In this document: positions 1-64,000 of the stretch, one piece after another
How positions within the stretch are numbered: position 1 is the stretch's first letter
How the letters are laid out: each line of letters opens with the position of its first letter
DNA from: Phormidesmis sp.
Lineage (GTDB): Bacteria; Cyanobacteriota; Cyanobacteriia; Leptolyngbyales; Leptolyngbyaceae
Assembly (NCBI GenBank): GCA_965248535.1
Contig: CBDFJR010000005.1
Span: 1,984,001-2,048,000 of the forward strand
Length of the DNA stretch: 64,000 nucleotides
Direction: 5' to 3'
Made by a program: the position numbers and the translations under genes
The notes under the pieces: model-generated
Database searches by the model: none
What the model saw: only the letters and a program-made list of their open reading frames with translations
Told to the model about the DNA's origin: nothing

Positions 1-457
1 CGACTGACCCAAACCCGATCCACCATTTTCCGAGGGGATTTTTTTTGCCCGGCAACACGGTTTCTCCAGTGATCGGATGTTGCCAAACAGGATTTTGATA
101 CATCTGAAACACGCTGAAGCTTCCGATCGGGGTTTCCCAGCCCTGTTGTCCGATCGCTACGGGATAACTGGCTTTGACCCGATCATTCTCATAAACATAG
201 ACGCGACGATCGCTGAGATCGACGACAAGCTTTAGACTTTTGACGGCCGTGCTTTTTAAAGACGGCTTTTTGGCGATCGGCTTTGGACTGAAAATGCCAG
301 AAACGTGGATTTTAGACAAAGCGGTGCCAGGCAGCGCTGCAATTTGCTGCCATTGAGACGCGATTAACAACGTGCCCGTCCCCATACACAGCACCATTAA
401 ATGGCGAAGCAACGTCAGATCCTGGTTTCTTGTCGCCGTTCTACTGAGTCTAGCCAC
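1..457 (-). CDS. L,D-transpeptidase (YkuD-like), truncated by the window edge
   Basis: Manual translation from GTG at 457: ...KLVVDLSDRRVYVYENDRVKASYPVAIGQQGWETPIGSF...NPLGKWWIGF. Divergent from sigG; start codon uncertain. Confidence 0.85.
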   Translation of the reverse strand, partial: MARLSRTATRNQDLTLLRHLMVLCMGTGTLLIASQWQQIAALPGTALSKIHVSGIFSPKPIAKKPSLKSTAVKSLKLVVDLSDRRVYVYENDRVKASYPVAIGQQGWETPIGSFSVFQMYQNPVWQHPITGETVLPGKKNPLGKWWIGFGSV

Positions 458-1204
458 GCTTTTTTAAACTTAGAGTTCCTAAAGTTTCTCTGTGAAGCTA
501 CGGACAAGATCGTTAAGCTTTGATCTGACTTAACGGGTGGCTTTCCGGAAGCAATCAGTTTAGGTCTGAAGGATCAGGTAGCGTCTCTGAGTTTTAGAGG
601 AGCGCGATCGGAGAAGACGGAAGATCACAAACCCTTGTTCAAACAAGGCAAAAACTTTAACGCTTCTTCATAGTTACCTAGACTCCTTCTCAGAATATAG
701 GGCACTTTATGGGTGCAGGTGCCTTCTTGAGGTTGGAGGAATCAAACAAAACCGATCAAAGAGCACTCTTCTATCTACATCTACAGGTTCATCAACGAGT
801 GGTGTGTCAGGTCTTGTGAGGAGAAACAACAATGGCTGAAAGATTATTACTAGCAATTACCATCACATTTTCTCTCAATTGTCTTTTAGGGCTGGCTCCA
901 ACATCAGCTAGAGAGACGGTGGGGGCAAACTCGCTACAGGCAGTGCAAACCCAAGTATCAATGCTTTTGGCAAACGCGACTTTGTACAACAAATAGGTTG
1001 AATGATCCAGCGATCGCCAGATGGAGCCTGATTCATCGCTTGCCTAAGCTCACCTCCTATAAACAGAGGAGTTTGAAGATCAAGACTTCGGCGCGATCGC
1101 TCAATCAAATTGGCAGGCTCAAGCTAGCTGCCTCAGCAAAAGACATTTTGCGTCATGTGCGAGATATGCTGGTGAAACAACCGTCATATTCAAGAGATTA
1201 TCAG

Positions 1205-1231
1205 GGAACTTCTGAAACAGAGTTTGGGTCA
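1205..1231 (+). promoter_or_regulatory. ECF-sigma-type promoter, likely autoregulatory
   Basis: GGAACTT-N16-GTCA about 40 nt upstream of the ECF sigma ATG; matches the sigmaE-like consensus. Confidence 0.6.
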
Positions 1232-1271
1232 TGGGAAGAGAATGTAGGAACGTTTAGAGCGAATTCCGCCC

Positions 1272-1931
1272 ATGAGTCAATCCTTTCCTGTATCCTGGTT
1301 TCCGGTTGAGGCAACCGCTTCTCAAACGCCAGTGCAAGCAGAAAAACTCTCTAACTACGATTTAGTTTTGCAGTGTCAGACCGAGCACCGCCCAGAGAAA
1401 GCGGCGTTTGCTGAACTCATGCGGCGATATCAATCTCACGTTGACAAGGTTCTTTATCACTTGGCTCCTGATTGGCAAGATCGCGCTGATCTCGCCCAAG
1501 AAGTCTGGATTCGAGTCTATCGCAACGTCAAACGCCTCAACGATCCGATCAAGTTTAGAGGCTGGCTGAGTCGCATCGCGACTAACCTGTTTTATGACGA
1601 GTTGCGAAAGCGCAAGCGTAACTCAAGTCCGCTTTCTCTTGATGCGCCCCTGACTCTAGAAGATGGTCAGCTAGACTGGGAAATTGCTTCGGCGACTCCT
1701 GGGCCTGAAGAAGATCTCACGACGCGGGAATTTTATGATCAGTTAAATGAAGCGATCGCTGATTTGCCCGAAGTGTTTCGCACCACGATCGTGCTGCGCG
1801 AGATTGAGGGCATGGCCTATGAGGAAATTGCTGAACTGACGGGCGTTTCGTTGGGGACGGTTAAGTCTAGAATTGCGAGGGCGAGACATCGCTTGCAGAC
1901 TCAGCTACAGCGTTATTTAGACGGGGGCTGA
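1272..1931 (+). CDS. sigG: ECF RNA polymerase sigma factor (cyanobacterial SigG type)
   Basis: Region 2 DLAQEVWIRVYR..FRGWLSRIATN; region 4 YEEIAELTGVSLGTVKSRIARAR. Confidence 0.93.
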   Translation: MSQSFPVSWFPVEATASQTPVQAEKLSNYDLVLQCQTEHRPEKAAFAELMRRYQSHVDKVLYHLAPDWQDRADLAQEVWIRVYRNVKRLNDPIKFRGWLSRIATNLFYDELRKRKRNSSPLSLDAPLTLEDGQLDWEIASATPGPEEDLTTREFYDQLNEAIADLPEVFRTTIVLREIEGMAYEEIAELTGVSLGTVKSRIARARHRLQTQLQRYLDGG

Positions 1932-2060
1932 GGGGTCTGAGTCCTCATAGCTCTCCGTGTATTTACGATTCGTTTCTGCTAATATTTCTCTCGACTGCGG
2001 TAATTGTCACACCTTGCGTCGGTTGAATTTCTCAGATTGACTTCGGTAGACTAGCTTGTA

Positions 2061-2684
2061 TTGACAACTGGGTATTCTCATTTCAAGAGAAGTGATTCCA
2101 CGATGAACCCCGATTTAGATCCGCTTAATAATTCCATGCAACCATCTTCTGATCCGGCTTCCCCTGCTTCTAAGGGTACGTTTGAGTCAACCACTCTGCA
2201 ACGCGATCGCTTTGAGTTACTGAGTGCCTATTTGGATGGCGAGGTGACTGCTGCCGAGCGTCAGCAGGTTGAAGAGTGGCTAGTCAATGATGTCACGGTG
2301 CAAAAGCTTCACGCTCGTCTGATGATGCTGCGTCAAGGGTTTCGCTCTCTGCCAGTGCCACAGCCTAGTCAGCCGATCGAGCAGACGGTTGAGAAGGTCT
2401 TGGCTCAGGTTGAGCGCAGACCAAAACTCTCACTGGTTTGGGGAGGGACGGCGATCGCGGCTCTTTTCGTGGGAGCGGTGACGATGATTTCTCCGATCGG
2501 CAGACCTCCGGTTTCACAAGTGGCTGTCAAGACGCAGCCTGCGGTGACTCGCCCACAGTCCAACGCCGTCGAGAGCGATGGGCTATTAGTAGCGCTCGAT
2601 CGCCCGGTATTGGCGATTCCTAAAGAGGCGGCCCCTTCTAAAGCGACGACTGGGGTTAAGCCGAGTAGCTCTGCCCACAACTAA
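2061..2684 (+). CDS. Transmembrane anti-sigma factor
   Basis: RFELLSAYLDGEVTAAER motif, one TM helix, directly after sigG. True start may be ATG 2103. Confidence 0.88.
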   Translation: MTTGYSHFKRSDSTMNPDLDPLNNSMQPSSDPASPASKGTFESTTLQRDRFELLSAYLDGEVTAAERQQVEEWLVNDVTVQKLHARLMMLRQGFRSLPVPQPSQPIEQTVEKVLAQVERRPKLSLVWGGTAIAALFVGAVTMISPIGRPPVSQVAVKTQPAVTRPQSNAVESDGLLVALDRPVLAIPKEAAPSKATTGVKPSSSAHN

Positions 2685-2704
2685 AAACTCGCTTTTCTCG
2701 CCCA

Positions 2705-2743
2705 CAGTCCGCAGCCAAAATAAATGACTGCGGATTGTTTTTT
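2705..2743 (+). terminator. Intrinsic terminator of the sigG operon
   Basis: CAGTCCGCAG...CTGCGGATTG stem followed by T6. Confidence 0.75.
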
Positions 2744-2842
2744 GATCCCATCTTTCGTGGACAAACCCTCTCGGTCGGGGGTAGAAAGTGTCACAATAGG
2801 CAGGTTAATCGAATCGTTAAAGCTTAGTCAGGAGTTCCGATC

Positions 2843-5404
2843 GTGGAGTCTCGTTATAAACCCGCCGATATTGAAGCAAAGTGGCAACAGGCTTGGATAG
2901 GCCAAGGACTGGCTAAAACGCCCACTGACAGCAGCAAGCTAAAGTTTTATGCGCTGTCGATGTTTCCCTATCCTTCTGGAAATCTTCACATGGGGCACGT
3001 GCGGGTTTACACGATCGTAGACGTAATTGCTCGGCTAAAGCGAATGCAGGGCTATCGTGTGCTGAACCCGATGGGCTGGGATGCGTTTGGATTGCCTGCG
3101 GAAAATGCGGCGATCGAGCGCAACATTCAACCCGCAACGTGGACTGATCAAAATATTGCTCAGATGCGAGACCAGCTAAAGGAGTTAGGTATCTCATTTG
3201 ACTGGGATCGCGAATTAGCAACCTGTTCGCCCGATTATTATCGCTGGACGCAGTGGATTTTTCTAGAATTCTTTAAAGCAGGGCTGGCTTATCAAAAAGA
3301 AGCCACGGTGAATTGGGACCCGATCGACCAAACCGTTTTAGCCAATGAGCAGGTCGATGCCGACGGAAAATCTTGGCGATCGGGGGCGATCGTTGAACGC
3401 AAACAGTTGCGGCAGTGGTTCTTGAAAATCACCGATTATGCCGAACAGCTATTGGCTGATCTCGATCAGCTAACCGGGTGGCCCGAGCGGGTCAAACTGA
3501 TGCAAGCTAACTGGATTGGCAAATCAGTCGGGGCTTATTTAGAGTTTCCGATCGTGGGCATGGATCAAAAAGTCGGCGTGTTCACCACCCGTCCCGACAC
3601 GGTTTATGGCGTGACCTATGTGGTGTTAGCGCCCGATCATCCCCTAACGCCACGGGTGACCGTGAGCGATCGCAAGTCAGCCATTAACGCATTTGTTCAA
3701 GAAGTCTCGACCCAAACCGAGTTAGAGCGGACTGCGGAAGACAAGCCCAAACGGGGCATTCCGACGGGTGGCACCGCGATCAATCCATTTACGGGCGAAG
3801 AAGTTCCGATTTGGATTGCAGATTATGTGCTGGTTGAGTATGGAACCGGGGCAGTGATGGGCGTTCCGGCTCATGACGTGCGAGATTTTGTATTTGCCCA
3901 GCAGAATGATTTGGCGATCGCTCCCGTCATCATTCCTGAAGGGGGCGATGCGACAACTCCGCTAACGGCTGCCTACACAGAACCCGGCGTGTTGGTTAAC
4001 TCTGCCGAGTTTGATGGAATGCCCTCTCTGGCTGCAAAACAGGCGATCATTCAAAAAGCTGAAACCGAAGGCTGGGGAAGTGCTCGGATTCAATATCGGC
4101 TGCGCGATTGGTTGATTTCGCGCCAGCGCTATTGGGGGGCCCCGATTCCGATCGTGCATTGTCCCAACTGCGGTGCGGTGGCGGTTGCCGATGCTGATCT
4201 GCCCGTGAAACTGCCTGAAGATGTCGAGTTTTCGGGGCGTGGGGCTTCTCCGTTAGCCAAGTTAGAGGCTTGGGTGAATGTGCTCTGCCCGACCTGCGGC
4301 ACGCCTGCCAAACGAGAAACCGACACGATGGATACCTTTATGGATTCGTCGTGGTATTTCTTGCGCTACCCCGATGCCAAAAATGATCAGGCAGCCTTCG
4401 ATCGCGCCCAGATCAATGATTGGATGCCCGTTGATCAATATGTGGGCGGCATTGAACACGCGATCTTGCACTTACTGTATTCGCGATTTTTCACAAAAGT
4501 GTTGCGCGATCGGGGCTTACTAAATTTTGACGAACCGTTTCAGCGGCTGCTAACCCAGGGCATGGTGCAGGGCAAAACCTACAAAAATCCCCGCACGGGC
4601 AAGTATGTGATCGCGACTCAGATTGCAGATTTGACGGCTCCGATCGATCCTGAGACGGGCGACAAACTAGAAGTCGTCTACGAGAAAATGTCGAAGTCAA
4701 AACACAACGGCTTGGCACCAGGAGACGTGATTAAAAAATATGGTGCTGACACGGCTCGGATGTTCATCTTATTTAAAGCGCCCCCTGAAAAAGATCTAGA
4801 GTGGGAAGACGCAGACGTTGAAGGACAGTTTCGATTTTTGAATCGGGTTTGGCGGCTAGTTACCGACTTTGCAGAGCAGGGAGCGGGGATCAAGAGTCCG
4901 GGATCAGACCTCAGTAAGCCTGAAAAAGAACTGCGGCGATCGATTCACATTGCCATCAAAGAAGTCACTGAAGATTTGCAGGGTGACTATCAGTTCAACA
5001 CGGCCGTCTCAGAGATGATGAAGCTGAGTAACGCCCTCAATGATGCGGCGATCAAAGAGTCTCCTGTCTACGCAGAAGGCATTCAGACTTTATTGCGGCT
5101 GCTGGCTCCGTTTGCGCCTCACATTGCTGAAGAATTGTGGCATCAATTGGGGCAGACCGATTCGATTCACACCCAACCGTTTCCGATTCTCGACCCGGCG
5201 GCTTTGGTGGCAGATGAGATCACGATCGTGATTCAGGTTATGGGCAAAACGCGAGGCACGATTCAAGTCCCGGCGCAGGCTGATAAGGCAGCGATCGAGC
5301 AAGCTGCCCGCGAGTCAGAGGCAGCGCGGCGACACATCAATGGCAAAGAGATCAAGAAAGTGATTGTCGTGCCTGGAAAACTAGTGAACTTTGTCGTTGG
5401 CTAA
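2843..5404 (+). CDS. leuS: Leucine--tRNA ligase
   Basis: [13 protein letters not shown] (HIGH motif), [17 protein letters not shown] editing motif. Confidence 0.99.
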
Positions 5405-5440
5405 GTCTCGCTTGTAAGCGCACCCTGCACGAGTGATAAA

Positions 5441-5456
5441 CGTGATCTAAATCACA
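5441..5456. promoter_or_regulatory. CRP-type (cAMP receptor protein) binding site upstream of cpdA
   Basis: AAA-CGTGA-TCTAAA-TCACA-AAA versus consensus AAA-TGTGA-TCTAGA-TCACA-TTT. Confidence 0.65.
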
Positions 5457-5665
5457 AAAATTGCCGCGACAGATCGCACAACTTCGCTGAGTCAGATACT
5501 AACCTAAAAGGGTGAGAAGGCAGCTTGTCGGTTCTCATCATTTTCTAGCTGAGAGTTTTCGTTTAAAGTCTAGCGGCTCGAAGGAACGTGTTGAAGGCGC
5601 TTTGAGACGGCTCAAGACCTTACCCGGTAAGCATTTACTTTAATTGATCGTCCTCCGCCACTTGT

Positions 5666-6466
5666 ATGATTCACGCTTCCCCTCAGCTCATTGCTCAGAT
5701 TACCGATATTCATTTGTTTGCAGACCCTCACCAAGATCTATTGGGAATGCCGACCGCAGACTCGTTTCAAGCCTTGATCAGTCAGTTGGCTAGACTGTCT
5801 CCTCAACCTGATCTATTGCTGCTGACGGGCGATCTTTCGCAAGATGGCACGCCGAGATCTTACGATCGCTTACAAGCTCTGCTGGCCCCGTTAGGAATTC
5901 CGGTTTATTGGCTACCGGGCAATCACGACGCTGATCTTGAGGAGATGGAGCGATCGCTGACTCACCCGATCTTCATGCCCGATCGCTCATTTGAGGCAGG
6001 CGGATGGCGGTTTGTGTTGCTCGACTCTCAAGAACCTGGCTGTGTGCATGGCTTCCTTTCGCCCCGTGAGCTAGACCGACTTGATCGAGATCTTAGTCAA
6101 TATTTAGAGCAGCCCACGATCGTCGCGCTGCACCATCCTCCTTTTCAGATGTGCTCTGACTGGCTAGACATGAGTATTTTGCAAAACCCCGAAGCTTTGT
6201 TTGAGGTGCTCGATCATCATCCTCAAGTCAAACTGGTTTTATTTGGGCACATTCATCAAGAGTTCGAGCGCCAAAGACACGAAGTTACTTATTTAGGAAC
6301 TCCGTCAACGTGCGTTCAGTTTGAGCCAAGAAGCCAGGAGTTTTCGATTGACGCTGAGGAACCTGGGTTTCGGCTCCTCAATCTCTACCCCAATGGCAAT
6401 TGGGACACCCAAGTCAAGCGGGTTTCCTACTCTCATCAGCTTGATCTAGCCGCAGCAGGCTACTAG
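5666..6466 (+). CDS. cpdA: 3',5'-cyclic-AMP phosphodiesterase (metallophosphoesterase)
   Basis: DIH, GDLSQD, GNHD, HHPP, GHIH motifs; C-terminal TPSTCVQF..PGFR. Confidence 0.92.
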   Translation: MIHASPQLIAQITDIHLFADPHQDLLGMPTADSFQALISQLARLSPQPDLLLLTGDLSQDGTPRSYDRLQALLAPLGIPVYWLPGNHDADLEEMERSLTHPIFMPDRSFEAGGWRFVLLDSQEPGCVHGFLSPRELDRLDRDLSQYLEQPTIVALHHPPFQMCSDWLDMSILQNPEALFEVLDHHPQVKLVLFGHIHQEFERQRHEVTYLGTPSTCVQFEPRSQEFSIDAEEPGFRLLNLYPNGNWDTQVKRVSYSHQLDLAAAGY

Positions 6467-6744
6467 TGAAATCGCGGATGCAGCAGGGCTGACACGGGTT
6501 CGCCCTGTTTGAGGTGTTGCTCAACGATCGCTGCCACATGGTCAGGCTTGACTCGACAATACCAAATCTCGTCGGGCAACACTCGCACGGTTGCGGCCAT
6601 GTTGCACTGGCCTTGACATTCACTGCCGACGACGGTCACGCCCGCGATCGGGGTCGCCAAAAAATGAGCCAACACCTCGGCTGATCCCCTCGCGAGGCAA
6701 CTTTGGTGCTGGCAGACTAAAACTTCAAACGTTCTATTTTCCAA
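6463..6744 (-). CDS. Thioredoxin-like (2Fe-2S) ferredoxin
   Basis: VLVCQHQSC...CQGQC...WY...IVEQHL. Probable TTG start at 6744 overlapping the end of the COG0523 gene. Confidence 0.85.
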   Translation of the reverse strand: MENRTFEVLVCQHQSCLARGSAEVLAHFLATPIAGVTVVGSECQGQCNMAATVRVLPDEIWYCRVKPDHVAAIVEQHLKQGEPVSALLHPRFH

Positions 6745-7870
6745 ATCCCTTCCCACGACTGACTGAAGGAATAGTGAGACAGCTTTCGACCTGCGATCGT
6801 AAGGCTTCATGATCGAGACCCTGCCCGATCAGCACCAGTTGATTTTTAGGCGTGCCGACCCACTGGTCGTCGTCTAGAGAAAACCGCTTGCCGCTGAGGT
6901 GAAAAATGTGACGTTTAGGGCTTTCATCAAACCAGAGAATGCCCTTGGCACGAAACACATTAGTCGGCAACTGATTGTCTAAAAAGTGCTGAAATTTGCG
7001 AATGTTAAAAGGACGATCGCTCTCAAACGAGACCGACGTAAAGCCATCATTTTCTAGGTGGTTTGAGTGGTGATGGTGGTCATGGTCATGATCGTGTTCA
7101 CACTTGCCATGATCGTGATCGCAAGCCCCATGATCTTCATGCTTGTGATGATCATGCGCGTGGGCGTGATCATCATGATCGTGATGCTCAGATTTCTCAG
7201 CTTCTTCAGCAAAATATTTATCTGACTCAAACAATCCCACACTGAGCAGGGCTGCTAGGGGAGCCTGTCCCTTCACCGTTCGCAAAATTCTTGCGCCTTC
7301 TTTGATATCGCGAATTCGCACTTCTAGCGAGTCCAGACTGGTTTCATCCACCAAGTCGGCTTTGTTAAGAAGAATAATATCTCCGTAGGCGATTTGACTG
7401 TAGGCCGCTTCGCTGTTAAACAAATCGAGACTGAAATTTTCAGAATCAACCACGGTGATGATCGAGTCAAGCCGAGTCATATCTCGCAACTCGGTGCCCA
7501 AAAACGTCATCGCGACGGGCAGCGGGTCAGCCAATCCAGTCGTCTCAACCACAAGATAATCGATCGAGTCTTGCCGCTCAAGAACTTTGTAGACAGCCTC
7601 TACCAGATCATTGTTAATGGTGCAGCAAATGCAGCCATTGCTGAGTTCGACCATGTTATCGTCATCGGTCTTGATAATCAGTTCATTATCGATGCCAATT
7701 TCGCCAAACTCATTCACCAACACGGCGGTCTTTAATCCCTGCTGATTGGTCAAAATGTGATTTAGAAGCGTGGTTTTGCCGCTACCCAAAAACCCTGTGA
7801 TGATGGTAACGGGAAGCCCATGTTTAGGGACATCCATGACTGATGGAGACGAGGTGGCTGCTGTTTGCAT
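6734..7870 (-). CDS. COG0523/CobW-family metallochaperone GTPase with a His-rich insert
   Basis: GFLGSGKTT, NEFG, GCICC, ETTG, NKAD motifs; long HD/HH tract. Confidence 0.95.
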   Translation of the reverse strand: MQTAATSSPSVMDVPKHGLPVTIITGFLGSGKTTLLNHILTNQQGLKTAVLVNEFGEIGIDNELIIKTDDDNMVELSNGCICCTINNDLVEAVYKVLERQDSIDYLVVETTGLADPLPVAMTFLGTELRDMTRLDSIITVVDSENFSLDLFNSEAAYSQIAYGDIILLNKADLVDETSLDSLEVRIRDIKEGARILRTVKGQAPLAALLSVGLFESDKYFAEEAEKSEHHDHDDHAHAHDHHKHEDHGACDHDHGKCEHDHDHDHHHHSNHLENDGFTSVSFESDRPFNIRKFQHFLDNQLPTNVFRAKGILWFDESPKRHIFHLSGKRFSLDDDQWVGTPKNQLVLIGQGLDHEALRSQVESCLTIPSVSRGKGFGK

Positions 7871-8024
7871 AACGCGCTTGCTAGAAACATCAAAAAGTGG
7901 AGACAGTCGAGAGCCAGAAAATAAGGTCTGATCAAATTCCCGATCGCTCTCTTCCTATTATTGCTGATCTACGATTGTATGATGAGCACTCAGAGACAAT
8001 CGATCTATTCCAACCCTGACTCCT

Positions 8025-9476
8025 ATGGCCTTAACGCTCTATAACACCCTGACTCGTCGCAAAGAAGTCTTTGACCCGATCGATCCCCATCAGGTGCGGA
8101 TGTATTATTGCGGCGTGACGGTCTATGACTATTGCCACTTGGGGCACGCCAGGGCTTGCATAGTCTGGGATACGGTGCGTCGCTATCTCAAGTGGCGCGG
8201 CTATAGCGTGCGCTATGTGCAAAACTTTACTGACATTGATGACAAGATTTTGAATCGAGCGCGACAAGAAGGAACTTCAATGGAAGCCGTCGCCGAATTC
8301 TATATTCAGGCCTATTTTGAGGATATGGCGCGATTAAACGTCACGGAGGCTGATGAATATCCCCGTGCGACCCACACGATCGACGGCATTCAGCGCCTGA
8401 TCCACGAGCTAGAGCAAAAGGGAAGCGCCTACCCTAGCGCTGGAGATGTTTACTACTCGGTTCGCAGTTTTCCGGGCTATGGCAAACTGTCGGGGCAAAA
8501 GCTAGATGAGATGCAGACGGGAGCCAGCGGCCGGGTTGAGACTGTCCATGAGCCAAACCAGCCTCAAAAGCGAGACCCGGCTGATTTTGCCTTGTGGAAG
8601 TCAGCCAAACCTGACGAACCCGCCTGGGAATCACCTTGGGGGGCTGGCCGTCCGGGGTGGCACATTGAGTGCTCGGCGATGGTGCGCGATCGTCTGGGCG
8701 ACACGATCGACATTCACGCTGGGGGCAATGATCTGATCTTTCCGCACCACGAAAACGAGATTGCTCAGTCAGAGGCGGTGACAGGCAAACCGCTCTCTCG
8801 CTATTGGATGCACAACGGCATGGTGAACGTGGGCGGCGAAAAGATGTCAAAATCCCTCGGCAACTTCACCACGATTCGCGATTTGCTCGATCGTAAGTCC
8901 ATTGACCCGATGGTGATTCGGCTGTTTGTGCTGGGAGCCAGCTATCGCAAGCCGATCGACTTCACTGACGACGCGCTGAGTGCGGCTCAAAACGGCTGGA
9001 ACACTCTCAAAGAAGGGCTTTTGTTTGGCTATGACTATGGCGATCGGCTGAATTGGCACGATCCAGAAACTCCCCAAACGACTGCTTTAGATCAGTTCCA
9101 GACCGCAATGGATGATGACTTCAACACTTCTAGCGGGTTGGCGGTTTTATTTGAGATCGCTAAAGCACTACAGCGCGAAGGCAATCTGCTCGTGCATCAG
9201 GGTAAAACTGACGCATCTCCCGACACGCTCAAACAGCAGTGGCAAACGCTGGTAGAACTCGCCCAAGTGCTGGGTCTAGAAGCCAAGCCAGACGCAGATC
9301 TGCCTGCAACCGATGGGTTGTCAGACGGTGAGATTGAGACCGAAATTCAGCGCCGACGAGACGCGAAACTGATCAAAAACTTTGCTGAAGCCGATCGCAT
9401 TCGCAACGAGCTTCAAGCTCACGGAATTAGTCTGATTGACAAACCGGGGGGTGAAACCCTCTGGCATCGAAGTTAG
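8025..9476 (+). CDS. cysS: Cysteine--tRNA ligase
   Basis: [30 protein letters not shown]. Confidence 0.99.
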
Positions 9477-9557
9477 ACTAGAAACTGCGTCAATTGTTCC
9501 TCTGTGGTGAAACTGAGCCGCAGGGAAACCTGTTCATGACTTCTCAGAGCTTTAACC

Positions 9558-10997
9558 ATGATTGTTGAATTGTCAAACTTGCTCTCAGCCCTCAAGGTCT
9601 CAGCAGACTGGGTAGGTCTCAGAGCCACTCAGGAAGCCTCTACCCATCGCACCGTTCGAGACGGCATCCCCGAATATAACCGCACGACCACGACCCAGGG
9701 CATCATGGTCGAGGTGTTGGTGAAGGGTCAAATCGGCTATGCTGCAACCAATTTGCTGACCTTAGAAAGCGTTCAGACGGCCGCACTGACGGCGCAACGA
9801 CAAGCGATCGCCGCCAGCGAATGGAATATTCACCCAACGCCGCTCTCTGCCCGCCCCAAAGTCGTAGAAAACTACACATCGCCGATTCTCAAGCCGTTTG
9901 ACGCACTGACTCCGGGTGAGATCAGCGACATCTTGATTAAGATTTGTCACACACTCAAGGTTTCTGATCAGATTGTTCAGACCAGCGCCACGGCGATCAC
10001 TACCGAAACCGAAACCTGGTTTGTCAGCAGCAATGGGTCTGAAGCCCATCAAAAATTTTGGATGATTAGCACCGATTATTCGGCGACGGCTCAAGCGGGG
10101 GCGATCGTGCAGCGGCGATCTCACAATGGCGGCTTGGCTCACTGTTATCAAGGCGGCATTGAGCATTTCGTCACTCCTGATCTGTGGCAGCGAGTTAAGC
10201 AGATTGGCGAGCAAGCGATCGAGCTATTGACCGCCGAAGAATGTCCGACTGAGACGACAACGTTAGTATTAGCACCTGACCAAATGCTGCTGCAAATTCA
10301 CGAAAGCGTAGGGCACCCGCTAGAGCTAGACCGAATTTTGGGCGACGAGCGCAATTATGCAGGCGGCAGTTTTGTCAAACTCGAAGATTTTGGCCAGCGG
10401 GTCTATGGCTCCCCGTTGATGAATATCACCTTTGACCCGACTGTGCCCGGAGAGTTTGCCAGCTATCGCTTTGACGACACAGGCACCCCGGCTACTCGTG
10501 AATATTTGATTAAAGAAGGCACCTTGATGCGCGGTTTGGGCAGCCTCGAAAGTCAAGCCAGAGCCGGAGTTTTAGGCGTTGCTAGCACGAGGGCTTCGTC
10601 GTGGAACCGTCCGCCGATCGACCGGATGGGCAATCTCAATCTCGAACCCGGTAGCGGTAATTTTGAGGAGACGATCGCCAGCGTCGAGCGCGGCATTTTT
10701 ATGGAAGCCAATCGCTCTTGGTCGATCGACGATCAGCGGCACAAATTTCAATTTAGCTGTGAATATGGCAAATTGATCGAGCAGGGTAAATTGACTAAAA
10801 CCGTGCGAAACCCCAACTATCGAGGCGTTACGCCGGAGTTTTGGGGCAGCCTGGTCAAAGTGGGCGATCGCTCAACCTGGCAGATGTATGGCACGCCGTT
10901 TTGCGGCAAAGGCGAACCCAATCAGGCCATTCGCGTCGGACACGGATCGCCCATCGCGGTGTTTGCCAATGTTGAAGTGTTTGGAGGTGGGGCATGA
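9558..10997 (+). CDS. tldD: TldD-family metalloprotease
   Basis: HESVGHPLE (HExxxH) and C-terminal CGKG. Confidence 0.9.
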   Translation: MIVELSNLLSALKVSADWVGLRATQEASTHRTVRDGIPEYNRTTTTQGIMVEVLVKGQIGYAATNLLTLESVQTAALTAQRQAIAASEWNIHPTPLSARPKVVENYTSPILKPFDALTPGEISDILIKICHTLKVSDQIVQTSATAITTETETWFVSSNGSEAHQKFWMISTDYSATAQAGAIVQRRSHNGGLAHCYQGGIEHFVTPDLWQRVKQIGEQAIELLTAEECPTETTTLVLAPDQMLLQIHESVGHPLELDRILGDERNYAGGSFVKLEDFGQRVYGSPLMNITFDPTVPGEFASYRFDDTGTPATREYLIKEGTLMRGLGSLESQARAGVLGVASTRASSWNRPPIDRMGNLNLEPGSGNFEETIASVERGIFMEANRSWSIDDQRHKFQFSCEYGKLIEQGKLTKTVRNPNYRGVTPEFWGSLVKVGDRSTWQMYGTPFCGKGEPNQAIRVGHGSPIAVFANVEVFGGGA

Positions 10998-12337
10998 CAA
11001 CAGCAGGCAGTTTCTTAGAACGTAGTTTTGATCAATTGGTAGACGCGATCGCCAACGAGCTTAAACCCGACGAACAGTTCACCCTCAGCCTAAACAGTGA
11101 GCAAAGCCAATTTACGCGATTTAACCACGCCAAAGTCCGGCAAACCGGATCGGTCAATGATGGCACCTTGTCTCTCACCCTGATGCAAGAGCAGCGCAGC
11201 AGTGATCATCAGTTTCCCTTTACGGGAGATTTAGAGGTCGATCGACCCAGAGCCACAATTGCTTTAGAGGCGTTGCGAAGAGAGGTGTCTCAACTGCCAG
11301 CCAACCCTTATCTGGTGTTGCCGTCGGGCAAAGAAACGAGCCAGGAAATCTACACGGGGCAGCTTTTGGCGATCGATGAAGTGGTGCCAACTCTGCTGTC
11401 TGTGGTTGCAGATCTTGATTTCACAGGCATCTACGCCGCCGGATTGATGATTCGCGCTTACGCCGATTCGGTCGGACAAAAGCACTGGTTTGCGACTGAT
11501 TCCTTCTCGCTTGACTATTCCCTGTTCACGCCCGATGGTCAAGCGGTCAAAGGCACCTTTGCGGGCGATCGTTGGGATCAGGCTGCCTACGTCGCTAAAA
11601 TTCAAACCTCAAGACTGCAACTCGATCGCCTCAGCCAGCCGCCCAAATCGATCGGACGGGGCCGCTATCGCACCTATTTAGCCCCAGCCGCGATCGCCGA
11701 ACTGGTGGATATGCTGTCTTGGGGCGGCGTGAGTGAGTCGTCTTATCAGCAGGGCGGCAGTTGTTTCGGCGCGATGCGGCGCGGTGAAAAGAAACTCTCG
11801 CCTAAGTTCACGCTGCGCGAAAATTTTCGGCATGGGCTGGTGCCCCGATTTAATGATTTGGGCGAAGTTGCCCCGCTAGATCTGGCGATCGTCCAAGACG
11901 GTGAGCTAGCCAATATGCTCATATCGTCTAAAACGGCCAAAGAATATAAGCTGGTTGCCAATGGTGCAGATCAAGGAGAATCTCTACGATCGCCCGAAAT
12001 CTCGCCCGGTGAGTTGGCTAGCGATCAGATTTTGGCAACCTTGGGAACAGGTTTATATCTCTCAAACCTGCACTATTTGAACTGGAGCGATCGCCCCACC
12101 GGACGGATCACGGGCATGACCCGCTATGCCTGTTTTTGGGTCGAAAATGGCGAAATTGTGGCCCCGATCGAAAATCTGCGGTTTGATGACAGCTTCTATC
12201 AATTTTGGGGCGAAAATCTAGTCGCGTTGACCAACTTCCAAGAATTCATTCCCGATGTGGGCACTTACGAAAATCGCAATCTTGGCGGCTCTTGGGTTCC
12301 TGGAATGATGGTGAATGATTTCACCTACACGCTCTAA
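10994..12337 (+). CDS. TldE/PmbA-family protein (non-catalytic partner)
   Basis: ATGA overlap with tldD; TRFNHAKV, ITGMTR, ENLRF motifs; no HExxH. Confidence 0.88.
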   Translation: MTTAGSFLERSFDQLVDAIANELKPDEQFTLSLNSEQSQFTRFNHAKVRQTGSVNDGTLSLTLMQEQRSSDHQFPFTGDLEVDRPRATIALEALRREVSQLPANPYLVLPSGKETSQEIYTGQLLAIDEVVPTLLSVVADLDFTGIYAAGLMIRAYADSVGQKHWFATDSFSLDYSLFTPDGQAVKGTFAGDRWDQAAYVAKIQTSRLQLDRLSQPPKSIGRGRYRTYLAPAAIAELVDMLSWGGVSESSYQQGGSCFGAMRRGEKKLSPKFTLRENFRHGLVPRFNDLGEVAPLDLAIVQDGELANMLISSKTAKEYKLVANGADQGESLRSPEISPGELASDQILATLGTGLYLSNLHYLNWSDRPTGRITGMTRYACFWVENGEIVAPIENLRFDDSFYQFWGENLVALTNFQEFIPDVGTYENRNLGGSWVPGMMVNDFTYTL

Positions 12338-12600
12338 GACTTGAGTAAAAAGGGCTGCTCATAGAGGCGAGTAATTTGAAACGTGATCTGGGTTTCGCCA
12401 TTTTGCCAGGTGAGTTGCACGATCGTCACATCGGCATGAGCCACCCAATGCTGATCGACTAAGGGAATGGGCACATCGATCGGAATAATTCGATACTCTA
12501 ATTTTTTGACGTGATGCGTTGCGTTTAGCTCTAACTTATCGGGATATCCCTGCGACGAATTCAGCTTTAAAATGCTGTTAACTTGACATGGCATTCCCAT
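12334..12600 (-). CDS. DUF2584-like small protein (88 aa)
   Basis: MGMPCQVNSILKL..YRIIPIDVPI..LTWQNGET; GGAG RBS upstream. The longer ORF in the track is an artefact of the adjacent IS end. Confidence 0.75.
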   Translation of the reverse strand: MGMPCQVNSILKLNSSQGYPDKLELNATHHVKKLEYRIIPIDVPIPLVDQHWVAHADVTIVQLTWQNGETQITFQITRLYEQPFLLKS

Positions 12601-12790
12601 AGCAGACTCCATAAATTGACATCCTCTACGCCCAACCCTGCGGGTATGAACGCAGATTCCCAAGACTCACGACTTAGGTTTCTGCTTCACAAGCACTTGA
12701 CTAGGCATTGCTGCCCCCGCCAGTACGCCTCCACAGACTGTTTCTTCTACCGTGTGCCCCACGGCGGATAATCCTCGATTTCGGATCACT
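12596..12790 (-). ncRNA. Predicted omega/reRNA: scaffold overlapping the tnpB 3' end plus a flank-derived guide
   Basis: Inferred from established TnpB biology; the guide would be TTTATGGAGTCTGCTATGGG. The 5' boundary is approximate. Confidence 0.55.
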
Positions 12791-13902
12791 TGTCCGGCTG
12801 CCACATCCCGGTTCGTAGTGTAGCCACACTCTTGGCAGTGATGCACTCTTTCACTTAACTCTTTTTTGCCCGTGTGCGCCTCGCAGTTCGGGCAAGTCTG
12901 ACTCGTGCCGTTCGGATTCACCTTGCCAAAAGGCACCGACCGCTTCCAGCACACCCAGGGAAGTATTTGATTCAGGAATTGACCAAATCCAGCATCAAGC
13001 GTGTGCTTGCCCAGCATTCCTTTTGCCATAATTCGGAAGTCCAAATCCTCAACAAAAATCATGCCTGCCTGGTCGCACAAGTGATGAGCCTGCTTAAAGT
13101 GAAAGTCTTTGCGCGTGTCCGCAATCCGTTCATGCACTCTGGCGATTTTCTGGTTAAGTTTGCGCCGATTGTTCGAGCCTAATGTCTTGCGTTTCAGTCT
13201 GCGTTGCAGCAATTCCAACTGGCGGTGCAGTGATTTGAAGAACTTAGGACGCGGCACTAACTCTCCGTCTGAGGTGGCAAAGAATGACTCCAACCCGACA
13301 TCTACACCCACGGGATGACCGTGAATCGGTGCATCAGGAATCGTGACATCTGCCTGTAAAGACAGCATCACAAAGTAGCCTGATGCTCGTTTGACAATTC
13401 GAGCCTGCTTAATCTCAAACCCATCAGGAATGGGACGCGATAACCGCAACTTGACAACGCCCAGTTGCGGCAATTTAACGGTGTCTCCCACCATTGGAGT
13501 TTTGAGCATTTGTGGAAACACGAATGAGCGTTGTCTGCTCCATTTCTTGAATCTGGGAAAGCCTAACCCTCTCGTTTTCATGTCCTCAAACGCTCTATCC
13601 AGTGTCCTTAAAACTTGCTGCAACACTTGAGCATTGACGCTTCCCAGTTCAGGATTGGTCGTCTTCGCCTGAGTTAGTGATTTAGCTTGTTTGTGGTAAT
13701 TGGGATAAGGAGCATCAGGAGCCATGATGTATTCGGCCACGAGTGAGCAAGCATTGATGGAGCACTTACGGGAAGCACTCCAGTCTTTGCGTTCTCTCAA
13801 AGCAAAGTTCCACACCTGGCGGCAAACCTCTAACACATGGTCAATGAGGACTGTCTGTTCGGGCGTGGGAATCAGCTTGTACTCGTAGGTGAAGGTGATC
13901 AT
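12667..13902 (-). CDS. tnpB: RNA-guided endonuclease TnpB, catalytic triad intact
   Basis: RuvC-I GVDVG, RuvC-II FVEDL, Zn finger CPNC/CQEC, RuvC-III NRDVAA. Confidence 0.96.
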   Translation of the reverse strand: MITFTYEYKLIPTPEQTVLIDHVLEVCRQVWNFALRERKDWSASRKCSINACSLVAEYIMAPDAPYPNYHKQAKSLTQAKTTNPELGSVNAQVLQQVLRTLDRAFEDMKTRGLGFPRFKKWSRQRSFVFPQMLKTPMVGDTVKLPQLGVVKLRLSRPIPDGFEIKQARIVKRASGYFVMLSLQADVTIPDAPIHGHPVGVDVGLESFFATSDGELVPRPKFFKSLHRQLELLQRRLKRKTLGSNNRRKLNQKIARVHERIADTRKDFHFKQAHHLCDQAGMIFVEDLDFRIMAKGMLGKHTLDAGFGQFLNQILPWVCWKRSVPFGKVNPNGTSQTCPNCEAHTGKKELSERVHHCQECGYTTNRDVAAGQVIRNRGLSAVGHTVEETVCGGVLAGAAMPSQVLVKQKPKS

Positions 13903-13908
13903 GGCGCA

Positions 13909-13917
13909 ATATTAGCA
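13909..13917 (-). promoter_or_regulatory. Extended -10 giving a leaderless tnpB transcript
   Basis: TGcTAATAT-TGCGCC-ATG; no SD. Confidence 0.6.
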
Positions 13918-14117
13918 TATCTACACTCAGCTATTATCTGTGTAGATATCTGAGAGATTGACGGTTTCCGTGCCTTCAACCGTCCGCCTATCCCCCATAC
14001 GACTAAACGGAGTACCGTTATAGTCGCAGTGCTCCGGCGTTCTTGATAGGGTTGAAACTTTCTGATTGCAGGTTAAAGCTGCATACTTAAACGACACTTC
14101 ACTTTTCTCAAAGTCTA

Positions 14118-16976
14118 TCAGATTGACTTCATAGATTTATAAGCTGGCCGCCGAGTGGGAATCTCAATCACAAACTCCGCGCCTTCGCCCGGCTGCGATT
14201 GACACCACAATTTACCCCCATGTTTTTCAATAATTTGATAACTGATGGATAACCCTAATCCAGTGCCTTGACCAATAGGTTTTGTGGTGAAAAACGGGTC
14301 AAAAAGCTTTGATTTAACATCTTCACTAATGCCCACTCCTGTGTCTTTAACAGAAATTTGTATCCAGTCATCATTAATTTTTTTAGTTAGGAGAGTAATC
14401 ATTCTTTTGAACTCTGAATTTGATGTTAGCGAGCGATCGTGCTGTTCTTGAATGGCATCGATTGCATTCGTAATTAGGTTCATCAAAACTTGATTGAGTT
14501 GACTTGCAAAACACTCGACTAAGGGTAACTCACTATATTGTTTTAAAATCGTGATCTCGTCATAGTTAGCGTTGGCTTTAGTTCGATGCTGCAAAATCAT
14601 CAAGGCGCTATCAATGCCTTCATGAATGTTGACTGACTTGATTTCTGATTGATCGAGACGAGAGAAATTTTGCAGTGACAGAACGATTTCGCGAATCCGA
14701 TCGGCCCCCACGGTTAACGAAGAAAACAACTGCGGTAAGTCTTTGAGCACAAAGTCTAAATCTGCGGCAGCCGCTTGTTTAAGAATCACTTCAGGCGGTT
14801 CGAGACACTCATTTTGATAGAGTTGCAGAAGGGTTAACACCTGATTAATATAGCCTTTTAAGTGAGCCAGATTGCCATAGATAAAATTGATAGGATTGTT
14901 AATTTCATGGGCAACGCCTGCTACTAGTTGACCTAAGCTAGACATTTTTTCGCTTTGAATCAAATGGCTCTGAGTATGTTTTAGATAATCTAATGTTTCT
15001 GAAAGTTTTTGCGCTTGCTCACGAGTTTGATTGAGCAATGTCGCGTGCTGTAAGGCGATGCTTAACTGTTGACTAATCTGACTAATGAATTTGATTTCAG
15101 AGGGTTGCCAGTCTCGATAGCTTCGACACTGCTGGATGCACAACAAGCCCCAGAGATAATCTTGCCTAAACAACGGCACTACTAGATTTGCTTTGATTTC
15201 AAACTGCGCCAGCATCTTAAGATAACACTCGTCGTGCCCCCCTTCATTAACATTAGAAATGGCGTGAATCTCTCCCTGGCGATATTTTTGAACGAACCCT
15301 TCTGAGTTGCAAAGATCGGCAATTTCGACATCAAGGGTCACTGGAAACTCAGGTAAGACATCTTCGGCCATCACGGCTCCCCCTTCACACGCAGTCTCTG
15401 AATGGAAGCGATAAACTAGAACCCGATCGGCATCCAATATTTGTCTAATTTCAGTGGCAACGGCTTTAAAAATTACATCAATTTCTAGGGATTCTCTAAT
15501 CTTGGTGATGATTTTTGAAAGGGTTTTTTGCTGCTCAAAGGACTGATGCAATTCTCTATTAGACTGCTGAAGTTCTTCAGTGCGGGTTTGCACTTGCTGC
15601 TCTAAATTGACGTTGAGCAATCGCACTTGCTGGTGCAGTCGATATTGCTTAGTCGCATTGGCAAACCGCTCACCCAACGCCTGCGCTAGCTTAGTTTCGC
15701 CCGCCGTCCAGGGGTGGGCTTGCCCCGTTTTTAGCTGTCGCCATGTTTCAAATGACTGACGCGCCATCAGTTGACGAGTGTCGGGGTCATGACTGCCTGC
15801 CCAAAGAATCTCGGTGATTGCTTCGTCGCGACCAATGGTTAAACAGCCCAAAATCTCTGACCCCGATCGCAGCGGCACAATCATTAGCCCGCGGGTCTGA
15901 GTGTTTTGAAAATAAGGAGCTAACGTCCGAAATAGAGGTTCTTTATAAAGGTCGTTGATGACCCACAGATCGCAGTCTAAGCAGGAGTCTTGCGGCAGTT
16001 CTTTTAACTCATAGACTAATCTCATCCATTCGACAGACCAGGGTTTAACGCCGTCTGACAAACTATTTACTGCTGACCACAAATACTGGTTCCAGAGGTG
16101 ATTTTCTTCGATCAGGCGATTATGTTCGAGCCGTTTTGGTTGATTTCCCCAAAGATAGAGTTCGCTGCTTTGATCGCCCACCGCGAGTAAATATAGCCGC
16201 CCGCTAGAACCTTGCAAGGCAGAAACCGCTTCTTCGAGGGCAGATTGTAGTTGAACTGTAGGACTGGCGTGAAGCAGGGTGGTCACCTGGTTGATGACCG
16301 ATTGGTGCTGCACCTGTTGACGCACTTGAGTGAGCAAAATCGACTGCGCGATCGCCACTGACACCTGATCGACTACGGCCTGAATAAATTGCAGTTCTTC
16401 TTCGCTGACGCTGCGAGGGTCGGCATGATGGGACACCAGCAGACCCCATAACTGGGCAGATGTGCCGAGAGACGGGGGTTGATTGTTTCCGGTTTCGCGG
16501 CTTTCTAGCACGATCGGCACCACAACCGAAGACTTGACCCCCATGGCCGTCAAATATTCTACATGGCAGGGATCGACAGGTCGATAGCGCAGGTCTTGAG
16601 GCTCTGTGATCTCTCCAGTTTCGGGGCAGTTAAGCGGACTGATGCCGATTTTATGGCAGGTCAGATCGACGACCGATCGCTGCCGTGCCCGCACAAACAA
16701 CTCCCGCGCATAGGGCGGAATATCATCGGCTGGAAAATTTAAGCCCAGCAGAGAGGGTAGCCGATTATCTTGAATGGATTCAGCAATCACGACTCCGTGA
16801 GCATCGGGGCCAAACTGGTAGATTTTGACGCGATCGGTGCCCAGATACGATCGGACTTCTGCAACGGTTGCACTCAAGATCTCTTGCAGTTCGAGCGATT
16901 GCCGAATTCGATTAGCAATGCGTCGCAAAAGAATTTCTTGAGTTAACGTCGCATGTCCGTCTTGAGGGTGTTGCAT
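14118..16976 (-). CDS. Knotless phytochrome (GAF-PHY) + cyanobacteriochrome GAF + histidine kinase (All2699/AphC-like)
   Basis: GAF1 PADDIP and VDPCHVEYL; tongue W-A-G...ARQSF..W; GAF3 DLCN...DECY; H-box VAHEINNP; G boxes DTGVG, GTGLGL. Confidence 0.9.
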   Translation of the reverse strand: MQHPQDGHATLTQEILLRRIANRIRQSLELQEILSATVAEVRSYLGTDRVKIYQFGPDAHGVVIAESIQDNRLPSLLGLNFPADDIPPYARELFVRARQRSVVDLTCHKIGISPLNCPETGEITEPQDLRYRPVDPCHVEYLTAMGVKSSVVVPIVLESRETGNNQPPSLGTSAQLWGLLVSHHADPRSVSEEELQFIQAVVDQVSVAIAQSILLTQVRQQVQHQSVINQVTTLLHASPTVQLQSALEEAVSALQGSSGRLYLLAVGDQSSELYLWGNQPKRLEHNRLIEENHLWNQYLWSAVNSLSDGVKPWSVEWMRLVYELKELPQDSCLDCDLWVINDLYKEPLFRTLAPYFQNTQTRGLMIVPLRSGSEILGCLTIGRDEAITEILWAGSHDPDTRQLMARQSFETWRQLKTGQAHPWTAGETKLAQALGERFANATKQYRLHQQVRLLNVNLEQQVQTRTEELQQSNRELHQSFEQQKTLSKIITKIRESLEIDVIFKAVATEIRQILDADRVLVYRFHSETACEGGAVMAEDVLPEFPVTLDVEIADLCNSEGFVQKYRQGEIHAISNVNEGGHDECYLKMLAQFEIKANLVVPLFRQDYLWGLLCIQQCRSYRDWQPSEIKFISQISQQLSIALQHATLLNQTREQAQKLSETLDYLKHTQSHLIQSEKMSSLGQLVAGVAHEINNPINFIYGNLAHLKGYINQVLTLLQLYQNECLEPPEVILKQAAAADLDFVLKDLPQLFSSLTVGADRIREIVLSLQNFSRLDQSEIKSVNIHEGIDSALMILQHRTKANANYDEITILKQYSELPLVECFASQLNQVLMNLITNAIDAIQEQHDRSLTSNSEFKRMITLLTKKINDDWIQISVKDTGVGISEDVKSKLFDPFFTTKPIGQGTGLGLSISYQIIEKHGGKLWCQSQPGEGAEFVIEIPTRRPAYKSMKSI

Positions 16977-17149
16977 AGAGCCACTTCTAAAAAAGGACTT
17001 AGGAAGATTGACCTTAGCGTTCCCAAGAGTTTGAAATGACGCACCCTCAAGTCTCTGCGGGTCAGTCTGTCTAGCGAGTCTAGAAGTCTACACTGCCTAA
17101 AGAAATGTCAGTTCGACGAGTTTTTTCGCTTCGTTCTCAGCGGCTTGTG

Positions 17150-17181
17150 CCCCCTAAATTCCCCATAATGGGGAGATTTAG
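17150..17181. repeat. Short dispersed palindromic repeat, CCCCTAAATCCCC...GGGGACTT family
   Basis: Related degenerate copies at 33694-33722 and 61035-61062, all intergenic or at gene boundaries. Confidence 0.55.
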
Positions 17182-17254
17182 TGGGCTTCCCGAATTCATA
17201 ATCGGAGTGAATCACTTCTATCAAACTCACGTTAAAGAAACATGACGAATTTTC

Positions 17255-18619
17255 TCAAAAAGGGTAAAGAGACAAAAGATTTTGCCACCAGGGAAGCACC
17301 TGACCCTGAATCTGCGGAATTTTTTTGCGGATGTCTTGAATCTTCCAACCTGTGAGCCGGGCCAGGGTTTGGGCTTGTTGCTCAGAGCGTTGGCGCAGCG
17401 ATCGCTGATATTGCCCGCCTGCCGAGCATTTCATCTCGCCTGTAAACGCATGTCGCAACACAAATCGCCCCTGAAATGAATCGCGATTTGCAGTTTCTTG
17501 GAACATCAAATCTTCAGGAAATTTATCGCGAGTGTAGCGCACATGCAATCGAGTGATGAATACACTAGAATTCAACCCAGAACGCGGAATGCCAGGCGGA
17601 ACAAACGTGGAACTATCGCTAGGGTTATCTAACCAAAAAACGCCTGCTTGCTTTAATTCTTGGCGATCGAGGGGTTCGGCAGAGCAGGGGTCGCAGTTGC
17701 TCATATCCCAGGCATATTCTAGAAAGGCGGTGTTTTTGCCCTCGCGATCGTAGGCCGTTGTAAACGTTGATTTATAAAAATCGCTAAATTCATCTTTGAC
17801 AAAGAGCGGCACTTCAGCATCAGCAGGCATTTTGACGGTGCGATAGTTGGTCACTTCTGCCTGTCCTTTAGGCGACAAAATGTAGATCAGCAGATCTTGA
17901 GCGCTCTGAGCGTTGACCATGCCTAAGCGAATCGGCAGCATAAAGCGCGGCGACTCATAGGCAATCTGCAATGGGCGCAAGTTTTGAAACCCAGCTTTGT
18001 CGAACTCCGACAGGTTGACTTTAGCCACAAAAAACTTCAGCTTTTGACGAATGTATGGCTTTAATAGCTGCCGTGCCCCTGGCGGAATTTTGTAGCCATT
18101 TTCAATCAGCCAGGCTTCTAGCCCACCCGACTCCTTAGCCCCCAAAATCAGAATGTCATATTCACCCACTGTGAATTTAGCTTCGATCGTCACCCCTCGC
18201 GCCTCATTGCGGCTTGCCTGCCCAACGGCTGGGGCCGATGCGGCCATGGGAAGTGCGCGATCGTAGAGATATTGTGGCGCACAGGGGTCAGGGTCAAAAT
18301 ATTCGACGAGTCGCGGCGCACTGAAGGCATCCAATCGCTCAATGATTTTTGAGCTAGCAATCTGCACTTGTTCTTTTTTGAGAACGGTGGGGACTGGAAC
18401 CACGATCGCAAAGTCTTTGACCTCGCCCCGAAAGTCGTTTGCCATCGTCAACACGGTGCGTTTGCCATCACGAGCGATCGCCACTTGAGAAGCCTGGTTA
18501 TAAAGCTTAGCATCCGCTTTAGCCACATAAAAGCCACAGAATGCCCACGCCTTGGGTACAAAAATAAAGCAGCTTAGACATACGATTAAAGACGCGATGA
18601 GAATGCGAAAAGATTTCAT
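17255..18619 (-). CDS. DUF2330-family exported protein
   Basis: Signal peptide then AFCGFYVAKAD; FLEYAWD..CDPC; FITRLH. Confidence 0.85.
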   Translation of the reverse strand: MKSFRILIASLIVCLSCFIFVPKAWAFCGFYVAKADAKLYNQASQVAIARDGKRTVLTMANDFRGEVKDFAIVVPVPTVLKKEQVQIASSKIIERLDAFSAPRLVEYFDPDPCAPQYLYDRALPMAASAPAVGQASRNEARGVTIEAKFTVGEYDILILGAKESGGLEAWLIENGYKIPPGARQLLKPYIRQKLKFFVAKVNLSEFDKAGFQNLRPLQIAYESPRFMLPIRLGMVNAQSAQDLLIYILSPKGQAEVTNYRTVKMPADAEVPLFVKDEFSDFYKSTFTTAYDREGKNTAFLEYAWDMSNCDPCSAEPLDRQELKQAGVFWLDNPSDSSTFVPPGIPRSGLNSSVFITRLHVRYTRDKFPEDLMFQETANRDSFQGRFVLRHAFTGEMKCSAGGQYQRSLRQRSEQQAQTLARLTGWKIQDIRKKIPQIQGQVLPWWQNLLSLYPF

Positions 18620-18629
18620 AGAGAATCCT

Positions 18630-19487
18630 TTAGAGAGAACGATTTAATTCAAGAGTGATATCAGTTGAAGCATTCCAAGAAAACCGAGGCGCTGTCCAGA
18701 TCCAATCTAGCAAGATACTCAGAGGAGCCAACATAACCAACGCCCAGAGCACCGCCGTTGAAACAAAAAAATAATTGCGAAGAATAAAGGTGAGAAGCGC
18801 GATCGAGACTGCCCAAATCAATCGACCCATCCGCGCATTGGGAATCGTGCGCGGATCGGTGATCATAAACAGCGCAAATAACAGCAGCGAACCACTGGTG
18901 AGTCGATGCGCCCAAACATCCCAAGTCCAGCCTAGCCAGACGTTGCGAACTGCCTCTAACCCTGCGTAAGTTCCCAAAAACGCAACGGTCGTGTCCCAAC
19001 GTCCCACTTGTTTGAGCACGAGTCCGCCCGCGCTGAGAAACAGCAGAGCATACCAGCGTTCTTCGCCCCACTGACCCGGCGACACCCAAGCATCGGGGGT
19101 GATCAACAGCGCTGCAATAATGCCAAAATTAGCGGGGTTAAAAATGTGTTTGTCATTCACCCGCAGCACAAATTTGCTGAGAATCGCTGCGATACTCGCG
19201 AGGACGATCGTGCTGTAGTGATCCGCCCGCAGCAGCAAACTTAACCCCAACGAGGTAATTAATGCGCTCGGAATTGAATGACTAATGGATTTGAGAACGG
19301 AGGCGCGATCGGGCAATTCACCCTCTGCTCTCGTTGCCCATAACAGGATGGTTTGAGTCAACAAGCAAGTGGCGATCGTCGCTAAAATCATCCCCGCTTG
19401 CAGAGTCCAATCTCGCGTTCCTATGCCTAAAACGAGGAACAGAGATAGAAAGATAATCTGGTAAATTCGGGCATCTTGAGGAAACAT
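18630..19487 (-). CDS. Stand-alone NqrB/RnfD-like membrane protein
   Basis: KHIFNPANFG and FMITDPRT motifs; polytopic. Confidence 0.8.
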   Translation of the reverse strand: MFPQDARIYQIIFLSLFLVLGIGTRDWTLQAGMILATIATCLLTQTILLWATRAEGELPDRASVLKSISHSIPSALITSLGLSLLLRADHYSTIVLASIAAILSKFVLRVNDKHIFNPANFGIIAALLITPDAWVSPGQWGEERWYALLFLSAGGLVLKQVGRWDTTVAFLGTYAGLEAVRNVWLGWTWDVWAHRLTSGSLLLFALFMITDPRTIPNARMGRLIWAVSIALLTFILRNYFFVSTAVLWALVMLAPLSILLDWIWTAPRFSWNASTDITLELNRSL

Positions 19488-19576
19488 AGAAGCCGTGCCA
19501 CAACATGATCAGCATTATGCACGGGTGAGAAAAAATTTCAGCGATCGTTTCTCTTTTAGTAACGCTAGCGGAGTGC

Positions 19577-19934
19577 GGTAATGTTCCAGACGTGTTGTTG
19601 TGAGCTTGCAAATCTGGTGAATAGATGGGGCAATCCTTCAAGGCATTCCCTAGCATGGTACTAGAACCCATTCACTGCCCTAGTTGCGACAGAATCGATG
19701 TGATTCAGCATGGCAAAAGTCTGAATGTCAACGCAGCACGTTTATTCAAGATTATAGTTAGGTCGCCTCTGCTCCTCAAGTGAAGCAGCAGATCAGCGAC
19801 ATAGCAATTGGCACGCAAAACCATTTGCTTTTCCAAGTCGATAGGGATGCATGATGTAGTGATTGGACTGTTCATCAATCGAGTCATATTTGGACTCCCC
19901 ATCTAGACCCGAACAACACGTCTAGAACATTACC
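19577..19934 (+). mobile_element. Internally deleted IS1-family element (358 bp)
   Basis: 23-bp terminal IRs GGTAATGTTCCAGACGTGTTGTT / AACAACACGTCTAGAACATTACC (1 mismatch). InsA N-terminus MVLEPIHCPSCD..HGKS from ATG 19655; InsB C-terminus LARKTICFSKS..MHDVVIGLFINR. No target duplication. Confidence 0.88.
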
Positions 19935-20054
19935 CAATCATCACTGAACGCTCTTCACAATCAGGACTGCTCTGGATTCTACGTTCTCTTCTCGATAGTT
20001 CCAACCCCTGCTACTCAATTGTTAAGAAACGTATGGGTTTGCCCTGCCCTGGGG

Positions 20055-22601
20055 TTACGATCGGTCGCTGACCGTGGCGACTAGCTCTTTTTCATCGTCA
20101 AAGGCAGGGCGTTTTTGACCCCGTTCTTCGACGTGCACCAAACTGGGGTCTTGTTGATCCGTGTTGACAAAATGACGGAAGCGCATCAGCTTTGTAGGAT
20201 CGGCGATCGTCGCCTTCCATTCACAGGCGTAGGTCTCGACTTGATGGGCCATTTCTGCCTCTAACTCAGCACAAATGCCTAGAGAATCCTGAATCACCAC
20301 TTGCTTAAGGTAGTCGATGCCGCCTTCGAGTTTGTTGAGCCAAGTTGCCGTGCGCTCCAATCGGTTGGCGGTGCGAATGTAGAACATTAAGAAGCGATCG
20401 ATATATTTAATCAGCGTCTCTTTGTCGATGTCTTCCGCAATCAGTTGCGCGTGTTGAGGTCGAATGCCCCCATTGCCGCAGACATAGAGATTCCAGCCGT
20501 TTTCGGTGGCGATGATGCCAAAGTCCTTGCTCTGCGCTTCAGCACATTCTCGCGTGCAGCCAGACACCGCAGACTTGAGTTTGTGAGGGGCCCGCAGACC
20601 ACGATAGCGAAGCTCAACCTCGATCGCCAGAGAAGTCGAGTCTTGCACCCCAAATCGGCACCAAGTGCTGCCCACGCAAGATTTCACCGTTCTCAGCGCT
20701 TTGCCGTAGGCGTGTCCTGACTCAAACCCGGCTTCGACTAACTGCTGCCAAATCAGGGGAAGCTGATCGACCCGTGCACCCAATAAATCGATGCGCTGCC
20801 CGCCCGTGATTTTGGTGTAAAGTCCGAATTCTTTAGCGACTTCGCCCAGAGCGATCAGGCTATCGGGCGTGATTTCTCCACCGGGAATGCGCGGAATCAC
20901 CGAGTAAGTGCCGTCTTTTTGAATGTTGGCAAGATAAGCATCGTTGGTGTCTTGCAGCCCGACGTGTGGCGAATTCAGCACATAGTCATTCCAGGCCGAT
21001 GCGAGAATTGAGCCAACAGCGGGCTTACAAATTTCGCATCCTTTGCCCTGTCCATGCCCTGCTATCAACTCGTCGAAGGTCTCGATTCTTTGAGTGCGGA
21101 CTAGGTGATAGAGTTCTTGGCGAGAATAGGCAAAGTGTTCGCAGAGGTGATTTTTGACCTCAACTCCGGCTTTCTTTAACTCGTCTTTTAGCAGATCAGT
21201 GACGAGGGGAACGCAGCCCCCACAGCCCGTTCCGGCTTGGGTGCATTTTTTGACGCTGGCGATATCCGTCAACCCCTGATCCTGAATAGCGCTGCAAATC
21301 TGCCCTTTAGTGACGCTGTTGCACGAGCAGATTTGGGCCGTGTCGGGCAGACTCTCAACCCCCATAGCAAAGCTTGATTTGCCTTCGCGGGGCGGCAGCA
21401 GCAGATCTTCTGGGTGCGGTGGCAGCACGATCTGATTTTGCATCAGTTGCAGCAAATTGCCATAGGCAGAAGCATCGCCAACCAAGATGCCGCCGAGGAG
21501 CCGATCGCCCGATTCGTCAACCACGATCTTTTTGTAAATGCCCTGAATCGAGTCAATGATCGCGAACTCTTTTGATCCCGGCGTTTTGCTGAAGGCATCG
21601 CCAAAACTGGCGACATCTACGCCCAGCAGTTTGAGCTTGGTAGACATATCTGCGCCCGTAAAAGCGCTGCTGCCACGATCGCAGAGATTATCAGCCGCCA
21701 CCGTGGCCATCGTGTAACCGGGAGCCACTAGCCCAAAGATACGGTTATCATAGAGCGCGCATTCTCCGATCGCATAGATATCAGGGTCAGACGTTTGGCA
21801 GTGGTCGTTGATGACAATGCCGCCCCGATCGCCCACCGTTAGCCCACAGTCACGCGCAATCTCATCACGGGGACGAATGCCCGCAGAAAACACGATCATA
21901 TCGGTCTGAAGCTCGCTACCGTCGGCAAACTGCATTTTGCTCACGCAGCCATTTTCACTGACGATCGCTGTCGTCGATTTGCTAGCGTGAACCGTGACCC
22001 CCAATTCCTCAATTTTATTTTTAAGCACGGTGCCGCCCGCGTCATCTACCTGCACAGGCATCAGGCGAGGAGCGAATTCAACGACGTGGGTTTTGAGTCC
22101 CATGCTTTTGAGGGCGTTAGCGCATTCTAGACCCAGCAATCCGCCGCCAATCACGACCCCAACTTTAGACTGTTTGGCGTGAGCCGCCATCGCTTCGAGA
22201 TCGTCGATCGTGCGATAGACAAAGGTGCCCTGGGTGTCTTTTCCCGGAATCGGCGGCACAAAGGGATAGGAACCTGTCGCAATCACCACGTTGTCATACT
22301 CAATTGTGATGCCATTCGCAGAGGTGACCGTCTTGCGATCGCGATCAATAGCGATCGCTTTATCACCTACGTGGATTTGAATGTCGTGATCTTGATAAAG
22401 TCCGGGTTTGACCAGAGTCAAATCAGCCGCAGTTTTGCCTGAAAAGAAACCGCTTAGGTTGACCCGATCGTAAGCAACGCGAGGTTCTTCACAGAAGGTA
22501 ACCAGGTGCCAATCGTCGATCGCTTGCTTTGCGATCATCTGTTCTAAAAACTTGTGACCGACCATGCCGTTGCCAATGACAACCAACGTCTTTTTAGTCA
22601 T
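20055..22601 (-). CDS. nirB: NAD(P)H-dependent siroheme nitrite reductase, large subunit (enterobacterial NirB type)
   Basis: FAD motif IGNGMVG, NAD motif GGGLLGLE, two BFD-like Cys clusters, KSCVGSTWC and SGCTRECAE siroheme/4Fe-4S motifs. Confidence 0.95.
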   Translation of the reverse strand: MTKKTLVVIGNGMVGHKFLEQMIAKQAIDDWHLVTFCEEPRVAYDRVNLSGFFSGKTAADLTLVKPGLYQDHDIQIHVGDKAIAIDRDRKTVTSANGITIEYDNVVIATGSYPFVPPIPGKDTQGTFVYRTIDDLEAMAAHAKQSKVGVVIGGGLLGLECANALKSMGLKTHVVEFAPRLMPVQVDDAGGTVLKNKIEELGVTVHASKSTTAIVSENGCVSKMQFADGSELQTDMIVFSAGIRPRDEIARDCGLTVGDRGGIVINDHCQTSDPDIYAIGECALYDNRIFGLVAPGYTMATVAADNLCDRGSSAFTGADMSTKLKLLGVDVASFGDAFSKTPGSKEFAIIDSIQGIYKKIVVDESGDRLLGGILVGDASAYGNLLQLMQNQIVLPPHPEDLLLPPREGKSSFAMGVESLPDTAQICSCNSVTKGQICSAIQDQGLTDIASVKKCTQAGTGCGGCVPLVTDLLKDELKKAGVEVKNHLCEHFAYSRQELYHLVRTQRIETFDELIAGHGQGKGCEICKPAVGSILASAWNDYVLNSPHVGLQDTNDAYLANIQKDGTYSVIPRIPGGEITPDSLIALGEVAKEFGLYTKITGGQRIDLLGARVDQLPLIWQQLVEAGFESGHAYGKALRTVKSCVGSTWCRFGVQDSTSLAIEVELRYRGLRAPHKLKSAVSGCTRECAEAQSKDFGIIATENGWNLYVCGNGGIRPQHAQLIAEDIDKETLIKYIDRFLMFYIRTANRLERTATWLNKLEGGIDYLKQVVIQDSLGICAELEAEMAHQVETYACEWKATIADPTKLMRFRHFVNTDQQDPSLVHVEERGQKRPAFDDEKELVATVSDRS

Positions 22602-22673
22602 TATCCGCAATTCTCTGTAGCGCCATTCCTTGCTAGACTACGCGCATTTTTTAGATGTGACTAGTCCAAAACT

Positions 22674-22687
22674 GTAGTCTGAGATAC
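22674..22687. promoter_or_regulatory. NtcA box upstream of nirB
   Basis: GTA-GTCTGAGA-TAC (GTAN8TAC), about 73 nt upstream of the nirB ATG. Confidence 0.65.
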
Positions 22688-22981
22688 GAAAATTTCTTAA
22701 GCAGTGCGTTTTCTGTATGATCCCAATCCTAATCTTGCATTGAGCGCCCAAATCTTATCCATAATTTTGATCCCCATGACATTCTCAGCTTCTGCTGACC
22801 GAAACGGCGAGTCTGAGCGATCGCGACCCTCCCAATCCAGCAAGCCGAGAATTTCAGAATTCTACTAAAATTTTGAGCTAATCGGCCACCGCTTGAAGCA
22901 CCTATTTGAAAAACTACTTTTCTTAAGGCTTCTAAAGGCGTATTGTGAATCTGAATGAGGAGACTTTAACTGGCACAAAAT

Positions 22982-23956
22982 ATGGCTCCACTGGTCGCAA
23001 ATTATTATTTGACCTACCGCTGCAACGCTCGCTGTCACTTTTGTGATATCTGGGCGCTCGAACCCAAGCAGGAAGCGTCTTTTGAAACGATTCAGAAAAA
23101 TCTCGCAGATTTGCGTCGTCTGGGCGTGAAGTATGTAGACTTCACAGGGGGCGAACCCCTGCTGAGAGCCGATGTAGCTGAGGTGTTTTCAGAAGCCAAG
23201 CGACAAGGCTTCACCACCAGCATGACGACCAACACGATTCTCTACCCCAAGCGTGCCAAAGAAATGCAGGGGTTGGTAGACTTTCTCAACTTCTCGCTAG
23301 ATGGGGGCGATGCCGAAACCCACGACCAATCGAGAGGTGTCAAGATTTTTGACACGCTTGTAGAATCGGTCAAAATTGCCCACTCGCTGGGAGAATATCC
23401 CGTTCTCAATCACACGGTCACCGCTCAAAACTATGAGCGCCTGGGCGAAGTGGCAGAACTGGGTCAGCGCCTTCAAGCTCGCGTTTGGCTCAATCCGGCG
23501 TTTACGGCCCACAGCCACTACAACGCTAAAAAGAATCCCACGCCCGACATGGTGAAGGCGATCGAGGTGGCCGCCAAGAAATATAACAATCTTGGTTACA
23601 ATAAGGCTGCTCTGGCATTTATCGAGGCGGGCGGCAATGACACCGAAAAACCTCGCTGCAAAGCGGTGGAAGCGGTGATCGCCATCGGCCCCCACGACGA
23701 GCTTTTGCTGCCCTGCTATCACTTTGCTCAAAAAGAGTTGCCGATCGCGGGTCGCCTTTACGAGCTTTATAAGCAGTCAGAAGAAGTCGAAGCGTTTCGA
23801 CAATCGCAGGGCAAGCTGTCGGTCTGTGAAGGCTGCACCGTCTGGTGTTACCTCATTCCCAGCTTTTTCAAGGGTGTAGACAAATATTGGCTGTTAAACC
23901 AAGTAACCTATGTCGGAGAATTCTTGGCCAGAAAACGATTCTTACAACGAGCTTGA
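22982..23956 (+). CDS. Radical SAM protein with a C-terminal SPASM/twitch-like Cys cluster
   Basis: CNARCHFC, FTGGEPLL, C..CYH..CEGCTVWC. Confidence 0.9.
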   Translation: MAPLVANYYLTYRCNARCHFCDIWALEPKQEASFETIQKNLADLRRLGVKYVDFTGGEPLLRADVAEVFSEAKRQGFTTSMTTNTILYPKRAKEMQGLVDFLNFSLDGGDAETHDQSRGVKIFDTLVESVKIAHSLGEYPVLNHTVTAQNYERLGEVAELGQRLQARVWLNPAFTAHSHYNAKKNPTPDMVKAIEVAAKKYNNLGYNKAALAFIEAGGNDTEKPRCKAVEAVIAIGPHDELLLPCYHFAQKELPIAGRLYELYKQSEEVEAFRQSQGKLSVCEGCTVWCYLIPSFFKGVDKYWLLNQVTYVGEFLARKRFLQRA

Positions 23957-25402
23957 GTCTCTTCCAGAAGAAGCCTGTGCAGCCCTGGCAGCACTCGTGG
24001 GAGATCTGCCCGATGCGTCGGAGTTTGATCAAGTAGACGAACCACCCTATCAGGGGTTTAGAGGGCGTAGGCGAAAAGCGGCTACGGTGCTGGTGGTGAT
24101 TTGGGGGGGCACGATCGCGCTGCACCTCGTGACCTGGGGCTACTGGTTTGTGCTGGGTTTGACCACGTTGATGGGGCTGCACGCTGTCAGGTTTTTGATG
24201 GCGCGCCCGGCTGATCTACCAGAACCCTTTCAGACGACACACGGCAGGATTATCCCTTTGTGTCGCTGATGATCGCGGCCAAAAATGAAGAGTCTGTGAT
24301 TGGCAATCTCGCAGATCGCTTGTGTCAGCTAGATTATCCCAGCGATCGCTACGAGGTTTGGGTGATCGATGACAACAGCACCGACCAAACGCCCGTGTTG
24401 CTGGATCAGTTAGCGGCTCAACATCCTCAACTCAACGTGTTTCATCGCCCTGCCAACGCCGGGGGCGGCAAATCTGGTGCTCTAAACCAGGCCTTGCCGC
24501 TTACTCAGGGAGACATTATTGTGGTCTTTGATGCCGATGCTCAAGTCGAACCAGACTTTTTGCGGCGCGTGGTGCCCCTGTTTGACCGCGAGCAGGTCGG
24601 CGCAGTGCAGGTGCGGAAAGCGATCGTGCAAGCCGAGCCACAGTTTCACTCTAAAGATGCCAACAATGTTTGGATTCGGGGACAGATGGCAGAAATGGCC
24701 CTGGATGCCTTTATCCATCAACAGCGCGTGGCGATCGGGGGCGTGGGAGAACTGCGCGGCAACGGTCAGTTTGTGCGGCGCACGGCCCTAGAGCAAGTCG
24801 GCGGCTGGAACGAAGAAACCATCACTGACGATCTAGATCTGACCATTCGGCTGCACGTCAATCGCTGGGATATTGATGTGCTTACCGCTCCGGCGGTCTA
24901 TGAAGAAGGCGTGACTAGCGCGATCGGGCTATGGCATCAGCGCAATCGCTGGGCAGAAGGCGGCTATCAGCGCTATCTGGACTATTGGCAACTGATCGCC
25001 AGAAACCGCATGGGAACGCGTAAAACTCTCGATTTGCTGATGTTTTGGATTATTCAATACGTCATGCCGACCGCCGCATTACCCGATTTTTTGATGGCGA
25101 TCGCCCGCAACCGCCCTTTGCTCCTCAGTCCGATTTCCGGGTTGACAGTAATGCTGTTTTTATTCAGCACGGTGAGCGGGCTGCGGCGCATTCAGCGATC
25201 GAGCGGGGCTTCAGCCCAACTCAAACAATCCTCGCCCAAGGGAGTTGATTTCTCTCTATTTGTGACATTTTTGCAGTCGCTGCGCGGCACACTATATATG
25301 ATGCACTGGCTGCCGATCGTGGGCAGCACCACGGTACGGATGTCTTTCCGTCCCAAGCGGTTGAAGTGGGTCAAAACAGTGCATCGCGGCACAGCCGACT
25401 AG
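23910..25402 (+). CDS. mgdA: Monoglucosyldiacylglycerol synthase (GT2), split by an apparent 1-nt deletion near 24225-24230
   Basis: N-terminal SWPENDSYNE..GRRRKAA..TM in ORF1; GT2 motifs DDNS, GKSGALN, FDAD, TDDLD, QRNRW in ORF2. One extra base in CCCTTT fuses the two ORFs (...PEPLSDDTRQDYPFVS). Confidence 0.85.
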
Positions 25403-25404
25403 CC

Positions 25405-27279
25405 CTAAAAATCAACCTCGTCTTCATCGTCATCGTCTTCAGGTTCCTCTGGCTCTAACGTCTCTGCCGCCGGAGGAATGATCGCGATCGACTCAGACTC
25501 GATCGGGCTATCTAGCTCATCGTCTAAATTCACCACGTCACCGTTAAAGGCATAGGCGAGACTTTTGGCCGCTTGGGTGGCTTCGTCATCGTCCCAGCCT
25601 CTAGCTTGAGCGCGATCGGGAGGTGCGATGGCTTCTGGTTGAGCTAGGGGCGTAGGGTCGCTAGGCGCACTGGCTGGCACGATCGCCGGAGCGTCTACCT
25701 CAGGGCGACTTGGCTCAACCGGGCGGCTAGCGGGCTGGGTGGGTTGCTCCATCGACCAGGCAGAATTGGAAGACCCCACCTCTGACACTTGCAGCGTCAC
25801 TTTGACGGCTCGCTTCAACGCTTTGGCAGAGGCTTTGCCAATCAACGGCACCGTCCGCTGAATCATTTTGACCATCGATTCGCCCCGAACGCCAACGATT
25901 ACCTCACTGCCGCTCACCGACACTAGGTGACAGTTAGCGCTGACAATGCCTTTGGTCGATGGAATATCGACATAGCTGAGAATCTGCTGCCAGGTCTGGG
26001 CTAGCTCGTCATCGGCAGCACTGGGCTGAGACGCGGCTGCCAACTCTTGAGGAACGGGAGGCACGATCGCAGGTTCCGCAAAAGGCTGAGGAGCAAAAGT
26101 CGTTTCTCTAACAACGGGCTTAGAGACAGGAGTTTGCGGAACGGTCGGCGCGATCGTCGGCAAGCTCGATTCAGTGGGCTGAGGGACGATCGCGGCAGGA
26201 AACAGCCCCAGCAGGGTCAACTCTAACCACAATCGTGGCTGCGTTGTGTTTTTAAGTTGCAGTTCGCTGCTGCGTAAGTGCTGCTGCCCTGCCAAAATAG
26301 TCCCTAGATCTTGGGTTTGAGCAAAGGTGCAGAGTTTCGTCCAAGTCGGCGGCGTGATCGCCACTAGATCGCTGCGAGTCGGGGCGGTTTTGGCAATCAG
26401 CAAATCACGGTAGAAGCTAGCCAGATTTTGCAGCACGATCAGCGGTTCGCGTCCTCGATCCATCAAGCGGCGCGTGTGGTCGAGCACCGCTTCGGGGTCG
26501 CTCGTGGCGATCGCTTCAACGAGTCCCATTAAATCCTGTTCGGGCACTGCGCCGACTAAATCCCACACCCGATCGACGGTGACTTCGCCCGCTAGCAAAC
26601 TCAGTTGATCGAGCAGACTTTCGGCATCGCGCAACCCTCCTTGAGAAATCTGAGCCACTAGTTGCAGAGCATCTTGAGCAATGGCAATGCTCTCTTTTTC
26701 GGCGATCATTCTCAAGTGCTGCACCATCGGTTCTAGGGGAATCCGCCGATAGTCAAAGCGCTGACAGCGAGAAATAATCGTCGGCAACACGCGCTGCGGA
26801 TCGGTGGTTGCCAAGATAAAAACGACCCGATCGGGCGGCTCTTCTAACGTCTTTAACAAGGCATTAAATGCGGCATTTGAGAGCATATGAACTTCGTCAA
26901 TGACGTACACTTTGTATCGACACTGTACGGGAGCAAACTGTGCTCGTTCGATCAGTTCGCGAATGTTGTCTACGCCTGTGTTGCTGGCGGCATCGATTTC
27001 AATCACATCTAGCGCTGACCCGTTGGTGATGGCGCGGCAGGTTTCACACACACCACAGGGGGCATCGGTCGGCGCAGGCACCGCCATGCAGTTGAGCGAT
27101 TTGGCAAAAATGCGAGCGCTCGACGTTTTGCCTGTGCCTCGTGCGCCCGTAAATAGATAGGCGGGAGCGATGCGCTGCTGGCAAAGGGCATTAGAAAGCG
27201 TGGTGGCGATCGCCGCCTGCCCCACCAGCTGGGCAAAGGTCTGCGGACGATATTTGTGATGAAGCGGCTGATAGGACAT
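25405..27279 (-). CDS. dnaX: DNA polymerase III subunit gamma/tau
   Basis: KYRPQTF, GARGTGKTS, IDEVH, SRCQRF. Confidence 0.98.
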   Translation of the reverse strand: MSYQPLHHKYRPQTFAQLVGQAAIATTLSNALCQQRIAPAYLFTGARGTGKTSSARIFAKSLNCMAVPAPTDAPCGVCETCRAITNGSALDVIEIDAASNTGVDNIRELIERAQFAPVQCRYKVYVIDEVHMLSNAAFNALLKTLEEPPDRVVFILATTDPQRVLPTIISRCQRFDYRRIPLEPMVQHLRMIAEKESIAIAQDALQLVAQISQGGLRDAESLLDQLSLLAGEVTVDRVWDLVGAVPEQDLMGLVEAIATSDPEAVLDHTRRLMDRGREPLIVLQNLASFYRDLLIAKTAPTRSDLVAITPPTWTKLCTFAQTQDLGTILAGQQHLRSSELQLKNTTQPRLWLELTLLGLFPAAIVPQPTESSLPTIAPTVPQTPVSKPVVRETTFAPQPFAEPAIVPPVPQELAAASQPSAADDELAQTWQQILSYVDIPSTKGIVSANCHLVSVSGSEVIVGVRGESMVKMIQRTVPLIGKASAKALKRAVKVTLQVSEVGSSNSAWSMEQPTQPASRPVEPSRPEVDAPAIVPASAPSDPTPLAQPEAIAPPDRAQARGWDDDEATQAAKSLAYAFNGDVVNLDDELDSPIESESIAIIPPAAETLEPEEPEDDDDEDEVDF

Positions 27280-27553
27280 AAATACTAATAAGTTCCCTAT
27301 CTTATAGCGTAATCGATTATCTGCTCACGCCTGGCTCCATCCTTGGATAGGATTGCATTCAGGCTTTTTAGCGAGAGGGACGATCGCCCACCCTGTCCAG
27401 ACTTGCAATCATTCACAAAAGTTAACAAAATCAGAAGATTTACTTAAGAAAGCTGAAAAATAGGCGCTGGATGCCCCACTAGGGGATTGTTTCACCTTTG
27501 TAAACACGCTGTAATAGTCTGTCTGCTAACCTTGGCATCGTAAAAGTGATTTC

Positions 27554-28615
27554 ATGAAATCTTTTGTCTACTTATCTCTGCTGGCGCTGGCATTAACTGC
27601 CTGTAGCGCCACCCCCACAACCACAGCAGTGTCTCCCAGCCCCGCAGTTCCCACTCAAGCGGCCAATTCTCAAGAGCAGAAAAAGCCCCTAGTCGTGACC
27701 ACGGTTGCGCCCTTGACCAACATTGTCAGCAACATTGCGGGCGATCGCATCACCGTTAAAGGCATCATTCCTGAAGGCACCGACTCACACACCTTTGAGC
27801 CACGCCCGTCTGACACCGATATTCTGGCTAAAGCCAACCTGATTTTGGTCAACGGACTCCACCTAGAATCGCCCACCGAAAAGCTAGCAAACGCGACCAA
27901 ACCCAAAGACACCCAGATTTTTGAGATGGGCAGCAACACCGTCACCCAAGATCAGTGGATGTTTGACTTCAGTTTTCCCAAAGAAAAGGGCGATCCAAAT
28001 CCCCATCTCTGGGTCAACCCCAAATATGCAGAAGCCTACGCCAAGCTGGCCGCCCAACAGCTAACCGCCCTCGATCCCGCAGGCAAAGACTACTATGCAA
28101 CCAATCTCAAAAATTATTTGCAGCGCTTAGAAGACCTCGACAAAGCGACTCGTGACGTGGTAGCCAGCATTCCGCCAGAAAACCGCAAACTGTTGACCTA
28201 TCATGACTCTTGGGCTTATTGGGCGAGAGAATATGGCTTTCAGGTGATTGGGGCCATTCAGCCTTCTGACTTTAAAGAGCCGTCTGCTCAAGATGTCGCC
28301 AAGCTAATCGATCAAATTAAACAAGTCAAAGTTCCGGCTATTTTTGGCTCCGAAGTCTACCCCAGCAAGGTCGAAGAGCAAATTGCACGAGAAGCCAACG
28401 TGAAAACCGCCAACACCGCCGACGACGAACTGCCAGGAGAAGGGTCTGCCAATGCCGTAGACAACAAAAATCCTCAGCATACCTACATCGGCATGATGAC
28501 CAATAATCTTCGCATCATCGCCACCGGGTTAGGAGGCAACCCAAAACTCGTGGACAAACTCGCTACAGCCAACGTGGTTGGGCCGACGGCCATTGCTGCA
28601 AATTCTACTAAATAG
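27554..28615 (+). CDS. Zn/Mn ABC transporter substrate-binding lipoprotein (cluster A-I)
   Basis: Lipobox LTAC; SHTFEP, NPHLW, YHDSW motifs. Confidence 0.92.
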   Translation: MKSFVYLSLLALALTACSATPTTTAVSPSPAVPTQAANSQEQKKPLVVTTVAPLTNIVSNIAGDRITVKGIIPEGTDSHTFEPRPSDTDILAKANLILVNGLHLESPTEKLANATKPKDTQIFEMGSNTVTQDQWMFDFSFPKEKGDPNPHLWVNPKYAEAYAKLAAQQLTALDPAGKDYYATNLKNYLQRLEDLDKATRDVVASIPPENRKLLTYHDSWAYWAREYGFQVIGAIQPSDFKEPSAQDVAKLIDQIKQVKVPAIFGSEVYPSKVEEQIAREANVKTANTADDELPGEGSANAVDNKNPQHTYIGMMTNNLRIIATGLGGNPKLVDKLATANVVGPTAIAANSTK

Positions 28616-28631
28616 TCAAACAGGTCACTTA

Positions 28632-29468
28632 ATGGAACCGTTGTTAGAACTCAAGAACCTGACCTGTGGCTATCAAAGCGGCCCTGTTTTTACTGATGTG
28701 AGCCTAGCGCTTTATCCCCGACAGCTTTCTGGGCTGGTCGGCCCGTCAGGTAGCGGCAAAAGCACGCTAATTAAGGCGATATTGGGACTTGTGCATCCCT
28801 GGCGAGGTGAAATCAAATCTCACGGCAAGCGCCTCAGATTTGGCACGTCTCCCCCAAAAGTAGGCTATGTGCCGCAGGTCGAAACGGTGGACTGGAACTT
28901 TCCGGTGACGGCCGAAGAAGTGGTGATGATGGGACGCTATCGACAACACAAATTTTCGCCTTGGTCGTCGAGACGCGATCGCTTAGTCGCGAGAGATCTG
29001 CTCGATCGAGTAGGAGTGGCTCACGTTGCCCATCACCCGATCGGGGATTTATCGGGCGGGCAGCAGCAGCGAGTGTTTCTAGCGCGTGCGCTCGTGGGCG
29101 AACCCGAACTCGTGCTCTTAGACGAGCCAACTAGCGGCTCAGATCTACACGTCCAGCATGAACTGCTGCACTTATTAGCCGAACTGAGTCAGCAAGGGCT
29201 ATCCATTTTGCTCTCGACTCACGATCTCAACTCAGTGGCAACTCACTTGCCTTGGGTGGTGTGCTTTAATCAGGGCTTAATTTGCCAGGGAGAACCTACC
29301 AAGGTTTTTACCCCCGCGACGCTCCGGCAAACCTTTGGAGCCGAGATGCTGGTGCTGCGTCAAGACGAACGGGTGCTCATTTCTAGTGATGCGACCACCC
29401 TGCTGCACGAACTGAAAAACAATCTGCCGACTGCGCTGCGGCACAACCCCTCTAAATCTGTCTTATGA
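28632..29468 (+). CDS. Metal ABC transporter ATPase
   Basis: GPSGSGKST, LSGGQQQR, LLDEP, STHD. Confidence 0.93.
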   Translation: MEPLLELKNLTCGYQSGPVFTDVSLALYPRQLSGLVGPSGSGKSTLIKAILGLVHPWRGEIKSHGKRLRFGTSPPKVGYVPQVETVDWNFPVTAEEVVMMGRYRQHKFSPWSSRRDRLVARDLLDRVGVAHVAHHPIGDLSGGQQQRVFLARALVGEPELVLLDEPTSGSDLHVQHELLHLLAELSQQGLSILLSTHDLNSVATHLPWVVCFNQGLICQGEPTKVFTPATLRQTFGAEMLVLRQDERVLISSDATTLLHELKNNLPTALRHNPSKSVL

Positions 29469-30328
29469 ACCTTATGGATTTTTTACTCAAACCCTTTCAA
29501 TATGACTTTTTTAGCCGGGCCATGATGGTGGGGGTGATGGTGGGGCTGCTCTGCGGCGTGATGGGAGTTTATGTCACCACTCGTCGCATGAGCTATATTG
29601 CCCACGGTCTCTCCCATGCGATTTTGGGAGGGGCGGTGATGACCTATGTGTTAGGGCTAAATTTCTATATTGGCTCAGGCATTTGGGGGTTTGGGGCAGC
29701 GCTCTTAATTCAATATCTAACGGGTCGCAAAGTCTATTCTGATGCGGCGATCGGCATTGTCACCACCGCTAGTTTCGCGTTAGGGGTTGCGGTGATCAGC
29801 AGCTATCGCAAGTTTAGTCAAAACTTTGAGGCGGCATTATTTGGCAATGTGTTAGGAGTGTCTCCTACTGATCTCTGGGTCGTTACGGGCGTGACTATTT
29901 TTTTGTTAAGCTTAGTGTTTATTTTTTATCGTCCTTTATTATTTTGGTGTTTTGATCGAGAGGTGGCGCAGGTGCAGGGCGTGCCTGTTTTTGCAATGGA
30001 TACACTCTTTGCACTGATGTTAGCGACGCTGTTGGTTGCCACCCTGCAAGTGTTGGGCGTAACGCTGATTATTTCAGCCGTGGTGATTCCGGCTTCGATC
30101 GCACGTCTACTCAGTCATCACTTTGGCTATATGATGGTGATTTCTGGTCTGTTGGGGGCAGCGATCGCTTTTGCAGGCATTTATTTAAGCTATTACTTTG
30201 ATATTGCGTCGGGGGCCAGCGTTGTCTTGCTGTCAACGTTAGTGTTTGGGCTGGTGTTGATTGGGACACAGCTTAAGCAGCGCCGTAAGCGCCATCTACC
30301 GTCTTTGCATTCTCATCATGTCTCTTGA
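29465..30328 (+). CDS. Metal ABC transporter permease (ABC-3)
   Basis: GLSHAILGG, LFGNVL, FDREVA; polytopic. Confidence 0.93.
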   Translation: MNLMDFLLKPFQYDFFSRAMMVGVMVGLLCGVMGVYVTTRRMSYIAHGLSHAILGGAVMTYVLGLNFYIGSGIWGFGAALLIQYLTGRKVYSDAAIGIVTTASFALGVAVISSYRKFSQNFEAALFGNVLGVSPTDLWVVTGVTIFLLSLVFIFYRPLLFWCFDREVAQVQGVPVFAMDTLFALMLATLLVATLQVLGVTLIISAVVIPASIARLLSHHFGYMMVISGLLGAAIAFAGIYLSYYFDIASGASVVLLSTLVFGLVLIGTQLKQRRKRHLPSLHSHHVS

Positions 30329-30419
30329 AATCGTGGATTAAATTAAATCAGCCATACCCAGTCCGCAGGCGCGACCCCTCCTGTGGTATCTTGGGTTGCT
30401 CTTACAGAATCTGGGATGT

Positions 30420-31202
30420 ATGAACTACTCCGCTAAAGTCGATCGTATCTACACCGATGGAGCCTGTTCGGGCAATCCGGGGCCAGGTGGATGGGGCACC
30501 GTCGCTTATTTTGCCAATGGTGCGGTGCACGAGCTGGGAGGAGGCGACGCGCAAACCACTAACAATCGGATGGAAATGCAGGCGGCGATCGCGGCCCTTA
30601 AATTTTTGCACGACTCTGATCAGAAAGACCCGATCGCCCTCTACACTGACAGCGAATACGTTAAAAACGGCATCACAAAGTGGATCAAAGGCTGGAAGCA
30701 AAAAGGCTGGAAAACCTCCACAGGCAAGCCCGTTCTCAATCAAGATCTGTGGGAGATTTTAGATGAGCTTAACTCAAACCAGGTCGAGTGGCGCTATGTG
30801 CGAGGGCACACCGGAGACATCGGCAACGAACGCTGTGACACGATCGCTCGGGCCTTTTCTCACGGCAAAATGCCTGCGCTCAAAATATTTTCTGACCAAG
30901 CCCACGAGCCTGAGGTTGCCATGACAGAGCCATCACTGCCTGCATCGGTTGATTTGTCAGAAGAGTTGCCCCGCGAAGGTCGCGTCGAAAGCCTACGGCA
31001 CTTGGTCGAAACGCTGCAAATGGCCGATGAAATTGCCAGCAAAGCTTATCTGATCACCAGTTCTGAACTTGCCGATCTGATGGATGTCAACGCCAGCGCT
31101 GTCACCAGTCGCGGTGATAACTGGGTTTGGCGCAACTGGGTGGTCTCACGAGTGCGACGAGAAGGAAATCAGATTTTGTGGCAGCTAGAAAGAGTCGATT
31201 AA
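30420..31202 (+). CDS. rnhA: Ribonuclease HI with a C-terminal extra domain
   Basis: YTDGACSGNPGPGG, TNNRME, TDSEY, GHTGDIGNERCD. Confidence 0.93.
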   Translation: MNYSAKVDRIYTDGACSGNPGPGGWGTVAYFANGAVHELGGGDAQTTNNRMEMQAAIAALKFLHDSDQKDPIALYTDSEYVKNGITKWIKGWKQKGWKTSTGKPVLNQDLWEILDELNSNQVEWRYVRGHTGDIGNERCDTIARAFSHGKMPALKIFSDQAHEPEVAMTEPSLPASVDLSEELPREGRVESLRHLVETLQMADEIASKAYLITSSELADLMDVNASAVTSRGDNWVWRNWVVSRVRREGNQILWQLERVD

Positions 31203-31249
31203 GAAGGTGAGTTCAACGGATCGGCGGCTAGCCCAAGCGTGCCCTCACG

Positions 31250-31561
31250 TCATGACCCCACACATCGGACTACGGGCACTTGCATGGCATCTGACACAAA
31301 GCAAGCGCCGCCAAACTTATTCAAAATTGGATTAAGCTCTTCGATCACGCCCTCCATCTGTTCAGTAGAGCAAAATGCAATCACATAAACGTTATCTAAA
31401 CTGTTGAGTGAAAAGTCATCTGACACGGTGCCGCGAGCACTTTTTCCGCCCACATTGCGAATCACGGTATAGCCCGGAACACCAGATATATCTAGCCCCT
31501 TGAGGATTTTATTAAGCTCGACTGAACTTGCCATAATCTCAATGCGTTTGACGACTTGCAT
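31250..31561 (-). CDS. sbtB: PII-like regulator SbtB
   Basis: KRIEI..GYTVIRNVGGK; directly downstream of sbtA. Confidence 0.85.
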   Translation of the reverse strand: MQVVKRIEIMASSVELNKILKGLDISGVPGYTVIRNVGGKSARGTVSDDFSLNSLDNVYVIAFCSTEQMEGVIEELNPILNKFGGACFVSDAMQVPVVRCVGS

Positions 31562-31563
31562 GA

Positions 31564-32535
31564 TTAACTCCAGAACAGATTGATTCCATATAAATAAAGC
31601 GGAATTCCTACCAAAATATTAAAGGGAAAGGTGACTGCCAAAGCCGTCGAAATATATAAACTAGGATTGGCTTCAGGAACGGTGAGCCGCATCGCCGCAG
31701 GAACGGCAATATAAGACGCGCTGGCACAGAGAACGGCAAACAATAGCGCATTGCCCGGCGACATTTGAATCACTTTGGCGATCGCGATACCAATTCCAGC
31801 ATTAAAGATTGGGATTAAAATCGCAAACGAAATCAGAAACAAGCCCGCTTTTTGCAAATCCTGAATTCTTTTAGCAGCAACCAGCCCCATGTCTAACAGA
31901 AAAAAGGTCAGCACTCCATAAAATAGATCTTGAGTAAAAGGTTTCAAAGCCTTTTCGCCGTGCTCTCCGGTCAAGATGCCAATGATAATGCTGCCAAACA
32001 ATAAAAACACTGAGCCGTTAAAAAACGACTCTCGCAAGATTTCTCCCCAATCAAAATCTTGTCTGTCTTGATTTACGGCAAACACTTTCACTAAGATTAA
32101 ACCCGCCACGATCGCGGGTGACTCCATCAATGCTAGCGCTGCCACCATATATCCGTCAGAGGCAATGCCAAGCTGGTCGAGAAAAGAGCCAGCCGTGATA
32201 AACGTGACGGCACTAATGGAACCATAGGTGGCCGCGATCGCCGCCGCATTATAAGGATCTAACTTGATTCTCAAGATAAAAAAAGTGTAGACCGGAACCA
32301 GACACGACATTAAAACGGCCGCCCCAATGGACAACACAACGCTCTGAGTCATGCCGCTCTTAAACAATTCTGAACCGCCCCTAAACCCGATCGCGATTAA
32401 TAAATACAACGAAAATAACTTGGGAATCGGAGACGGAATTTCAAGATCAGACTTGACCAAAACAGCCGACATTCCTAAAAAGAAAAATAAGACAGGCGGA
32501 TTCAAAAGGTTGGACACGACTAGGCTGACATCCAT
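31564..32535 (-). CDS. sbtA: Sodium-dependent bicarbonate transporter, SbtA family
   Basis: YGSISAVTF, ALMESP, ASASYIAVPAA, TFPFN. Confidence 0.9.
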   Translation of the reverse strand: MDVSLVVSNLLNPPVLFFFLGMSAVLVKSDLEIPSPIPKLFSLYLLIAIGFRGGSELFKSGMTQSVVLSIGAAVLMSCLVPVYTFFILRIKLDPYNAAAIAATYGSISAVTFITAGSFLDQLGIASDGYMVAALALMESPAIVAGLILVKVFAVNQDRQDFDWGEILRESFFNGSVFLLFGSIIIGILTGEHGEKALKPFTQDLFYGVLTFFLLDMGLVAAKRIQDLQKAGLFLISFAILIPIFNAGIGIAIAKVIQMSPGNALLFAVLCASASYIAVPAAMRLTVPEANPSLYISTALAVTFPFNILVGIPLYLYGINLFWS

Positions 32536-32673
32536 TCACGGCTCCCGATCGGTTGATCAAGTCACAAATATTCAGATTACAACACTGAGCCGCTGATCGT
32601 GGGATTCTAAACAACTCTGCCCCCAAAAAACTCACGGTTAGCCCAGCGATCGTGCGCCTTCTTTCTGACTGAC

Positions 32674-32682
32674 TGCTATAAT
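32674..32682 (+). promoter_or_regulatory. Extended -10 promoter of tRNA-Arg
   Basis: TGcTATAAT 12 nt upstream of the tRNA. Confidence 0.7.
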
Positions 32683-32694
32683 GCGCTTAACTTT

Positions 32695-32768
32695 GGGGCT
32701 GTAGCTCAGATGGATAGAGCGACCGCCTCCTAAGCGGTAGGTCGAGGGTTCGAGTCCCGCCAGTCTCG
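32695..32768 (+). tRNA. tRNA-Arg(CCT)
   Basis: Cloverleaf with acceptor GGGGCTG/CAGTCTC, anticodon arm ACCGC-CTCCTAA-GCGGT, T-loop TTCGAGT. One A-G mismatch in the T-stem; CCA not encoded. Confidence 0.95.
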
Positions 32769-32884
32769 TATAGGTTGCTAAAGTCCCTGAAGACCTTTTG
32801 GCTTTCAGCAGCTTTTTTGTGAGTCATTGCAGGCCGTCTTTAAGGTAGGCTGAAGACATCGTAAAATCAAGCATTCAAGACATT

Positions 32885-33691
32885 GTGAATAATAAAAGTC
32901 TCGACTGGCGGACTACCCTGGCGTTAGCTCTAGTGAGCGTCATCGCTCTGATCGGGCTGAATGCGATCGTGATCATCAACCCCGGACAGGCGGCCGTTCT
33001 CAGTGTGTTGGGCAAAGCTCAAGACGGCGTGTTGCTAGAAGGCGTTCACCTCAAGCCGCCCCTCATCTCAACGATTGATCTCTATGATTTGACCGTGCAG
33101 AAGTTTGAAGTTCCGGCCCAAAGCTCAACCAAAGACTTGCAGCAGCTAACCGCGAGTTTTGCGATCAACTTTCGCCTAGATGCCACTCAAGTTGTGGTGA
33201 TTCGTCGCACCCAAGGATCGTTGCAGAATATCGTCTCAAAGATTATTGCCCCACAAACCCAAGAGTCGTTTAAGATCGCCGCCGCCCGCCGCACGGTTGA
33301 AGAAGCGATCACCAAACGAGACGAACTCAAACATGATTTTGACATCGCCTTAAGCGATCGCTTGGCCAAATACGGCATTATCATTCTTGATACCAGCGTC
33401 GTCGATCTGACCTTCTCGACCGAGTTTTCAAAAGCGGTTGAAGAAAAACAAATTGCCGAGCAGCGAGCGCAACGAGCCGTCTATATTGCCCAAGAAGCCG
33501 AACAAGAAGCGGAGGCCAACGTCAATCGAGCCAAAGGGCAAGCCGAAGCGCAACGACTGCTGCGAGAAACCCTCACCGCAGAATTATTGCAAAAGCAGGC
33601 GATCGACAAATGGGACGGCAAATTTCCGCAGGTCATGGGCGGCAATGGCGCACTCCCCTTCATCAACCTAGATTTGCCGACGCAGAAATAA
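32885..33691 (+). CDS. Prohibitin/SPFH (band 7) protein
   Basis: SSTKDLQ, FSKAVEEKQIAEQ, AKGQAEA. Confidence 0.92.
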   Translation: MNNKSLDWRTTLALALVSVIALIGLNAIVIINPGQAAVLSVLGKAQDGVLLEGVHLKPPLISTIDLYDLTVQKFEVPAQSSTKDLQQLTASFAINFRLDATQVVVIRRTQGSLQNIVSKIIAPQTQESFKIAAARRTVEEAITKRDELKHDFDIALSDRLAKYGIIILDTSVVDLTFSTEFSKAVEEKQIAEQRAQRAVYIAQEAEQEAEANVNRAKGQAEAQRLLRETLTAELLQKQAIDKWDGKFPQVMGGNGALPFINLDLPTQK

Positions 33692-33755
33692 AGCCCCTAA
33701 ACCCCTCAGTTTGGAGAACTTCGGGATTCCGGTTTCTCCAAACAGGCAGAGGCGA

Positions 33756-34226
33756 TTAAAGGATGCTGGCAGACGGCAGATCGCCCAAGCGGACAGCGCC
33801 GATCAGCGTGTCAGAGTCCGCTAACGTAGGAATAACCGTGTCTCCTGCCAGCAGATAGTAGAAGGCGCGCACCTGCGGCCCAAAAATTATTTCATCCCCG
33901 TTTTGCAAATCACAGGTTTTTAATTTTTGGCTATTAATGATCAGCCCATTGGCGCTAGGGCTGCCTCTGAGGGTGCCATCGACCAAGCGATAGTAGTGAG
34001 TGCCATCGTCATTGGGCAACTGGAGCAGCGTCGCATGACGGCGAGACACAAACTGAGAGGCTAGCCGAATATCGCACTTGGGATCGCGACCGATCGAGTA
34101 AGTGACTTCTTGGAGTCTTAACTCTCGCCGTCCGTGATCGTCTTCGATAACTAGGACATGATTTTGAAAGGATTCTAAAGACATTGAGGCAGCAACCAAG
34201 GTGTAACAAATCTGAGTATTCCCCAT
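33756..34226 (-). CDS. FHA-domain protein
   Basis: IGRDP, VSRRHA, SANG, GDEIIFG. Confidence 0.9.
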   Translation of the reverse strand: MGNTQICYTLVAASMSLESFQNHVLVIEDDHGRRELRLQEVTYSIGRDPKCDIRLASQFVSRRHATLLQLPNDDGTHYYRLVDGTLRGSPSANGLIINSQKLKTCDLQNGDEIIFGPQVRAFYYLLAGDTVIPTLADSDTLIGAVRLGDLPSASIL

Positions 34227-34304
34227 TATTTTCCAAAAGAATTTCTCGATCGGGTGTAACTCAAATCACCTTGATAAATTCAGTACCTAATCTTCATTAA
34301 ATTC

Positions 34305-35231
34305 CTAAAGAGAAGTCGATTCAGATTCTACTGAGATCGAGGGCTGTCTCACCGATGGCAAGGTCATCTGATCAACGACAGGCGTGCAGCCTAGCCACTG
34401 ACGCGAAATGGCAATAAAGGGTTCAGGATTGCCACTCACCCAAAACTCAGTGGGTTTGGGCGATCGGGCCTGCTTTAAACCCAGCAGATCCAGTTCTTGA
34501 GCGGCCGCCTTGACGACGTGCACCGCCGGATCGATTAACTGCACCGATCGGGGCAACAATGACTTCAACACGGGGGCCAGATGGGGATAGTGGGTGCAGC
34601 CGTAGATCAGCGTGTCGATTTCTTGCTCGATCAAGGGGGCTAAATAGTCTCGCGCCACCTGATAAGTATGGGGTTCATCAATGCGGTTTGCCTCAACGAT
34701 CGGCACAAATTCAGGGCAGCCAATCTGCCAAACTTCTGCGGTGGGATCAACTTCTAAAATTGCGTCTCGATAGGCGTTGCTGGCGGCGGTGGCTGGGGTC
34801 GAAATCACGCCGATCCGCTTACCCACCTGCACGGCGGCTCGTGCCCCTGGCAAAATCACCCCTAAAATCGGCAGGTCAGGAAACTCCGATCGCACCGTCT
34901 CGATCGCCAACGCCGAACTCGTGTTGCACGCCATAATCACCATCTTGACTCCGCGCTGCACCATCCAAGTCAAAATCTCTCGCACATAGTGCAGGATCTC
35001 GCTGCGAGACTTTGTTCCATAGGGCAATCGCGCCGTGTCTCCAAAATAGAGAATCGACTCATTGGGCAATTGGCGATAAAGCTCCCGTAAAACGGTTAAG
35101 CCCCCAACGCCGCTATCAAAAACGCCGATCGGGGCTTGGCTAGACGGTTGCTGACTGAGTAAAAACTCGGTTTGCCGACTAAAATCGGATGCTTGACTTT
35201 TCATAGATAAAGGCTGACTCCACACACACAC
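34305..35231 (-). CDS. murI: Glutamate racemase
   Basis: FDSGVGG, ACNTSS, GCTHYP. Start uncertain. Confidence 0.97.
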   Translation of the reverse strand: MCVWSQPLSMKSQASDFSRQTEFLLSQQPSSQAPIGVFDSGVGGLTVLRELYRQLPNESILYFGDTARLPYGTKSRSEILHYVREILTWMVQRGVKMVIMACNTSSALAIETVRSEFPDLPILGVILPGARAAVQVGKRIGVISTPATAASNAYRDAILEVDPTAEVWQIGCPEFVPIVEANRIDEPHTYQVARDYLAPLIEQEIDTLIYGCTHYPHLAPVLKSLLPRSVQLIDPAVHVVKAAAQELDLLGLKQARSPKPTEFWVSGNPEPFIAISRQWLGCTPVVDQMTLPSVRQPSISVESESTSL

Positions 35232-35326
35232 TGACCGCCGACTTTGACCCTAACTCAGGGAAACGTCTAGATGGTTCTTAGTCTAGAGGTTAACGCCGAT
35301 TGGCTCAATCCCCTTCTTTTAGGCTG

Positions 35327-37117
35327 CTATCGCATGTACTGCAAAATTCCCCGTGCGATCGAGTCTGCCATCTGTTTGCGATAAGCAGCCGTCGAGAGTT
35401 TTGCCGCATCGTCTCTGCCCGTCACAAACCCGACTTCGACCAAGACCGATGGCATTGAGGTTTTTCTCAGCACATAAAATCGCGCCGTCCGCACGCCCCG
35501 ATCTTGAATTCCGGTTCCTTGCAAAACGCTATCGTGAATCGATCGCGCCAACCCTGCCCCACTTTGGTAATAGTAGGTTTCTAAACCACTAATATCTGGA
35601 CGACTGAGGTTGATCGAGTTGGCGTGAATGCTGACAAACAGCGTGGCGTTGATGCGCTCTGCCAGGCTAACGCGAGGTTCTAAATCGACATCGACATCGT
35701 TAGTGGTGCGAGTCAGCACCGTCTGCACGCCCTGCTGTTCTAGAGAGGCAGCTACTTGGCGACCAATATCCATCACGATTTCTTTTTCTTGTAGCCCGTC
35801 GATGCCAACGGCTCCGGGGTCAGGCCCGCCGTGCCCTGGATCGATCACGACCACTACTTTGCCATTGGGGACGCGAGGCAGATAGACGGGCGGCGCGTTG
35901 GTAGACGGCAGGGGGATGTTAGATCCAGGAATGCCGCCTGGCGACACGGGGAACAAGGACGATCGCCGCAGTTGCAGGGCGAGAAGCTGCTGACTGGGTT
36001 GATTGATCTGCCCGATTTGCGTGCCCGATGCTGGCGAGAGAAAAATTGCTACTGTGCTCGGATCGTCTTGCCGCAAGCGGACTTGTAGAAGAGGACTGCT
36101 GGCGGTGAGTCGTGGCCCTTGCACCGATCGGTCTAACCGTGCTGAAGGAATCGTGATGCGATAAGCGCCGGAGGCTCGATCCCACCCTGAGGTGTAGCGA
36201 ATCGGACGATCGGAGCGAATCAATAGCTGCCGACTGCCCTCTTCTAACTCAACGGACTGAATGGTTGCCAGCCCGCTGCTGGGAGGTTGACTGCTCTCTG
36301 GGTTGGTTGCCATCCCGGTTTGAGGCAGCAAGACGATTCCCGTTGAGCCGCTGGCGCTGGCCTGCCAGTCACCACTGCTAGGAGATGACATCAACAGCGT
36401 TAGGCGCACCACGGGCGGAGACGAGGGCAGTTGGGTCACCTGCACTCGATTGACTCCGTTGCGGTTGACGAGAAAATCACGAGACGCGAGGCTGGGCGCG
36501 ATCGTAGCTCCATAGAGATCGACGAGGATCTGACGGCGATCGCCCGATCGCTGCACGCGTGTTTGGGGCTGACCGCCACTGGTGCGAATAAAAAACCCAT
36601 CGGGGGTCGGTTGAATGCTCTGAATCTGCGTAGCGCCGATCGCGAGGCTGGGATTGTTTGACCCGATCGTGGGCACCGTCACCGAGGAAGGATCGCCCGT
36701 CGCAGAGGGCGCTGAGGTCATTTGAGGAGTCGGAAGCTGCACCGTCCAGCTTTGGGGAGACGCGCCGCGAAACCGCACCTGATTGGGGTCGATCGTATAG
36801 CCGGGTGCTAGCTCTACCACGATGCGGGCCGTGTCGCGATCGAACTGCCCCACCCGCAGCGATTGAATCGAGCTTCCGTTGCCCGGTTGCGTCACCGCAG
36901 GGCGACCGAGGCGAATTCCGGGGAGGTCGATCACTAACCGGGTTGGGTTAGCAATTAGCTGCGCTCTGGGCTGCACGCCTTCATCGGTGGTGAACTCTAG
37001 ACGGTTTTGGTTAGCATCAAACCGCCAAAACTGTAGTTTGGCTGCTTGAGCAGGCAATGTAACTAGAAAAAAGGCAAAAGGTAGCAGAAAAAAGAAAAAA
37101 TTAGCCGCTCCTTTCAC
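35327..37117 (-). CDS. amiC: N-acetylmuramoyl-L-alanine amidase (AMIN domains + Amidase_3)
   Basis: IDPGHGG, SIHAN, LVEVGF motifs; signal peptide after GTG 37117; upstream of murI. Confidence 0.92.
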   Translation of the reverse strand: MKGAANFFFFLLPFAFFLVTLPAQAAKLQFWRFDANQNRLEFTTDEGVQPRAQLIANPTRLVIDLPGIRLGRPAVTQPGNGSSIQSLRVGQFDRDTARIVVELAPGYTIDPNQVRFRGASPQSWTVQLPTPQMTSAPSATGDPSSVTVPTIGSNNPSLAIGATQIQSIQPTPDGFFIRTSGGQPQTRVQRSGDRRQILVDLYGATIAPSLASRDFLVNRNGVNRVQVTQLPSSPPVVRLTLLMSSPSSGDWQASASGSTGIVLLPQTGMATNPESSQPPSSGLATIQSVELEEGSRQLLIRSDRPIRYTSGWDRASGAYRITIPSARLDRSVQGPRLTASSPLLQVRLRQDDPSTVAIFLSPASGTQIGQINQPSQQLLALQLRRSSLFPVSPGGIPGSNIPLPSTNAPPVYLPRVPNGKVVVVIDPGHGGPDPGAVGIDGLQEKEIVMDIGRQVAASLEQQGVQTVLTRTTNDVDVDLEPRVSLAERINATLFVSIHANSINLSRPDISGLETYYYQSGAGLARSIHDSVLQGTGIQDRGVRTARFYVLRKTSMPSVLVEVGFVTGRDDAAKLSTAAYRKQMADSIARGILQYMR

Positions 37118-37853
37118 GACTGTTTGATTGATTTTTTCTGGCTTTTTTTGAACTAGTTGAGATAATAATCCGCTGCGTTTCAAAGCAATTTCTCCTGATA
37201 AGCCTCGTATCTTTGAAGGGGTTGACAAATCGAAAGTTATCTAAGATTTAAGGCGCAAATTCCTGCGATTGGTCATGTTTTTAAGCAGATACAAGGCTGA
37301 GTTAGATGGCATTTTGACTCTGCCTAAAACGATAAGATTGCCAGTCTTGCAACCTGAATACTGGGGAGCACTCTCCTCAGTGAAAAGAATTCATCAAGAG
37401 CCAAGACCGTGGTTGTTGTTTAGTATTCTCAAGTCGATCGCGCCTTTCTGGATAATCTATAAAAATCACAGAAGTTTGATGCCCCTCGAATTTTGGAGAC
37501 GCAGAGATCGACAGTCAAGTTTCGGAAAGTATCTATAAGATTTTGACTCGAAGCGTTTGATGGCATAGGAGAAGTGAGGCAGGAAGCAGCGTGGTTTGGG
37601 TGAGTGCGTTTTTGCCAAATTTATCTAATCAACAAGAATTAGATTTGGGCTACAGCATTCTAATACACTTGCTTTCTGCTCAAAATATTTTTTTGATGAT
37701 TTTGAACGAGTTGGGGGCAGCGATCGGGCAAACCAGATCAGTGTCTTGCGTCAATGTCAGTCATAAATAATGCGGTGCTCACCGTGTTTTGTATGGATAC
37801 TATGGAGGAAGGACGGGTGAGGCAGCGTCAACCACCCCACCCACAAGGGGATG

Positions 37854-38258
37854 CTGCGATTCGTTCAGTCTAAATGAGTAGGAATACTCAAGGACGACTG
37901 GCAAGGACAAAGAAGGGAGCAATCCCGACCGAACCTTGGCAACTTGATAGCCATGTAGGTGAGGGTGACATTCCCAAGTCCTACCCCGTAGGTGCAGCGG
38001 TGAAAGCACGACCCCTATCGAGGAGACTAGCCATCAAACCGATAAAGCGGGGCGAAAGACGGTAACTAACAGCCTCAGTGGGTAATCCCTTTAGCAAGAA
38101 CCCATGAGTAGCGAAAGCAAAGATGCACTTGAACCACCGGGATGTGGAACCAGCGAAATCAGGCTCTATGCGCTGGAGCCAAAAGGCAAAGGGTAAATCG
38201 GGATAGCAGTTCACCCGCTGACCATCATGCACTCCAAGAACCCCGGTGGACAGTATCA
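37854..38258 (+). mobile_element. 5' fragment (domain I only) of a group II intron, probably chloroplast-like IIB
   Basis: Starts CTGCGATTCGTTCAGTCT (GUGYG-like) exactly inside the IS right-end hairpin; GNRA-capped hairpins (GTGAAAGC, GGCGAAAGAC, GCGAAAGC); EBS-like loops. No RT ORF, DV or DVI seen. Confidence 0.7.
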
Positions 38259-38845
38259 CTATACTGATTTCCTCGACTATCGACCGCCGGGGAGACAATG
38301 CCCAAATCGACTCCTACAAACTCGTCGGTCGCAGCAAATTCAGGAGTTTCAATCTCCAGAACAACGTGCAGCCACCAACGCCCTTTGCGGTCTTGCAGCA
38401 AGTCTGCACTGGTGTTTTTCCAGGTCAGATATTGGCGATAGTATTCAGCAATCTCAAAGGTCAGTTTGACCCGTCTCTTGAGGCTGAGAATCGTCACTTC
38501 GCTGCGGTCAAACCAGATCGTGTAAGACCGAGCATCGTAGCGAATGGGGCAACACTTAGAGGTTGGACAATTGACCGTCTTGCCCTTCTTTTTCAGGGTC
38601 TTGGCAGATTTCAAAGCCTCGGTTGCTTTGACTCGTGCAGCACAGACCAGTTGAGAAGGAAGTCCAGTCTGAGCGCGATGGTCGTAGTAGGTTGCTTTGT
38701 GCAACTCTACGCCATTTGCCAAGTCGTTTTCCCATCCATGCTGAGACACGGCATTGAACGACTAGGTGTATTGCTCAATCGTTTGAGACAGCACCTGAGC
38801 CGTTGCGATGTCGGGTTTGAGTTGGATGCGAATCGTTCTCTGCGT
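38259..38845 (-). pseudogene. tnpB: tnpB pseudogene
   Basis: Start codon reads ACG (38845), in-frame TAG at codon 28 (38762-38764), truncated just after RuvC-I VGVDLG. Confidence 0.88.
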
Positions 38846-39030
38846 ACAGATATACTACCATCATATGGGGCTGGTGTTATCTGTCATTTGCAGAGATTAC
38901 GTGCGAATCTGCGGGGCGTTGAACCCCTTGACCCGCGCACCTATCCCTCCCAACCCACAAGGGGAGTGGGTTTCCCGGTGACGCAATGAACCAAAATGAA
39001 GGTTTTGGGAATTGTTGTGTTAAATATCAC

Positions 39031-39063
39031 ACTATAACGTTACAACATACTATAACGTTACAA
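39031..39063. repeat. Tandem direct repeat ACTATAACGTTACAA x2 (18-bp period)
   Basis: Identical 15-mers at 39031 and 39049, each with a TAACGTTA palindromic core. Confidence 0.85.
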
Positions 39064-39486
39064 AAGTCTCACCGTCTCAAAGCCTAAAGGATGTTTCCGA
39101 GGGCAATCGCCGTGAGAAATTTCATCAAACTCCCGTTAGATCCCGTTAAGCCCGATCGTCTGAGAAGCCAGGAATAATAAAAACCTCCAGAGTTTTGGCT
39201 CTAGAGGTCGGACAGTTAAATGCTGAGTTATGGATACACAGGCATTTCTTCCAATTTCGGAAACTATGAAGACCCGATTTTTAAACTCGCATCCTCGCTG
39301 ATCTCAAACAAGGGCAAAATGTTTTAGTTGCCGCTCACGGAAATTCTCTGCGATCGTTGATCATGGCTCTTGACCGTCTCACCCTACCCACGATCGCCCA
39401 TTTAGACCTCGCAACTAGAGTCCCGATCGTCCATGCCATAGACACACACGGCAACGCAACCAACAAACTTGTTTTGACTGAAGACT

Positions 39487-39861
39487 ATGCAAATCAACCA
39501 TCCTGACGTTTTGACAGAAGTCACCGCTGCCTTTGAGCGCTATGAAGCGGCTTTAGGAGACAACGATGTCACGACGCTGCATGAATTATTTCTCAACAGT
39601 GCTCACACAATTCGCTATGGTGTGGCTGAAAATCTCTATGGATATGATGCGATCGCGGCCTTTCGCGATGCCCGCTCTCCGATCAATCTCGATCGGATTT
39701 TGCGAAACACCGTGATCACCACCTATGGACAAGAGTTTGCCACCGCTAATACCGAGTTTCAGCGCCGAGGATCTGGGCTAATCGGGCGGCAGAGTCAAAC
39801 TTGGGTAAAGGCACCTGAAGGGTGGCGCGTCGCCTGTGCCCACGTCTCGCTATTGGCCTAA
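39487..39861 (+). CDS. HpxZ/AtzH-like (DUF3225) protein
   Basis: [38 protein letters not shown]. Confidence 0.88.
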
Positions 39862-39963
39862 AGCCTCAATGACAACAGATCTACGCAATTCTGACTCTGG
39901 TCACTATAGGAGGCTGACTAGTCAGCTAAATCCTGTCGATTAATGGCATGGGTCACAGACAAA

Positions 39964-39984
39964 GGGCACGGCAATGCCATGCCC
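39964..39984. repeat. Short dispersed palindromic (REP-like) repeat GGGCACGGCAATGCCATGCCC
   Basis: Identical copy at 55857-55877; both lie 3' of genes. Confidence 0.8.
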
Positions 39985-40040
39985 TCACGCCAATCTGAAC
40001 AGTCCCCCGCCTTCATCCAGAGTCTGCCGAATTCACGCTC

Positions 40041-41327
40041 TTAAGCGCTGACCACAGCTTGCTGCTTCGCCGCCTTTTTGACGGGCTTTTCTTGAAGCAC
40101 TTGGTGATAGAGCTTGCTGAGTTGAGCCGCGACCCCATTCCAGCTAAAGTGCGCTTCGACTCGCTGCCGACCCGCTTGACCGAGTTGATCGCGCCACGTC
40201 GAGTCAGACAAGATGCGATCGATGGCTCTCGCAAACGCCGCCTCGTCTTTTGCCGGAGCCAATAACCCCGTCTCTTCGGGCACCACCGTAAACTGCAACC
40301 CGCCTACATCACTGGCCACAACAGGAGTGCCGCTTGCCATCGCCTCGATCGCGACTAACCCAAACGGCTCATAGTGGCTAGGCACCACCGCGACATCTGC
40401 CGCCGCATAGTAGAGGTGCAGGTTATCTTCGCCCAACCGACCCGGAAACAGGGTAGTCGCTTGCAGCCCCAGTTCGGCAACAATGCTTTCAATTCGCGAT
40501 CGCTCCAGCCCATCGCTCTGACCCGGACGGCTGCCGCCCCCAATCACTAATTTAAGAGTTCCGTTGCCCCGCAGCGTTGATTGACCCATGGCGCGCACCA
40601 GAGTTTCAATGCCTTTGCGACGATCAAACCGCCCCACATAAAGCACTACCTTGTCTTGCGGAGAGAATCCCAATAGCTGACGGGCCCTGGTTTGAGAAAT
40701 CGAGCCAAATCGACAGATATCTGTGCCGCAGGGGATCACGTCAATATTGCCATGAGTCGAAACCAGCGATCGCATGTGGGCCATCTCTTGAGGGCTGGTG
40801 GCCACGACGCGATCGACGGTTTCAAGACAGGTTTTCTCACTGGCAAGCCGCGTTTTGGCGACTAAAGGAATCGTTGAAATGGACTGGTATTTCACCGCGC
40901 CCAGAGAGTGATAGGTGTGAATCTGCTTAGTTGACTGTAGTTTTTTCAACTCCATGCCAACCCAGCCTGACATCCAATAATGGGTGTGCACTAAATCGTA
41001 TTGGATGCGATTCTCGTCTTGAAAGCGCTGGAACGATCGCACAAACTCCGGCATATAAGGAAACAATTCATCTCTAGGAATGAATGCCTCTGGCCCCGCC
41101 GTCAAGCGAATAGTGCGGCAGTGGCGGCTGTGGTCAACGATTTTAGGCTGTGCAGCATCCGATTGCCGGGTAAACATATCGACCTGCCATCCCTGACGAG
41201 CCAAGGCTTCACCGACTTGGCGCACATAGACATTTTGCCCGCCAGCCTCTTCTTTACCGATTTCAATGGCAGGGTCACCGTGTTCAGAAATGAGTGCAAT
41301 TCTTTGCCTTTGACCTAGAAATAGCAT
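40041..41327 (-). CDS. GT4 glycosyltransferase, unidomain sucrose-phosphate-synthase-like
   Basis: ISEHGDP..EAGGQNVYV, HTHYW, VGRFDRRKG, EPFGLVAIEAM. Confidence 0.82.
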   Translation of the reverse strand: MLFLGQRQRIALISEHGDPAIEIGKEEAGGQNVYVRQVGEALARQGWQVDMFTRQSDAAQPKIVDHSRHCRTIRLTAGPEAFIPRDELFPYMPEFVRSFQRFQDENRIQYDLVHTHYWMSGWVGMELKKLQSTKQIHTYHSLGAVKYQSISTIPLVAKTRLASEKTCLETVDRVVATSPQEMAHMRSLVSTHGNIDVIPCGTDICRFGSISQTRARQLLGFSPQDKVVLYVGRFDRRKGIETLVRAMGQSTLRGNGTLKLVIGGGSRPGQSDGLERSRIESIVAELGLQATTLFPGRLGEDNLHLYYAAADVAVVPSHYEPFGLVAIEAMASGTPVVASDVGGLQFTVVPEETGLLAPAKDEAAFARAIDRILSDSTWRDQLGQAGRQRVEAHFSWNGVAAQLSKLYHQVLQEKPVKKAAKQQAVVSA

Positions 41328-41943
41328 AGTTTGATTTACCAAAATTCAGTGAGTAGAATGGCATTAAAAGCTCGGATCAATCATGTTTGACTGACTTAAT
41401 ATAAGTCTCAAGTTACAGCCGAACTGCGATCGAGCAAATCAGTCATGAGAAAGAAATCTTGAGCGCTTTCAAATGACTCTAAAGATGACAAAGGCTCAAA
41501 GCACCCCACATCCGCCGTAATTTTTGATCACGTTTTGCGGCAAAAAGCCTTTGCCACCAGTCAAACAGATGGCTAACAAACAACCTTATCTATCCTCCCT
41601 TATTGGCTAAACTCCCATTAGATTCATCGACCACAAGCCACACAGAAGCTTGGTTTCAGCCCAAGCCTTGACGTTTCAGGAAACTCAGTAACCAGATGCG
41701 CTCGTTCGCTAAACTAATAAGATTGCTAATTGTGAAGGTCGTTTGGTTAAACAATATCCTACTTGAGCTTATTTTGCAAAATCACTTCGATTAATCAATT
41801 GGTTAAGCTCAGTTAAACCTATTTCAGCGATAAGTTATTTCCCAAAGTTTGGCAAAAAAAGATGTTTGCTAGGTGACAAAAAGCAGCGATCGCCCAAATC
41901 ATCTCCAACTTTTTACAGATTTACTAAATTCAAAAATTGCCGC

Positions 41944-41970
41944 AAAAAATGGGGCAGAGAGATCTGCCCC
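41944..41970 (-). terminator. Intrinsic terminator after sds
   Basis: GGGGCAGA-GAGA-TCTGCCCC hairpin with an A6 tract (U-tract on the minus strand). Confidence 0.8.
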
Positions 41971-41991
41971 AACCCAAAAGAAACGTATGAA

Positions 41992-42960
41992 TTAATACAA
42001 ACGACTCAAAACATAATCAGCTAGTTTGATCAAAGCCTGACGCGACTCAGAGATCGGCAAGTCGGCTAGATGCGCGATCGCTGCCTTGGCGTGGTGAGCA
42101 GCCAGATCCCGCGATCGCTCAATGCCCCGACTGTCTTTGATCAACGCTAACGCCTGCTCTAAGTCACCGTCTTGGGCAAACTCTCGCTCAATCAAGACTT
42201 CTAGATAGGGTTTTTCTTCGAGGGCATAGAGAACGGGAGCCGTTAAATTGCCACTTTTGAGATCAGACCCCGCAGGTTTACCTAGGCTATCGGTCGAGCC
42301 TGTAAAATCTAAAATGTCGTCCACAATCTGAAACGCCAGCCCAAAATCGCGACCATAGCCATAGAGTTGCTGCGTCTGGGCTTCGGGTAAGTCACTGAGC
42401 ACAGCTGCCGCTTTGGCACTGTTGGCGATTAGAGAAGCCGTTTTGTAATAGCTTTTTTCAAGATAAGCCTCGATCGACGTGATAGAAAACCGATTTAGCC
42501 CTTGCTGAATCTCGCCTTCTGCAAAATCTTTGATCACTTCTGACAAAAGCTTGACCACCTGCAAATTGTCAAGATTAGCCAGATACCAAGACGATTGAGC
42601 AAATAAGAAATCTCCTGCCAGCACCGCAACTCGGCTACCAAAGTTGCTGTGGACGGTCGGAATCCCCCGGCGGACTTCTGACTCGTCTACGACATCATCA
42701 TGCACGAGGCTGGCTGTGTGAATCATCTCAGTGATTTCAGCGAGTCGTCGATGGCGTTCAGTCATGCCTTGATTGGGCATCGTTGCCCGTGCCACCAGGA
42801 AAACGATCGCGGGGCGCACCCGTTTCCCCCTGGCTCCAAAAAGGTGTTCTGCGGCAGCATAGAGGATCGGATGACGAGCACCAATTAACTGTTTGAGGTT
42901 CTCCGTCAGCACACAGAGGTCTGCTTCAACCGGGGAGAATAGGGAGGTTGCTGAGGTCAT
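41992..42960 (-). CDS. sds: Solanesyl diphosphate synthase
   Basis: GKRVRP, HDDVVD, QIVDDILD. Confidence 0.93.
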   Translation of the reverse strand: MTSATSLFSPVEADLCVLTENLKQLIGARHPILYAAAEHLFGARGKRVRPAIVFLVARATMPNQGMTERHRRLAEITEMIHTASLVHDDVVDESEVRRGIPTVHSNFGSRVAVLAGDFLFAQSSWYLANLDNLQVVKLLSEVIKDFAEGEIQQGLNRFSITSIEAYLEKSYYKTASLIANSAKAAAVLSDLPEAQTQQLYGYGRDFGLAFQIVDDILDFTGSTDSLGKPAGSDLKSGNLTAPVLYALEEKPYLEVLIEREFAQDGDLEQALALIKDSRGIERSRDLAAHHAKAAIAHLADLPISESRQALIKLADYVLSRLY

Positions 42961-43625
42961 GAATAAGCCAGCGAAGGGGCGACATGGTTAAGAAACTTTA
43001 CAAGTCCTGACTTTATTTTAAGATAAGCACTGGATTCGTGGAATATCAAGGCAGAAAAAGTTTGAGAGATCCCGGTTCAATCAACAGACAGAGTGAATTA
43101 GACACCTATGAAGCGGATCACACTCCCTGAAATTTAGTTCAAATTTATTCGTGGGCAGGGTGAGTTTTGCGGGTCAAGTTTTGTTGGGGGTTTATTTTTT
43201 GAGAAATTTCTGGAATGTAGTCCCTCTCTGGCTTATGGAATCGCGAAACTTCAGAAAACGGCTTTAAGAAAGTACCCAAGTTGACAAATTGCTGTGTTAT
43301 GCTATCAGGTAAGCATTTCAAAAATTTCATACGCTTACTGCGATCGAAACCCTAGAGAGTTCCCGATGTCAGAGATGATTTAAGCTAATCGATCTCTCCT
43401 GACAGCGTTTGACCCTGAAAGTTTCAAGGTTTGACTGCCTAGGTCTAGAAAGTTGACTCTTGGTAGTCAGCCATTTTCTGTATTAAGCCGCGAAGTCGAG
43501 ATTCGTTTTGATGCGTTGCACTGACAGCGGGCCGATCGCGCACTGAGCGATCGGTGAATTTTTCGATGCCCCAATCCACCCCATTCGTTCCGATTCACAC
43601 GTTTATCTAGCGCCTCGATCGACCT

Positions 43626-43769
43626 ATGTTTTACCGTGATATTCCGCTCATTATTCCGGTGTTAGCTTCGGGCTATTTGCTAATTGTTTATTTGCTGCTA
43701 GCGCTGGCGCGACGCAGTGCCCCTGAGTCACATTTTGCATCGCGAGGGTCTCAAGGGTCACGCGATTAG
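43626..43769 (+). CDS. Small single-TM protein (47 aa), below the ORF-track cutoff
   Basis: MFYRDIPLIIPVLASGYLLIVYLLLALARRSAPESHFASRGSQGSRD*; hydrophobic helix followed by RR. Confidence 0.55.
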   Translation: MFYRDIPLIIPVLASGYLLIVYLLLALARRSAPESHFASRGSQGSRD

Positions 43770-43787
43770 TGCGTTGAGGCGAGCGGA

Positions 43788-43981
43788 CTAGTAGTTCACC
43801 AATTCAACTTTGACTAGTACAAATCTTTGGCGATGATGCGATAGTCTTGGGCTTCCGACCCTTGGGGGCACGCCCCCAAACCCCCATTGGGGGACGGTTG
43901 CCTCCCCCAAACCCCCTGCAAACGAGATCTTGGTTAGGTGGTTTGATATGACTTTTCAGAGTTAGTTTGGCGGACTACTAG
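43788..43981. mobile_element. MITE-like element (~194 bp), possibly IS630-derived
   Basis: Imperfect 26-bp TIRs CTAGTAGTTCACCAATTCAACTTTGA / revcomp CTAGTAGTCCGCCAAACTAACTCTGA; CTAG at both ends; internal GGGGGCACGCCCCC and CCCCCATTGGGGG hairpins. Confidence 0.72.
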
Positions 43982-44991
43982 AGATGATCTGATTTTTCGA
44001 TCACTTCTCTGACTCGATAGATGGGTCTGCCCTGCGACTCGTGATAGGTTCTCATTGACAACTCAGCCAACAGCCCAAAGCTAAATAGCTGTAGCCCCGA
44101 CAAAACCAGCAAAACCGCCAAGATCAAGAGGGGACGTTGCCCAATGGTCTCCCCAAAGGCGAGTTTGACATAGGCTAAATAGAGACCTAGGGCGGTGCCT
44201 GAAATCAGTGCCAGCAGACCAAACCAGCCAAATACGTGCATGGGGCGAGTTAAAAACTTTCGCATGAAGAAGATCGTCAACAGATCCATAATCACGCGGA
44301 AGGTGCGGTCTAACCCATATTTGCTTTGCCCAAAGCGCCGAGCGTGATGGCGCACCGGAATCTCGGTGATTCTTGCGCCTTCAATAAAGGCCAAGGCGGG
44401 CAGAAATCGGTGCAACTCTCCGTAGAGATTCATGTCGGCAACCAGTTCGGCCCGGTAAGCTTTGAGTGAGCAGCCATAGTCATGAACGCGCACTCCGGTG
44501 ACCCGCGCAATGAGCCAATTGGCAATCTTAGAGGGCAAAACTCTCGTGAGAGACGCATCTTGCCGATTTTTGCGCCAACCGCTCACTAAGTCATAGCCCT
44601 CTTCAAGCTTTGCCATCAAAATCGGAATGTCTGCGGGGTCGTTTTGTAGGTCGCCGTCTAGGGTGATGATGATCTTGCCTGTGGCGTGGCCAAACCCGGC
44701 GGCGATCGCCGCTGTCTGTCCATAGTTACGGCGCAAAATCACGGCTCGTAGATCGGTGCGCGTTTGAGCCTGCTGTTTGAGCAGGGCATCAGAGCCATCT
44801 TGAGAGCCGTCGTCAACACAGATGATTTCGTAGTGAATCTGCTCGGCGATTAGACTGGCGGCGATCGCCTCTAACAAGAGAGGAATGCTCTCAACTTCGT
44901 TGTAGATGGGCACCACTACCGAGAGGTCTGGCGCTTGAGAAAGCCCGCGATCGGGGGCTGCTTGAATTCGGTTGGTCAGAGAGAGATTCAT
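43978..44991 (-). CDS. GT2 polyprenol-phosphate glycosyltransferase (ArnC/DPM1-like)
   Basis: VVPIYNE, DDGSQD, DGDLQND; two C-terminal TMs. Start uncertain. Confidence 0.9.
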   Translation of the reverse strand: MNLSLTNRIQAAPDRGLSQAPDLSVVVPIYNEVESIPLLLEAIAASLIAEQIHYEIICVDDGSQDGSDALLKQQAQTRTDLRAVILRRNYGQTAAIAAGFGHATGKIIITLDGDLQNDPADIPILMAKLEEGYDLVSGWRKNRQDASLTRVLPSKIANWLIARVTGVRVHDYGCSLKAYRAELVADMNLYGELHRFLPALAFIEGARITEIPVRHHARRFGQSKYGLDRTFRVIMDLLTIFFMRKFLTRPMHVFGWFGLLALISGTALGLYLAYVKLAFGETIGQRPLLILAVLLVLSGLQLFSFGLLAELSMRTYHESQGRPIYRVREVIEKSDHL

Positions 44992-45183
44992 GCGTGGCGC
45001 GGCTCTAGAGATGCAGAACAGAAGAGAGCGATCAATCACTCAAACTTGAAGAGTCTAGCTTATCAGAAAGATCGCTTTGCAGAAGTCTCACGTCCGATCG
45101 GGCTGCTGACTCTGACCGCTCCCTGACGGATCTGGAATGTTCATCGAGTCTGCAATAATGTGGCCATCCGCTTGGAAAGGTTC

Positions 45184-45681
45184 ATGATCTCTAAAATTAG
45201 TTCGAGTCTCATAGTCGTGGGGCTGTTGAGTTACGGCACGATCGAGACTCCGTTAGCTCAGGCTGCGCCCCCGATCGCTCCATCCGTTGTCAAACCTAGC
45301 AACGTTCCCCCCGAAGCCGTATTGAACAAATTCTATGGTTATTTGCAGCAATATAAACTCTGGCTGGGCGACGATCGGGGCGCTTGTTCCTATGAGGTCG
45401 ATCCCGCCGGGGTGAAAAAGGACGGCAGCGATCGCTTCTTTCTAGCCAAAGTTTCGCGGGGTCGAGAGGGCACTGCCTGCCGAGGAGTCTTGGCCTTTGA
45501 GATCATGCAGGTAGATTGCAAAACCAAAACCCTCTATCAGTTTGTGCGCGAACAAAAGGAAGATATGCGGTTTGCCGGATGGGAGCGCTATGAGATGACG
45601 TTACATAATCCCAGCGATCGAGCAAGTAGCCCCACCAAAAATCAATCGGCTGAGGCGGTCAAAGCGATCTGCGCGCTGTAG
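45184..45681 (+). CDS. Exported hypothetical protein
   Basis: Signal peptide ending AQA; four Cys; no recognised family. Confidence 0.7.
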   Translation: MISKISSSLIVVGLLSYGTIETPLAQAAPPIAPSVVKPSNVPPEAVLNKFYGYLQQYKLWLGDDRGACSYEVDPAGVKKDGSDRFFLAKVSRGREGTACRGVLAFEIMQVDCKTKTLYQFVREQKEDMRFAGWERYEMTLHNPSDRASSPTKNQSAEAVKAICAL

Positions 45682-45823
45682 CTGTTGGAGTCATCTCAAA
45701 CCGTTTTTGGCTGGCGAACTTTGGCGGCGATCGTATCCCCGCAAAGATTTCTTGTGGCTTTTTGCAATTTGTCGTACCATTCTGGAAACTCTTCCTAACC
45801 CCAATAAAACGGTCTTTGGTGTG

Positions 45824-46351
45824 ATGACCCATCCTGAATCCGTCAATTCTCAGACTGAAATTGACCCAGGCACCCCTCCGCCAATTTCGCCAGAAGTTTC
45901 AGAACCTGAACTGCGCCCTTGGGATGTCGGCGAGGCCGTCGTAGCGCTGCAAGAGTTGCTCAACGCCCACGGGTTTAGGCTCAGAGTAGACGGCGCATTT
46001 AACAGCCGCACCGAAGAAGCCGTCAGAGCTTACCAGTTTAAATATCGGCTGAGATTAGATTGCACCATTGATGCTAAAACCTGGGCGATGTTGAAGAGCA
46101 CTATTCAACCGGGCGCTCGGCTGCTGAGAGAAGGGTTGGCAGGGGCAGATGTCTACGAGCTTCAGGGATTGCTCAACGTCAACGGCTATCGCGTTCAGCG
46201 CCACGGCATTTTTGACGATGAAACGCGCAAGTGCGTTATTGCCTTTCAGCAACGGCACAAGCTGAGGGCAAATGGCAAAGTCGGAACCATTACCTGGACG
46301 CTGCTGCGAGGTAAGCCGCTGCCCCCACCTAAGCAACCCAACTGGGTTTGA
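45824..46351 (+). CDS. Tandem peptidoglycan-binding (PG_binding_1) protein
   Basis: Two LQ.LL...G.F...T..AV.AFQ....L...G.V...TW repeats. Confidence 0.88.
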   Translation: MTHPESVNSQTEIDPGTPPPISPEVSEPELRPWDVGEAVVALQELLNAHGFRLRVDGAFNSRTEEAVRAYQFKYRLRLDCTIDAKTWAMLKSTIQPGARLLREGLAGADVYELQGLLNVNGYRVQRHGIFDDETRKCVIAFQQRHKLRANGKVGTITWTLLRGKPLPPPKQPNWV

Positions 46352-46357
46352 AGTCAA

Positions 46358-47848
46358 TCACTTGTCAATAAATACCCAAGCTTCACTCCAATCGTCGGGG
46401 ATGCCTTGCTCGATCAGAGATTCGACTCGTTCTAGATAGAGTTTTGCAGTTTTATCAGCCGGGTGAATGGCTAACACCTGCTCAAAACAAAGTTTGGCAT
46501 CGTTGATATCGCGATCGCGATAGCATTGAACGCCGCGATCGAAGTCAGGCTGAGTTTTTAGCTTCAGCGATCGCACCTCTTCAACTTCTGCATCCAAGAC
46601 TTCATAGACTGAGATTGCCTCATTGCGTCCTTTGACGATCGCCCGATCTAAAAAGCGAATCTGGTAGCGATCGGGGTTGCTGAGATGCTCTAGGGTTTGA
46701 CCCGAAATGATCATGGCAACGCCATAAAACTTGGTCAACCCCTCTAGCCGCGAGGTCAAATTGACGTTATCTGAAAACGCATCGCCCTGAATGCGGTTCG
46801 CTTCGCCGACCATGCCTAACATCATCTGCCCAACGTGAATGCCAATGCCCACCTGCACGGGCAAATTACCCCTCGCTGTGCGCTGCTGGTTATATTCTTG
46901 CACTCGCTTTTGCTTGGCCACTCCTGCGGCCACCGCATCATCGGCCCCATCAGGAAACACCGCCATCATGCCGTCACCCAAAAATTTGACGATGATGCCA
47001 TAGTGATTGCGAATCTCTGGGCTGACCCGCTTGAGGTAGGCATTGACAAAATCAAAATTTTCTCGCGGGGTCATCGTTTCTGACATGGTGGTGAACGATC
47101 GAATGTCGCTAAACATCACCGCCATCATTTTGCTAACATAATCGCCTAACTGCACCTCAGTCACGCTGTCTTTGCGAAGAAATTTGAGATATTCACCCGG
47201 AAAAAATCGCGCAAAAGAGTCATTTAATCGCTTTAATTCCTGTTCGCGAGTTTTCACCGTTTTGACCATTTGAGTAAACACGCGGGCGAGTTGTCCTAGC
47301 TCATCAGGACGATCGACGACATCACTCAAGCTCTCCGCCACAAAGGTGTCTTGCTCAACTGTCACCGCCGCATTGGTCAATTTATCCACCTGTTGAATAT
47401 AGAGCGCCTGGCGCTGGTTTTCGTCGCGCAGCATTGCCTCGGCTTCTTGGCGCTTGAGCAGATTGGTATAGGCTTTGGAGTGATAGCGAATGCGGGCGAG
47501 AAGCTCAACCCGATCGGGCAACTTGACCAGATAATCATTGGCTCCTAGCTCAAACGCTTGAGCTTTGATCACAGGCTCTTCTTTGCTCGACAGCACGATT
47601 AGCGGAATGTGATAGGTGGGGGCATCGTGCGATCGTAAAAACCGCACCAGCAGCAGCCCATCCATCTGGGGCATGACGAGATCTTGCAAAATCACCGTGG
47701 GCTGACACTCTCTAGCGATTTTGAGGGCTTGAGTGGGGTCGCTGCAATAGTGAAAGGTAATATCCGGTTCAGACCCTAGCATTCGCCGCACGGCTTCCCC
47801 GATCATGGATTGATCGTCAATCAGCAACACCGTGATCGCATCGTTCAT
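46358..47848 (-). CDS. WspR-like receiver + HAMP + class III adenylate cyclase + TPR
   Basis: REC DDQSMIGEAVRR..LQDLVMP..DYLVKLPD..RIRYHS; HAMP DELGQLARVF; cyclase FSDIRSFT, KFLGDG, GDAFSDNVNLTSRLE. Confidence 0.93.
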   Translation of the reverse strand: MNDAITVLLIDDQSMIGEAVRRMLGSEPDITFHYCSDPTQALKIARECQPTVILQDLVMPQMDGLLLVRFLRSHDAPTYHIPLIVLSSKEEPVIKAQAFELGANDYLVKLPDRVELLARIRYHSKAYTNLLKRQEAEAMLRDENQRQALYIQQVDKLTNAAVTVEQDTFVAESLSDVVDRPDELGQLARVFTQMVKTVKTREQELKRLNDSFARFFPGEYLKFLRKDSVTEVQLGDYVSKMMAVMFSDIRSFTTMSETMTPRENFDFVNAYLKRVSPEIRNHYGIIVKFLGDGMMAVFPDGADDAVAAGVAKQKRVQEYNQQRTARGNLPVQVGIGIHVGQMMLGMVGEANRIQGDAFSDNVNLTSRLEGLTKFYGVAMIISGQTLEHLSNPDRYQIRFLDRAIVKGRNEAISVYEVLDAEVEEVRSLKLKTQPDFDRGVQCYRDRDINDAKLCFEQVLAIHPADKTAKLYLERVESLIEQGIPDDWSEAWVFIDK

Positions 47849-47873
47849 GGCAAACCCGACAAGAGAATCCCGA

Positions 47874-48899
47874 TTAACGCCTGATGGCGGTGCGGTTTGT
47901 CAGCGTGGCGGCGATCGCTTCTGGGTTCAGCACTTCAACCGCCGCGTTTAGTTCAGCCGCCGCTCTAGGCATCCCATACACCGCGCAGCTTTCTTGGTCT
48001 TGAGCGATCGTGTGCCAGCCCAGATCTCTAAGCGATCGTAGCCCTTCGGCCCCATCTCGCCCCATGCCTGTCAGCAGCACGGCCGTGCCTTGAGTCGCCC
48101 AATAGTGAGCCACACTCTTAAAAAATACGTCGATCGACGGCCGATAGGGATAGTCAACAGGTTCTCTAACATAGTTCAGCGTTTGGTTAGACTGCAAACA
48201 GAGATGATCATTGGTGCAGGCTACCAAAACCACGCCCTTTTGAGGACGATCGCCCACTGCGGCTTTCTTGACGGTGAGGGGTGTTAGTTGATTAAGCCAG
48301 TCCACCATGCCGCCCGCAAACTGAGCATCGACGTGTTGAACGATGACGATCGCGGCTTCTAGATTGGCAGGCAAGCGAGACAAAATAATCGACAGCGCTT
48401 TGGGCCCGCCCGTCGAAGACCCGATCGCGATCAGAGGCAGTGACGATGACGAGGGCAGCGGCACCGTGGGAAGGCGCAGCGGAGTCGATAGCGACGGATT
48501 GGGCTTGCCCGCGATTTTAGCAATCATGGCAATTTTGCCAAGGAGAGCCAGAGCGCCTCCGGGAGTGCCCTGATCGCCCAAAACAGGAGTGTTGACGGCA
48601 TCAAGCGCGCCATAGCCCATCGCCTCAAAGACTTTTGCCGAGTTTTGCTCAATGCTCACCGTCACAATCAAAATCGCGCAGGGTGAGCGTTTCATAATTT
48701 GCCGAGTCGCCTCGACCCCATCCATCACGGGCATGATCAGATCCATCAAAATCAGGTCGGGGGTGTTTTTGGCACATTTGTCTACTGCCTCGGCCCCGTC
48801 TTTGGCGATCCACACAATCTGATGGTCAGCGATCGTCAACACCACTCGTCGCAGCGCCTCGATCGCGATAAACCTATCGTTAACGATTGCGATTTTCAT
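47874..48899 (-). CDS. cheB: Chemotaxis methylesterase CheB (WspF-like)
   Basis: [11 protein letters not shown]; catalytic GSSTGG, QH, GMGRDG. Confidence 0.94.
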
Positions 48900-48900
48900 A

Positions 48901-51707
48901 TCACTCACCAATCAAATCCACAACAGCCCGAATTAGCGTATCGTCGTGAAAGCTGCTTTTGGTTAAGTAGTAGTCTGCGCCAGCCTCTAGCCCTTGCACC
49001 CGATCGTCTTCGCGATCGCGATAAGACACCACAATCACCGGAGTCGCCCTCAGTCGAGGATGTTTTTTGATGGCCTTAATCAGTTCAATCCCGTTCATTC
49101 GCGGCATATCAACATCACTGATCACTAAATCATAAGGAGACGATCGTACCGCATTCCAGCCTTCCATTCCATCAACGGCAACGTCAACCAGATAGCCGCG
49201 ATTTTGCAGCAGCTTCCGCTCCATTTCTCGGACGGTGATCGAGTCGTCTACCACCAGCACTCGCCTTGGCTCTTTGCGAGGAGAAGGATTTAGAGTCAGG
49301 CTTTCAGACTGAGTTGCTGCGGACATGACTCTCGCGATCGTGCCCTCGTTGAGGAGAGTATTTGTCGATCGCACTAGATCAGACACATCGACAATCAACA
49401 CCAGCGACCCGTCGCCCATCAGGGCGGCCGCACTAATATCTTGCACTTTGCCGAGTCGAGCATCGAGCGGCCGCACCACCAGTTCTCGTTCTCCGAGGCA
49501 GCGATCGACCACTAGCCCATAGGTGTTGGTCTGATCGCTAATCACCACTACCCAAAGCGGGTCAGACAGCGACGAGGGCGGCGGCAAATCGAGCACTTGA
49601 TGGACAGGGATCAGACCAATATTTTTCTGATCAAGGGTGAAATATTGCCGCGTTTCGACCCCAAAAATCTCCGTAGGTTTAACCGCCACAATTTGATCAA
49701 TGCGCGCCAGAGGAAACGCATAGGACTCGCCCGATATCTCAACGAGCAGAGTCCGCACGACGGAGAGCGTTAGGGGCAGTTGAAAATAAAAGCTCAGTCC
49801 TTTGCCAGGTTGAGAGGTTGCCCGCACGGTGCCGCCCACTTCTTGAGCCATGCTTTGAGCAATGTCTAAACCCACGCCCCGCCCAGAAAGCTCAGTGACT
49901 TGTTTGGCCATTGAGAAGCCGGGGAGAAACAAAAACTCCATCAGTTCGGCTTCGGTTAGCTGGGCGGCGACATCGGGCCCCACTAACTTTTTGTCTACAA
50001 TTTGCTGGCGTAGTTTCATCGGTGCCAGACCTTTGCCATCATCGGCGATCGTGATTGATAACATTCCTCCCCGGTGCATCGCCTCTATGCGAATGGTGCC
50101 TGCGGCAGGTTTTCCGGCGGCGATGCGGTCTTCGGGCAGCTCGATGCCGTGGTCAACGGCGTTTCGCAACATATGGGTGAGGGGAGCTTCTAGCTTTTTG
50201 AGAATGTCGCGATCGACCGACGTAGATTTGCCCAAGATTTCTAGCTTGACTTGTTTTTGAGTCGTGCGGGCGAGATCACGCACCATGCGCGGAAACCCTT
50301 GCACCCCGTCTATAAACGGCCGCATATTGGACGTGATCACTTCTCGATAGAGCCGATCGGAGAGGTTTGCCGATCGCCGAATGAATTCTTCGAGTTCGAT
50401 CAAGCGATCGTTGAGTTGTCTTCGGCATTCTTGATCATGTTGCCGAGTTGCATCCAGCAGCGTTTGCATCGTTTGATCGGCTGAATTCATCAAAGCGTTT
50501 TGCTGCAATTTCTCCAAGTGTTTAGACAGCTTGAGTTGCTGAGATTTGAGCACCCCTAGCGCATCGGCAAACGGCGGCAGCCAATTGGCCTCGATCAGCG
50601 ATTCTCCGGCCAGCCCCATCATGCGATTGAGGTTGTCTGCACTGACTCTCACTACGCGGTCTTGAGACGCTGCCGAGCACTCAGATCAGCAGGACTTGAC
50701 TCGATCTCAGCCTTGGCTTCATGGGCGATCGCTGTCACAACCGCAGGCATGGGCGCGATCGCTTTGGGTGGCGCGATCGTTGCCTTTGGGTCGCGAATTG
50801 CCTCGATCGTGGCTCCTACTGAGGCAAAGTCTAAGTCATGGGCTGCTAGCCAAGAAGCTAACTCACCATCGCTCACCTGACCAAGATTTTGCAGCAGATC
50901 AACGCCTCGCAGCAGCACATCGACCCGATCGCCATCCAAGTCGATCGTGTGGTTTTGAGCGGCAACAAAGCAGTCTTCCATCGCGTGAGAGAGGTGAACT
51001 GCCGCATCTAAACCCACAATCCGAGCGGCCCCTTTGATCGAGTGAGCAGCGCGCATCAAGGCCTCCAACGCCTGAGCCGATTCGGGCTGAGTCTCCAATG
51101 CCAAAAGACCGTTATTTAAAAGAGCCGCCTGAGACTCAACTTCTAGCCGAAATAACTCCATCATTGAGCTATCTAAGAGCAGCGACGGCGGATTAGGTTT
51201 GGGATCTTCGGGGGGTGAGTCGGGCGTAGCGACTTCCTCCTTAGATGTCTGGAGACTTGAAGCGGTTTCTGCTCGGTCTTGTGGCGGTGGCAAGGTCGGA
51301 CTCTCACCCGCGATCGCGGCCTGCGTCTGAGCCACCTCTTCGGCATGGTCAAAGAGCCAGCGATCAAAGTCATCCCCCGTGGCTTGGCTCATCTTCACAA
51401 GCAGATCTCCGGCGTGGAGCAGCCGATCGATGAGCACGTCAGACAAAACCGTTGAGTCGTGCTGCACGGCCATCAATCTGGCTCTCATGGTCTCAGATAA
51501 GTCAGCGACCGCGTTGATTTCTATTAGCTGCGCCGAGCCAGCGATCGCGTGCAGCGATCGGATCGCCGTATCCAATTCACCGCCCAAAGAGGACTGCTGC
51601 TTTAAAATCGATAGACTCTGCTGAAGAGATTTGACCTGAGTCTCAACTTCTTGACGAAACAGATCCAGCATGGAGTAATCGCGCCTGGGGTCTCCACTGC
51701 TCATCAC
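48901..51707 (-). CDS. cheA: Hybrid CheA/WspE (2x Hpt, dimerisation, HATPase, CheW, REC), split by an apparent frameshift near 50670-50690
   Basis: ORF1 has LHAIAG and AAHSIKG Hpt motifs; ORF2 has [25 protein letters not shown]. The frame-2 linker QDRVVRVS continues upstream past the ORF2 start. Confidence 0.9.
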
Positions 51708-52423
51708 AATAAGCTGCGCTCAAGGGCATAAAACAACAGGTCGGCATCTAGATAATTCACCTTTTTGGTTTGCCAGTCAATAATCCCTTGGGTGTAAGCC
51801 TGACTTGCCTGCGACACCACCACGGGCACCTCTTTTAACTCCTTCTCCTGCACCCGATGAATGCGATGCACTTCATCTACCGGAAACACCCACTTGCGAT
51901 CGTCGTGCCCCACCACCAACATTCGACTCAGCGCCGAGCGATCGTGAGCCGACTCTGCTTCACGGTCTAAGCCCAGCAACTGACTCAACGAGACCGTCAT
52001 CAAAATTTCGCCCCGAATGTTGGTCAGACCTAACAGCACATCGTTGCTGCGGTGGGGCAATCGGTGAATGGCACCGAGACGGGTGACCTCGTTAAGCACT
52101 CCCACAGGCAGCGCAAACTGCTCATCGCCGAGACGAAACAAAATCACAGATAGCGTGTCTTTTGACCCTCTAACGGTGTAGAGAGCGGGGTCACGGTCAG
52201 AAGTCTTGAGTGCCAACTCATCGGATGATGCCGCGATCGCCGCCGTCCACTCGTTGAGATAATCGAGCGGAATCTCTCGCTCTAGTAAACTGCGCCCCAC
52301 GGTGGCATAAACCGGGCAGTTGCGGCAGTGAATCACCGTCTCTAGCTGACTGCACGAGCGATCGCCCTTAACGCCAATTTGATTCCAGCAATCGTTGATC
52401 TCAGCAGACAGACTTGTCAGCAT
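51704..52423 (-). CDS. cheW: CheW (WspD-like)
   Basis: CWNQIGVKGDRSC..HCRNC N-terminus typical of WspD; LPHR..NIRGE. Confidence 0.92.
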   Translation of the reverse strand: MLTSLSAEINDCWNQIGVKGDRSCSQLETVIHCRNCPVYATVGRSLLEREIPLDYLNEWTAAIAASSDELALKTSDRDPALYTVRGSKDTLSVILFRLGDEQFALPVGVLNEVTRLGAIHRLPHRSNDVLLGLTNIRGEILMTVSLSQLLGLDREAESAHDRSALSRMLVVGHDDRKWVFPVDEVHRIHRVQEKELKEVPVVVSQASQAYTQGIIDWQTKKVNYLDADLLFYALERSLL

Positions 52424-52429
52424 TGCACA

Positions 52430-54046
52430 TCACACTTTAAATTGAGAAATTTCTCGCTGCAAGCCCTGAGCCGCGTCATCTAACTGAGTCAGCGCATTGT
52501 TGGTTTCTTGCAAAGACTGCACGGTTTGATAAGACGCGTCGCTGAGTTGCCCGATCGCCAAGCTAATCTGCTCTGCCCCGCGATATTGTTCATCCATGCG
52601 CTGGCTGACGGCCGAAAATTGCGGCGTTAACCCCTGCACATTTTGAATAAATCCAGCAATTTGTTGACTAATGTCCCCTACTTCGGTCACATATTGCCCC
52701 ACTTCTTTGCTAAATTTATCGACCTCCATCACGCCCGTAGACACCGATGATTGCATCTCTTTGACCATCTGTTCAATTTCGAGAGTGGCCACGGCTGACT
52801 GATCGGCAAGACGACGAATTTCTCTAGCCACGACTGCAAACCCGGCCCCATATTCTCCGGCTTTTTCGGCCTCGATCGCGGCATTCAGCGATAATAAATT
52901 AGCCTGATCGGCCACTTTAGTAATCGTAGTCACGACCGTGTTGATATTATTCGCTTTCTCATCCACCACCGTTAACTTTGATGAGATTAAATTTGTCGCC
53001 AGCACTAAATTTTGCATGGCTGACTGCATTTTATTGAGATTGGTTTGGCTGTTGGCGGCCGATTCTGTCGTGGTGTGGGCCGTTGCCGCTACGCCATCCA
53101 TTGATTTTGCTAACTCGCCTGCCGTTGACGCAATTTGTCGAGATGTTGCATTCACCTCGTGCATGGAGGCCACTTGTTCATTGACGGTCGCTTCAAGCTG
53201 TCTGCCCGCCGCCGCGATCTGAGTCGTAGACGTGCTGATCTGAATGCCAGATTTTTGGGCCTGAGTGATCAAAGCACTCAAATTTTTGGTCATGTTGTGA
53301 AACGACCTCATTAGTTGCCCCAATTCAGTATTGGTTTGAGTGTCTGTGATCGACTGCGTTAAATCGCCATCGGCAACCTGTTGCGCCACTTTTGAAACCT
53401 GACTCAGCGGCTGTGTGATCTGGCGATTGAGAATCACACCAATTAATGCTAAGAGAAAAATTCCGATCGGCATTCCATATAAAACGCTGTCTAGCGTGCG
53501 CCGGGCCGAACTCTCTGCAACCTGCGATCGCTTCTGCAACAAATCGCTCTCTCCGTCCTTCATGCGAGACACGGTATCACGGATCTGATCCATCAGTCGC
53601 TTGCCCTCACCGCTTTGCACCACTTTTAGCGCTGCATCCGATCGATTGGCTTGTTTAAGTCGAATGGTGCTGTCAAGCTCCGTCAGTTTTTGGTTAGCCA
53701 GAGAATCTAGGGTCTGAACATAGCCCTGCTGAGTGGGGTTATCTTGGACTAATTGCTTGAATTGCTCAAGTTTTTGTTGAATCGCCGATCGGGCTTTGTT
53801 GTAGGGGGTGAGATAGCGGGAATCGTTGGTCAACAAATAGCCGCGCTGCCCCGTTTCGGCATCTTTGACCAGCGAAAGAATCTCTTCGGCTTGACTCAAC
53901 ACTTCATAGGTGTGCTTTTCGTCACGAGACGTTGAGATAAATTGCTCGGTGCCGCGATAAGAGATAATGCCGATCGTGGTAAAGATTGCCAACCCCAACG
54001 CAAAACCCGCAGTAATTTTAGTCCTAATTTTCCAGCGATTTAACAT
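52430..54046 (-). CDS. Methyl-accepting chemotaxis protein (WspA position) with CHASE3-like sensor and HAMP
   Basis: DAETGQRGYLLT; ANLLSLNAAIEAEKAGEYGAGFAVVAREIRRLA. Confidence 0.95.
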   Translation of the reverse strand: MLNRWKIRTKITAGFALGLAIFTTIGIISYRGTEQFISTSRDEKHTYEVLSQAEEILSLVKDAETGQRGYLLTNDSRYLTPYNKARSAIQQKLEQFKQLVQDNPTQQGYVQTLDSLANQKLTELDSTIRLKQANRSDAALKVVQSGEGKRLMDQIRDTVSRMKDGESDLLQKRSQVAESSARRTLDSVLYGMPIGIFLLALIGVILNRQITQPLSQVSKVAQQVADGDLTQSITDTQTNTELGQLMRSFHNMTKNLSALITQAQKSGIQISTSTTQIAAAGRQLEATVNEQVASMHEVNATSRQIASTAGELAKSMDGVAATAHTTTESAANSQTNLNKMQSAMQNLVLATNLISSKLTVVDEKANNINTVVTTITKVADQANLLSLNAAIEAEKAGEYGAGFAVVAREIRRLADQSAVATLEIEQMVKEMQSSVSTGVMEVDKFSKEVGQYVTEVGDISQQIAGFIQNVQGLTPQFSAVSQRMDEQYRGAEQISLAIGQLSDASYQTVQSLQETNNALTQLDDAAQGLQREISQFKV

Positions 54047-54116
54047 ATGCCCAGCTTACCAAGACTCACTTCTAGAGTAGCGTAGCAACGCCCGCGATCC
54101 TTCAGGCTGATCAAGG

Positions 54117-55283
54117 TCAAGCGTCTAACAACCGTTGAATGCGCTGTTTTAAAATCGCTGACCCTGCCCGATCGCCCTTCTGCTCTTTTAACAATGCCAG
54201 ATGAGTCATCGCTTTATAGGCGTTGGGGTTGAGATAGATGGCCTTTTGAAACGCCTGTTCTGCTGGCTCTGGCTGATCTAGCGCTTGATAAATCTCACCC
54301 AACAGCAGATAAGCCCGATCGTCGGTTGAATGAGTCGTTAGATAAGAGTTGCACAGGGCGATCGCGTCTCTAAGCTGCCCCCGATCGGCAAGGTGTTGAA
54401 TCGTTTCAAGCTTCAGCATGGGTTGAGAAGGAATGGATTTAACAACGGGAGCGGGAATCGCAGTGGGCACGATCGTAGGCAATCGGCGCTCTGCATGACG
54501 AGGCTCTTTGCGATAGCTAAACGCAAACGGATGGCGAATCGGGATGAAGTGGGGAGCGGTAACTTGGGCGGTTTCGGCTGCGCCCACAAACAGCAAACCT
54601 GAAGGCGCTAACGCTTGATCTAGCTGCTCAATCACCCGATGGCGAGAAGCCCGATCGAGATAGATCAAAAGATTGCGGCAGAAAATAGCCTGATAGTTTC
54701 CCTGAGCCAAACGCACAGAATTGAGCAAATTTCCCTGCATGAAGTTGACCGTATTGCGAACAAACGGACGAATTTCGTGGCCAGTTTCAACAGGTTCAAA
54801 ATAGCGCGATTGAGCCGTCACGTTGCCCCGAAAGGACTGTTTGCCATAAATTCCGCCTTTGGCTTTGAGCAAGGCGCGCTGACTAATATCAACAGCATCG
54901 ACTTTAAACTGAGCCGGGGTCAATCCAGCGTTGAACAGCGTCATGGCGATCGAATAGGGTTCTTCGCCCGTTGAGCAAGGCGCACTCAAAACCCGAAACA
55001 CGCCAGCCGGGTGAGCCGATCGCCACTCGGTGACAAACTGATGCAAATAAACAAAGGGTTCACGATCGCGAAAAAACCAGGTTTCGGGCACCACCACCGT
55101 TTCGATCAGGGTATCCATTTCTTTAGGTGATGACTGCAAGTGCGCGAGATAAGCGGCCCGATCGGGCAATCCACATCCCAATCTGCGGCGATCAACAGCG
55201 TGAGCGATCGTGTTAGACCCAATGCTGCTGGCATCTAAGCCAATTTTTTGTCTCAGCAGCCCCTCAATTGTGTCTTGCACCAT
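54117..55283 (-). CDS. cheR: CheR methyltransferase + TPR (WspC-like)
   Basis: VPETWFFRD, SAPCSTGEEPYS, IFCRNLLIY; C-terminal TPR. Confidence 0.94.
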   Translation of the reverse strand: MVQDTIEGLLRQKIGLDASSIGSNTIAHAVDRRRLGCGLPDRAAYLAHLQSSPKEMDTLIETVVVPETWFFRDREPFVYLHQFVTEWRSAHPAGVFRVLSAPCSTGEEPYSIAMTLFNAGLTPAQFKVDAVDISQRALLKAKGGIYGKQSFRGNVTAQSRYFEPVETGHEIRPFVRNTVNFMQGNLLNSVRLAQGNYQAIFCRNLLIYLDRASRHRVIEQLDQALAPSGLLFVGAAETAQVTAPHFIPIRHPFAFSYRKEPRHAERRLPTIVPTAIPAPVVKSIPSQPMLKLETIQHLADRGQLRDAIALCNSYLTTHSTDDRAYLLLGEIYQALDQPEPAEQAFQKAIYLNPNAYKAMTHLALLKEQKGDRAGSAILKQRIQRLLDA

Positions 55284-55286
55284 GCC

Positions 55287-55739
55287 CTAAGCGCCCCCAA
55301 TAAACAGCCGTGTAGATTGGGCCTCCGCCACTAGAGGCTGCCAATAAATCTGTTGAATCATGCCTTTTTCATCCATGAATAGATTGCCTAAATAGGGCAC
55401 GTCGTTAGTCGAAGTCACGTCTGTTGAGTCTAAGTCAGGTCTGCTCAGGGTTTCAGTCACCCGCTCTGCCATCAGCCCCAGAGGATAGTTTTTGCCATCC
55501 GGCGTAGTGTGATGAACCATCATCACACGAGTGCTCAATCGTGGACGACAATCGGTGCCGTTCAATAATCGACATAGATCAATCATCGGAACTAAACGAC
55601 CGCGATAATTAAAAATACCCGCTACATAAATGGGAACATGATCAACTTTTCGGGGTGTCACCATCGGGATCACCTCCACTACGTGAGTGCTATCGAGAGC
55701 ATAGAGATTATCGCCAGCGTAAAATAGCAACATCAGCAT
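55287..55739 (-). CDS. cheW: CheW (WspB-like)
   Basis: VAGIFNYRGRLVPMIDL, RLSTR, LGLMAERVTET. Confidence 0.9.
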   Translation of the reverse strand: MLMLLFYAGDNLYALDSTHVVEVIPMVTPRKVDHVPIYVAGIFNYRGRLVPMIDLCRLLNGTDCRPRLSTRVMMVHHTTPDGKNYPLGLMAERVTETLSRPDLDSTDVTSTNDVPYLGNLFMDEKGMIQQIYWQPLVAEAQSTRLFIGGA

Positions 55740-55856
55740 GGAATTAACCGATCAAGGGTCTGATATCGCGTCATGGATGCCTCAAGATAGTGACCTACGA
55801 TCGCTCACTTAACATCCGTCTAGGGTCAGAAAGATCAGTGGCTGGCACAGTCTGAT

Positions 55857-55877
55857 GGGCACGGCAATGCCATGCCC
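55857..55877. repeat. Second copy of GGGCACGGCAATGCCATGCCC
   Basis: Identical to 39964-39984. Confidence 0.8.
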
Positions 55878-55950
55878 TTACGCTGCTCTGAGCAGGGCTA
55901 TGCCCTAGGTTAGATTCTGGTTTTATTTAATCCACGATTCTTAGAATCTG

Positions 55951-57414
55951 CTAAATGCCAAAGATAGACTGAATGCGTTTACGAATGTGATCAAAAGAGG
56001 TTTCTTCTTTGGTGGTTGTGCCGATCGTAATGCCTAAACTTTTTAAGACTTCTTGGCGACGAGATAGTTCTTCAGCAATCTTGTCAGCTAAACCTTGATG
56101 ATTGGTTAACAGCGTTTGCAAATTGCTGTGATCGACCACAAATAAAATGGTTTCTTCTAAAGTTCGCAAGGTGGCAGTGCGCGGCATCCCCATCAGCAGC
56201 GACATTTCCCCGATAAACTCACCCGCTCGACGCACGGCAACTTGTTTGTCAATCGACTCTACAAAAACCTCCACTGAGCCAGACAAAATGATATAAAACG
56301 CATCGCCGGGGTCGCCTTCTCGACAGATCGTTTCGGCGATCGTCAGTTTTTTGCGATAGCCTTGCTCAATCACCTGCCGTAGCTCAATTTCACCACACTG
56401 CTGAAAATAGCTGACCTTTCGCAGCAGATCGCGCAGCATCCAGCCCCCGATCGGCTTTTCGGTCTCTTCCAAGTCACCTGCTTTGGCAGCAACCCCGCTT
56501 GTCTGAGCAGTTTGCAGCCAATGAGCCAGTGCGGGCAGATTCTCGATCGTCAGACTAGCAGATGTGGTTTGATCGATGGCCCGATCGCGAAACTCTGCCT
56601 CGATCAAAAACCGCAGGGCACTTTTAATGGAATCCATCTCGATCGGGTCACGAATCCACACCATCAGGTCAAAGGTGAGCGCGTCTGCTGCAATGCCTTT
56701 GAAATAAACCTCTGGTGAAGGAGACGGCAAAACCCGTGGCTCTTGACGGGCCGCCGTTAGCAGCGCTTCTAGCACAGTGAGCGAGTCGCTCTCTTCGTCC
56801 ACCCGCACCGGAATCTCAATCCGACATTTAGGGTCGCGATAGCTCCAGTTCACCACATTATTGTCGAGAAAACGGCTGTTGGGCACAATCACAAACACCC
56901 CATTCACCGTGCGAATCGTGGTGGATCGGATAGCAATTTCTTCGACTGTGCCCGCGAGTTGATCGACTTCAATATAGTCACCCACTTTGATCGGTTGCCC
57001 AAACAGCAGCGTCAGACCACTGATAAAATTACTCGACAAATTTTGTAGCCCGATGCCCACCCCAAGCCCGATCGCCCCCGCAAACACGGCCAAAGAACTA
57101 AGATTGATGCCAGCCGCCTCTAATACGATCAGAAACCCAATCACCGTAATGATGTAGCTGGTAATCGTTGAGAGAGACTCTCGTGTACCGAGTTCTAATT
57201 TGAATCGTGGTAAAACTCGCTCTTTTAGAATTTGTTTGATCGTGTTTGCTAAAACTAAAACAAGCGTTGATTGAATAACGAGTTCAGCAATCGATCCCAG
57301 AGAAAACTTTTCTCCTGCAAACGTGAATAGACTATTACTAAAAGCATTGATAAAGTCCTGAAAAAACTGCTTAGTTTGAATATTTACCCAGTCTAAAGCT
57401 GATTGCAGTTCCAT
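55951..57414 (-). CDS. MscS-family channel with a C-terminal cyclic-nucleotide-binding domain
   Basis: GLGVGIGLQN..NFISG..IKVGD..VPNS; CNB REGDPG..IGEMSLLMGMPRTAT. Confidence 0.93.
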   Translation of the reverse strand: MELQSALDWVNIQTKQFFQDFINAFSNSLFTFAGEKFSLGSIAELVIQSTLVLVLANTIKQILKERVLPRFKLELGTRESLSTITSYIITVIGFLIVLEAAGINLSSLAVFAGAIGLGVGIGLQNLSSNFISGLTLLFGQPIKVGDYIEVDQLAGTVEEIAIRSTTIRTVNGVFVIVPNSRFLDNNVVNWSYRDPKCRIEIPVRVDEESDSLTVLEALLTAARQEPRVLPSPSPEVYFKGIAADALTFDLMVWIRDPIEMDSIKSALRFLIEAEFRDRAIDQTTSASLTIENLPALAHWLQTAQTSGVAAKAGDLEETEKPIGGWMLRDLLRKVSYFQQCGEIELRQVIEQGYRKKLTIAETICREGDPGDAFYIILSGSVEVFVESIDKQVAVRRAGEFIGEMSLLMGMPRTATLRTLEETILFVVDHSNLQTLLTNHQGLADKIAEELSRRQEVLKSLGITIGTTTKEETSFDHIRKRIQSIFGI

Positions 57415-57779
57415 TATTTAGTGCTCCCAGCGATCGCTTTTATGGGCTATAAGCTACTCATTATAGATCTTGACGTTCAATCTTCTTCAGACTTATGCAG
57501 CACGTAAGTTAAATTACTGAGTGCTTGTTAATATTGCTACGATTAATCGACTCTTAAGTACTGCTATTGAGAAGCTCATTTAAAGTTTTGATGAATCTCA
57601 GAAAGATTCTTCAGTATTTATACAGAGCCATGGGAGAATTCTGTCAACGAAAAACAAATGGTTACTTTAGGTGCAGTCGCTTTTCTATCAATTCGTGCGT
57701 TGCCGATGCCAAATCGAGAAATACGGGTTTGCTTCTAAGCCGCAATTCAACTGACACTCTAAACTAATAAGGCTTAACT

Positions 57780-60700
57780 ATGAAAGCTCTCTTTCAAGCT
57801 CTAGCTGAAGACTCAGAGCAAATTTTGCTACCTAATTTTCAGGCTGATGGGGATGTGCGATTCCAAACTGTTAGGACTGTTAAACCTCAGATGCTAGTCA
57901 TCATTGATGCAGGGGTTGCAGACTACAAAAGTCTAGCAATGGGTGTTGTTGATGGAGCGATCGCCCTAGTCCTTGATCCCAATCGAGATGGGGTTGAACA
58001 GATTACCGAGGCATTACACTGCTATAGCCCAATTACCCGTTTGCATCTGATCTCCCATGGCTCTCCTAGCTGTATTTATTTGGGCAATAGTCAACTTAGC
58101 CTGCTCACGATCGCTGACTACGCTCCTTTGCTGCAACGCTGGTCTTCCTATCTCAAGAGCCAAATTTTGATCTACGGCTGCGATGTGGCGGCTGGCGATG
58201 CAGGCCGTGAGTTCATTGAGCAGTTGCAGCAGTTGACGGGGGTCGCGATCGCCGCTTCAACCACGCGGATTGGCAGCGCCACCCAGGGCGGTAGCTGGCG
58301 ATTCGACATAACAACCGATCGAGGCGACGTTTCTCCCTGTTTTCAGGATGAAGTCATGAGGGCCTACCCAGCCGCGTTTGCAGCAGGCGATTTAGATACC
58401 AGCTTTGGTAACAATGGCATTGTTGCTGGGCTTGCGGGCGCTGGCGCTGGGCTTGGGCTACAGCCAGACGGCAAACTGTTAGTCACCTCCACAATTCCGG
58501 GTAGCAGCAGTTCCTTCACTCTCAGCCGCTACAACAGCAACGGTAGCCTAGATACTAGCTTTGGCAGCAGTGGCAGAGTGACAGGGTTTAACAATTCTGG
58601 TGAGGATATTCTCATCCAGCCTGACGGCAAAATCATTGTGGCGGGAGACACCCCAGCAACGATTCCATCCTATCCTTCTGGTGCTACATCTTTTTCGGTC
58701 ACTCGCTACAACATTGACGGTAGCCTGGATACTGGTTTTGGCACTAACGGCACCACAGTTAACCATGTGGGCACGGTTCACAACGACCAACTCAGCGCGG
58801 TGCTTCAGCCAGACGGCAAGATTTTACTAGGAGGATATTCGTTCTATACGGGTAGTGATAGCCAGGGTCTTTTAGTTCGCTATAACAGCAACGGCAGTCT
58901 AGATAGCAGCTTTGGTAATAGTGCTCTGCCGGGCGTATCCACAGCATTAATCACCAACGAGCAGAGTTATGGCTTTAGCGTTGCGCTTCAATCTGATGGT
59001 CAGATCATCCTGGCAGGAGCCTCGACGGTCAATCCGCAAATCTCACCGTCGCTGGCGCTCTGGAAATTTAGCCCAACTGGAAGTTTGATTGGCAGCACTA
59101 AAACAGCCTTCACTTCGTTGACCAACTACCAGGTCTTTGCCCCTTCTAACATCCCTCAAGTGGCTGTACAAGCTGATGGCAAGATTGTGGTTGCAGAAGA
59201 TATGTTGTACAACCAACCCTATCAATCTCCCATTCGATACTCCTTTGCCCGATTTAACAGCGACCTTACCCTCGATACTAGCTTCGGGACTGGTGGGGGT
59301 GCAGGCGGTTATTTCCAGGGGAGTAGTTTCCCCTCCTCTGACATAGCACTGAACTACAACAGCCTTGCGCTTCAGCCGGATGGCAAGATCGTTACTGCTG
59401 GCAGACGAGATCAGAATGGAGTCGGCAGTTTCATTGTGGAGCGTCATGGCAGCAACGGTGCTCTAGACAGCAGTTTTGGGGCAGGCGGGGGAGTTTTGAC
59501 CAATTTTGGCAACGGCAACGCCAGTGCTTCAAATTTGGTCATTCAGCCTGATGGTAAGGTGGTTGCTACAGGAACCGCAAACGGCAGTTTTACCCTAGTG
59601 CGCTACGTTGGAGTCAGCAGTGGGGTTAACCAGGCTCCTACCGACATCAGCCTAAGCAATACTAATCTCTTCCCATTCCAAATCCCACAGCCAGGAGCTT
59701 TTCTGATTGGCAACTTCTCAACGGTTGACCCTGATGTTAGCGATCGCCACTCCTACAGACTGGTATCAGGTGTTGGGGATACCGATAATGGCTTGTTCTT
59801 AATTCAAGGAGGGAATGGATTTTACCTGGCACCCAATACAAGCACCACGCAAAAGCAAACTTACAGCATTCGGGTTCGCAGCGATGATGGTCGAGACGGC
59901 ACCTTTGAGAAGTCGATTATTCTCAGCACTGGGAATCTAGCACCCGTGGCTAGCACCCCGATCGGTGACAAAGCTGTGACGATCGGCTCTCTCTTCAGTC
60001 TTTCCGTCGCCACGACGTTTACTGATCCCAATCCTGGAGATACCTTCACCCTCAACGCCTCCCTCAGCAATGGCAACCCGCTACCTAGTTGGCTCAGTTT
60101 CAACCCTGCTACGGGTCTTTTTAGTGGCACGCCCAGCAGCAGTGATGCGGGTACTCAGTTAATTCTGTTAAGGGCAACTGATCGGGCAGGAGCTTTCAGC
60201 ACCACCAACTTCAACCTGACCGTTAATGGTACAGTTAGCAATCAAGCCCCGACCAACCTGAGTTTGAGCAGCACCAGCATTGCTGAAAATCTGCCAGCTA
60301 ACTCGGTGGTAGGCACATTTACCACGACTGACCCCAATCCCGGCGATACGTTCACTTACTCCTTGGTTGCAGGCATAGGCAGCACCCATAACGCAGCCTT
60401 CAAGATTGTTGGCAATACGCTACGCACAACCCAAGCCTTTGATTTTGAGGCACAATCTACCTACAGTGTTCGAGTTCGCACAGATGATGGCAAGGGCGGA
60501 GTTTTAGAGCGAGTGCTTGCAGTGAATGTTCAGGATGGTAATGATGCCCCGATCGTGGCGACTCCTTTAACCAATCGAACAGCAACTGTTAGCAAAGCAT
60601 TCCGCTATGTAGTGCCCACCAATACCTTCTTTGATCAGGATGTTGCCGCGAATAGTGACCTAGATTGGCTCACTTTAAGTGCAACGTTGAGTGATAGTAG

Positions 60701-60854
60701 ACCGTTACCGAGTTGGCTCCGTTTTAATGCCAACACTGGCACCTTTAGCGGCACTCCTAAGAGTGGTAATGTGGGCAATCTTAACATTGTGGTGAAAGCT
60801 ACTGATGTGCTTGGGGCTTCAGTAAGCTCTAGTTTCATCCTCTCGGTTCAATAG
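57780..60854 (+). CDS. Large surface protein: DUF4347 + delta-60 (beta-propeller) repeats + cadherin/He_PIG Ig-like domains
   Basis: HLISHGSP..YGCDVAAG; repeated LQPDGK..RYNSNGSLDTSFG; NQAPT, FDFE, LPSWL.FN..TGTFSGTP. Confidence 0.88.
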   Translation: MKALFQALAEDSEQILLPNFQADGDVRFQTVRTVKPQMLVIIDAGVADYKSLAMGVVDGAIALVLDPNRDGVEQITEALHCYSPITRLHLISHGSPSCIYLGNSQLSLLTIADYAPLLQRWSSYLKSQILIYGCDVAAGDAGREFIEQLQQLTGVAIAASTTRIGSATQGGSWRFDITTDRGDVSPCFQDEVMRAYPAAFAAGDLDTSFGNNGIVAGLAGAGAGLGLQPDGKLLVTSTIPGSSSSFTLSRYNSNGSLDTSFGSSGRVTGFNNSGEDILIQPDGKIIVAGDTPATIPSYPSGATSFSVTRYNIDGSLDTGFGTNGTTVNHVGTVHNDQLSAVLQPDGKILLGGYSFYTGSDSQGLLVRYNSNGSLDSSFGNSALPGVSTALITNEQSYGFSVALQSDGQIILAGASTVNPQISPSLALWKFSPTGSLIGSTKTAFTSLTNYQVFAPSNIPQVAVQADGKIVVAEDMLYNQPYQSPIRYSFARFNSDLTLDTSFGTGGGAGGYFQGSSFPSSDIALNYNSLALQPDGKIVTAGRRDQNGVGSFIVERHGSNGALDSSFGAGGGVLTNFGNGNASASNLVIQPDGKVVATGTANGSFTLVRYVGVSSGVNQAPTDISLSNTNLFPFQIPQPGAFLIGNFSTVDPDVSDRHSYRLVSGVGDTDNGLFLIQGGNGFYLAPNTSTTQKQTYSIRVRSDDGRDGTFEKSIILSTGNLAPVASTPIGDKAVTIGSLFSLSVATTFTDPNPGDTFTLNASLSNGNPLPSWLSFNPATGLFSGTPSSSDAGTQLILLRATDRAGAFSTTNFNLTVNGTVSNQAPTNLSLSSTSIAENLPANSVVGTFTTTDPNPGDTFTYSLVAGIGSTHNAAFKIVGNTLRTTQAFDFEAQSTYSVRVRTDDGKGGVLERVLAVNVQDGNDAPIVATPLTNRTATVSKAFRYVVPTNTFFDQDVAANSDLDWLTLSATLSDSRPLPSWLRFNANTGTFSGTPKSGNVGNLNIVVKATDVLGASVSSSFILSVQ

Positions 60855-61139
60855 ACCTCCTGCATGAATAAAATTCTCGTTGTCATGGCTACCGGGGTGC
60901 GCCTCCTTGTATCTTAAGAGAGTGGCAGACCGTCCTCCCTCAGATTCACGTTATCAGGCAAGGCTTGGGAGGTTTCGGCTGAGGCAGCCATGACCGAGAA
61001 AGTTTCCCTACCTGCTTGACGTTTAAGATAATCGCTAAATCCCCCATTCTGGGCGACTTTGAATGGGTCTAGCTTCCTTAGAATGAACGTTATGGGGCGT
61101 GTTGATGCTTTGATTATGCAACAAAAAATTATCACTAAA

Positions 61140-61685
61140 ATGAACGCTAAACCGACTAAACAAGATATTCAAGCTGCGATCGGCAAGATGATGTCTGACA
61201 TTATTGCCCCTGATTTAGATATCTTGTTTTGCGGCATCAATCCCAGTCTCTATAGCGTGGTCGTTGGGCACCATTTTGCCCGCCCCGGCAATCGGTTTTG
61301 GAAGGCAATTCACTTGGCAGGATTCACTGATCGACTGCTCAGACCCGATGAAGACCGATCGCTGTTGCACTATGGCTATGGTGTGACCAATATTGCCGAT
61401 CGCGCCACCGCACGAGCCGATCAACTCACCCCCGAAGAACTGATCACCGGACATCAGCAACTCGCCGCCAAAGTAGAGCAATATCGTCCAAAAGTCCTAG
61501 CAGTGTTGGGAATCAGTGCTTATCAGACTGCATTTGCTCAACCTAAAGCCACGATCGGGCAGCAGTCTGACTCGATTCACGACGCAATTATCTGGGTGTT
61601 GCCCAACCCCAGTGGCTTAAATGCTCATTATCAATTGGATGATTTAGTGCGATCGTACCAGGAGCTTTTGATCGCTGTGAGATAG
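61140..61685 (+). CDS. mug: G/U mismatch-specific DNA glycosylase
   Basis: FCGINP, GNRFW, LPNPSGLN. Confidence 0.92.
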   Translation: MNAKPTKQDIQAAIGKMMSDIIAPDLDILFCGINPSLYSVVVGHHFARPGNRFWKAIHLAGFTDRLLRPDEDRSLLHYGYGVTNIADRATARADQLTPEELITGHQQLAAKVEQYRPKVLAVLGISAYQTAFAQPKATIGQQSDSIHDAIIWVLPNPSGLNAHYQLDDLVRSYQELLIAVR

Positions 61686-61765
61686 GTCTTGGGCTATAGT
61701 GTCAGATATTTATGGGATCTAGGGTGGACGATCAAGAATTTAATTAAGGGATTTGGGGATTAGCG

Positions 61766-63133
61766 ATGCCTTTGGATTATTTGACCGAAATTTATAGCTC
61801 ATTTGAGCCATTTCAGCCGCCACCCAGAGAAGCCTATGTCGATTGCCAGGAAGTGCGCGGAGGCTGGGAAGTGGTGCGTGAGTTGGGACGAAAGATTGCT
61901 CGATCGAAACAACCAACCTGTCAGCTTTATTCTGGGCATCGCGGCGTGGGCAAATCGACAGAGCTGCTGCGACTGCGAGAATATCTAGAAGCAGAAAAGT
62001 TTAAGGTGGTTTATTTTGCGGCAGACGATGAAGATATTGAGCCGCAGGATACTGAATATGTGGATATTTTGTTTGCTTGTGTGCGGCATCTGGTGCGCGA
62101 TGTGCAAATTCCTGAAGACCGAAACCCTCTCGTTAAGTGGATGAAGTCTCGCTGGCAGTGGCTCAAAGATTTTGCCCTGACAGACTACGAGTTTGCGGAT
62201 TTGAAGCTAGAGCAGCAGATCAGTCAGTTTGCCAAAATCAGCGCCAATCTGCGGGCAGTGCCTGACAAACGGCGAGAGTTCCGACAAAAGCTAAACACAA
62301 ATACTCAATCGCTGGTGGATGCGTTGAATGAGTTTATTGGTGAAGCAAAGTCGGTGCTTCCCAAAGACTGCAAAGGGGTCGTGCTGATGGCAGACAACTT
62401 AGATCGGATCGTGGAAATTAAGGAATCAGCGACGAAGCCGAGCAACTATGAGGAGATCTATCTGAGTCGCAGTGAGATCTTGCGGGGGTTGGCGTGTCAT
62501 GTGATCTACACAATTCCGATTTCGATGGTGTATTCCGATCGCAGCACTCAGCTAGAAGACAACTACGATAAGCCAGATGTGTTGCCGATGGTGATGGTGA
62601 AAAACCCGGATGGCACTGAGAACCAGAAGGGGTTAGAGAAGCTGCGAGAGTTGATTATGCGGCGCATGGTGTTGACTGACCCAAATTTGATGCAAACGCT
62701 GGAGGGCAGGGTCGAAGGGTTAAAAACGCCTCCTGTGTTTGATAGCCCAGAGACGCTAAGGCTGTTGTGTTTGATGAGTGGGGGTCATGTGCGAAATTTG
62801 ATGCAGATGATCCAAAAGGCGATCGACTGGACGGATGAGTTGCCGATCACGGCGAAGGCGGCGAAACGGGCGATCGATGAGACGCGAGAAACCTATAATC
62901 GGGCGATTCAAGAGCATCAGTGGGAGCTTTTGGCGCAGGCTTGCACGGTGCGGCAGCGTGAGAATGATGTCGAGCATATGCGGCTAATGCTGAATCGCTG
63001 TTTGCTGGAATATCGCTATTATGATCAGCAGGATGAGCTACAAGTTTGGTGCAATGTGCATCCTTTGATTGAGGGAATTCCAAGGTTTCAGGATGCGTTG
63101 AAAAAGGTGCGGGTTGCCCATGAATCTGGCTGA
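61766..63133 (+). CDS. P-loop (STAND/AAA-like) ATPase
   Basis: Walker A GHRGVGKST, Walker B LMADNLD, SGGHVR. Confidence 0.88.
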   Translation: MPLDYLTEIYSSFEPFQPPPREAYVDCQEVRGGWEVVRELGRKIARSKQPTCQLYSGHRGVGKSTELLRLREYLEAEKFKVVYFAADDEDIEPQDTEYVDILFACVRHLVRDVQIPEDRNPLVKWMKSRWQWLKDFALTDYEFADLKLEQQISQFAKISANLRAVPDKRREFRQKLNTNTQSLVDALNEFIGEAKSVLPKDCKGVVLMADNLDRIVEIKESATKPSNYEEIYLSRSEILRGLACHVIYTIPISMVYSDRSTQLEDNYDKPDVLPMVMVKNPDGTENQKGLEKLRELIMRRMVLTDPNLMQTLEGRVEGLKTPPVFDSPETLRLLCLMSGGHVRNLMQMIQKAIDWTDELPITAKAAKRAIDETRETYNRAIQEHQWELLAQACTVRQRENDVEHMRLMLNRCLLEYRYYDQQDELQVWCNVHPLIEGIPRFQDALKKVRVAHESG

Positions 63134-64000
63134 ACTGAGTCAAAAGTCGCCTTCTGAGGAAGAGGTTTATCAGGCTTTGCGGCGATCGCTGCAACGGCGC
63201 AAAGGCTTTGGCATTGTGTTTGTGCAATGTTCACCTGCGACGGCGACTCGTCTGATTGCCAAAGTGAAATCTGACATTTCTCAGAAGAAAATTGCGGTGT
63301 TGTCGCTGACAGAGCCGATCGACAATTTATACAACATAGTAGAGGCTCGACCCGACAAAGATGAGTTGAATATTTTGATTATTCAAGGGCTAGAGAAGTC
63401 TTTGGAGCCTCACATTGCACCAGGTTATGGCGGTGAAGGCGACTACTATAGTCTCAGCAATCTGCCGCCCATTCTTGGACACTTAAACCAGCGTCGAGAC
63501 GGGTTCCTCGATCGGTTTCCTCATCTCTGTTTTGTGTTTGTTCTGCCGTTGTTTGCGATTAAATATTTGATTCAGCGATCGCCTGATTTCTTTGATTGGG
63601 GTGGTGGCGTATTTGAGTTTTCCGATTTGGAAGAACGATTAGTTTCAGATGGTCACAACAATTCAGTAAGCTACGAAAATTCAGGGAGCTACCAATCTCA
63701 GAGACACAATCGACTATGGCAAATTCTTACAACCCCAATTGAACAACTAGATTTTGGCGCACCTATCAGATACCTGAGAAGCTTACGATGGTTCATGCAA
63801 GCTCAACTGTTGTATGAAACAGGACACTACGAGGAGGCGATCGCCAGCTATGACCAAGCCCTGAAACTCAAACCAGATGACGATGAAGCCTGGAACAATC
63901 GCGGCAATGCCCTGGCTAAGTTACAACGCTACGAAGAAGCGATCGCTAGCTTTGACCAAGCATTGAAACATAAGCCGGATGACCATTATGCCTGGGACAA
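63120..64000 (+). CDS. TPR-repeat protein with an N-terminal degenerate NTPase-like domain; runs off the window
   Basis: Manual translation is open from ATG 63120: ..LNQRRD..RSPDFFDW..YEEAIASYDQALKLKPDDDEAWNNRGNAL. Confidence 0.88.
   Translation, partial: MNLAELSQKSPSEEEVYQALRRSLQRRKGFGIVFVQCSPATATRLIAKVKSDISQKKIAVLSLTEPIDNLYNIVEARPDKDELNILIIQGLEKSLEPHIAPGYGGEGDYYSLSNLPPILGHLNQRRDGFLDRFPHLCFVFVLPLFAIKYLIQRSPDFFDWGGGVFEFSDLEERLVSDGHNNSVSYENSGSYQSQRHNRLWQILTTPIEQLDFGAPIRYLRSLRWFMQAQLLYETGHYEEAIASYDQALKLKPDDDEAWNNRGNALAKLQRYEEAIASFDQALKHKPDDHYAWD

Follow-up and report, generated by a model that had tools for sequence, protein, structure and literature searches.

The window (the whole 64-kb stretch of DNA analysed here) very probably preserves a relic of two-layer parasitism, in which a group IIB intron homed into the right-end (RE) hairpin of a tnpB-only insertion sequence (IS) and a deletion followed. 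Alignment with an intact copy elsewhere in the source genome shows that the element breaks off inside the hairpin, that a foreign segment on the opposite strand from tnpB begins at the break, and that element sequence resumes 408 nt later. This segment shows homology to the 5′ part of group II introns in related genomes and carries loops complementary to the hairpin in which it sits, and junctions of the same type occur in other cyanobacteria. The end hairpin of such elements is needed by TnpA and also closes the scaffold of the TnpB guide RNA. In the window, both the intron and the TnpB element are dead.

Results

A decayed tnpB-only element

On alignment, window 37827-38990 is a decayed IS200/IS605-type, tnpB-only (IS1341-like) element, and its top strand corresponds to the minus strand of the window (Table 1). 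As reference for the junctions we used an intact TnpB copy of 374 aa from the source genome (L005, G000:C2), in which the OrfB_IS605 and Cas12f1-like_TNB domains (PF01385, PF07282) were found. The protein remnant in the window is 91% identical to this copy, but the position of its start codon (38843-38845) reads ACG in place of ATG, and an in-frame TAG is found at 38762-38764. Pfam returned no match for the remnant alone (about 195 codons).

The features by which the element type was assessed are present, namely similar subterminal hairpins at both ends, absence of inverted terminal repeats, and a short conserved target at the left end (LE). The sequence TCCCCTYGTGGGT is common to the LE and RE hairpins on the top strand, and the LE hairpin has a predicted DNA folding energy of -6.6 kcal/mol, no better than shuffled sequences. 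The outermost bases of the LE, TTCAT (38986-38990, minus strand), adjoin the LE in 4 of 4 copies and may represent the conserved target, not element sequence. A MITE-like derivative of the same IS is also present. The element has no TnpA; the source genome contains 11 matches to PF01797 (Y1 transposase), all above the cut-off, and six of them span about 95% or more of the profile. As in other TnpB systems, an omegaRNA scaffold would overlap the 3′ end of tnpB and the right end. In the intact copy the right end matched no omegaRNA family of Rfam, the sole hit being HEARO at 18 bits on the other strand, which is at chance level.

Table 1. Features of the interrupted element and of the segment within it (window coordinates)
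Feature	Position	Strand	Basis or remark
Right-end (RE) tip, last 27 nt of element	37827..37853	-	Alignment of window, L005 and L002
IBS2 CCACA	37841..37845	+	5′ exon, -13 to -9
IBS1 GGGATG	37848..37853	+	5′ exon, -6 to -1
Group II intron 5′ fragment	37854..38261	+	408 nt, about intron nt 1-405, domain I
Loop CCCTTTAG	38087..38094	+	Conserved domain-I loop, not EBS2
EBS2 TGTGG	38143..38147	+	Complementarity scan and fixed-register covariation
EBS1 hairpin loop TTCACCCG on CAG/CTG stem	38210..38217	+	In consensus fold, columns 241-252
EBS1 CACCCG	38212-38217	+	Fixed-register covariation
tnpB pseudogene	38262..38845	-	About the first 195 of 374 codons, compared with intact copy
Left end (LE)	38846..38990	-	Common to window, L005, L002 and MITE-like copy
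LE hairpin	38952..38972	-	AACCCAC/GTGGGTT, 7-nt loop; read from sequence

The right-end junction

The source genome carries a second decayed copy (L002, G000:C5:460k) with the same junction as the window. In a three-way alignment, the window, L005 and L002 all contain GTCAAC[C/T]ACCCCACCCAC[A/G]AGGGGATG, and their flanks diverge left of GTCAAC. The RE tip, which on the top (minus) strand comprises the loop and the 3′ arm of the RE hairpin, is identical to the intact copy at 25/27 positions and to L002 at 25/25. After the shared stretch the intact copy reads GGGCTTGTGATTCA into the tnpB stop codon, unlike the window and L002, which both read CTGCGATTCGTTCAG. Homology to the intact copy ends at 37853/37854, a placement at base level, and the break maps to the stem of the RE hairpin (CCCCATCC/GGGTGGGG) in the intact copy; homology restarts at 38262 (TACTGATTTCC). 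The intervening 408 nt stand in place of the C-terminal half of tnpB and the rest of the right end, are read on the plus strand, antisense to tnpB, and are missing from the intact copy.

The initial annotation, made from the window alone, had proposed that the insert lies antisense within the hairpin at the right end of a TnpB element, which the alignment bears out. It had also placed the first base of the insert correctly, but its other boundary, 38266, is shifted by the alignment to 38261. As top-strand DNA, the RE hairpin of the intact copy folds at -8.0 kcal/mol and the interrupted hairpin of the window at -3.6 kcal/mol, the former value being unremarkable in itself (8 of 200 shuffles fold equally well).

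A fragment of a IIB-type group II intron

Several observations support the identification of the 408-nt segment as a 5′ fragment, domain I, of a group II intron of type IIB. In a DNA search of 90 genomes from the same order, 20 (the source genome included) contained group II introns matching the segment; identity to the loci in related genomes was 66-74% over 185-406 nt, and an intron from a metagenome (L137) was 80.8% identical. Eleven relative loci have ORFs with RVT_N/RVT_1/GIIM domains downstream, and two ORF-less relatives, L022 and L020, match domains D5-D6 of Rfam RF00029 (Intron_gpII) on the same strand with 49.5 and 46.1 bits. A consensus fold of domain I from 10 sequences contains 61 pairs, 30 of them with compensatory changes. 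In a listing of 5′ ends, 15 relatives start with GTGCGATTCGTT directly after unrelated exons, and window position 37854 is thus the exact 5′ end of the intron.

The homology to these relatives extends to about intron nt 405, and domains II-VI are absent from the window. The fragment is devoid of an ORF, the intron-encoded RT/maturase being present only in relatives, and the frames overlapping the segment gave no Pfam match and are chance frames. The source genome carries one GIIM ORF elsewhere and only 2 matches to the segment, both fragments, with no full-length copy of the lineage. For the intron-encoded protein (IEP) of L137, the closest solved structure was PDB 6me0 chain C (E = 9.8e-52), which we take to be the T. 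elongatus TeI4h RNP; the corresponding values were 7.7e-27 for the GsI-IIC RT and 3.3e-23 for LtrA.

The suggestion that the segment is a group II intron fragment is supported in this way by homology to complete introns, by the domain-I fold and by the match at the 5′ end. The check originally named for it, a search with Rfam group II models, yielded no match in the whole window at the gathering threshold or, in E-value mode, in 37000-39500 and 37820-38280. This null result is uninformative, because the complete relative L022 is itself recognized by Rfam only in D5/D6, with no match to D1-D4.

Guide loops and target recognition

Two loops had been put forward as exon-binding sites from the window alone, CACCC (38212-38216) as EBS1 and CCCTTTAG as EBS2, together with covariation between EBS and IBS as the means of testing them. 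We performed this test at a fixed register, since a sliding register was too permissive (EBS1 own exon 4.79 vs other 3.96) and an automatic hairpin finder chose wrong EBS1 loops. Pairing of EBS1 was higher with the own exon (mean 4.49) than with non-own exons (2.40, n = 36), and family-wide covariation agrees with the proposed EBS1. The proposed EBS2, in contrast, is kept as CCCNTCGAGCA in relatives with unrelated exons, and the scan for complementarity to the own exon peaks elsewhere, at 38143-38147 (9 sequences, the most of any position). At this position TGTGG pairs better with own (mean 3.75) than with non-own exons (1.58, n = 20).

In the window, EBS2 forms 5/5 Watson-Crick pairs with CCACA in the hairpin, in the register common to the family, and pairing is likewise 5/5 in L137. 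EBS1 and IBS1 form 4/6 pairs, with mismatches at -3 and -6. The target site scores 9/11 EBS pairs overall, a value reached by only 24 of the 127,968 positions on both strands of the window. A site on the top strand, GTGGGTG/GGG (the slash marks the insertion point), was considered as the target and rejected: EBS1 pairs with it at 6/6 positions, but EBS2 does not fit.

Unusual intron boundaries

The fragment begins with CUGCG and deviates from the group II 5′ boundary GUGYG, which 15 relatives observe with GUGCG. The +1 base is C, against a near-invariant G. As C at +1 is common to 8 intron junctions of the lineage, it is a lineage trait and not local decay. The sole 3′ end seen, in the genome G090, is ...GC rather than ...AY, and the pair of C1 with a penultimate G may be a Watson-Crick replacement of the usual contact between G1 and the penultimate A. 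We also considered an intron start one base earlier (G37853, with an inserted C) and rejected it; by hand, both the EBS1 and the EBS2 register become worse.

Two copies in the source genome

The two interrupted copies in the source genome have diverged unequally. Across the RE tip and intron, 1/299 aligned bases differs, vs 37/511 bases and a 49-nt indel in the IS parts (Fisher p = 4e-7). L002 most likely arose when the intron homed independently into another, diverged copy of the IS, with its own deletion at a CTTGA microhomology; gene conversion between IS copies could also be the source of the near-identical intron parts. An unlikely alternative is that the IS with its intron stub became a mobile unit, and that transposition after the deletion, with TnpA supplied in trans, generated the second copy. 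The retention of the LE and a 25-27-nt RE tip in both copies within different flanks would fit such a unit, as would the Y1-transposase matches in the genome and the existence of the MITE-like derivative. Copying of a whole unit should, however, lead to even divergence, and the 7% divergence and indel of the IS parts beside a nearly invariant intron and tip count against it; moreover, the RE hairpin of the proposed unit is shortened.

The same junction type in other cyanobacteria

Eight junctions with CUGCG were collected. Four are at homologous RE tips (two in the source genome and two in G090), one is in the left-end hairpin of an element with an intact TnpB of 400 aa, two (L121 and L137) occupy hairpins of similar appearance whose available sequence shows no TnpB, and one (L122) is in rpoC1, where 24 unexplained bases precede CUGCG. 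Outside the source genome the hairpin junctions come from only three sources, two MAGs and one metagenome contig. Of seven loci from a junction pattern scan, only L112 was relevant, the remainder being different introns or matches by chance; L118, from the scan for the C1 pattern, has none of the four domain-I motifs checked and was left out of the count.

In G090, 4 of 27 bases distinguish the two RE tips, yet the next 49 nt of intron are identical; 49-52 nt of intron is all that is visible in the G090 and Coleofasciculaceae junctions before the contigs end. A third G090 contig closes with tnpB (open frame of 375 aa), followed by ...ACAAGCCC and lastly by intron D6-D5 in reverse complement, and the 3′ junction in this genome, ...CCAGC/GGGCTTGT, is at the predicted site beside an intact tnpB. 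A search of G090 for an unoccupied copy of the hairpin found none. The TnpBs of G090 and the source genome are only 37% identical, and the insertion point in the 3′ arm is the same in both.

The wider intron family occupies many unrelated sites, including MmeI-type genes and a ~100-nt hairpin element, and some of its sites correspond to the tnpB motifs EDLNV, YTSQxC and CxxCG...DRD. The ~100-nt hairpin element is the site of the largest exon cluster.

The initial annotation had further suggested that the intron lineage homes to IS200/IS605 end hairpins. This receives moderate support, 5/8 CUGCG junctions being in demonstrable IS605-type end hairpins. The contrary view, that a single ectopic retrotransposition hit a GC-rich palindrome, that the lineage has no preference, and that the other cases are coincidence or copies of a single hybrid spread by the IS, appears quite improbable. 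It gains from the incomplete EBS1/IBS1 pairing in the window, the rpoC1 location of L122 with its identical type of 5′ end, the diverse sites of the wider family, and the few sources of hairpin junctions. Against it stand the shared insertion point in elements with such dissimilar TnpBs, RE tips that differ while the intron parts match in both the source genome and G090, the occupied left-end hairpin of another intact TnpB element, and the complete EBS2 pairing in both the window and L137.

Discussion

Our preferred reading of the window, homing of an intron into an IS followed by deletion, can be put as a sequence of events. An IS200/IS605-family tnpB-only insertion sequence forms the first layer, at 37827-38990. 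A IIB intron related to Thermosynechococcus-type introns would then have entered the bottom strand of the RE hairpin, exactly at GGGGATG / GGGCTTGT, and insertion into this strand leaves the intron antisense to tnpB. The target was presumably chosen by the guide loops, with EBS2 TGTGG contacting CCACA at the 5′ arm and loop of the hairpin and EBS1 CACCCG making the second guide contact with GGGATG in the 3′ arm. A later deletion, with one end near intron nt 405 and the other near tnpB codon 195, would have taken intron domains II-VI, the C-terminal half of tnpB and the putative guide-RNA scaffold region. Retrohoming as the mechanism, and this order of events, are what the junctions and pairings suggest, and the window element has probably lost TnpA recognition and omegaRNA function, as the initial annotation had suggested for such an insertion. 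It is scarcely credible that the 408-nt segment is instead a native structured RNA of an IS variant, e.g. an alternative omegaRNA scaffold: it sits where a scaffold would be and has no Rfam group II match, but it is on the strand opposite to tnpB, is absent from the intact IS, and belongs to a full-length alignment with introns that continue into D5-D6 and RT/maturase ORFs.

Beyond the window, we tentatively propose a distinct intron lineage across cyanobacterial orders, specialised for reverse splicing into the bottom, non-transposed strand of IS605-family end hairpins, with both guide loops reading the arms, with non-canonical boundaries, and acting as a natural, sequence-specific antagonist of RNA-guided transposons; we consider this a serious possibility, if somewhat short of an even chance. 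If true, the antisense intron would part the guide-RNA scaffold from the guide and leave a shorter hairpin for TnpA. The copy in the window is defunct and without consequence for the host. If the lineage is active somewhere, it would be a natural example of a retroelement that disables an RNA-guided transposon by striking the most conserved of its non-coding sites, its EBS/hairpin pairs would serve to study how group II introns read structured DNA, and the first and penultimate nucleotides of its introns would provide a natural test of the contact between them.

Comparison with known systems

That one parasite may exploit another is not a new idea, because group II introns inside IS200/IS605 elements are already in print. 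What seems to be new is the end-hairpin target, the antisense orientation and the unusual intron ends, none of which was found in the freely accessible literature searched. Group II introns that encode an RT-maturase-HNH protein occur site-specifically in the tnpB ORFs of cyanobacterial IS605/IS605B elements (Kapitonov, Makarova and Koonin 2016, PMC4810608). As far as that account goes, they share with the window the parasitism of an intron on a cyanobacterial TnpB transposon and the presence of identical introns in separate IS copies, but they are situated within the tnpB coding sequence and are drawn in the orientation of the ORF (S9A legend), whereas the window intron lies outside the coding sequence, in an end hairpin, and on the other strand from tnpB. 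The sites at tnpB motifs noted above for the wider family are of this published kind.

In T. elongatus, the TeI3/TeI4 introns of family F4 are inserted in ISEL1, an element of the IS200 family, at a conserved position (Mohr, Ghanem and Lambowitz 2010, PMC2882425). Judged by the description given there, these are likewise cyanobacterial and IIB-type, include ORF-less derivatives that are mobilised in trans, and have one family homing to an IS200-family element; a terminal hairpin, antisense orientation and a C start are not stated in it for the introns at the ISEL1 site. Unlike the TeI3/TeI4 introns, the window copy is reduced to a 5′ stub.

Class C (IIC) and IIC-attC introns insert after terminator or attC stem-loops, with a short IBS1, and are not known to use an EBS2. 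The window intron resembles them in that a DNA stem-loop marks the target, but it is located inside the 3′ arm, and EBS1 and EBS2 both pair with hairpin sequence. The IEP of L137 is also far nearer to a IIB RT than to the GsI-IIC RT. A preference of bacterial-C introns for terminators is described in PMC8919778.

Finally, in an IStron a group I intron is joined to an IS200/IS605 element that carries TnpB (PMC4227781, PMC10690162). The IStron too combines an intron and a TnpB transposon at a single locus, where production of the guide RNA can be disturbed by the intron, but its ribozyme is of group I, is in sense orientation and moves with the IS as one unit. The window differs from an IStron in having a group II ribozyme that is antisense and truncated, and an antisense group II intron in an IS end would not be spliced out of the IS transcript.

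Anatomy of the interrupted element

The window carries a decayed copy of an IS200/IS605-type tnpB element whose right-end (RE) hairpin is interrupted by a foreign segment. A 174-aa minus-strand frame at 38225-38749, taken from the ORF listing of the window, had no Pfam match of its own; searching the genome of the window revealed its counterpart, 91% identical, within an open frame of 377 aa on a different contig (locus L005). Pfam places OrfB_IS605 and Cas12f1-like_TNB domains on a 374-aa ORF there, which therefore encodes TnpB; L005 serves as the intact reference for the IS. The anatomy of the window copy was set by an alignment of the IS copies (A1), the top strand of the IS being the minus strand of the window. 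In this alignment the tnpB start codon ATG is replaced by ACG, and TAG stands at 38762-38764 where the intact copy has a Trp codon. Homology to L005 ends at 38262 and resumes only in the final 27 nt of the RE (37853-37827). The intervening 408 nt stand in for ∼560 nt of L005 (947-1506), and the stretch lost is the C-terminal half of tnpB with the remainder of the RE.

Features of the decayed IS copy and of the inserted segment (window positions; LE, left end; EBS, intron guide loop)
Feature	Position	Strand	Remarks
RE tip of IS	37827-37853		Reads GTCAACCACCCCACCCACAAGGGGATG on +; last 27 nt of right end, by homology to L005
Foreign segment	37854-38261	+	Starts CTGCGATTCGTTCAGTC...; 408 nt without homology to intact IS
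EBS2, TGTGG	38143-38147	+	Pairs 5/5 with CCACA (37841-37845)
EBS1, CACCCG	38212-38217	+	Pairs 4/6 with GGGATG (37848-37853)
tnpB remnant	38845 down to 38262	-	Alignment to L005
LE of IS	outer limit 38990	-	Includes flank motif TTCAT
LE hairpin, 7 bp	38952-38972	-	Alignment of IS copies

On the RE side, the break falls inside a hairpin stem of the intact copy (top strand CCCCATCC-CCTCGT-GGGTGGGG). DNA folding gave -8.0 kcal/mol for the intact hairpin, and -3.6 kcal/mol when it is interrupted as in the window. The energy is unremarkable, with 8 of 200 shuffles folding equally well, and the case for a functional hairpin was therefore built on the motif common to LE and RE and on the family architecture. 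The hairpin motif is present four times in the genome, unoccupied in the intact IS and in a MITE-like derivative and occupied in the window and in L002, a second decayed copy. The MITE-like derivative (L141 1180-1530; G000:C2:1360.3-1360.7k) spans ∼380 nt without tnpB and retains the LE and an unoccupied RE hairpin (GGGGATG/AGGCTTGC; here and below a slash marks the junction).

Identity of the inserted segment

A DNA search with the 408-nt segment covered 90 genomes of the same order and gave matches in 20, the window's own included, at 66-74% identity over 185-406 nt, with several copies in many of them. At L022 and L020 the match makes up the 5' portion of an element without an ORF, ∼810 nt long, that ends, on the same strand, in Rfam Intron_gpII D5-D6 (49.5 and 46.1 bits, respectively), and at 11 loci there is a downstream ORF with RVT_N, RVT_1 and mostly also GIIM domains. 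This homology to introns with D5-D6 and RT/maturase-type ORFs bears out the initial annotation, which had read the segment as a group II intron fragment. The Rfam/Infernal check suggested there returned no match on the fragment, neither at the gathering threshold nor at E values up to 10, a silence explained by the complete relative L022, for which only D5/D6 families and no D1-D4 family were reported. The sole gathering-level RNA family match in the window was a tRNA gene at 32695-32768 (Rfam, 59.9 bits).

In the 5'-end listing, 15 relatives start GTGCGATTCGTT immediately after unrelated upstream sequence, so that window position 37854 is the exact 5' end of the intron; a boundary one base earlier was rejected, as both guide-loop registers get worse. 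Position +1 of the window intron is C where relatives have G. The consensus fold of the window segment and nine relatives contains 61 pairs, and compensatory changes are seen in 30. The closest relative found, on metagenome contig L137, is 80.8% identical over the fragment and has a frameshifted RT ORF. Among solved structures, 6me0 chain C comes nearest to this ORF (E = 9.8e-52), with GsI-IIC RT and LtrA far behind. Since we take 6me0 to be the Thermosynechococcus TeI4h IIB RNP, the intron is called IIB-type.

Guide loops and target pairing

Scanning a species-representative genome collection for the 5' end of the family gave 71 loci, which together with the order-level loci make 82 distinct junction rows. 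EBS1 was defined as the 6-mer ending two bases ahead of GAC in a conserved domain-I hairpin. In this fixed register, pairing with the intron's own exon averaged 4.49 of 6, versus 2.40 with the exons of other introns (n = 36), and was perfect in 7 of the 36; the covariation upholds the EBS1 loop named initially. EBS2 was located by scanning in an unbiased manner for 5-mers that complement exon positions -16 to -5; the peak, with nine sequences of differing exon types, lay two bases upstream of a conserved CCAGC. Own-exon pairing in the resulting fixed register (exon -13 to -9) averaged 3.75 of 5 versus 1.58 for non-own exons (n = 20), and perfect pairings numbered 7 own versus 4 among the tallied non-own combinations. 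The EBS2 loop first suggested lies at another position than this peak and is conserved whatever the exon, and it was abandoned.

The two window loops score 9/11 combined, in the range of bona fide relatives, and a score of at least 9/11 occurs at only 24 of 127,968 positions of the 64-kb window. From this complementarity, it is credible that the window flank is a guided, albeit imperfect, target.

Junctions of the same type in other genomes

Outside the window's genome, junctions came from a junction pattern (1 relevant of 7 loci), from the 5'-end pattern CUGCG of the window's C-first lineage (6 loci) and from one metagenome scan (1 locus). Two contig ends of a MAG recorded as Nostoc (G090) carry homologous RE tips with 4 differences in 27 bases; the 49 nt of intron that come next are identical in both. 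Two contig ends of a Coleofasciculaceae MAG have a C-first junction, one in a left-end hairpin, with an intact TnpB (400 aa) encoded on the opposite strand 110 nt away, and one in a similar hairpin downstream of petA. The hairpin at the L137 junction has a similar tip of 28 nt, and the loops of this intron, read by hand, pair 5/5 (EBS2 AAAAG with CTTTT) and 5/6 (EBS1). An Oscillatoria record (L122) has an ORF-less intron within rpoC1. A third G090 contig end holds a 375-aa TnpB frame, 37% identical to TnpB of the window's genome, then ...TTACAAGCCC and the reverse complement of intron D6 and D5. Read on the intron strand, this 3' junction is ...CTTAGCCAGC/GGGCTTGTAAC, and the 3' exon is exactly that predicted from the intact site GGGGATG/GGGCTTGTG. 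Altogether, five of the eight C-first junctions demonstrably fall within end hairpins of IS605 type; another two occupy hairpins of similar appearance where the sequence examined shows no TnpB, and the last lies elsewhere. These counts and the matching 3' junction give moderate support to the proposal that the lineage homes to IS200/IS605 end hairpins.

In L122 (3476-4365), EBS1 matches 6/6 the exon end predicted by the rpoC1 reading frame, and 24 extra bases lie between that exon end and the CTGCGATTCG motif. L118 was dropped as a lineage member, being without the domain-I motifs checked.

All eight C-first junctions read G/CUGCG. The only 3' end seen (L144, the G090:C88 end, 2560-2618) is ...AGC/, versus the usual ...AY and the ...AC of relatives; in a hand fold, the bulged A is the seventh base from this end. 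According to PMC4238363, the consensus is AY, and once the lariat has formed the penultimate intron base is considered to contact the first. Given such a contact, C1 and the penultimate G could be a covarying pair, a lead from one 3' end only.

Proposed history of the occupied copies

An intron RNP with these EBS loops would have reverse-spliced into the bottom strand of the RE hairpin, leaving only five of its eight stem pairs and placing the intron between the scaffold, upstream, and the final 27 nt of the IS with the guide next to them. Lying antisense to tnpB, the intron could not be removed by the transcript of the IS. A later deletion would then have taken everything from about intron nt 405 through about tnpB codon 195.

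L002 has the same RE tip and the same intron nt 1-279 as the window, and an extra deletion (window 38133-38479) between two CTTGA motifs. The two copies differ at 1 of 299 bases in RE tip and intron, versus 37 of 511 bases and a 49-nt indel in the IS parts (Fisher p = 4e-7). This unequal divergence is consistent with either gene conversion or separate homing of the intron into two diverged IS copies. Transposition of the hybrid IS and intron stub as one unit would also give a second copy, but fits poorly with a near-identical tip and intron between diverged IS parts.

The genome has 11 Y1 transposase matches, one maturase-type ORF and nine D5-D6 matches, at least four of which belong to another intron family; a genome search found no complete member of the C-first lineage. 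The observation is confirmed and the initial interpretation largely right, and the window item is a dead relic.

The wider family and known systems

Judged by exon sequence, 18 of the 80 non-window junction rows are in TnpB contexts, with an OrfB_IS605 or TNB frame (Pfam) abutting the junction in 11. Nine of the 18 end ...GGAGTGT/, six of these just past an GAATCCCC...GGGGA hairpin downstream of tnpB and in sense orientation; seven are within tnpB at the EDLNVxG motif, one is at YTSQxC and one at CxxCG...DRD. The sense sublineage (L021 1200-1260, L046, L057, L061, L084, L086) sits a few bases past the terminal hairpin downstream of tnpB, its junction (...GAATCCCC..GGGGAGTGT/) being near or at the right-end boundary, and splicing there could rejoin the guide-RNA scaffold to the guide. 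Introns are closely spaced at two loci: in L084 (401-1500) an RT-maturase-HNH ORF ends ∼190 nt before the 5' end of the next intron, a 5' end located at a TnpB-type hairpin, and in L038 (85-130) 7 nt separate the 3' end of one intron (GGTTAAC) from the 5' end of another.

Other exon clusters have no relation to IS605; among them are Hymenobacter genes of the MmeI type and a long-hairpin element of ∼100 nt that follows diverse genes. In the Hymenobacter members (L039, L059, L073, L097), MmeI_N-domain genes are interrupted at one conserved motif (..RCLFTMF..E/); L002 directly adjoins a gene encoding ANFLMRCIFTMFAED, similar to this motif, which is probably a coincidence. The ∼100-nt long imperfect hairpin (...CATAAC..AGCGGCGGC...CCGCTCAAC..), located downstream of unrelated genes (L106 1500-2290, at G000:C5:793.5-794.3k; L133, L135, L136), is the 5' exon of the family's largest exon cluster (cluster B, e.g. 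L020, L022, L053, L091). In the window's genome it also serves as 5' exon to another ORF-less intron, present in several copies and starting GTGTACGCCC, and one site is empty; four copies of this intron were seen among the nine D5-D6 matches.

The end-hairpin target, the antisense orientation and the C-first boundary were absent from the literature searchable here. Predation of IS200/IS605 elements by group II introns is already known: Mohr et al. 2010 (PMC2882425) report that three introns of T. elongatus occupy a conserved site of an IS200-family element, and the coding-sequence tnpB sites of the wider family agree with the available portions of the text and the Supplemental Figure 9 legend of Kapitonov et al. 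2016 (PMC4810608).

Follow-up and report, generated by a model that had tools for sequence, protein, structure and literature searches.

A cyanobacterial Wsp-type chemosensory operon with a predicted cAMP output, beside a cyclic-nucleotide-binding channel gene

Chemosensory control of cAMP is known from Pseudomonas, in which the Pil-Chp pathway, a system of the type IV pilus class, controls CyaB, a separate membrane protein without a receiver; it is this control of cAMP that the locus described here has in common with Pil-Chp. The Pseudomonas Wsp system (WspA–F and WspR; PDB 3BRE and 3I5A) has a GGDEF output, but exchange of the output on a WspR-type receiver is already known from WspH (PMC8552884) and from the ACF class (PMC3447774), of which the available part of Table S2 has one REC–mononucleotidyl cyclase row. 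In Burkholderia, WspH, a histidine kinase, is joined to the common core through the same receiver; in the available text of PMC8552884, Wsp is reported from beta- and gammaproteobacteria alone, and no output other than WspR or WspH is given. The closest described cluster is that of Phormidesmis priestleyi BC1401 (Chrismas et al. 2016, PMC4971617), in which a cyclic-nucleotide-binding gene is followed by wspB, C, A, D, E and F and by a class 3 adenylate cyclase that replaces wspR. The available text of that paper describes the layout without bench characterization and does not identify the upstream gene as a channel; GGDEF partners were sought at other places of the BC1401 genome, and outputs and effectors were left unclear. 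A 2026 review of bacterial bCNG channels (PMC13591265), which cites Caldwell 2010 and Malcolm 2012, states in its available part that their physiological role is not understood and that there is no structure, and it names no cognate cyclase there.

We analysed a window of 64,000 nucleotides from Phormidesmis sp., which carries on its minus strand, at 46358..55739, a Wsp-type operon with all seven functions in the order B-C-A-D-E-F-R (ORF listing and Pfam; Table 1). Its make-up is that of a Wsp/ACF-class cluster: MCP, two CheW, CheR-TPR, CheB, a hybrid CheA with a receiver, and a multidomain response regulator. Gene order is identical to that of BC1401, and a P. priestleyi protein (P0039) shows 79% identity over the full length; the receiver–cyclase Wsp layout has been in print since 2016. 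The two loci differ in that wspE is split in the present assembly and in that we assign the upstream gene to the bCNG channels. A preliminary description of the window had named the seven components with their functions, coordinates and order, and these stand, except that wspE is two ORFs and not one gene; the operon lies within the limits it gave, but these left out the co-oriented channel gene upstream. No phosphodiesterase gene is present within the operon, and a promoter and terminator scan of the window, with 10 and 13 sites compared with 10.8 and 13.1 in shuffles, was uninformative on the operon limits.

Table 1 Features of the operon and the adjoining channel gene (window coordinates)
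Feature	Position	Strand	Basis
MscS–cNMP-binding channel (bCNG)	55951..57414	-	Pfam MS_channel 1st/2nd/3rd; cNMP_binding E 2.6e-20
WspB-like CheW	55287..55739	-	Pfam CheW E 1.9e-18
WspC-like CheR methyltransferase, C-terminal TPR	54117..55283	-	Pfam CheR E 8e-42, TPR_1; motifs
WspA-like receptor, TM-CHASE3-TM-HAMP-MCP signalling domain	52430..54046	-	Pfam CHASE3 E 9.5e-45, HAMP, MCPsignal
WspD-like CheW	51704..52423	-	Pfam CheW E 1.6e-25
WspE N-terminal part, two Hpt (second with canonical His motif)	50652..51707	-	Pfam Hpt, 2 stretches; motifs at residues 52, 221
wspE linker frameshift site (approximate)	50673..50681	-	two bases more than near-identical strains
WspE C-terminal part: dimerisation region, HATPase, CheW, receiver	48901..50652	-	Pfam HATPase_c, CheW, Response_reg
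WspF-like CheB methylesterase with receiver	47874..48911	-	Pfam CheB_methylest E 3.2e-58; NCBIfam NF009206 above cut-off
Output protein, 496 aa: WspR-type receiver, helical stalk, HAMP, predicted class III adenylate cyclase, TPR-like tail	46358..47848	-	
Output receiver domain, residues 7-121, phospho-acceptor D56	47486..47830	-	Pfam Response_reg
Output HAMP domain, residues 152-199	47252..47395	-	profile comparison 90.7%; helices in model
Class III cyclase domain, residues 241-412; K288, D356 at base-selecting positions	46613..47128	-	Pfam Guanylate_cyc
TPR-like helical tail, residues 423-481	46406..46582	-	model pLDDT >90; profile comparison 72.9%

Pseudomonas Wsp shares with this locus the seven components, the CheR-TPR protein, the hybrid CheA and the receiver–stalk module. 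It differs in its gene order (A-B-C, here B-C-A), its sensor (4HB in the Pseudomonas locus compared, L099; here CHASE3) and its output (GGDEF, here HAMP–class III cyclase–TPR); two Hpt domains are present here, and the two kinases are not sister groups. The assignment of CHASE3, which lies in a receptor with hydrophobic helices at residues 11-29 and 188-206, is firm. The preliminary description suggested that the CHASE3-like receptor may sense a different cue; the sensor at this locus does differ from that of a Pseudomonas WspA, but CHASE3 is limited to one sub-clade of the cyclase systems and the other sub-clade keeps 4HB. That CHASE3 might characterize every cyclase system was rejected on the presence of 4HB_MCP_1 in L030, L031, L035, L036, L115, L116, L119 and L120.

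A 2-base frameshift splits wspE into an Hpt–Hpt ORF and a kinase–CheW–receiver ORF, and the GTG of the latter overlaps the stop of the former by one base. A conserved, naturally split CheA in this lineage was rejected, as wspE is a single ORF in all six relatives fetched with the whole gene. We regard the split as reasonably likely to be an assembly artefact, the consensus of mixed strains: removing the two bases opens a 934-aa frame, the same two bases are missing exactly there in three sequencing runs from two studies, and the tract in the window is what the two observed strain types yield when combined, the pattern expected of a mixed consensus. A real frameshift would leave the pathway broken or altered, with signalling lost or with two polypeptides made by re-initiation at the GTG. 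This we hold to be rather doubtful, the remaining operon genes being intact and conserved, but several observations speak for it. The assembly is otherwise clean, wspE being the sole split gene among those compared with same-genus proteins; Hpt and kinase are also separate ORFs at loci L033, L050, L051 and L062, and the gene is fragmented at L058; and lineages that have lost the output exist (genomes G028 and G030). Moreover, none of the runs matches the window fully (the best shares 0.85 of words), so that none is shown to be the source sample; a further run, X4, which holds a small share, shows no change at the break. The run search listed no RNA data set with the locus and is neutral on its expression.

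The output protein was examined domain by domain. Its receiver, described from motifs as WspR-like, contains those motifs and the residues D11/D12, D56, S87 and K109, which are invariant in a 104-row alignment of homologues. Among solved structures the receiver comes closest to WspR, with 172.8 bits for 3BRE and 166 for 3I5A; PleD follows at 66, and WspR is the top match of the receiver–stalk module both in sequence and in fold. The proposed phylogenetic check placed the WspR-type receivers on one branch relative to 14 host receivers (SH-aLRT 100), a partly circular result given that the ingroup was picked by similarity; the order of outputs is not resolvable from this tree, a quick one of 143 columns in which 55 of 103 branches stay open. 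The host genome has no second receiver of this type, this one scoring 232 bits and the following one 114. A hidden GGDEF partner, such as the 2016 paper supposed for BC1401, was rejected for the present genome, as none of its seven GGDEF ORFs has a WspR-type receiver. Pfam detects Guanylate_cyc but no GGDEF in the output protein, which scores above the cut-off of none among the 25 of 26 NCBIfam families listed. HAMP falls below the Pfam cut-off (20.1 versus 25 bits), although profile comparison with receptor HAMPs recovers it (90.7%, E 1.2e-6; control region 0.3%). The TPR assignment has moderate support, from profile comparison and from two helical hairpins in the model.

By its sequence, the output protein carries a complete adenylate-cyclase active site. 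The catalytic residues listed in the preliminary description are all present: the metal-binding D248 and D292, the transition-state pair N363 and R367, and K288 and D356, which we take to be the adenine-selecting Lys and its Asp/Thr/Ser partner position. Together with the phosphate-binding K406 and the phospho-acceptor D56 they are invariant in 104 of 104 rows. K288 aligns with the Lys of CyaB and OaPAC and with the Glu of the guanylyl cyclase Cya2, and D356 differs likewise from the Gly of Cya2. These residues and their invariance make it improbable that the output is cGMP, or that the cyclase is inactive or outside phosphorylation control and serves as a scaffold via its TPR tail, even though Cya2 (2W01) is the closest solved cyclase by score and the model is weakest in parts of the cyclase (pLDDT <50 at 251-257, 260-265 and 349-357). 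The cNMP cassette of the neighbouring channel adds to that alternative: its Gly-Glu and Arg align with PKG domains, cGMP-dependent kinases are its top solved matches and it has their Arg-Thr, but several orthologous channels have Arg-Ser instead. A homodimer of the output protein was predicted with a score of 0.69, against 0.00 for the best control; the runs share no less than 93% of their contacts, and pLDDT does not fall below 83. Of solved pairs, 20 of 30 attained the mark, as did 1 of 23 single chains, and the prediction may pass it through resemblance to the dimers solved for WspR and for cyclases. Subject to that same resemblance, the modelled interface extends from the receiver along stalk and HAMP as far as the cyclase, with K288 and D356 inside it.

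To place the locus, we surveyed 301 genomes with 50 cyanobacterial Wsp-type kinase loci for their outputs, as had been proposed. Receiver-cyclase is the commonest identified Wsp-type output in the sampled cyanobacteria (17 loci; kinase 15, GGDEF 3). All 16 genomes with a full-length cyclase also hold a Wsp-type kinase, and the two are adjacent in 14 of 17 places. The kinases of the cyclase systems form one clade (support 100/98), and the systems closest to them, also cyanobacterial, have as outputs a kinase, a phosphatase, GGDEF or another cyclase. A clade with proteobacterial WspE systems was rejected (p-AU 0.0151; 32 selected rows, LG+G4), and with it an origin straight from Pseudomonas WspR in which GGDEF was replaced (p-AU 0.015 on the kinase tree). 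Hence the reading of the locus as an output-swapped, cAMP-producing Wsp system fares differently in its two parts: a swap from WspR finds no support as history, whereas cAMP is the best reading of the WspR-type receiver, the adenine-selecting Lys and the single kinase clade. We consider it likely that the locus is a cyanobacterial Wsp/ACF-class chemosensory pathway with cAMP as its output. In contrast to the two outputs and two proteobacterial classes of PMC8552884, in its available text, the Wsp-type loci collected here span many phyla, and at least six outputs occur on the WspR-type receiver; three of these are different cyclases, of which one bears the signature of a guanylate cyclase. Proteins with a Glu/Gly signature are those of L043, L053, L057, L060 and L073.

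By analogy with the Wsp family, the receptor would control autophosphorylation of WspE, which would hand its phosphate to D56; the receiver dimer would then relay the change along a continuous parallel coiled coil that closes the cyclase dimer, with CheR and CheB providing adaptation. For the target of the cAMP, gene context offers candidates. The upstream channel gene, here 211 nt from wspB, adjoins it also in relatives, and cNMP-binding genes are found next to 10 of the 17 cyclase places and none of 32 other cyanobacterial Wsp-type places; non-cyclase loci gave 0 of 52 and 0 of 32 in two counts, with one weak match. These counts stand without a formal test, none being possible because the cyclase systems are one clade. 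Nine of the ten linked places fall in one clade and may reflect a single ancestral event, and the tenth (G279) resembles part of a separate exporter unit. A second candidate is a SulP-STAS-cNMP transporter that accompanies the operon and for which a literature search found no paper; its close subfamily is present in 10 of the 301 genomes, each of them with a full-length Wsp-type cyclase, although the gene lies on another contig in the host genome (G000) and both cNMP genes are unlinked in G060. From this context we tentatively suggest that, in this sub-clade, cAMP may act on the bCNG channel and the SulP-STAS-cNMP transporter, by whose response the pathway would adjust ion or small-solute flux.

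The cAMP might equally feed a general pool serving CRP-type regulators, motility or aggregation, with channel and transporter as neighbours by one ancestral accident, which we likewise rate as possible but short of probable. Consistent with such a pool, the linkage is mostly that of one clade, a cNMP neighbour is absent at 7 of 17 cyclase places, and the bCNG family occurs in 79 of 301 genomes, most without a Wsp-type receiver cyclase, on which ground an obligate bCNG–cyclase pair was rejected. The host's cAMP could also come from or go to other proteins, because its genome encodes four class III cyclases besides this one, together with ten cNMP-binding ORFs, three of the latter of CRP size (199-233 aa). 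A mere accident is at odds with the absence of clear cNMP genes at the non-cyclase loci and with the recurrence of different cNMP genes at different sites: Dolichospermum (L036) has a downstream SulP-cNMP gene that shares 50% identity with the upstream type, Moorena sp. (L033) has a downstream bCNG gene, and a myxobacterium (L053) has kinase–cNMP. It is also at odds with the bCNG gene staying beside wspB-wspC after the operon has broken in G002, G004 and G007. In its fullest form, the ion-flux proposal is that in one clade a CHASE3 array drives its own cyclase and the cAMP directly gates the bCNG channel and a SulP-STAS-cNMP anion transporter, as a complete chemoreceptor-to-ion-flux unit, and that, more widely, the WspR receiver serves as a plug-in socket: on two occasions it would have gained cAMP synthesis and on one cGMP synthesis, in addition to its c-di-GMP, phosphatase and kinase outputs. 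This we advance as a conjecture, possible but short of probable.

Since a cyclase is found at 17 of the 50 loci and GGDEF at 3, it is probably a mistake to annotate cyanobacterial Wsp-type clusters as biofilm switches acting through c-di-GMP. The output protein offers a soluble, single-protein test case for phosphorylation-controlled cAMP synthesis on a WspR scaffold. The locus also points to a candidate signal source for bCNG channels and for the SulP-cNMP transporter and, if the ion-flux reading is true, would supply the former with a first cognate signal.

The preliminary description had read this region as a Wsp operon with an adenylate cyclase in place of WspR. All of the motifs that it quoted were found in the sequence, and its reading was real and right in outline, but it missed the split of wspE and the candidate effectors. 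The GC content of the operon region was unremarkable, and its named relatives were cyanobacterial (Leptolyngbya, Phormidesmis, Nostoc, Moorena and others). Three further genes in the same genome encode a sensor related to the receptor's CHASE3 region (47%, 34% and 28% identity in the order tabulated), and are a possible source of the operon's sensor domain.

Features of the operon, its surroundings and the loci compared (L, loci; C, contigs of the own genome; unprefixed positions, window)
Feature	Location	Strand	Content
wspB	55287-55739	-	CheW (Pfam)
wspC	54117-55283	-	CheR + TPR (Pfam)
wspA	52430-54046	-	CHASE3-HAMP-MCP (Pfam)
wspD	51704-52423	-	CheW (Pfam)
wspE, in two ORFs		-	Hpt; HATPase-CheW-receiver (Pfam)
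wspF	47874-48911	-	receiver-CheB (Pfam)
Output gene	46358-47848	-	496 aa; receiver-class III cyclase (Pfam)
Surface protein	57780-60854	+	1024 aa; DUF4347 / DUF5122 / cadherin / Ig
IS605-type TnpB	12667-13902	-	
SbtA-family bicarbonate transporter	31564-32535	-	
Metallophosphoesterase	5666-6466	+	
Pyridine nucleotide oxidoreductase	20055-22610	-	nitrite/sulphite reductase domains
CHASE3-related genes	C5:2411127-2411894; C2:1787811-1788416; C4:28755-29360		
SulP-STAS-cNMP transporter subfamily	L021:14634-16841; C2:999019-1001229		
Glu/Gly receiver-cyclase fusions	L043:4240-5736; L053:9995-11446; L057:3604-5004; L060:9995-11416; L073:9995-11434		
Operon with tandem regulators	L060:9959-12785		
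Longer output-protein form	L037:10001-11851		617 aa
ORFs upstream of wspB	L115:5556-6533; L116:13564-14559; L118:13587-14597		326-337 aa

The best solved relative of the output protein was P. aeruginosa WspR (3BRE; 172.8 bits, residues 2-150), followed by P. syringae WspR (3I5A; 166 bits), and the next receiver protein scored 66. D56 aligned opposite position 70 of 3BRE, the phospho-acceptor of WspR. Receiver residues D11, D12, D56, S87 and K109 and cyclase residues D248, D292, K288, D356, N363, R367 and K406 did not vary across 104 aligned homologues (four locus proteins and 100 of 120 listed proteins). At the position of K288, CyaB and OaPAC, both adenylate cyclases, have Lys and the guanylyl cyclase Cya2 has Glu; at that of D356, CyaB has Thr and Cya2 has Gly.

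The AlphaFold model (pLDDT 81.7, pTM 0.54) comprised the receiver, a long helix (113-165), a helix-loop-helix to residue 213, the cyclase fold and a pair of helical hairpins, and Foldseek placed WspR at the top, followed by class III cyclases. In profile comparisons the linker matched receptor HAMP profiles (90.7%; control, 0.3%) and the tail matched CheR TPRs (72.9%). A two-copy fold scored 0.69 against 0.00 for the best control, although resemblance to solved dimers may have let it pass; of 30 solved pairs and 23 single chains, 20 and 1, respectively, attained the mark. Runs agreed in at least 93% of contacts with pLDDT of at least 83, and the predicted interface was unbroken from receiver to cyclase, with none named in the TPR tail. 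The receiver-stalk arrangement of WspR has been described (PMC2270323). A longer form of the output protein (L037, P0016-P0027) carries an insert, annotated as PF08448 (PAS_4) in some records, that may provide a second input into the cyclase.

The Hpt-Hpt part of wspE ends at 50652 and the kinase part begins at a GTG overlapping that stop, whereas the gene was a single ORF of 912-1001 aa in all six relatives fetched with the whole gene. In three sequencing runs from two studies (X1, X2 and X3; the four runs used may not include the source sample), contigs were each two bases shorter between 50673 and 50681, and each pattern opened a 934-aa frame; in run X4 the sequence was unchanged. The tract in the window equals the X1/X3 and X2 types combined, as a mixed-strain consensus would give. 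Against an artefact, wspE was the sole split gene among the own-genome genes compared, and it was split or fragmented at five other loci (L033, L050, L051, L058 and L062). We favour an assembly artefact as the probable cause of the split, with appreciable doubt.

Among 301 genomes sampled from the class, 23 had a match to the output protein: 16 held it at full length, at 17 places, and 7 matched over the cyclase part only. The Wsp-type kinase occurred at 50 places in 49 genomes, among them all 16 with the full-length cyclase protein. The cyclase lay next to the kinase operon at 14 of its 17 places. Outputs at the other 33 kinase places, labelled with custom profiles built on Pfam-typed proteins, were histidine kinases (15), GGDEF (3), a phosphatase, another cyclase and a truncated receiver-HAMP (1 each); at 12, no output gene was seen within the stretch fetched. 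Across all species, the best 80 of 565 confirmed stretches, which are no census, showed the WspR-type receiver across many phyla, joined to phosphatase (34), GGDEF (16), kinase and cyclase outputs.

Several loci depart from this arrangement. The Wsp-type operons L126 (G028), L147 (G030), L124, L125 and L128 have a kinase in the cyclase clade, and the output-protein query found no WspR-type receiver in their genomes (positive controls in one search only); their output may have been lost or replaced. In the two closest relatives, G002 (L020, L159) and G007 (L025), an interruption splits the operon after wspC and before wspA, and the channel, wspB and wspC are kept together on another contig. At L111 (G182) and L109 (G165) the cyclase gene lies outside the operon, in G182 close to a Cache-HAMP-cyclase and a further MscS-cNMP gene. 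In the second sub-clade of the cyclase systems, an ORF lies directly upstream of wspB (L115, L116 and L118), with no Pfam match and, for L115, no NCBIfam match.

On the same strand, 211 nt upstream of wspB, lies a gene that joins an MscS channel to a cyclic-nucleotide-binding domain with an intact cassette. Its product is by sequence a bCNG channel, of a family whose role is described as not understood in the available text of PMC13591265. In relatives, a SulP-STAS-cNMP transporter gene lies beside the channel gene or replaces it. In the window, the 1024-aa surface protein gene, divergent from the channel gene, occupies the position that SulP-cNMP holds in relatives. Genes for cNMP-binding proteins stood beside 10 of the 17 places with this cyclase and none of the 32 other Wsp-type places in cyanobacteria, several stretches stopping at contig ends; an earlier, partly overlapping set gave 15 of 36 and 0 of 52, with one weak control match (E 0.001). 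The own-genome background was 10 cNMP-binding ORFs in 5.03 Mb. The close SulP-cNMP subfamily (at least 61% identity) occurred in 10 of the 301 genomes, all with this cyclase, and relatives at only 38-43% in 13 further genomes. The link has limits: bCNG genes were present in 79 of the 301, mostly without the Wsp-cyclase pathway; the own-genome SulP gene lies on a different contig from the operon, and the cNMP genes of G060 are not linked to it. Nine of the ten linked places form one clade, and 6 of 9 scanned members of that sub-clade, the window not counted, have a strong or weak CHASE3 or CHASE3-like sensor. L033 (Moorena sp.), L036 (Dolichospermum) and L053 (a myxobacterium) are possibly independent cases of linkage. 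The channel and the transporter are candidate effectors of the pathway.

In a tree of 32 selected rows (a wider FastTree was also built), kinases paired with this cyclase formed one clade (100/98) within a mixed-output cyanobacterial branch (98/96). Their grouping with proteobacterial WspR systems was rejected on these rows (p-AU 0.0151). Cyclase domains on WspR-type receivers fell on three separate branches (SH-aLRT 100 each), two of them among non-Wsp cyclases: the window's Lys/Asp type, a second Lys/Asp type (L048, L052, L056 and L127), and a third bearing the Glu and Gly of Cya2 (L043, L053, L057, L060 and L073), which therefore probably makes cGMP. The last loci, one from a cyanobacterium and several from non-cyanobacterial records, are candidate Wsp-type cGMP pathways. 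The cyclase of L053 is adjoined by a kinase-cNMP gene, and the L060 operon closes with two tandem WspR-type regulators, one a cyclase and one a PP2C phosphatase. The WspR-type receiver is therefore a socket that accepts many kinds of output, with no direction of change implied.

A Wsp-type operon with a cyclase output is of a kind that has been published before and is common among cyanobacteria. The cluster of P. priestleyi BC1401 has a cyclic-nucleotide-binding gene ahead of wspB, C, A, D, E and F, with a class 3 adenylate cyclase at the usual wspR position; regulators and effectors are left unclear in the available text (Chrismas et al. 2016, PMC4971617). Mononucleotidyl cyclase is listed among ACF outputs, and Table S2 holds one row of this type (PMC3447774); PMC8552884, in its available part, describes output exchange (WspH) and reports Wsp in beta- and gammaproteobacteria only. 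We found no experimental work on this output cyclase in the literature searched, which left most subscription papers outside, nor any paper on SulP-cNMP fusions. What is new here is the receiver and kinase phylogeny, the three separate recruitments of a cyclase and a link to bCNG and SulP-cNMP proteins that can be tested.
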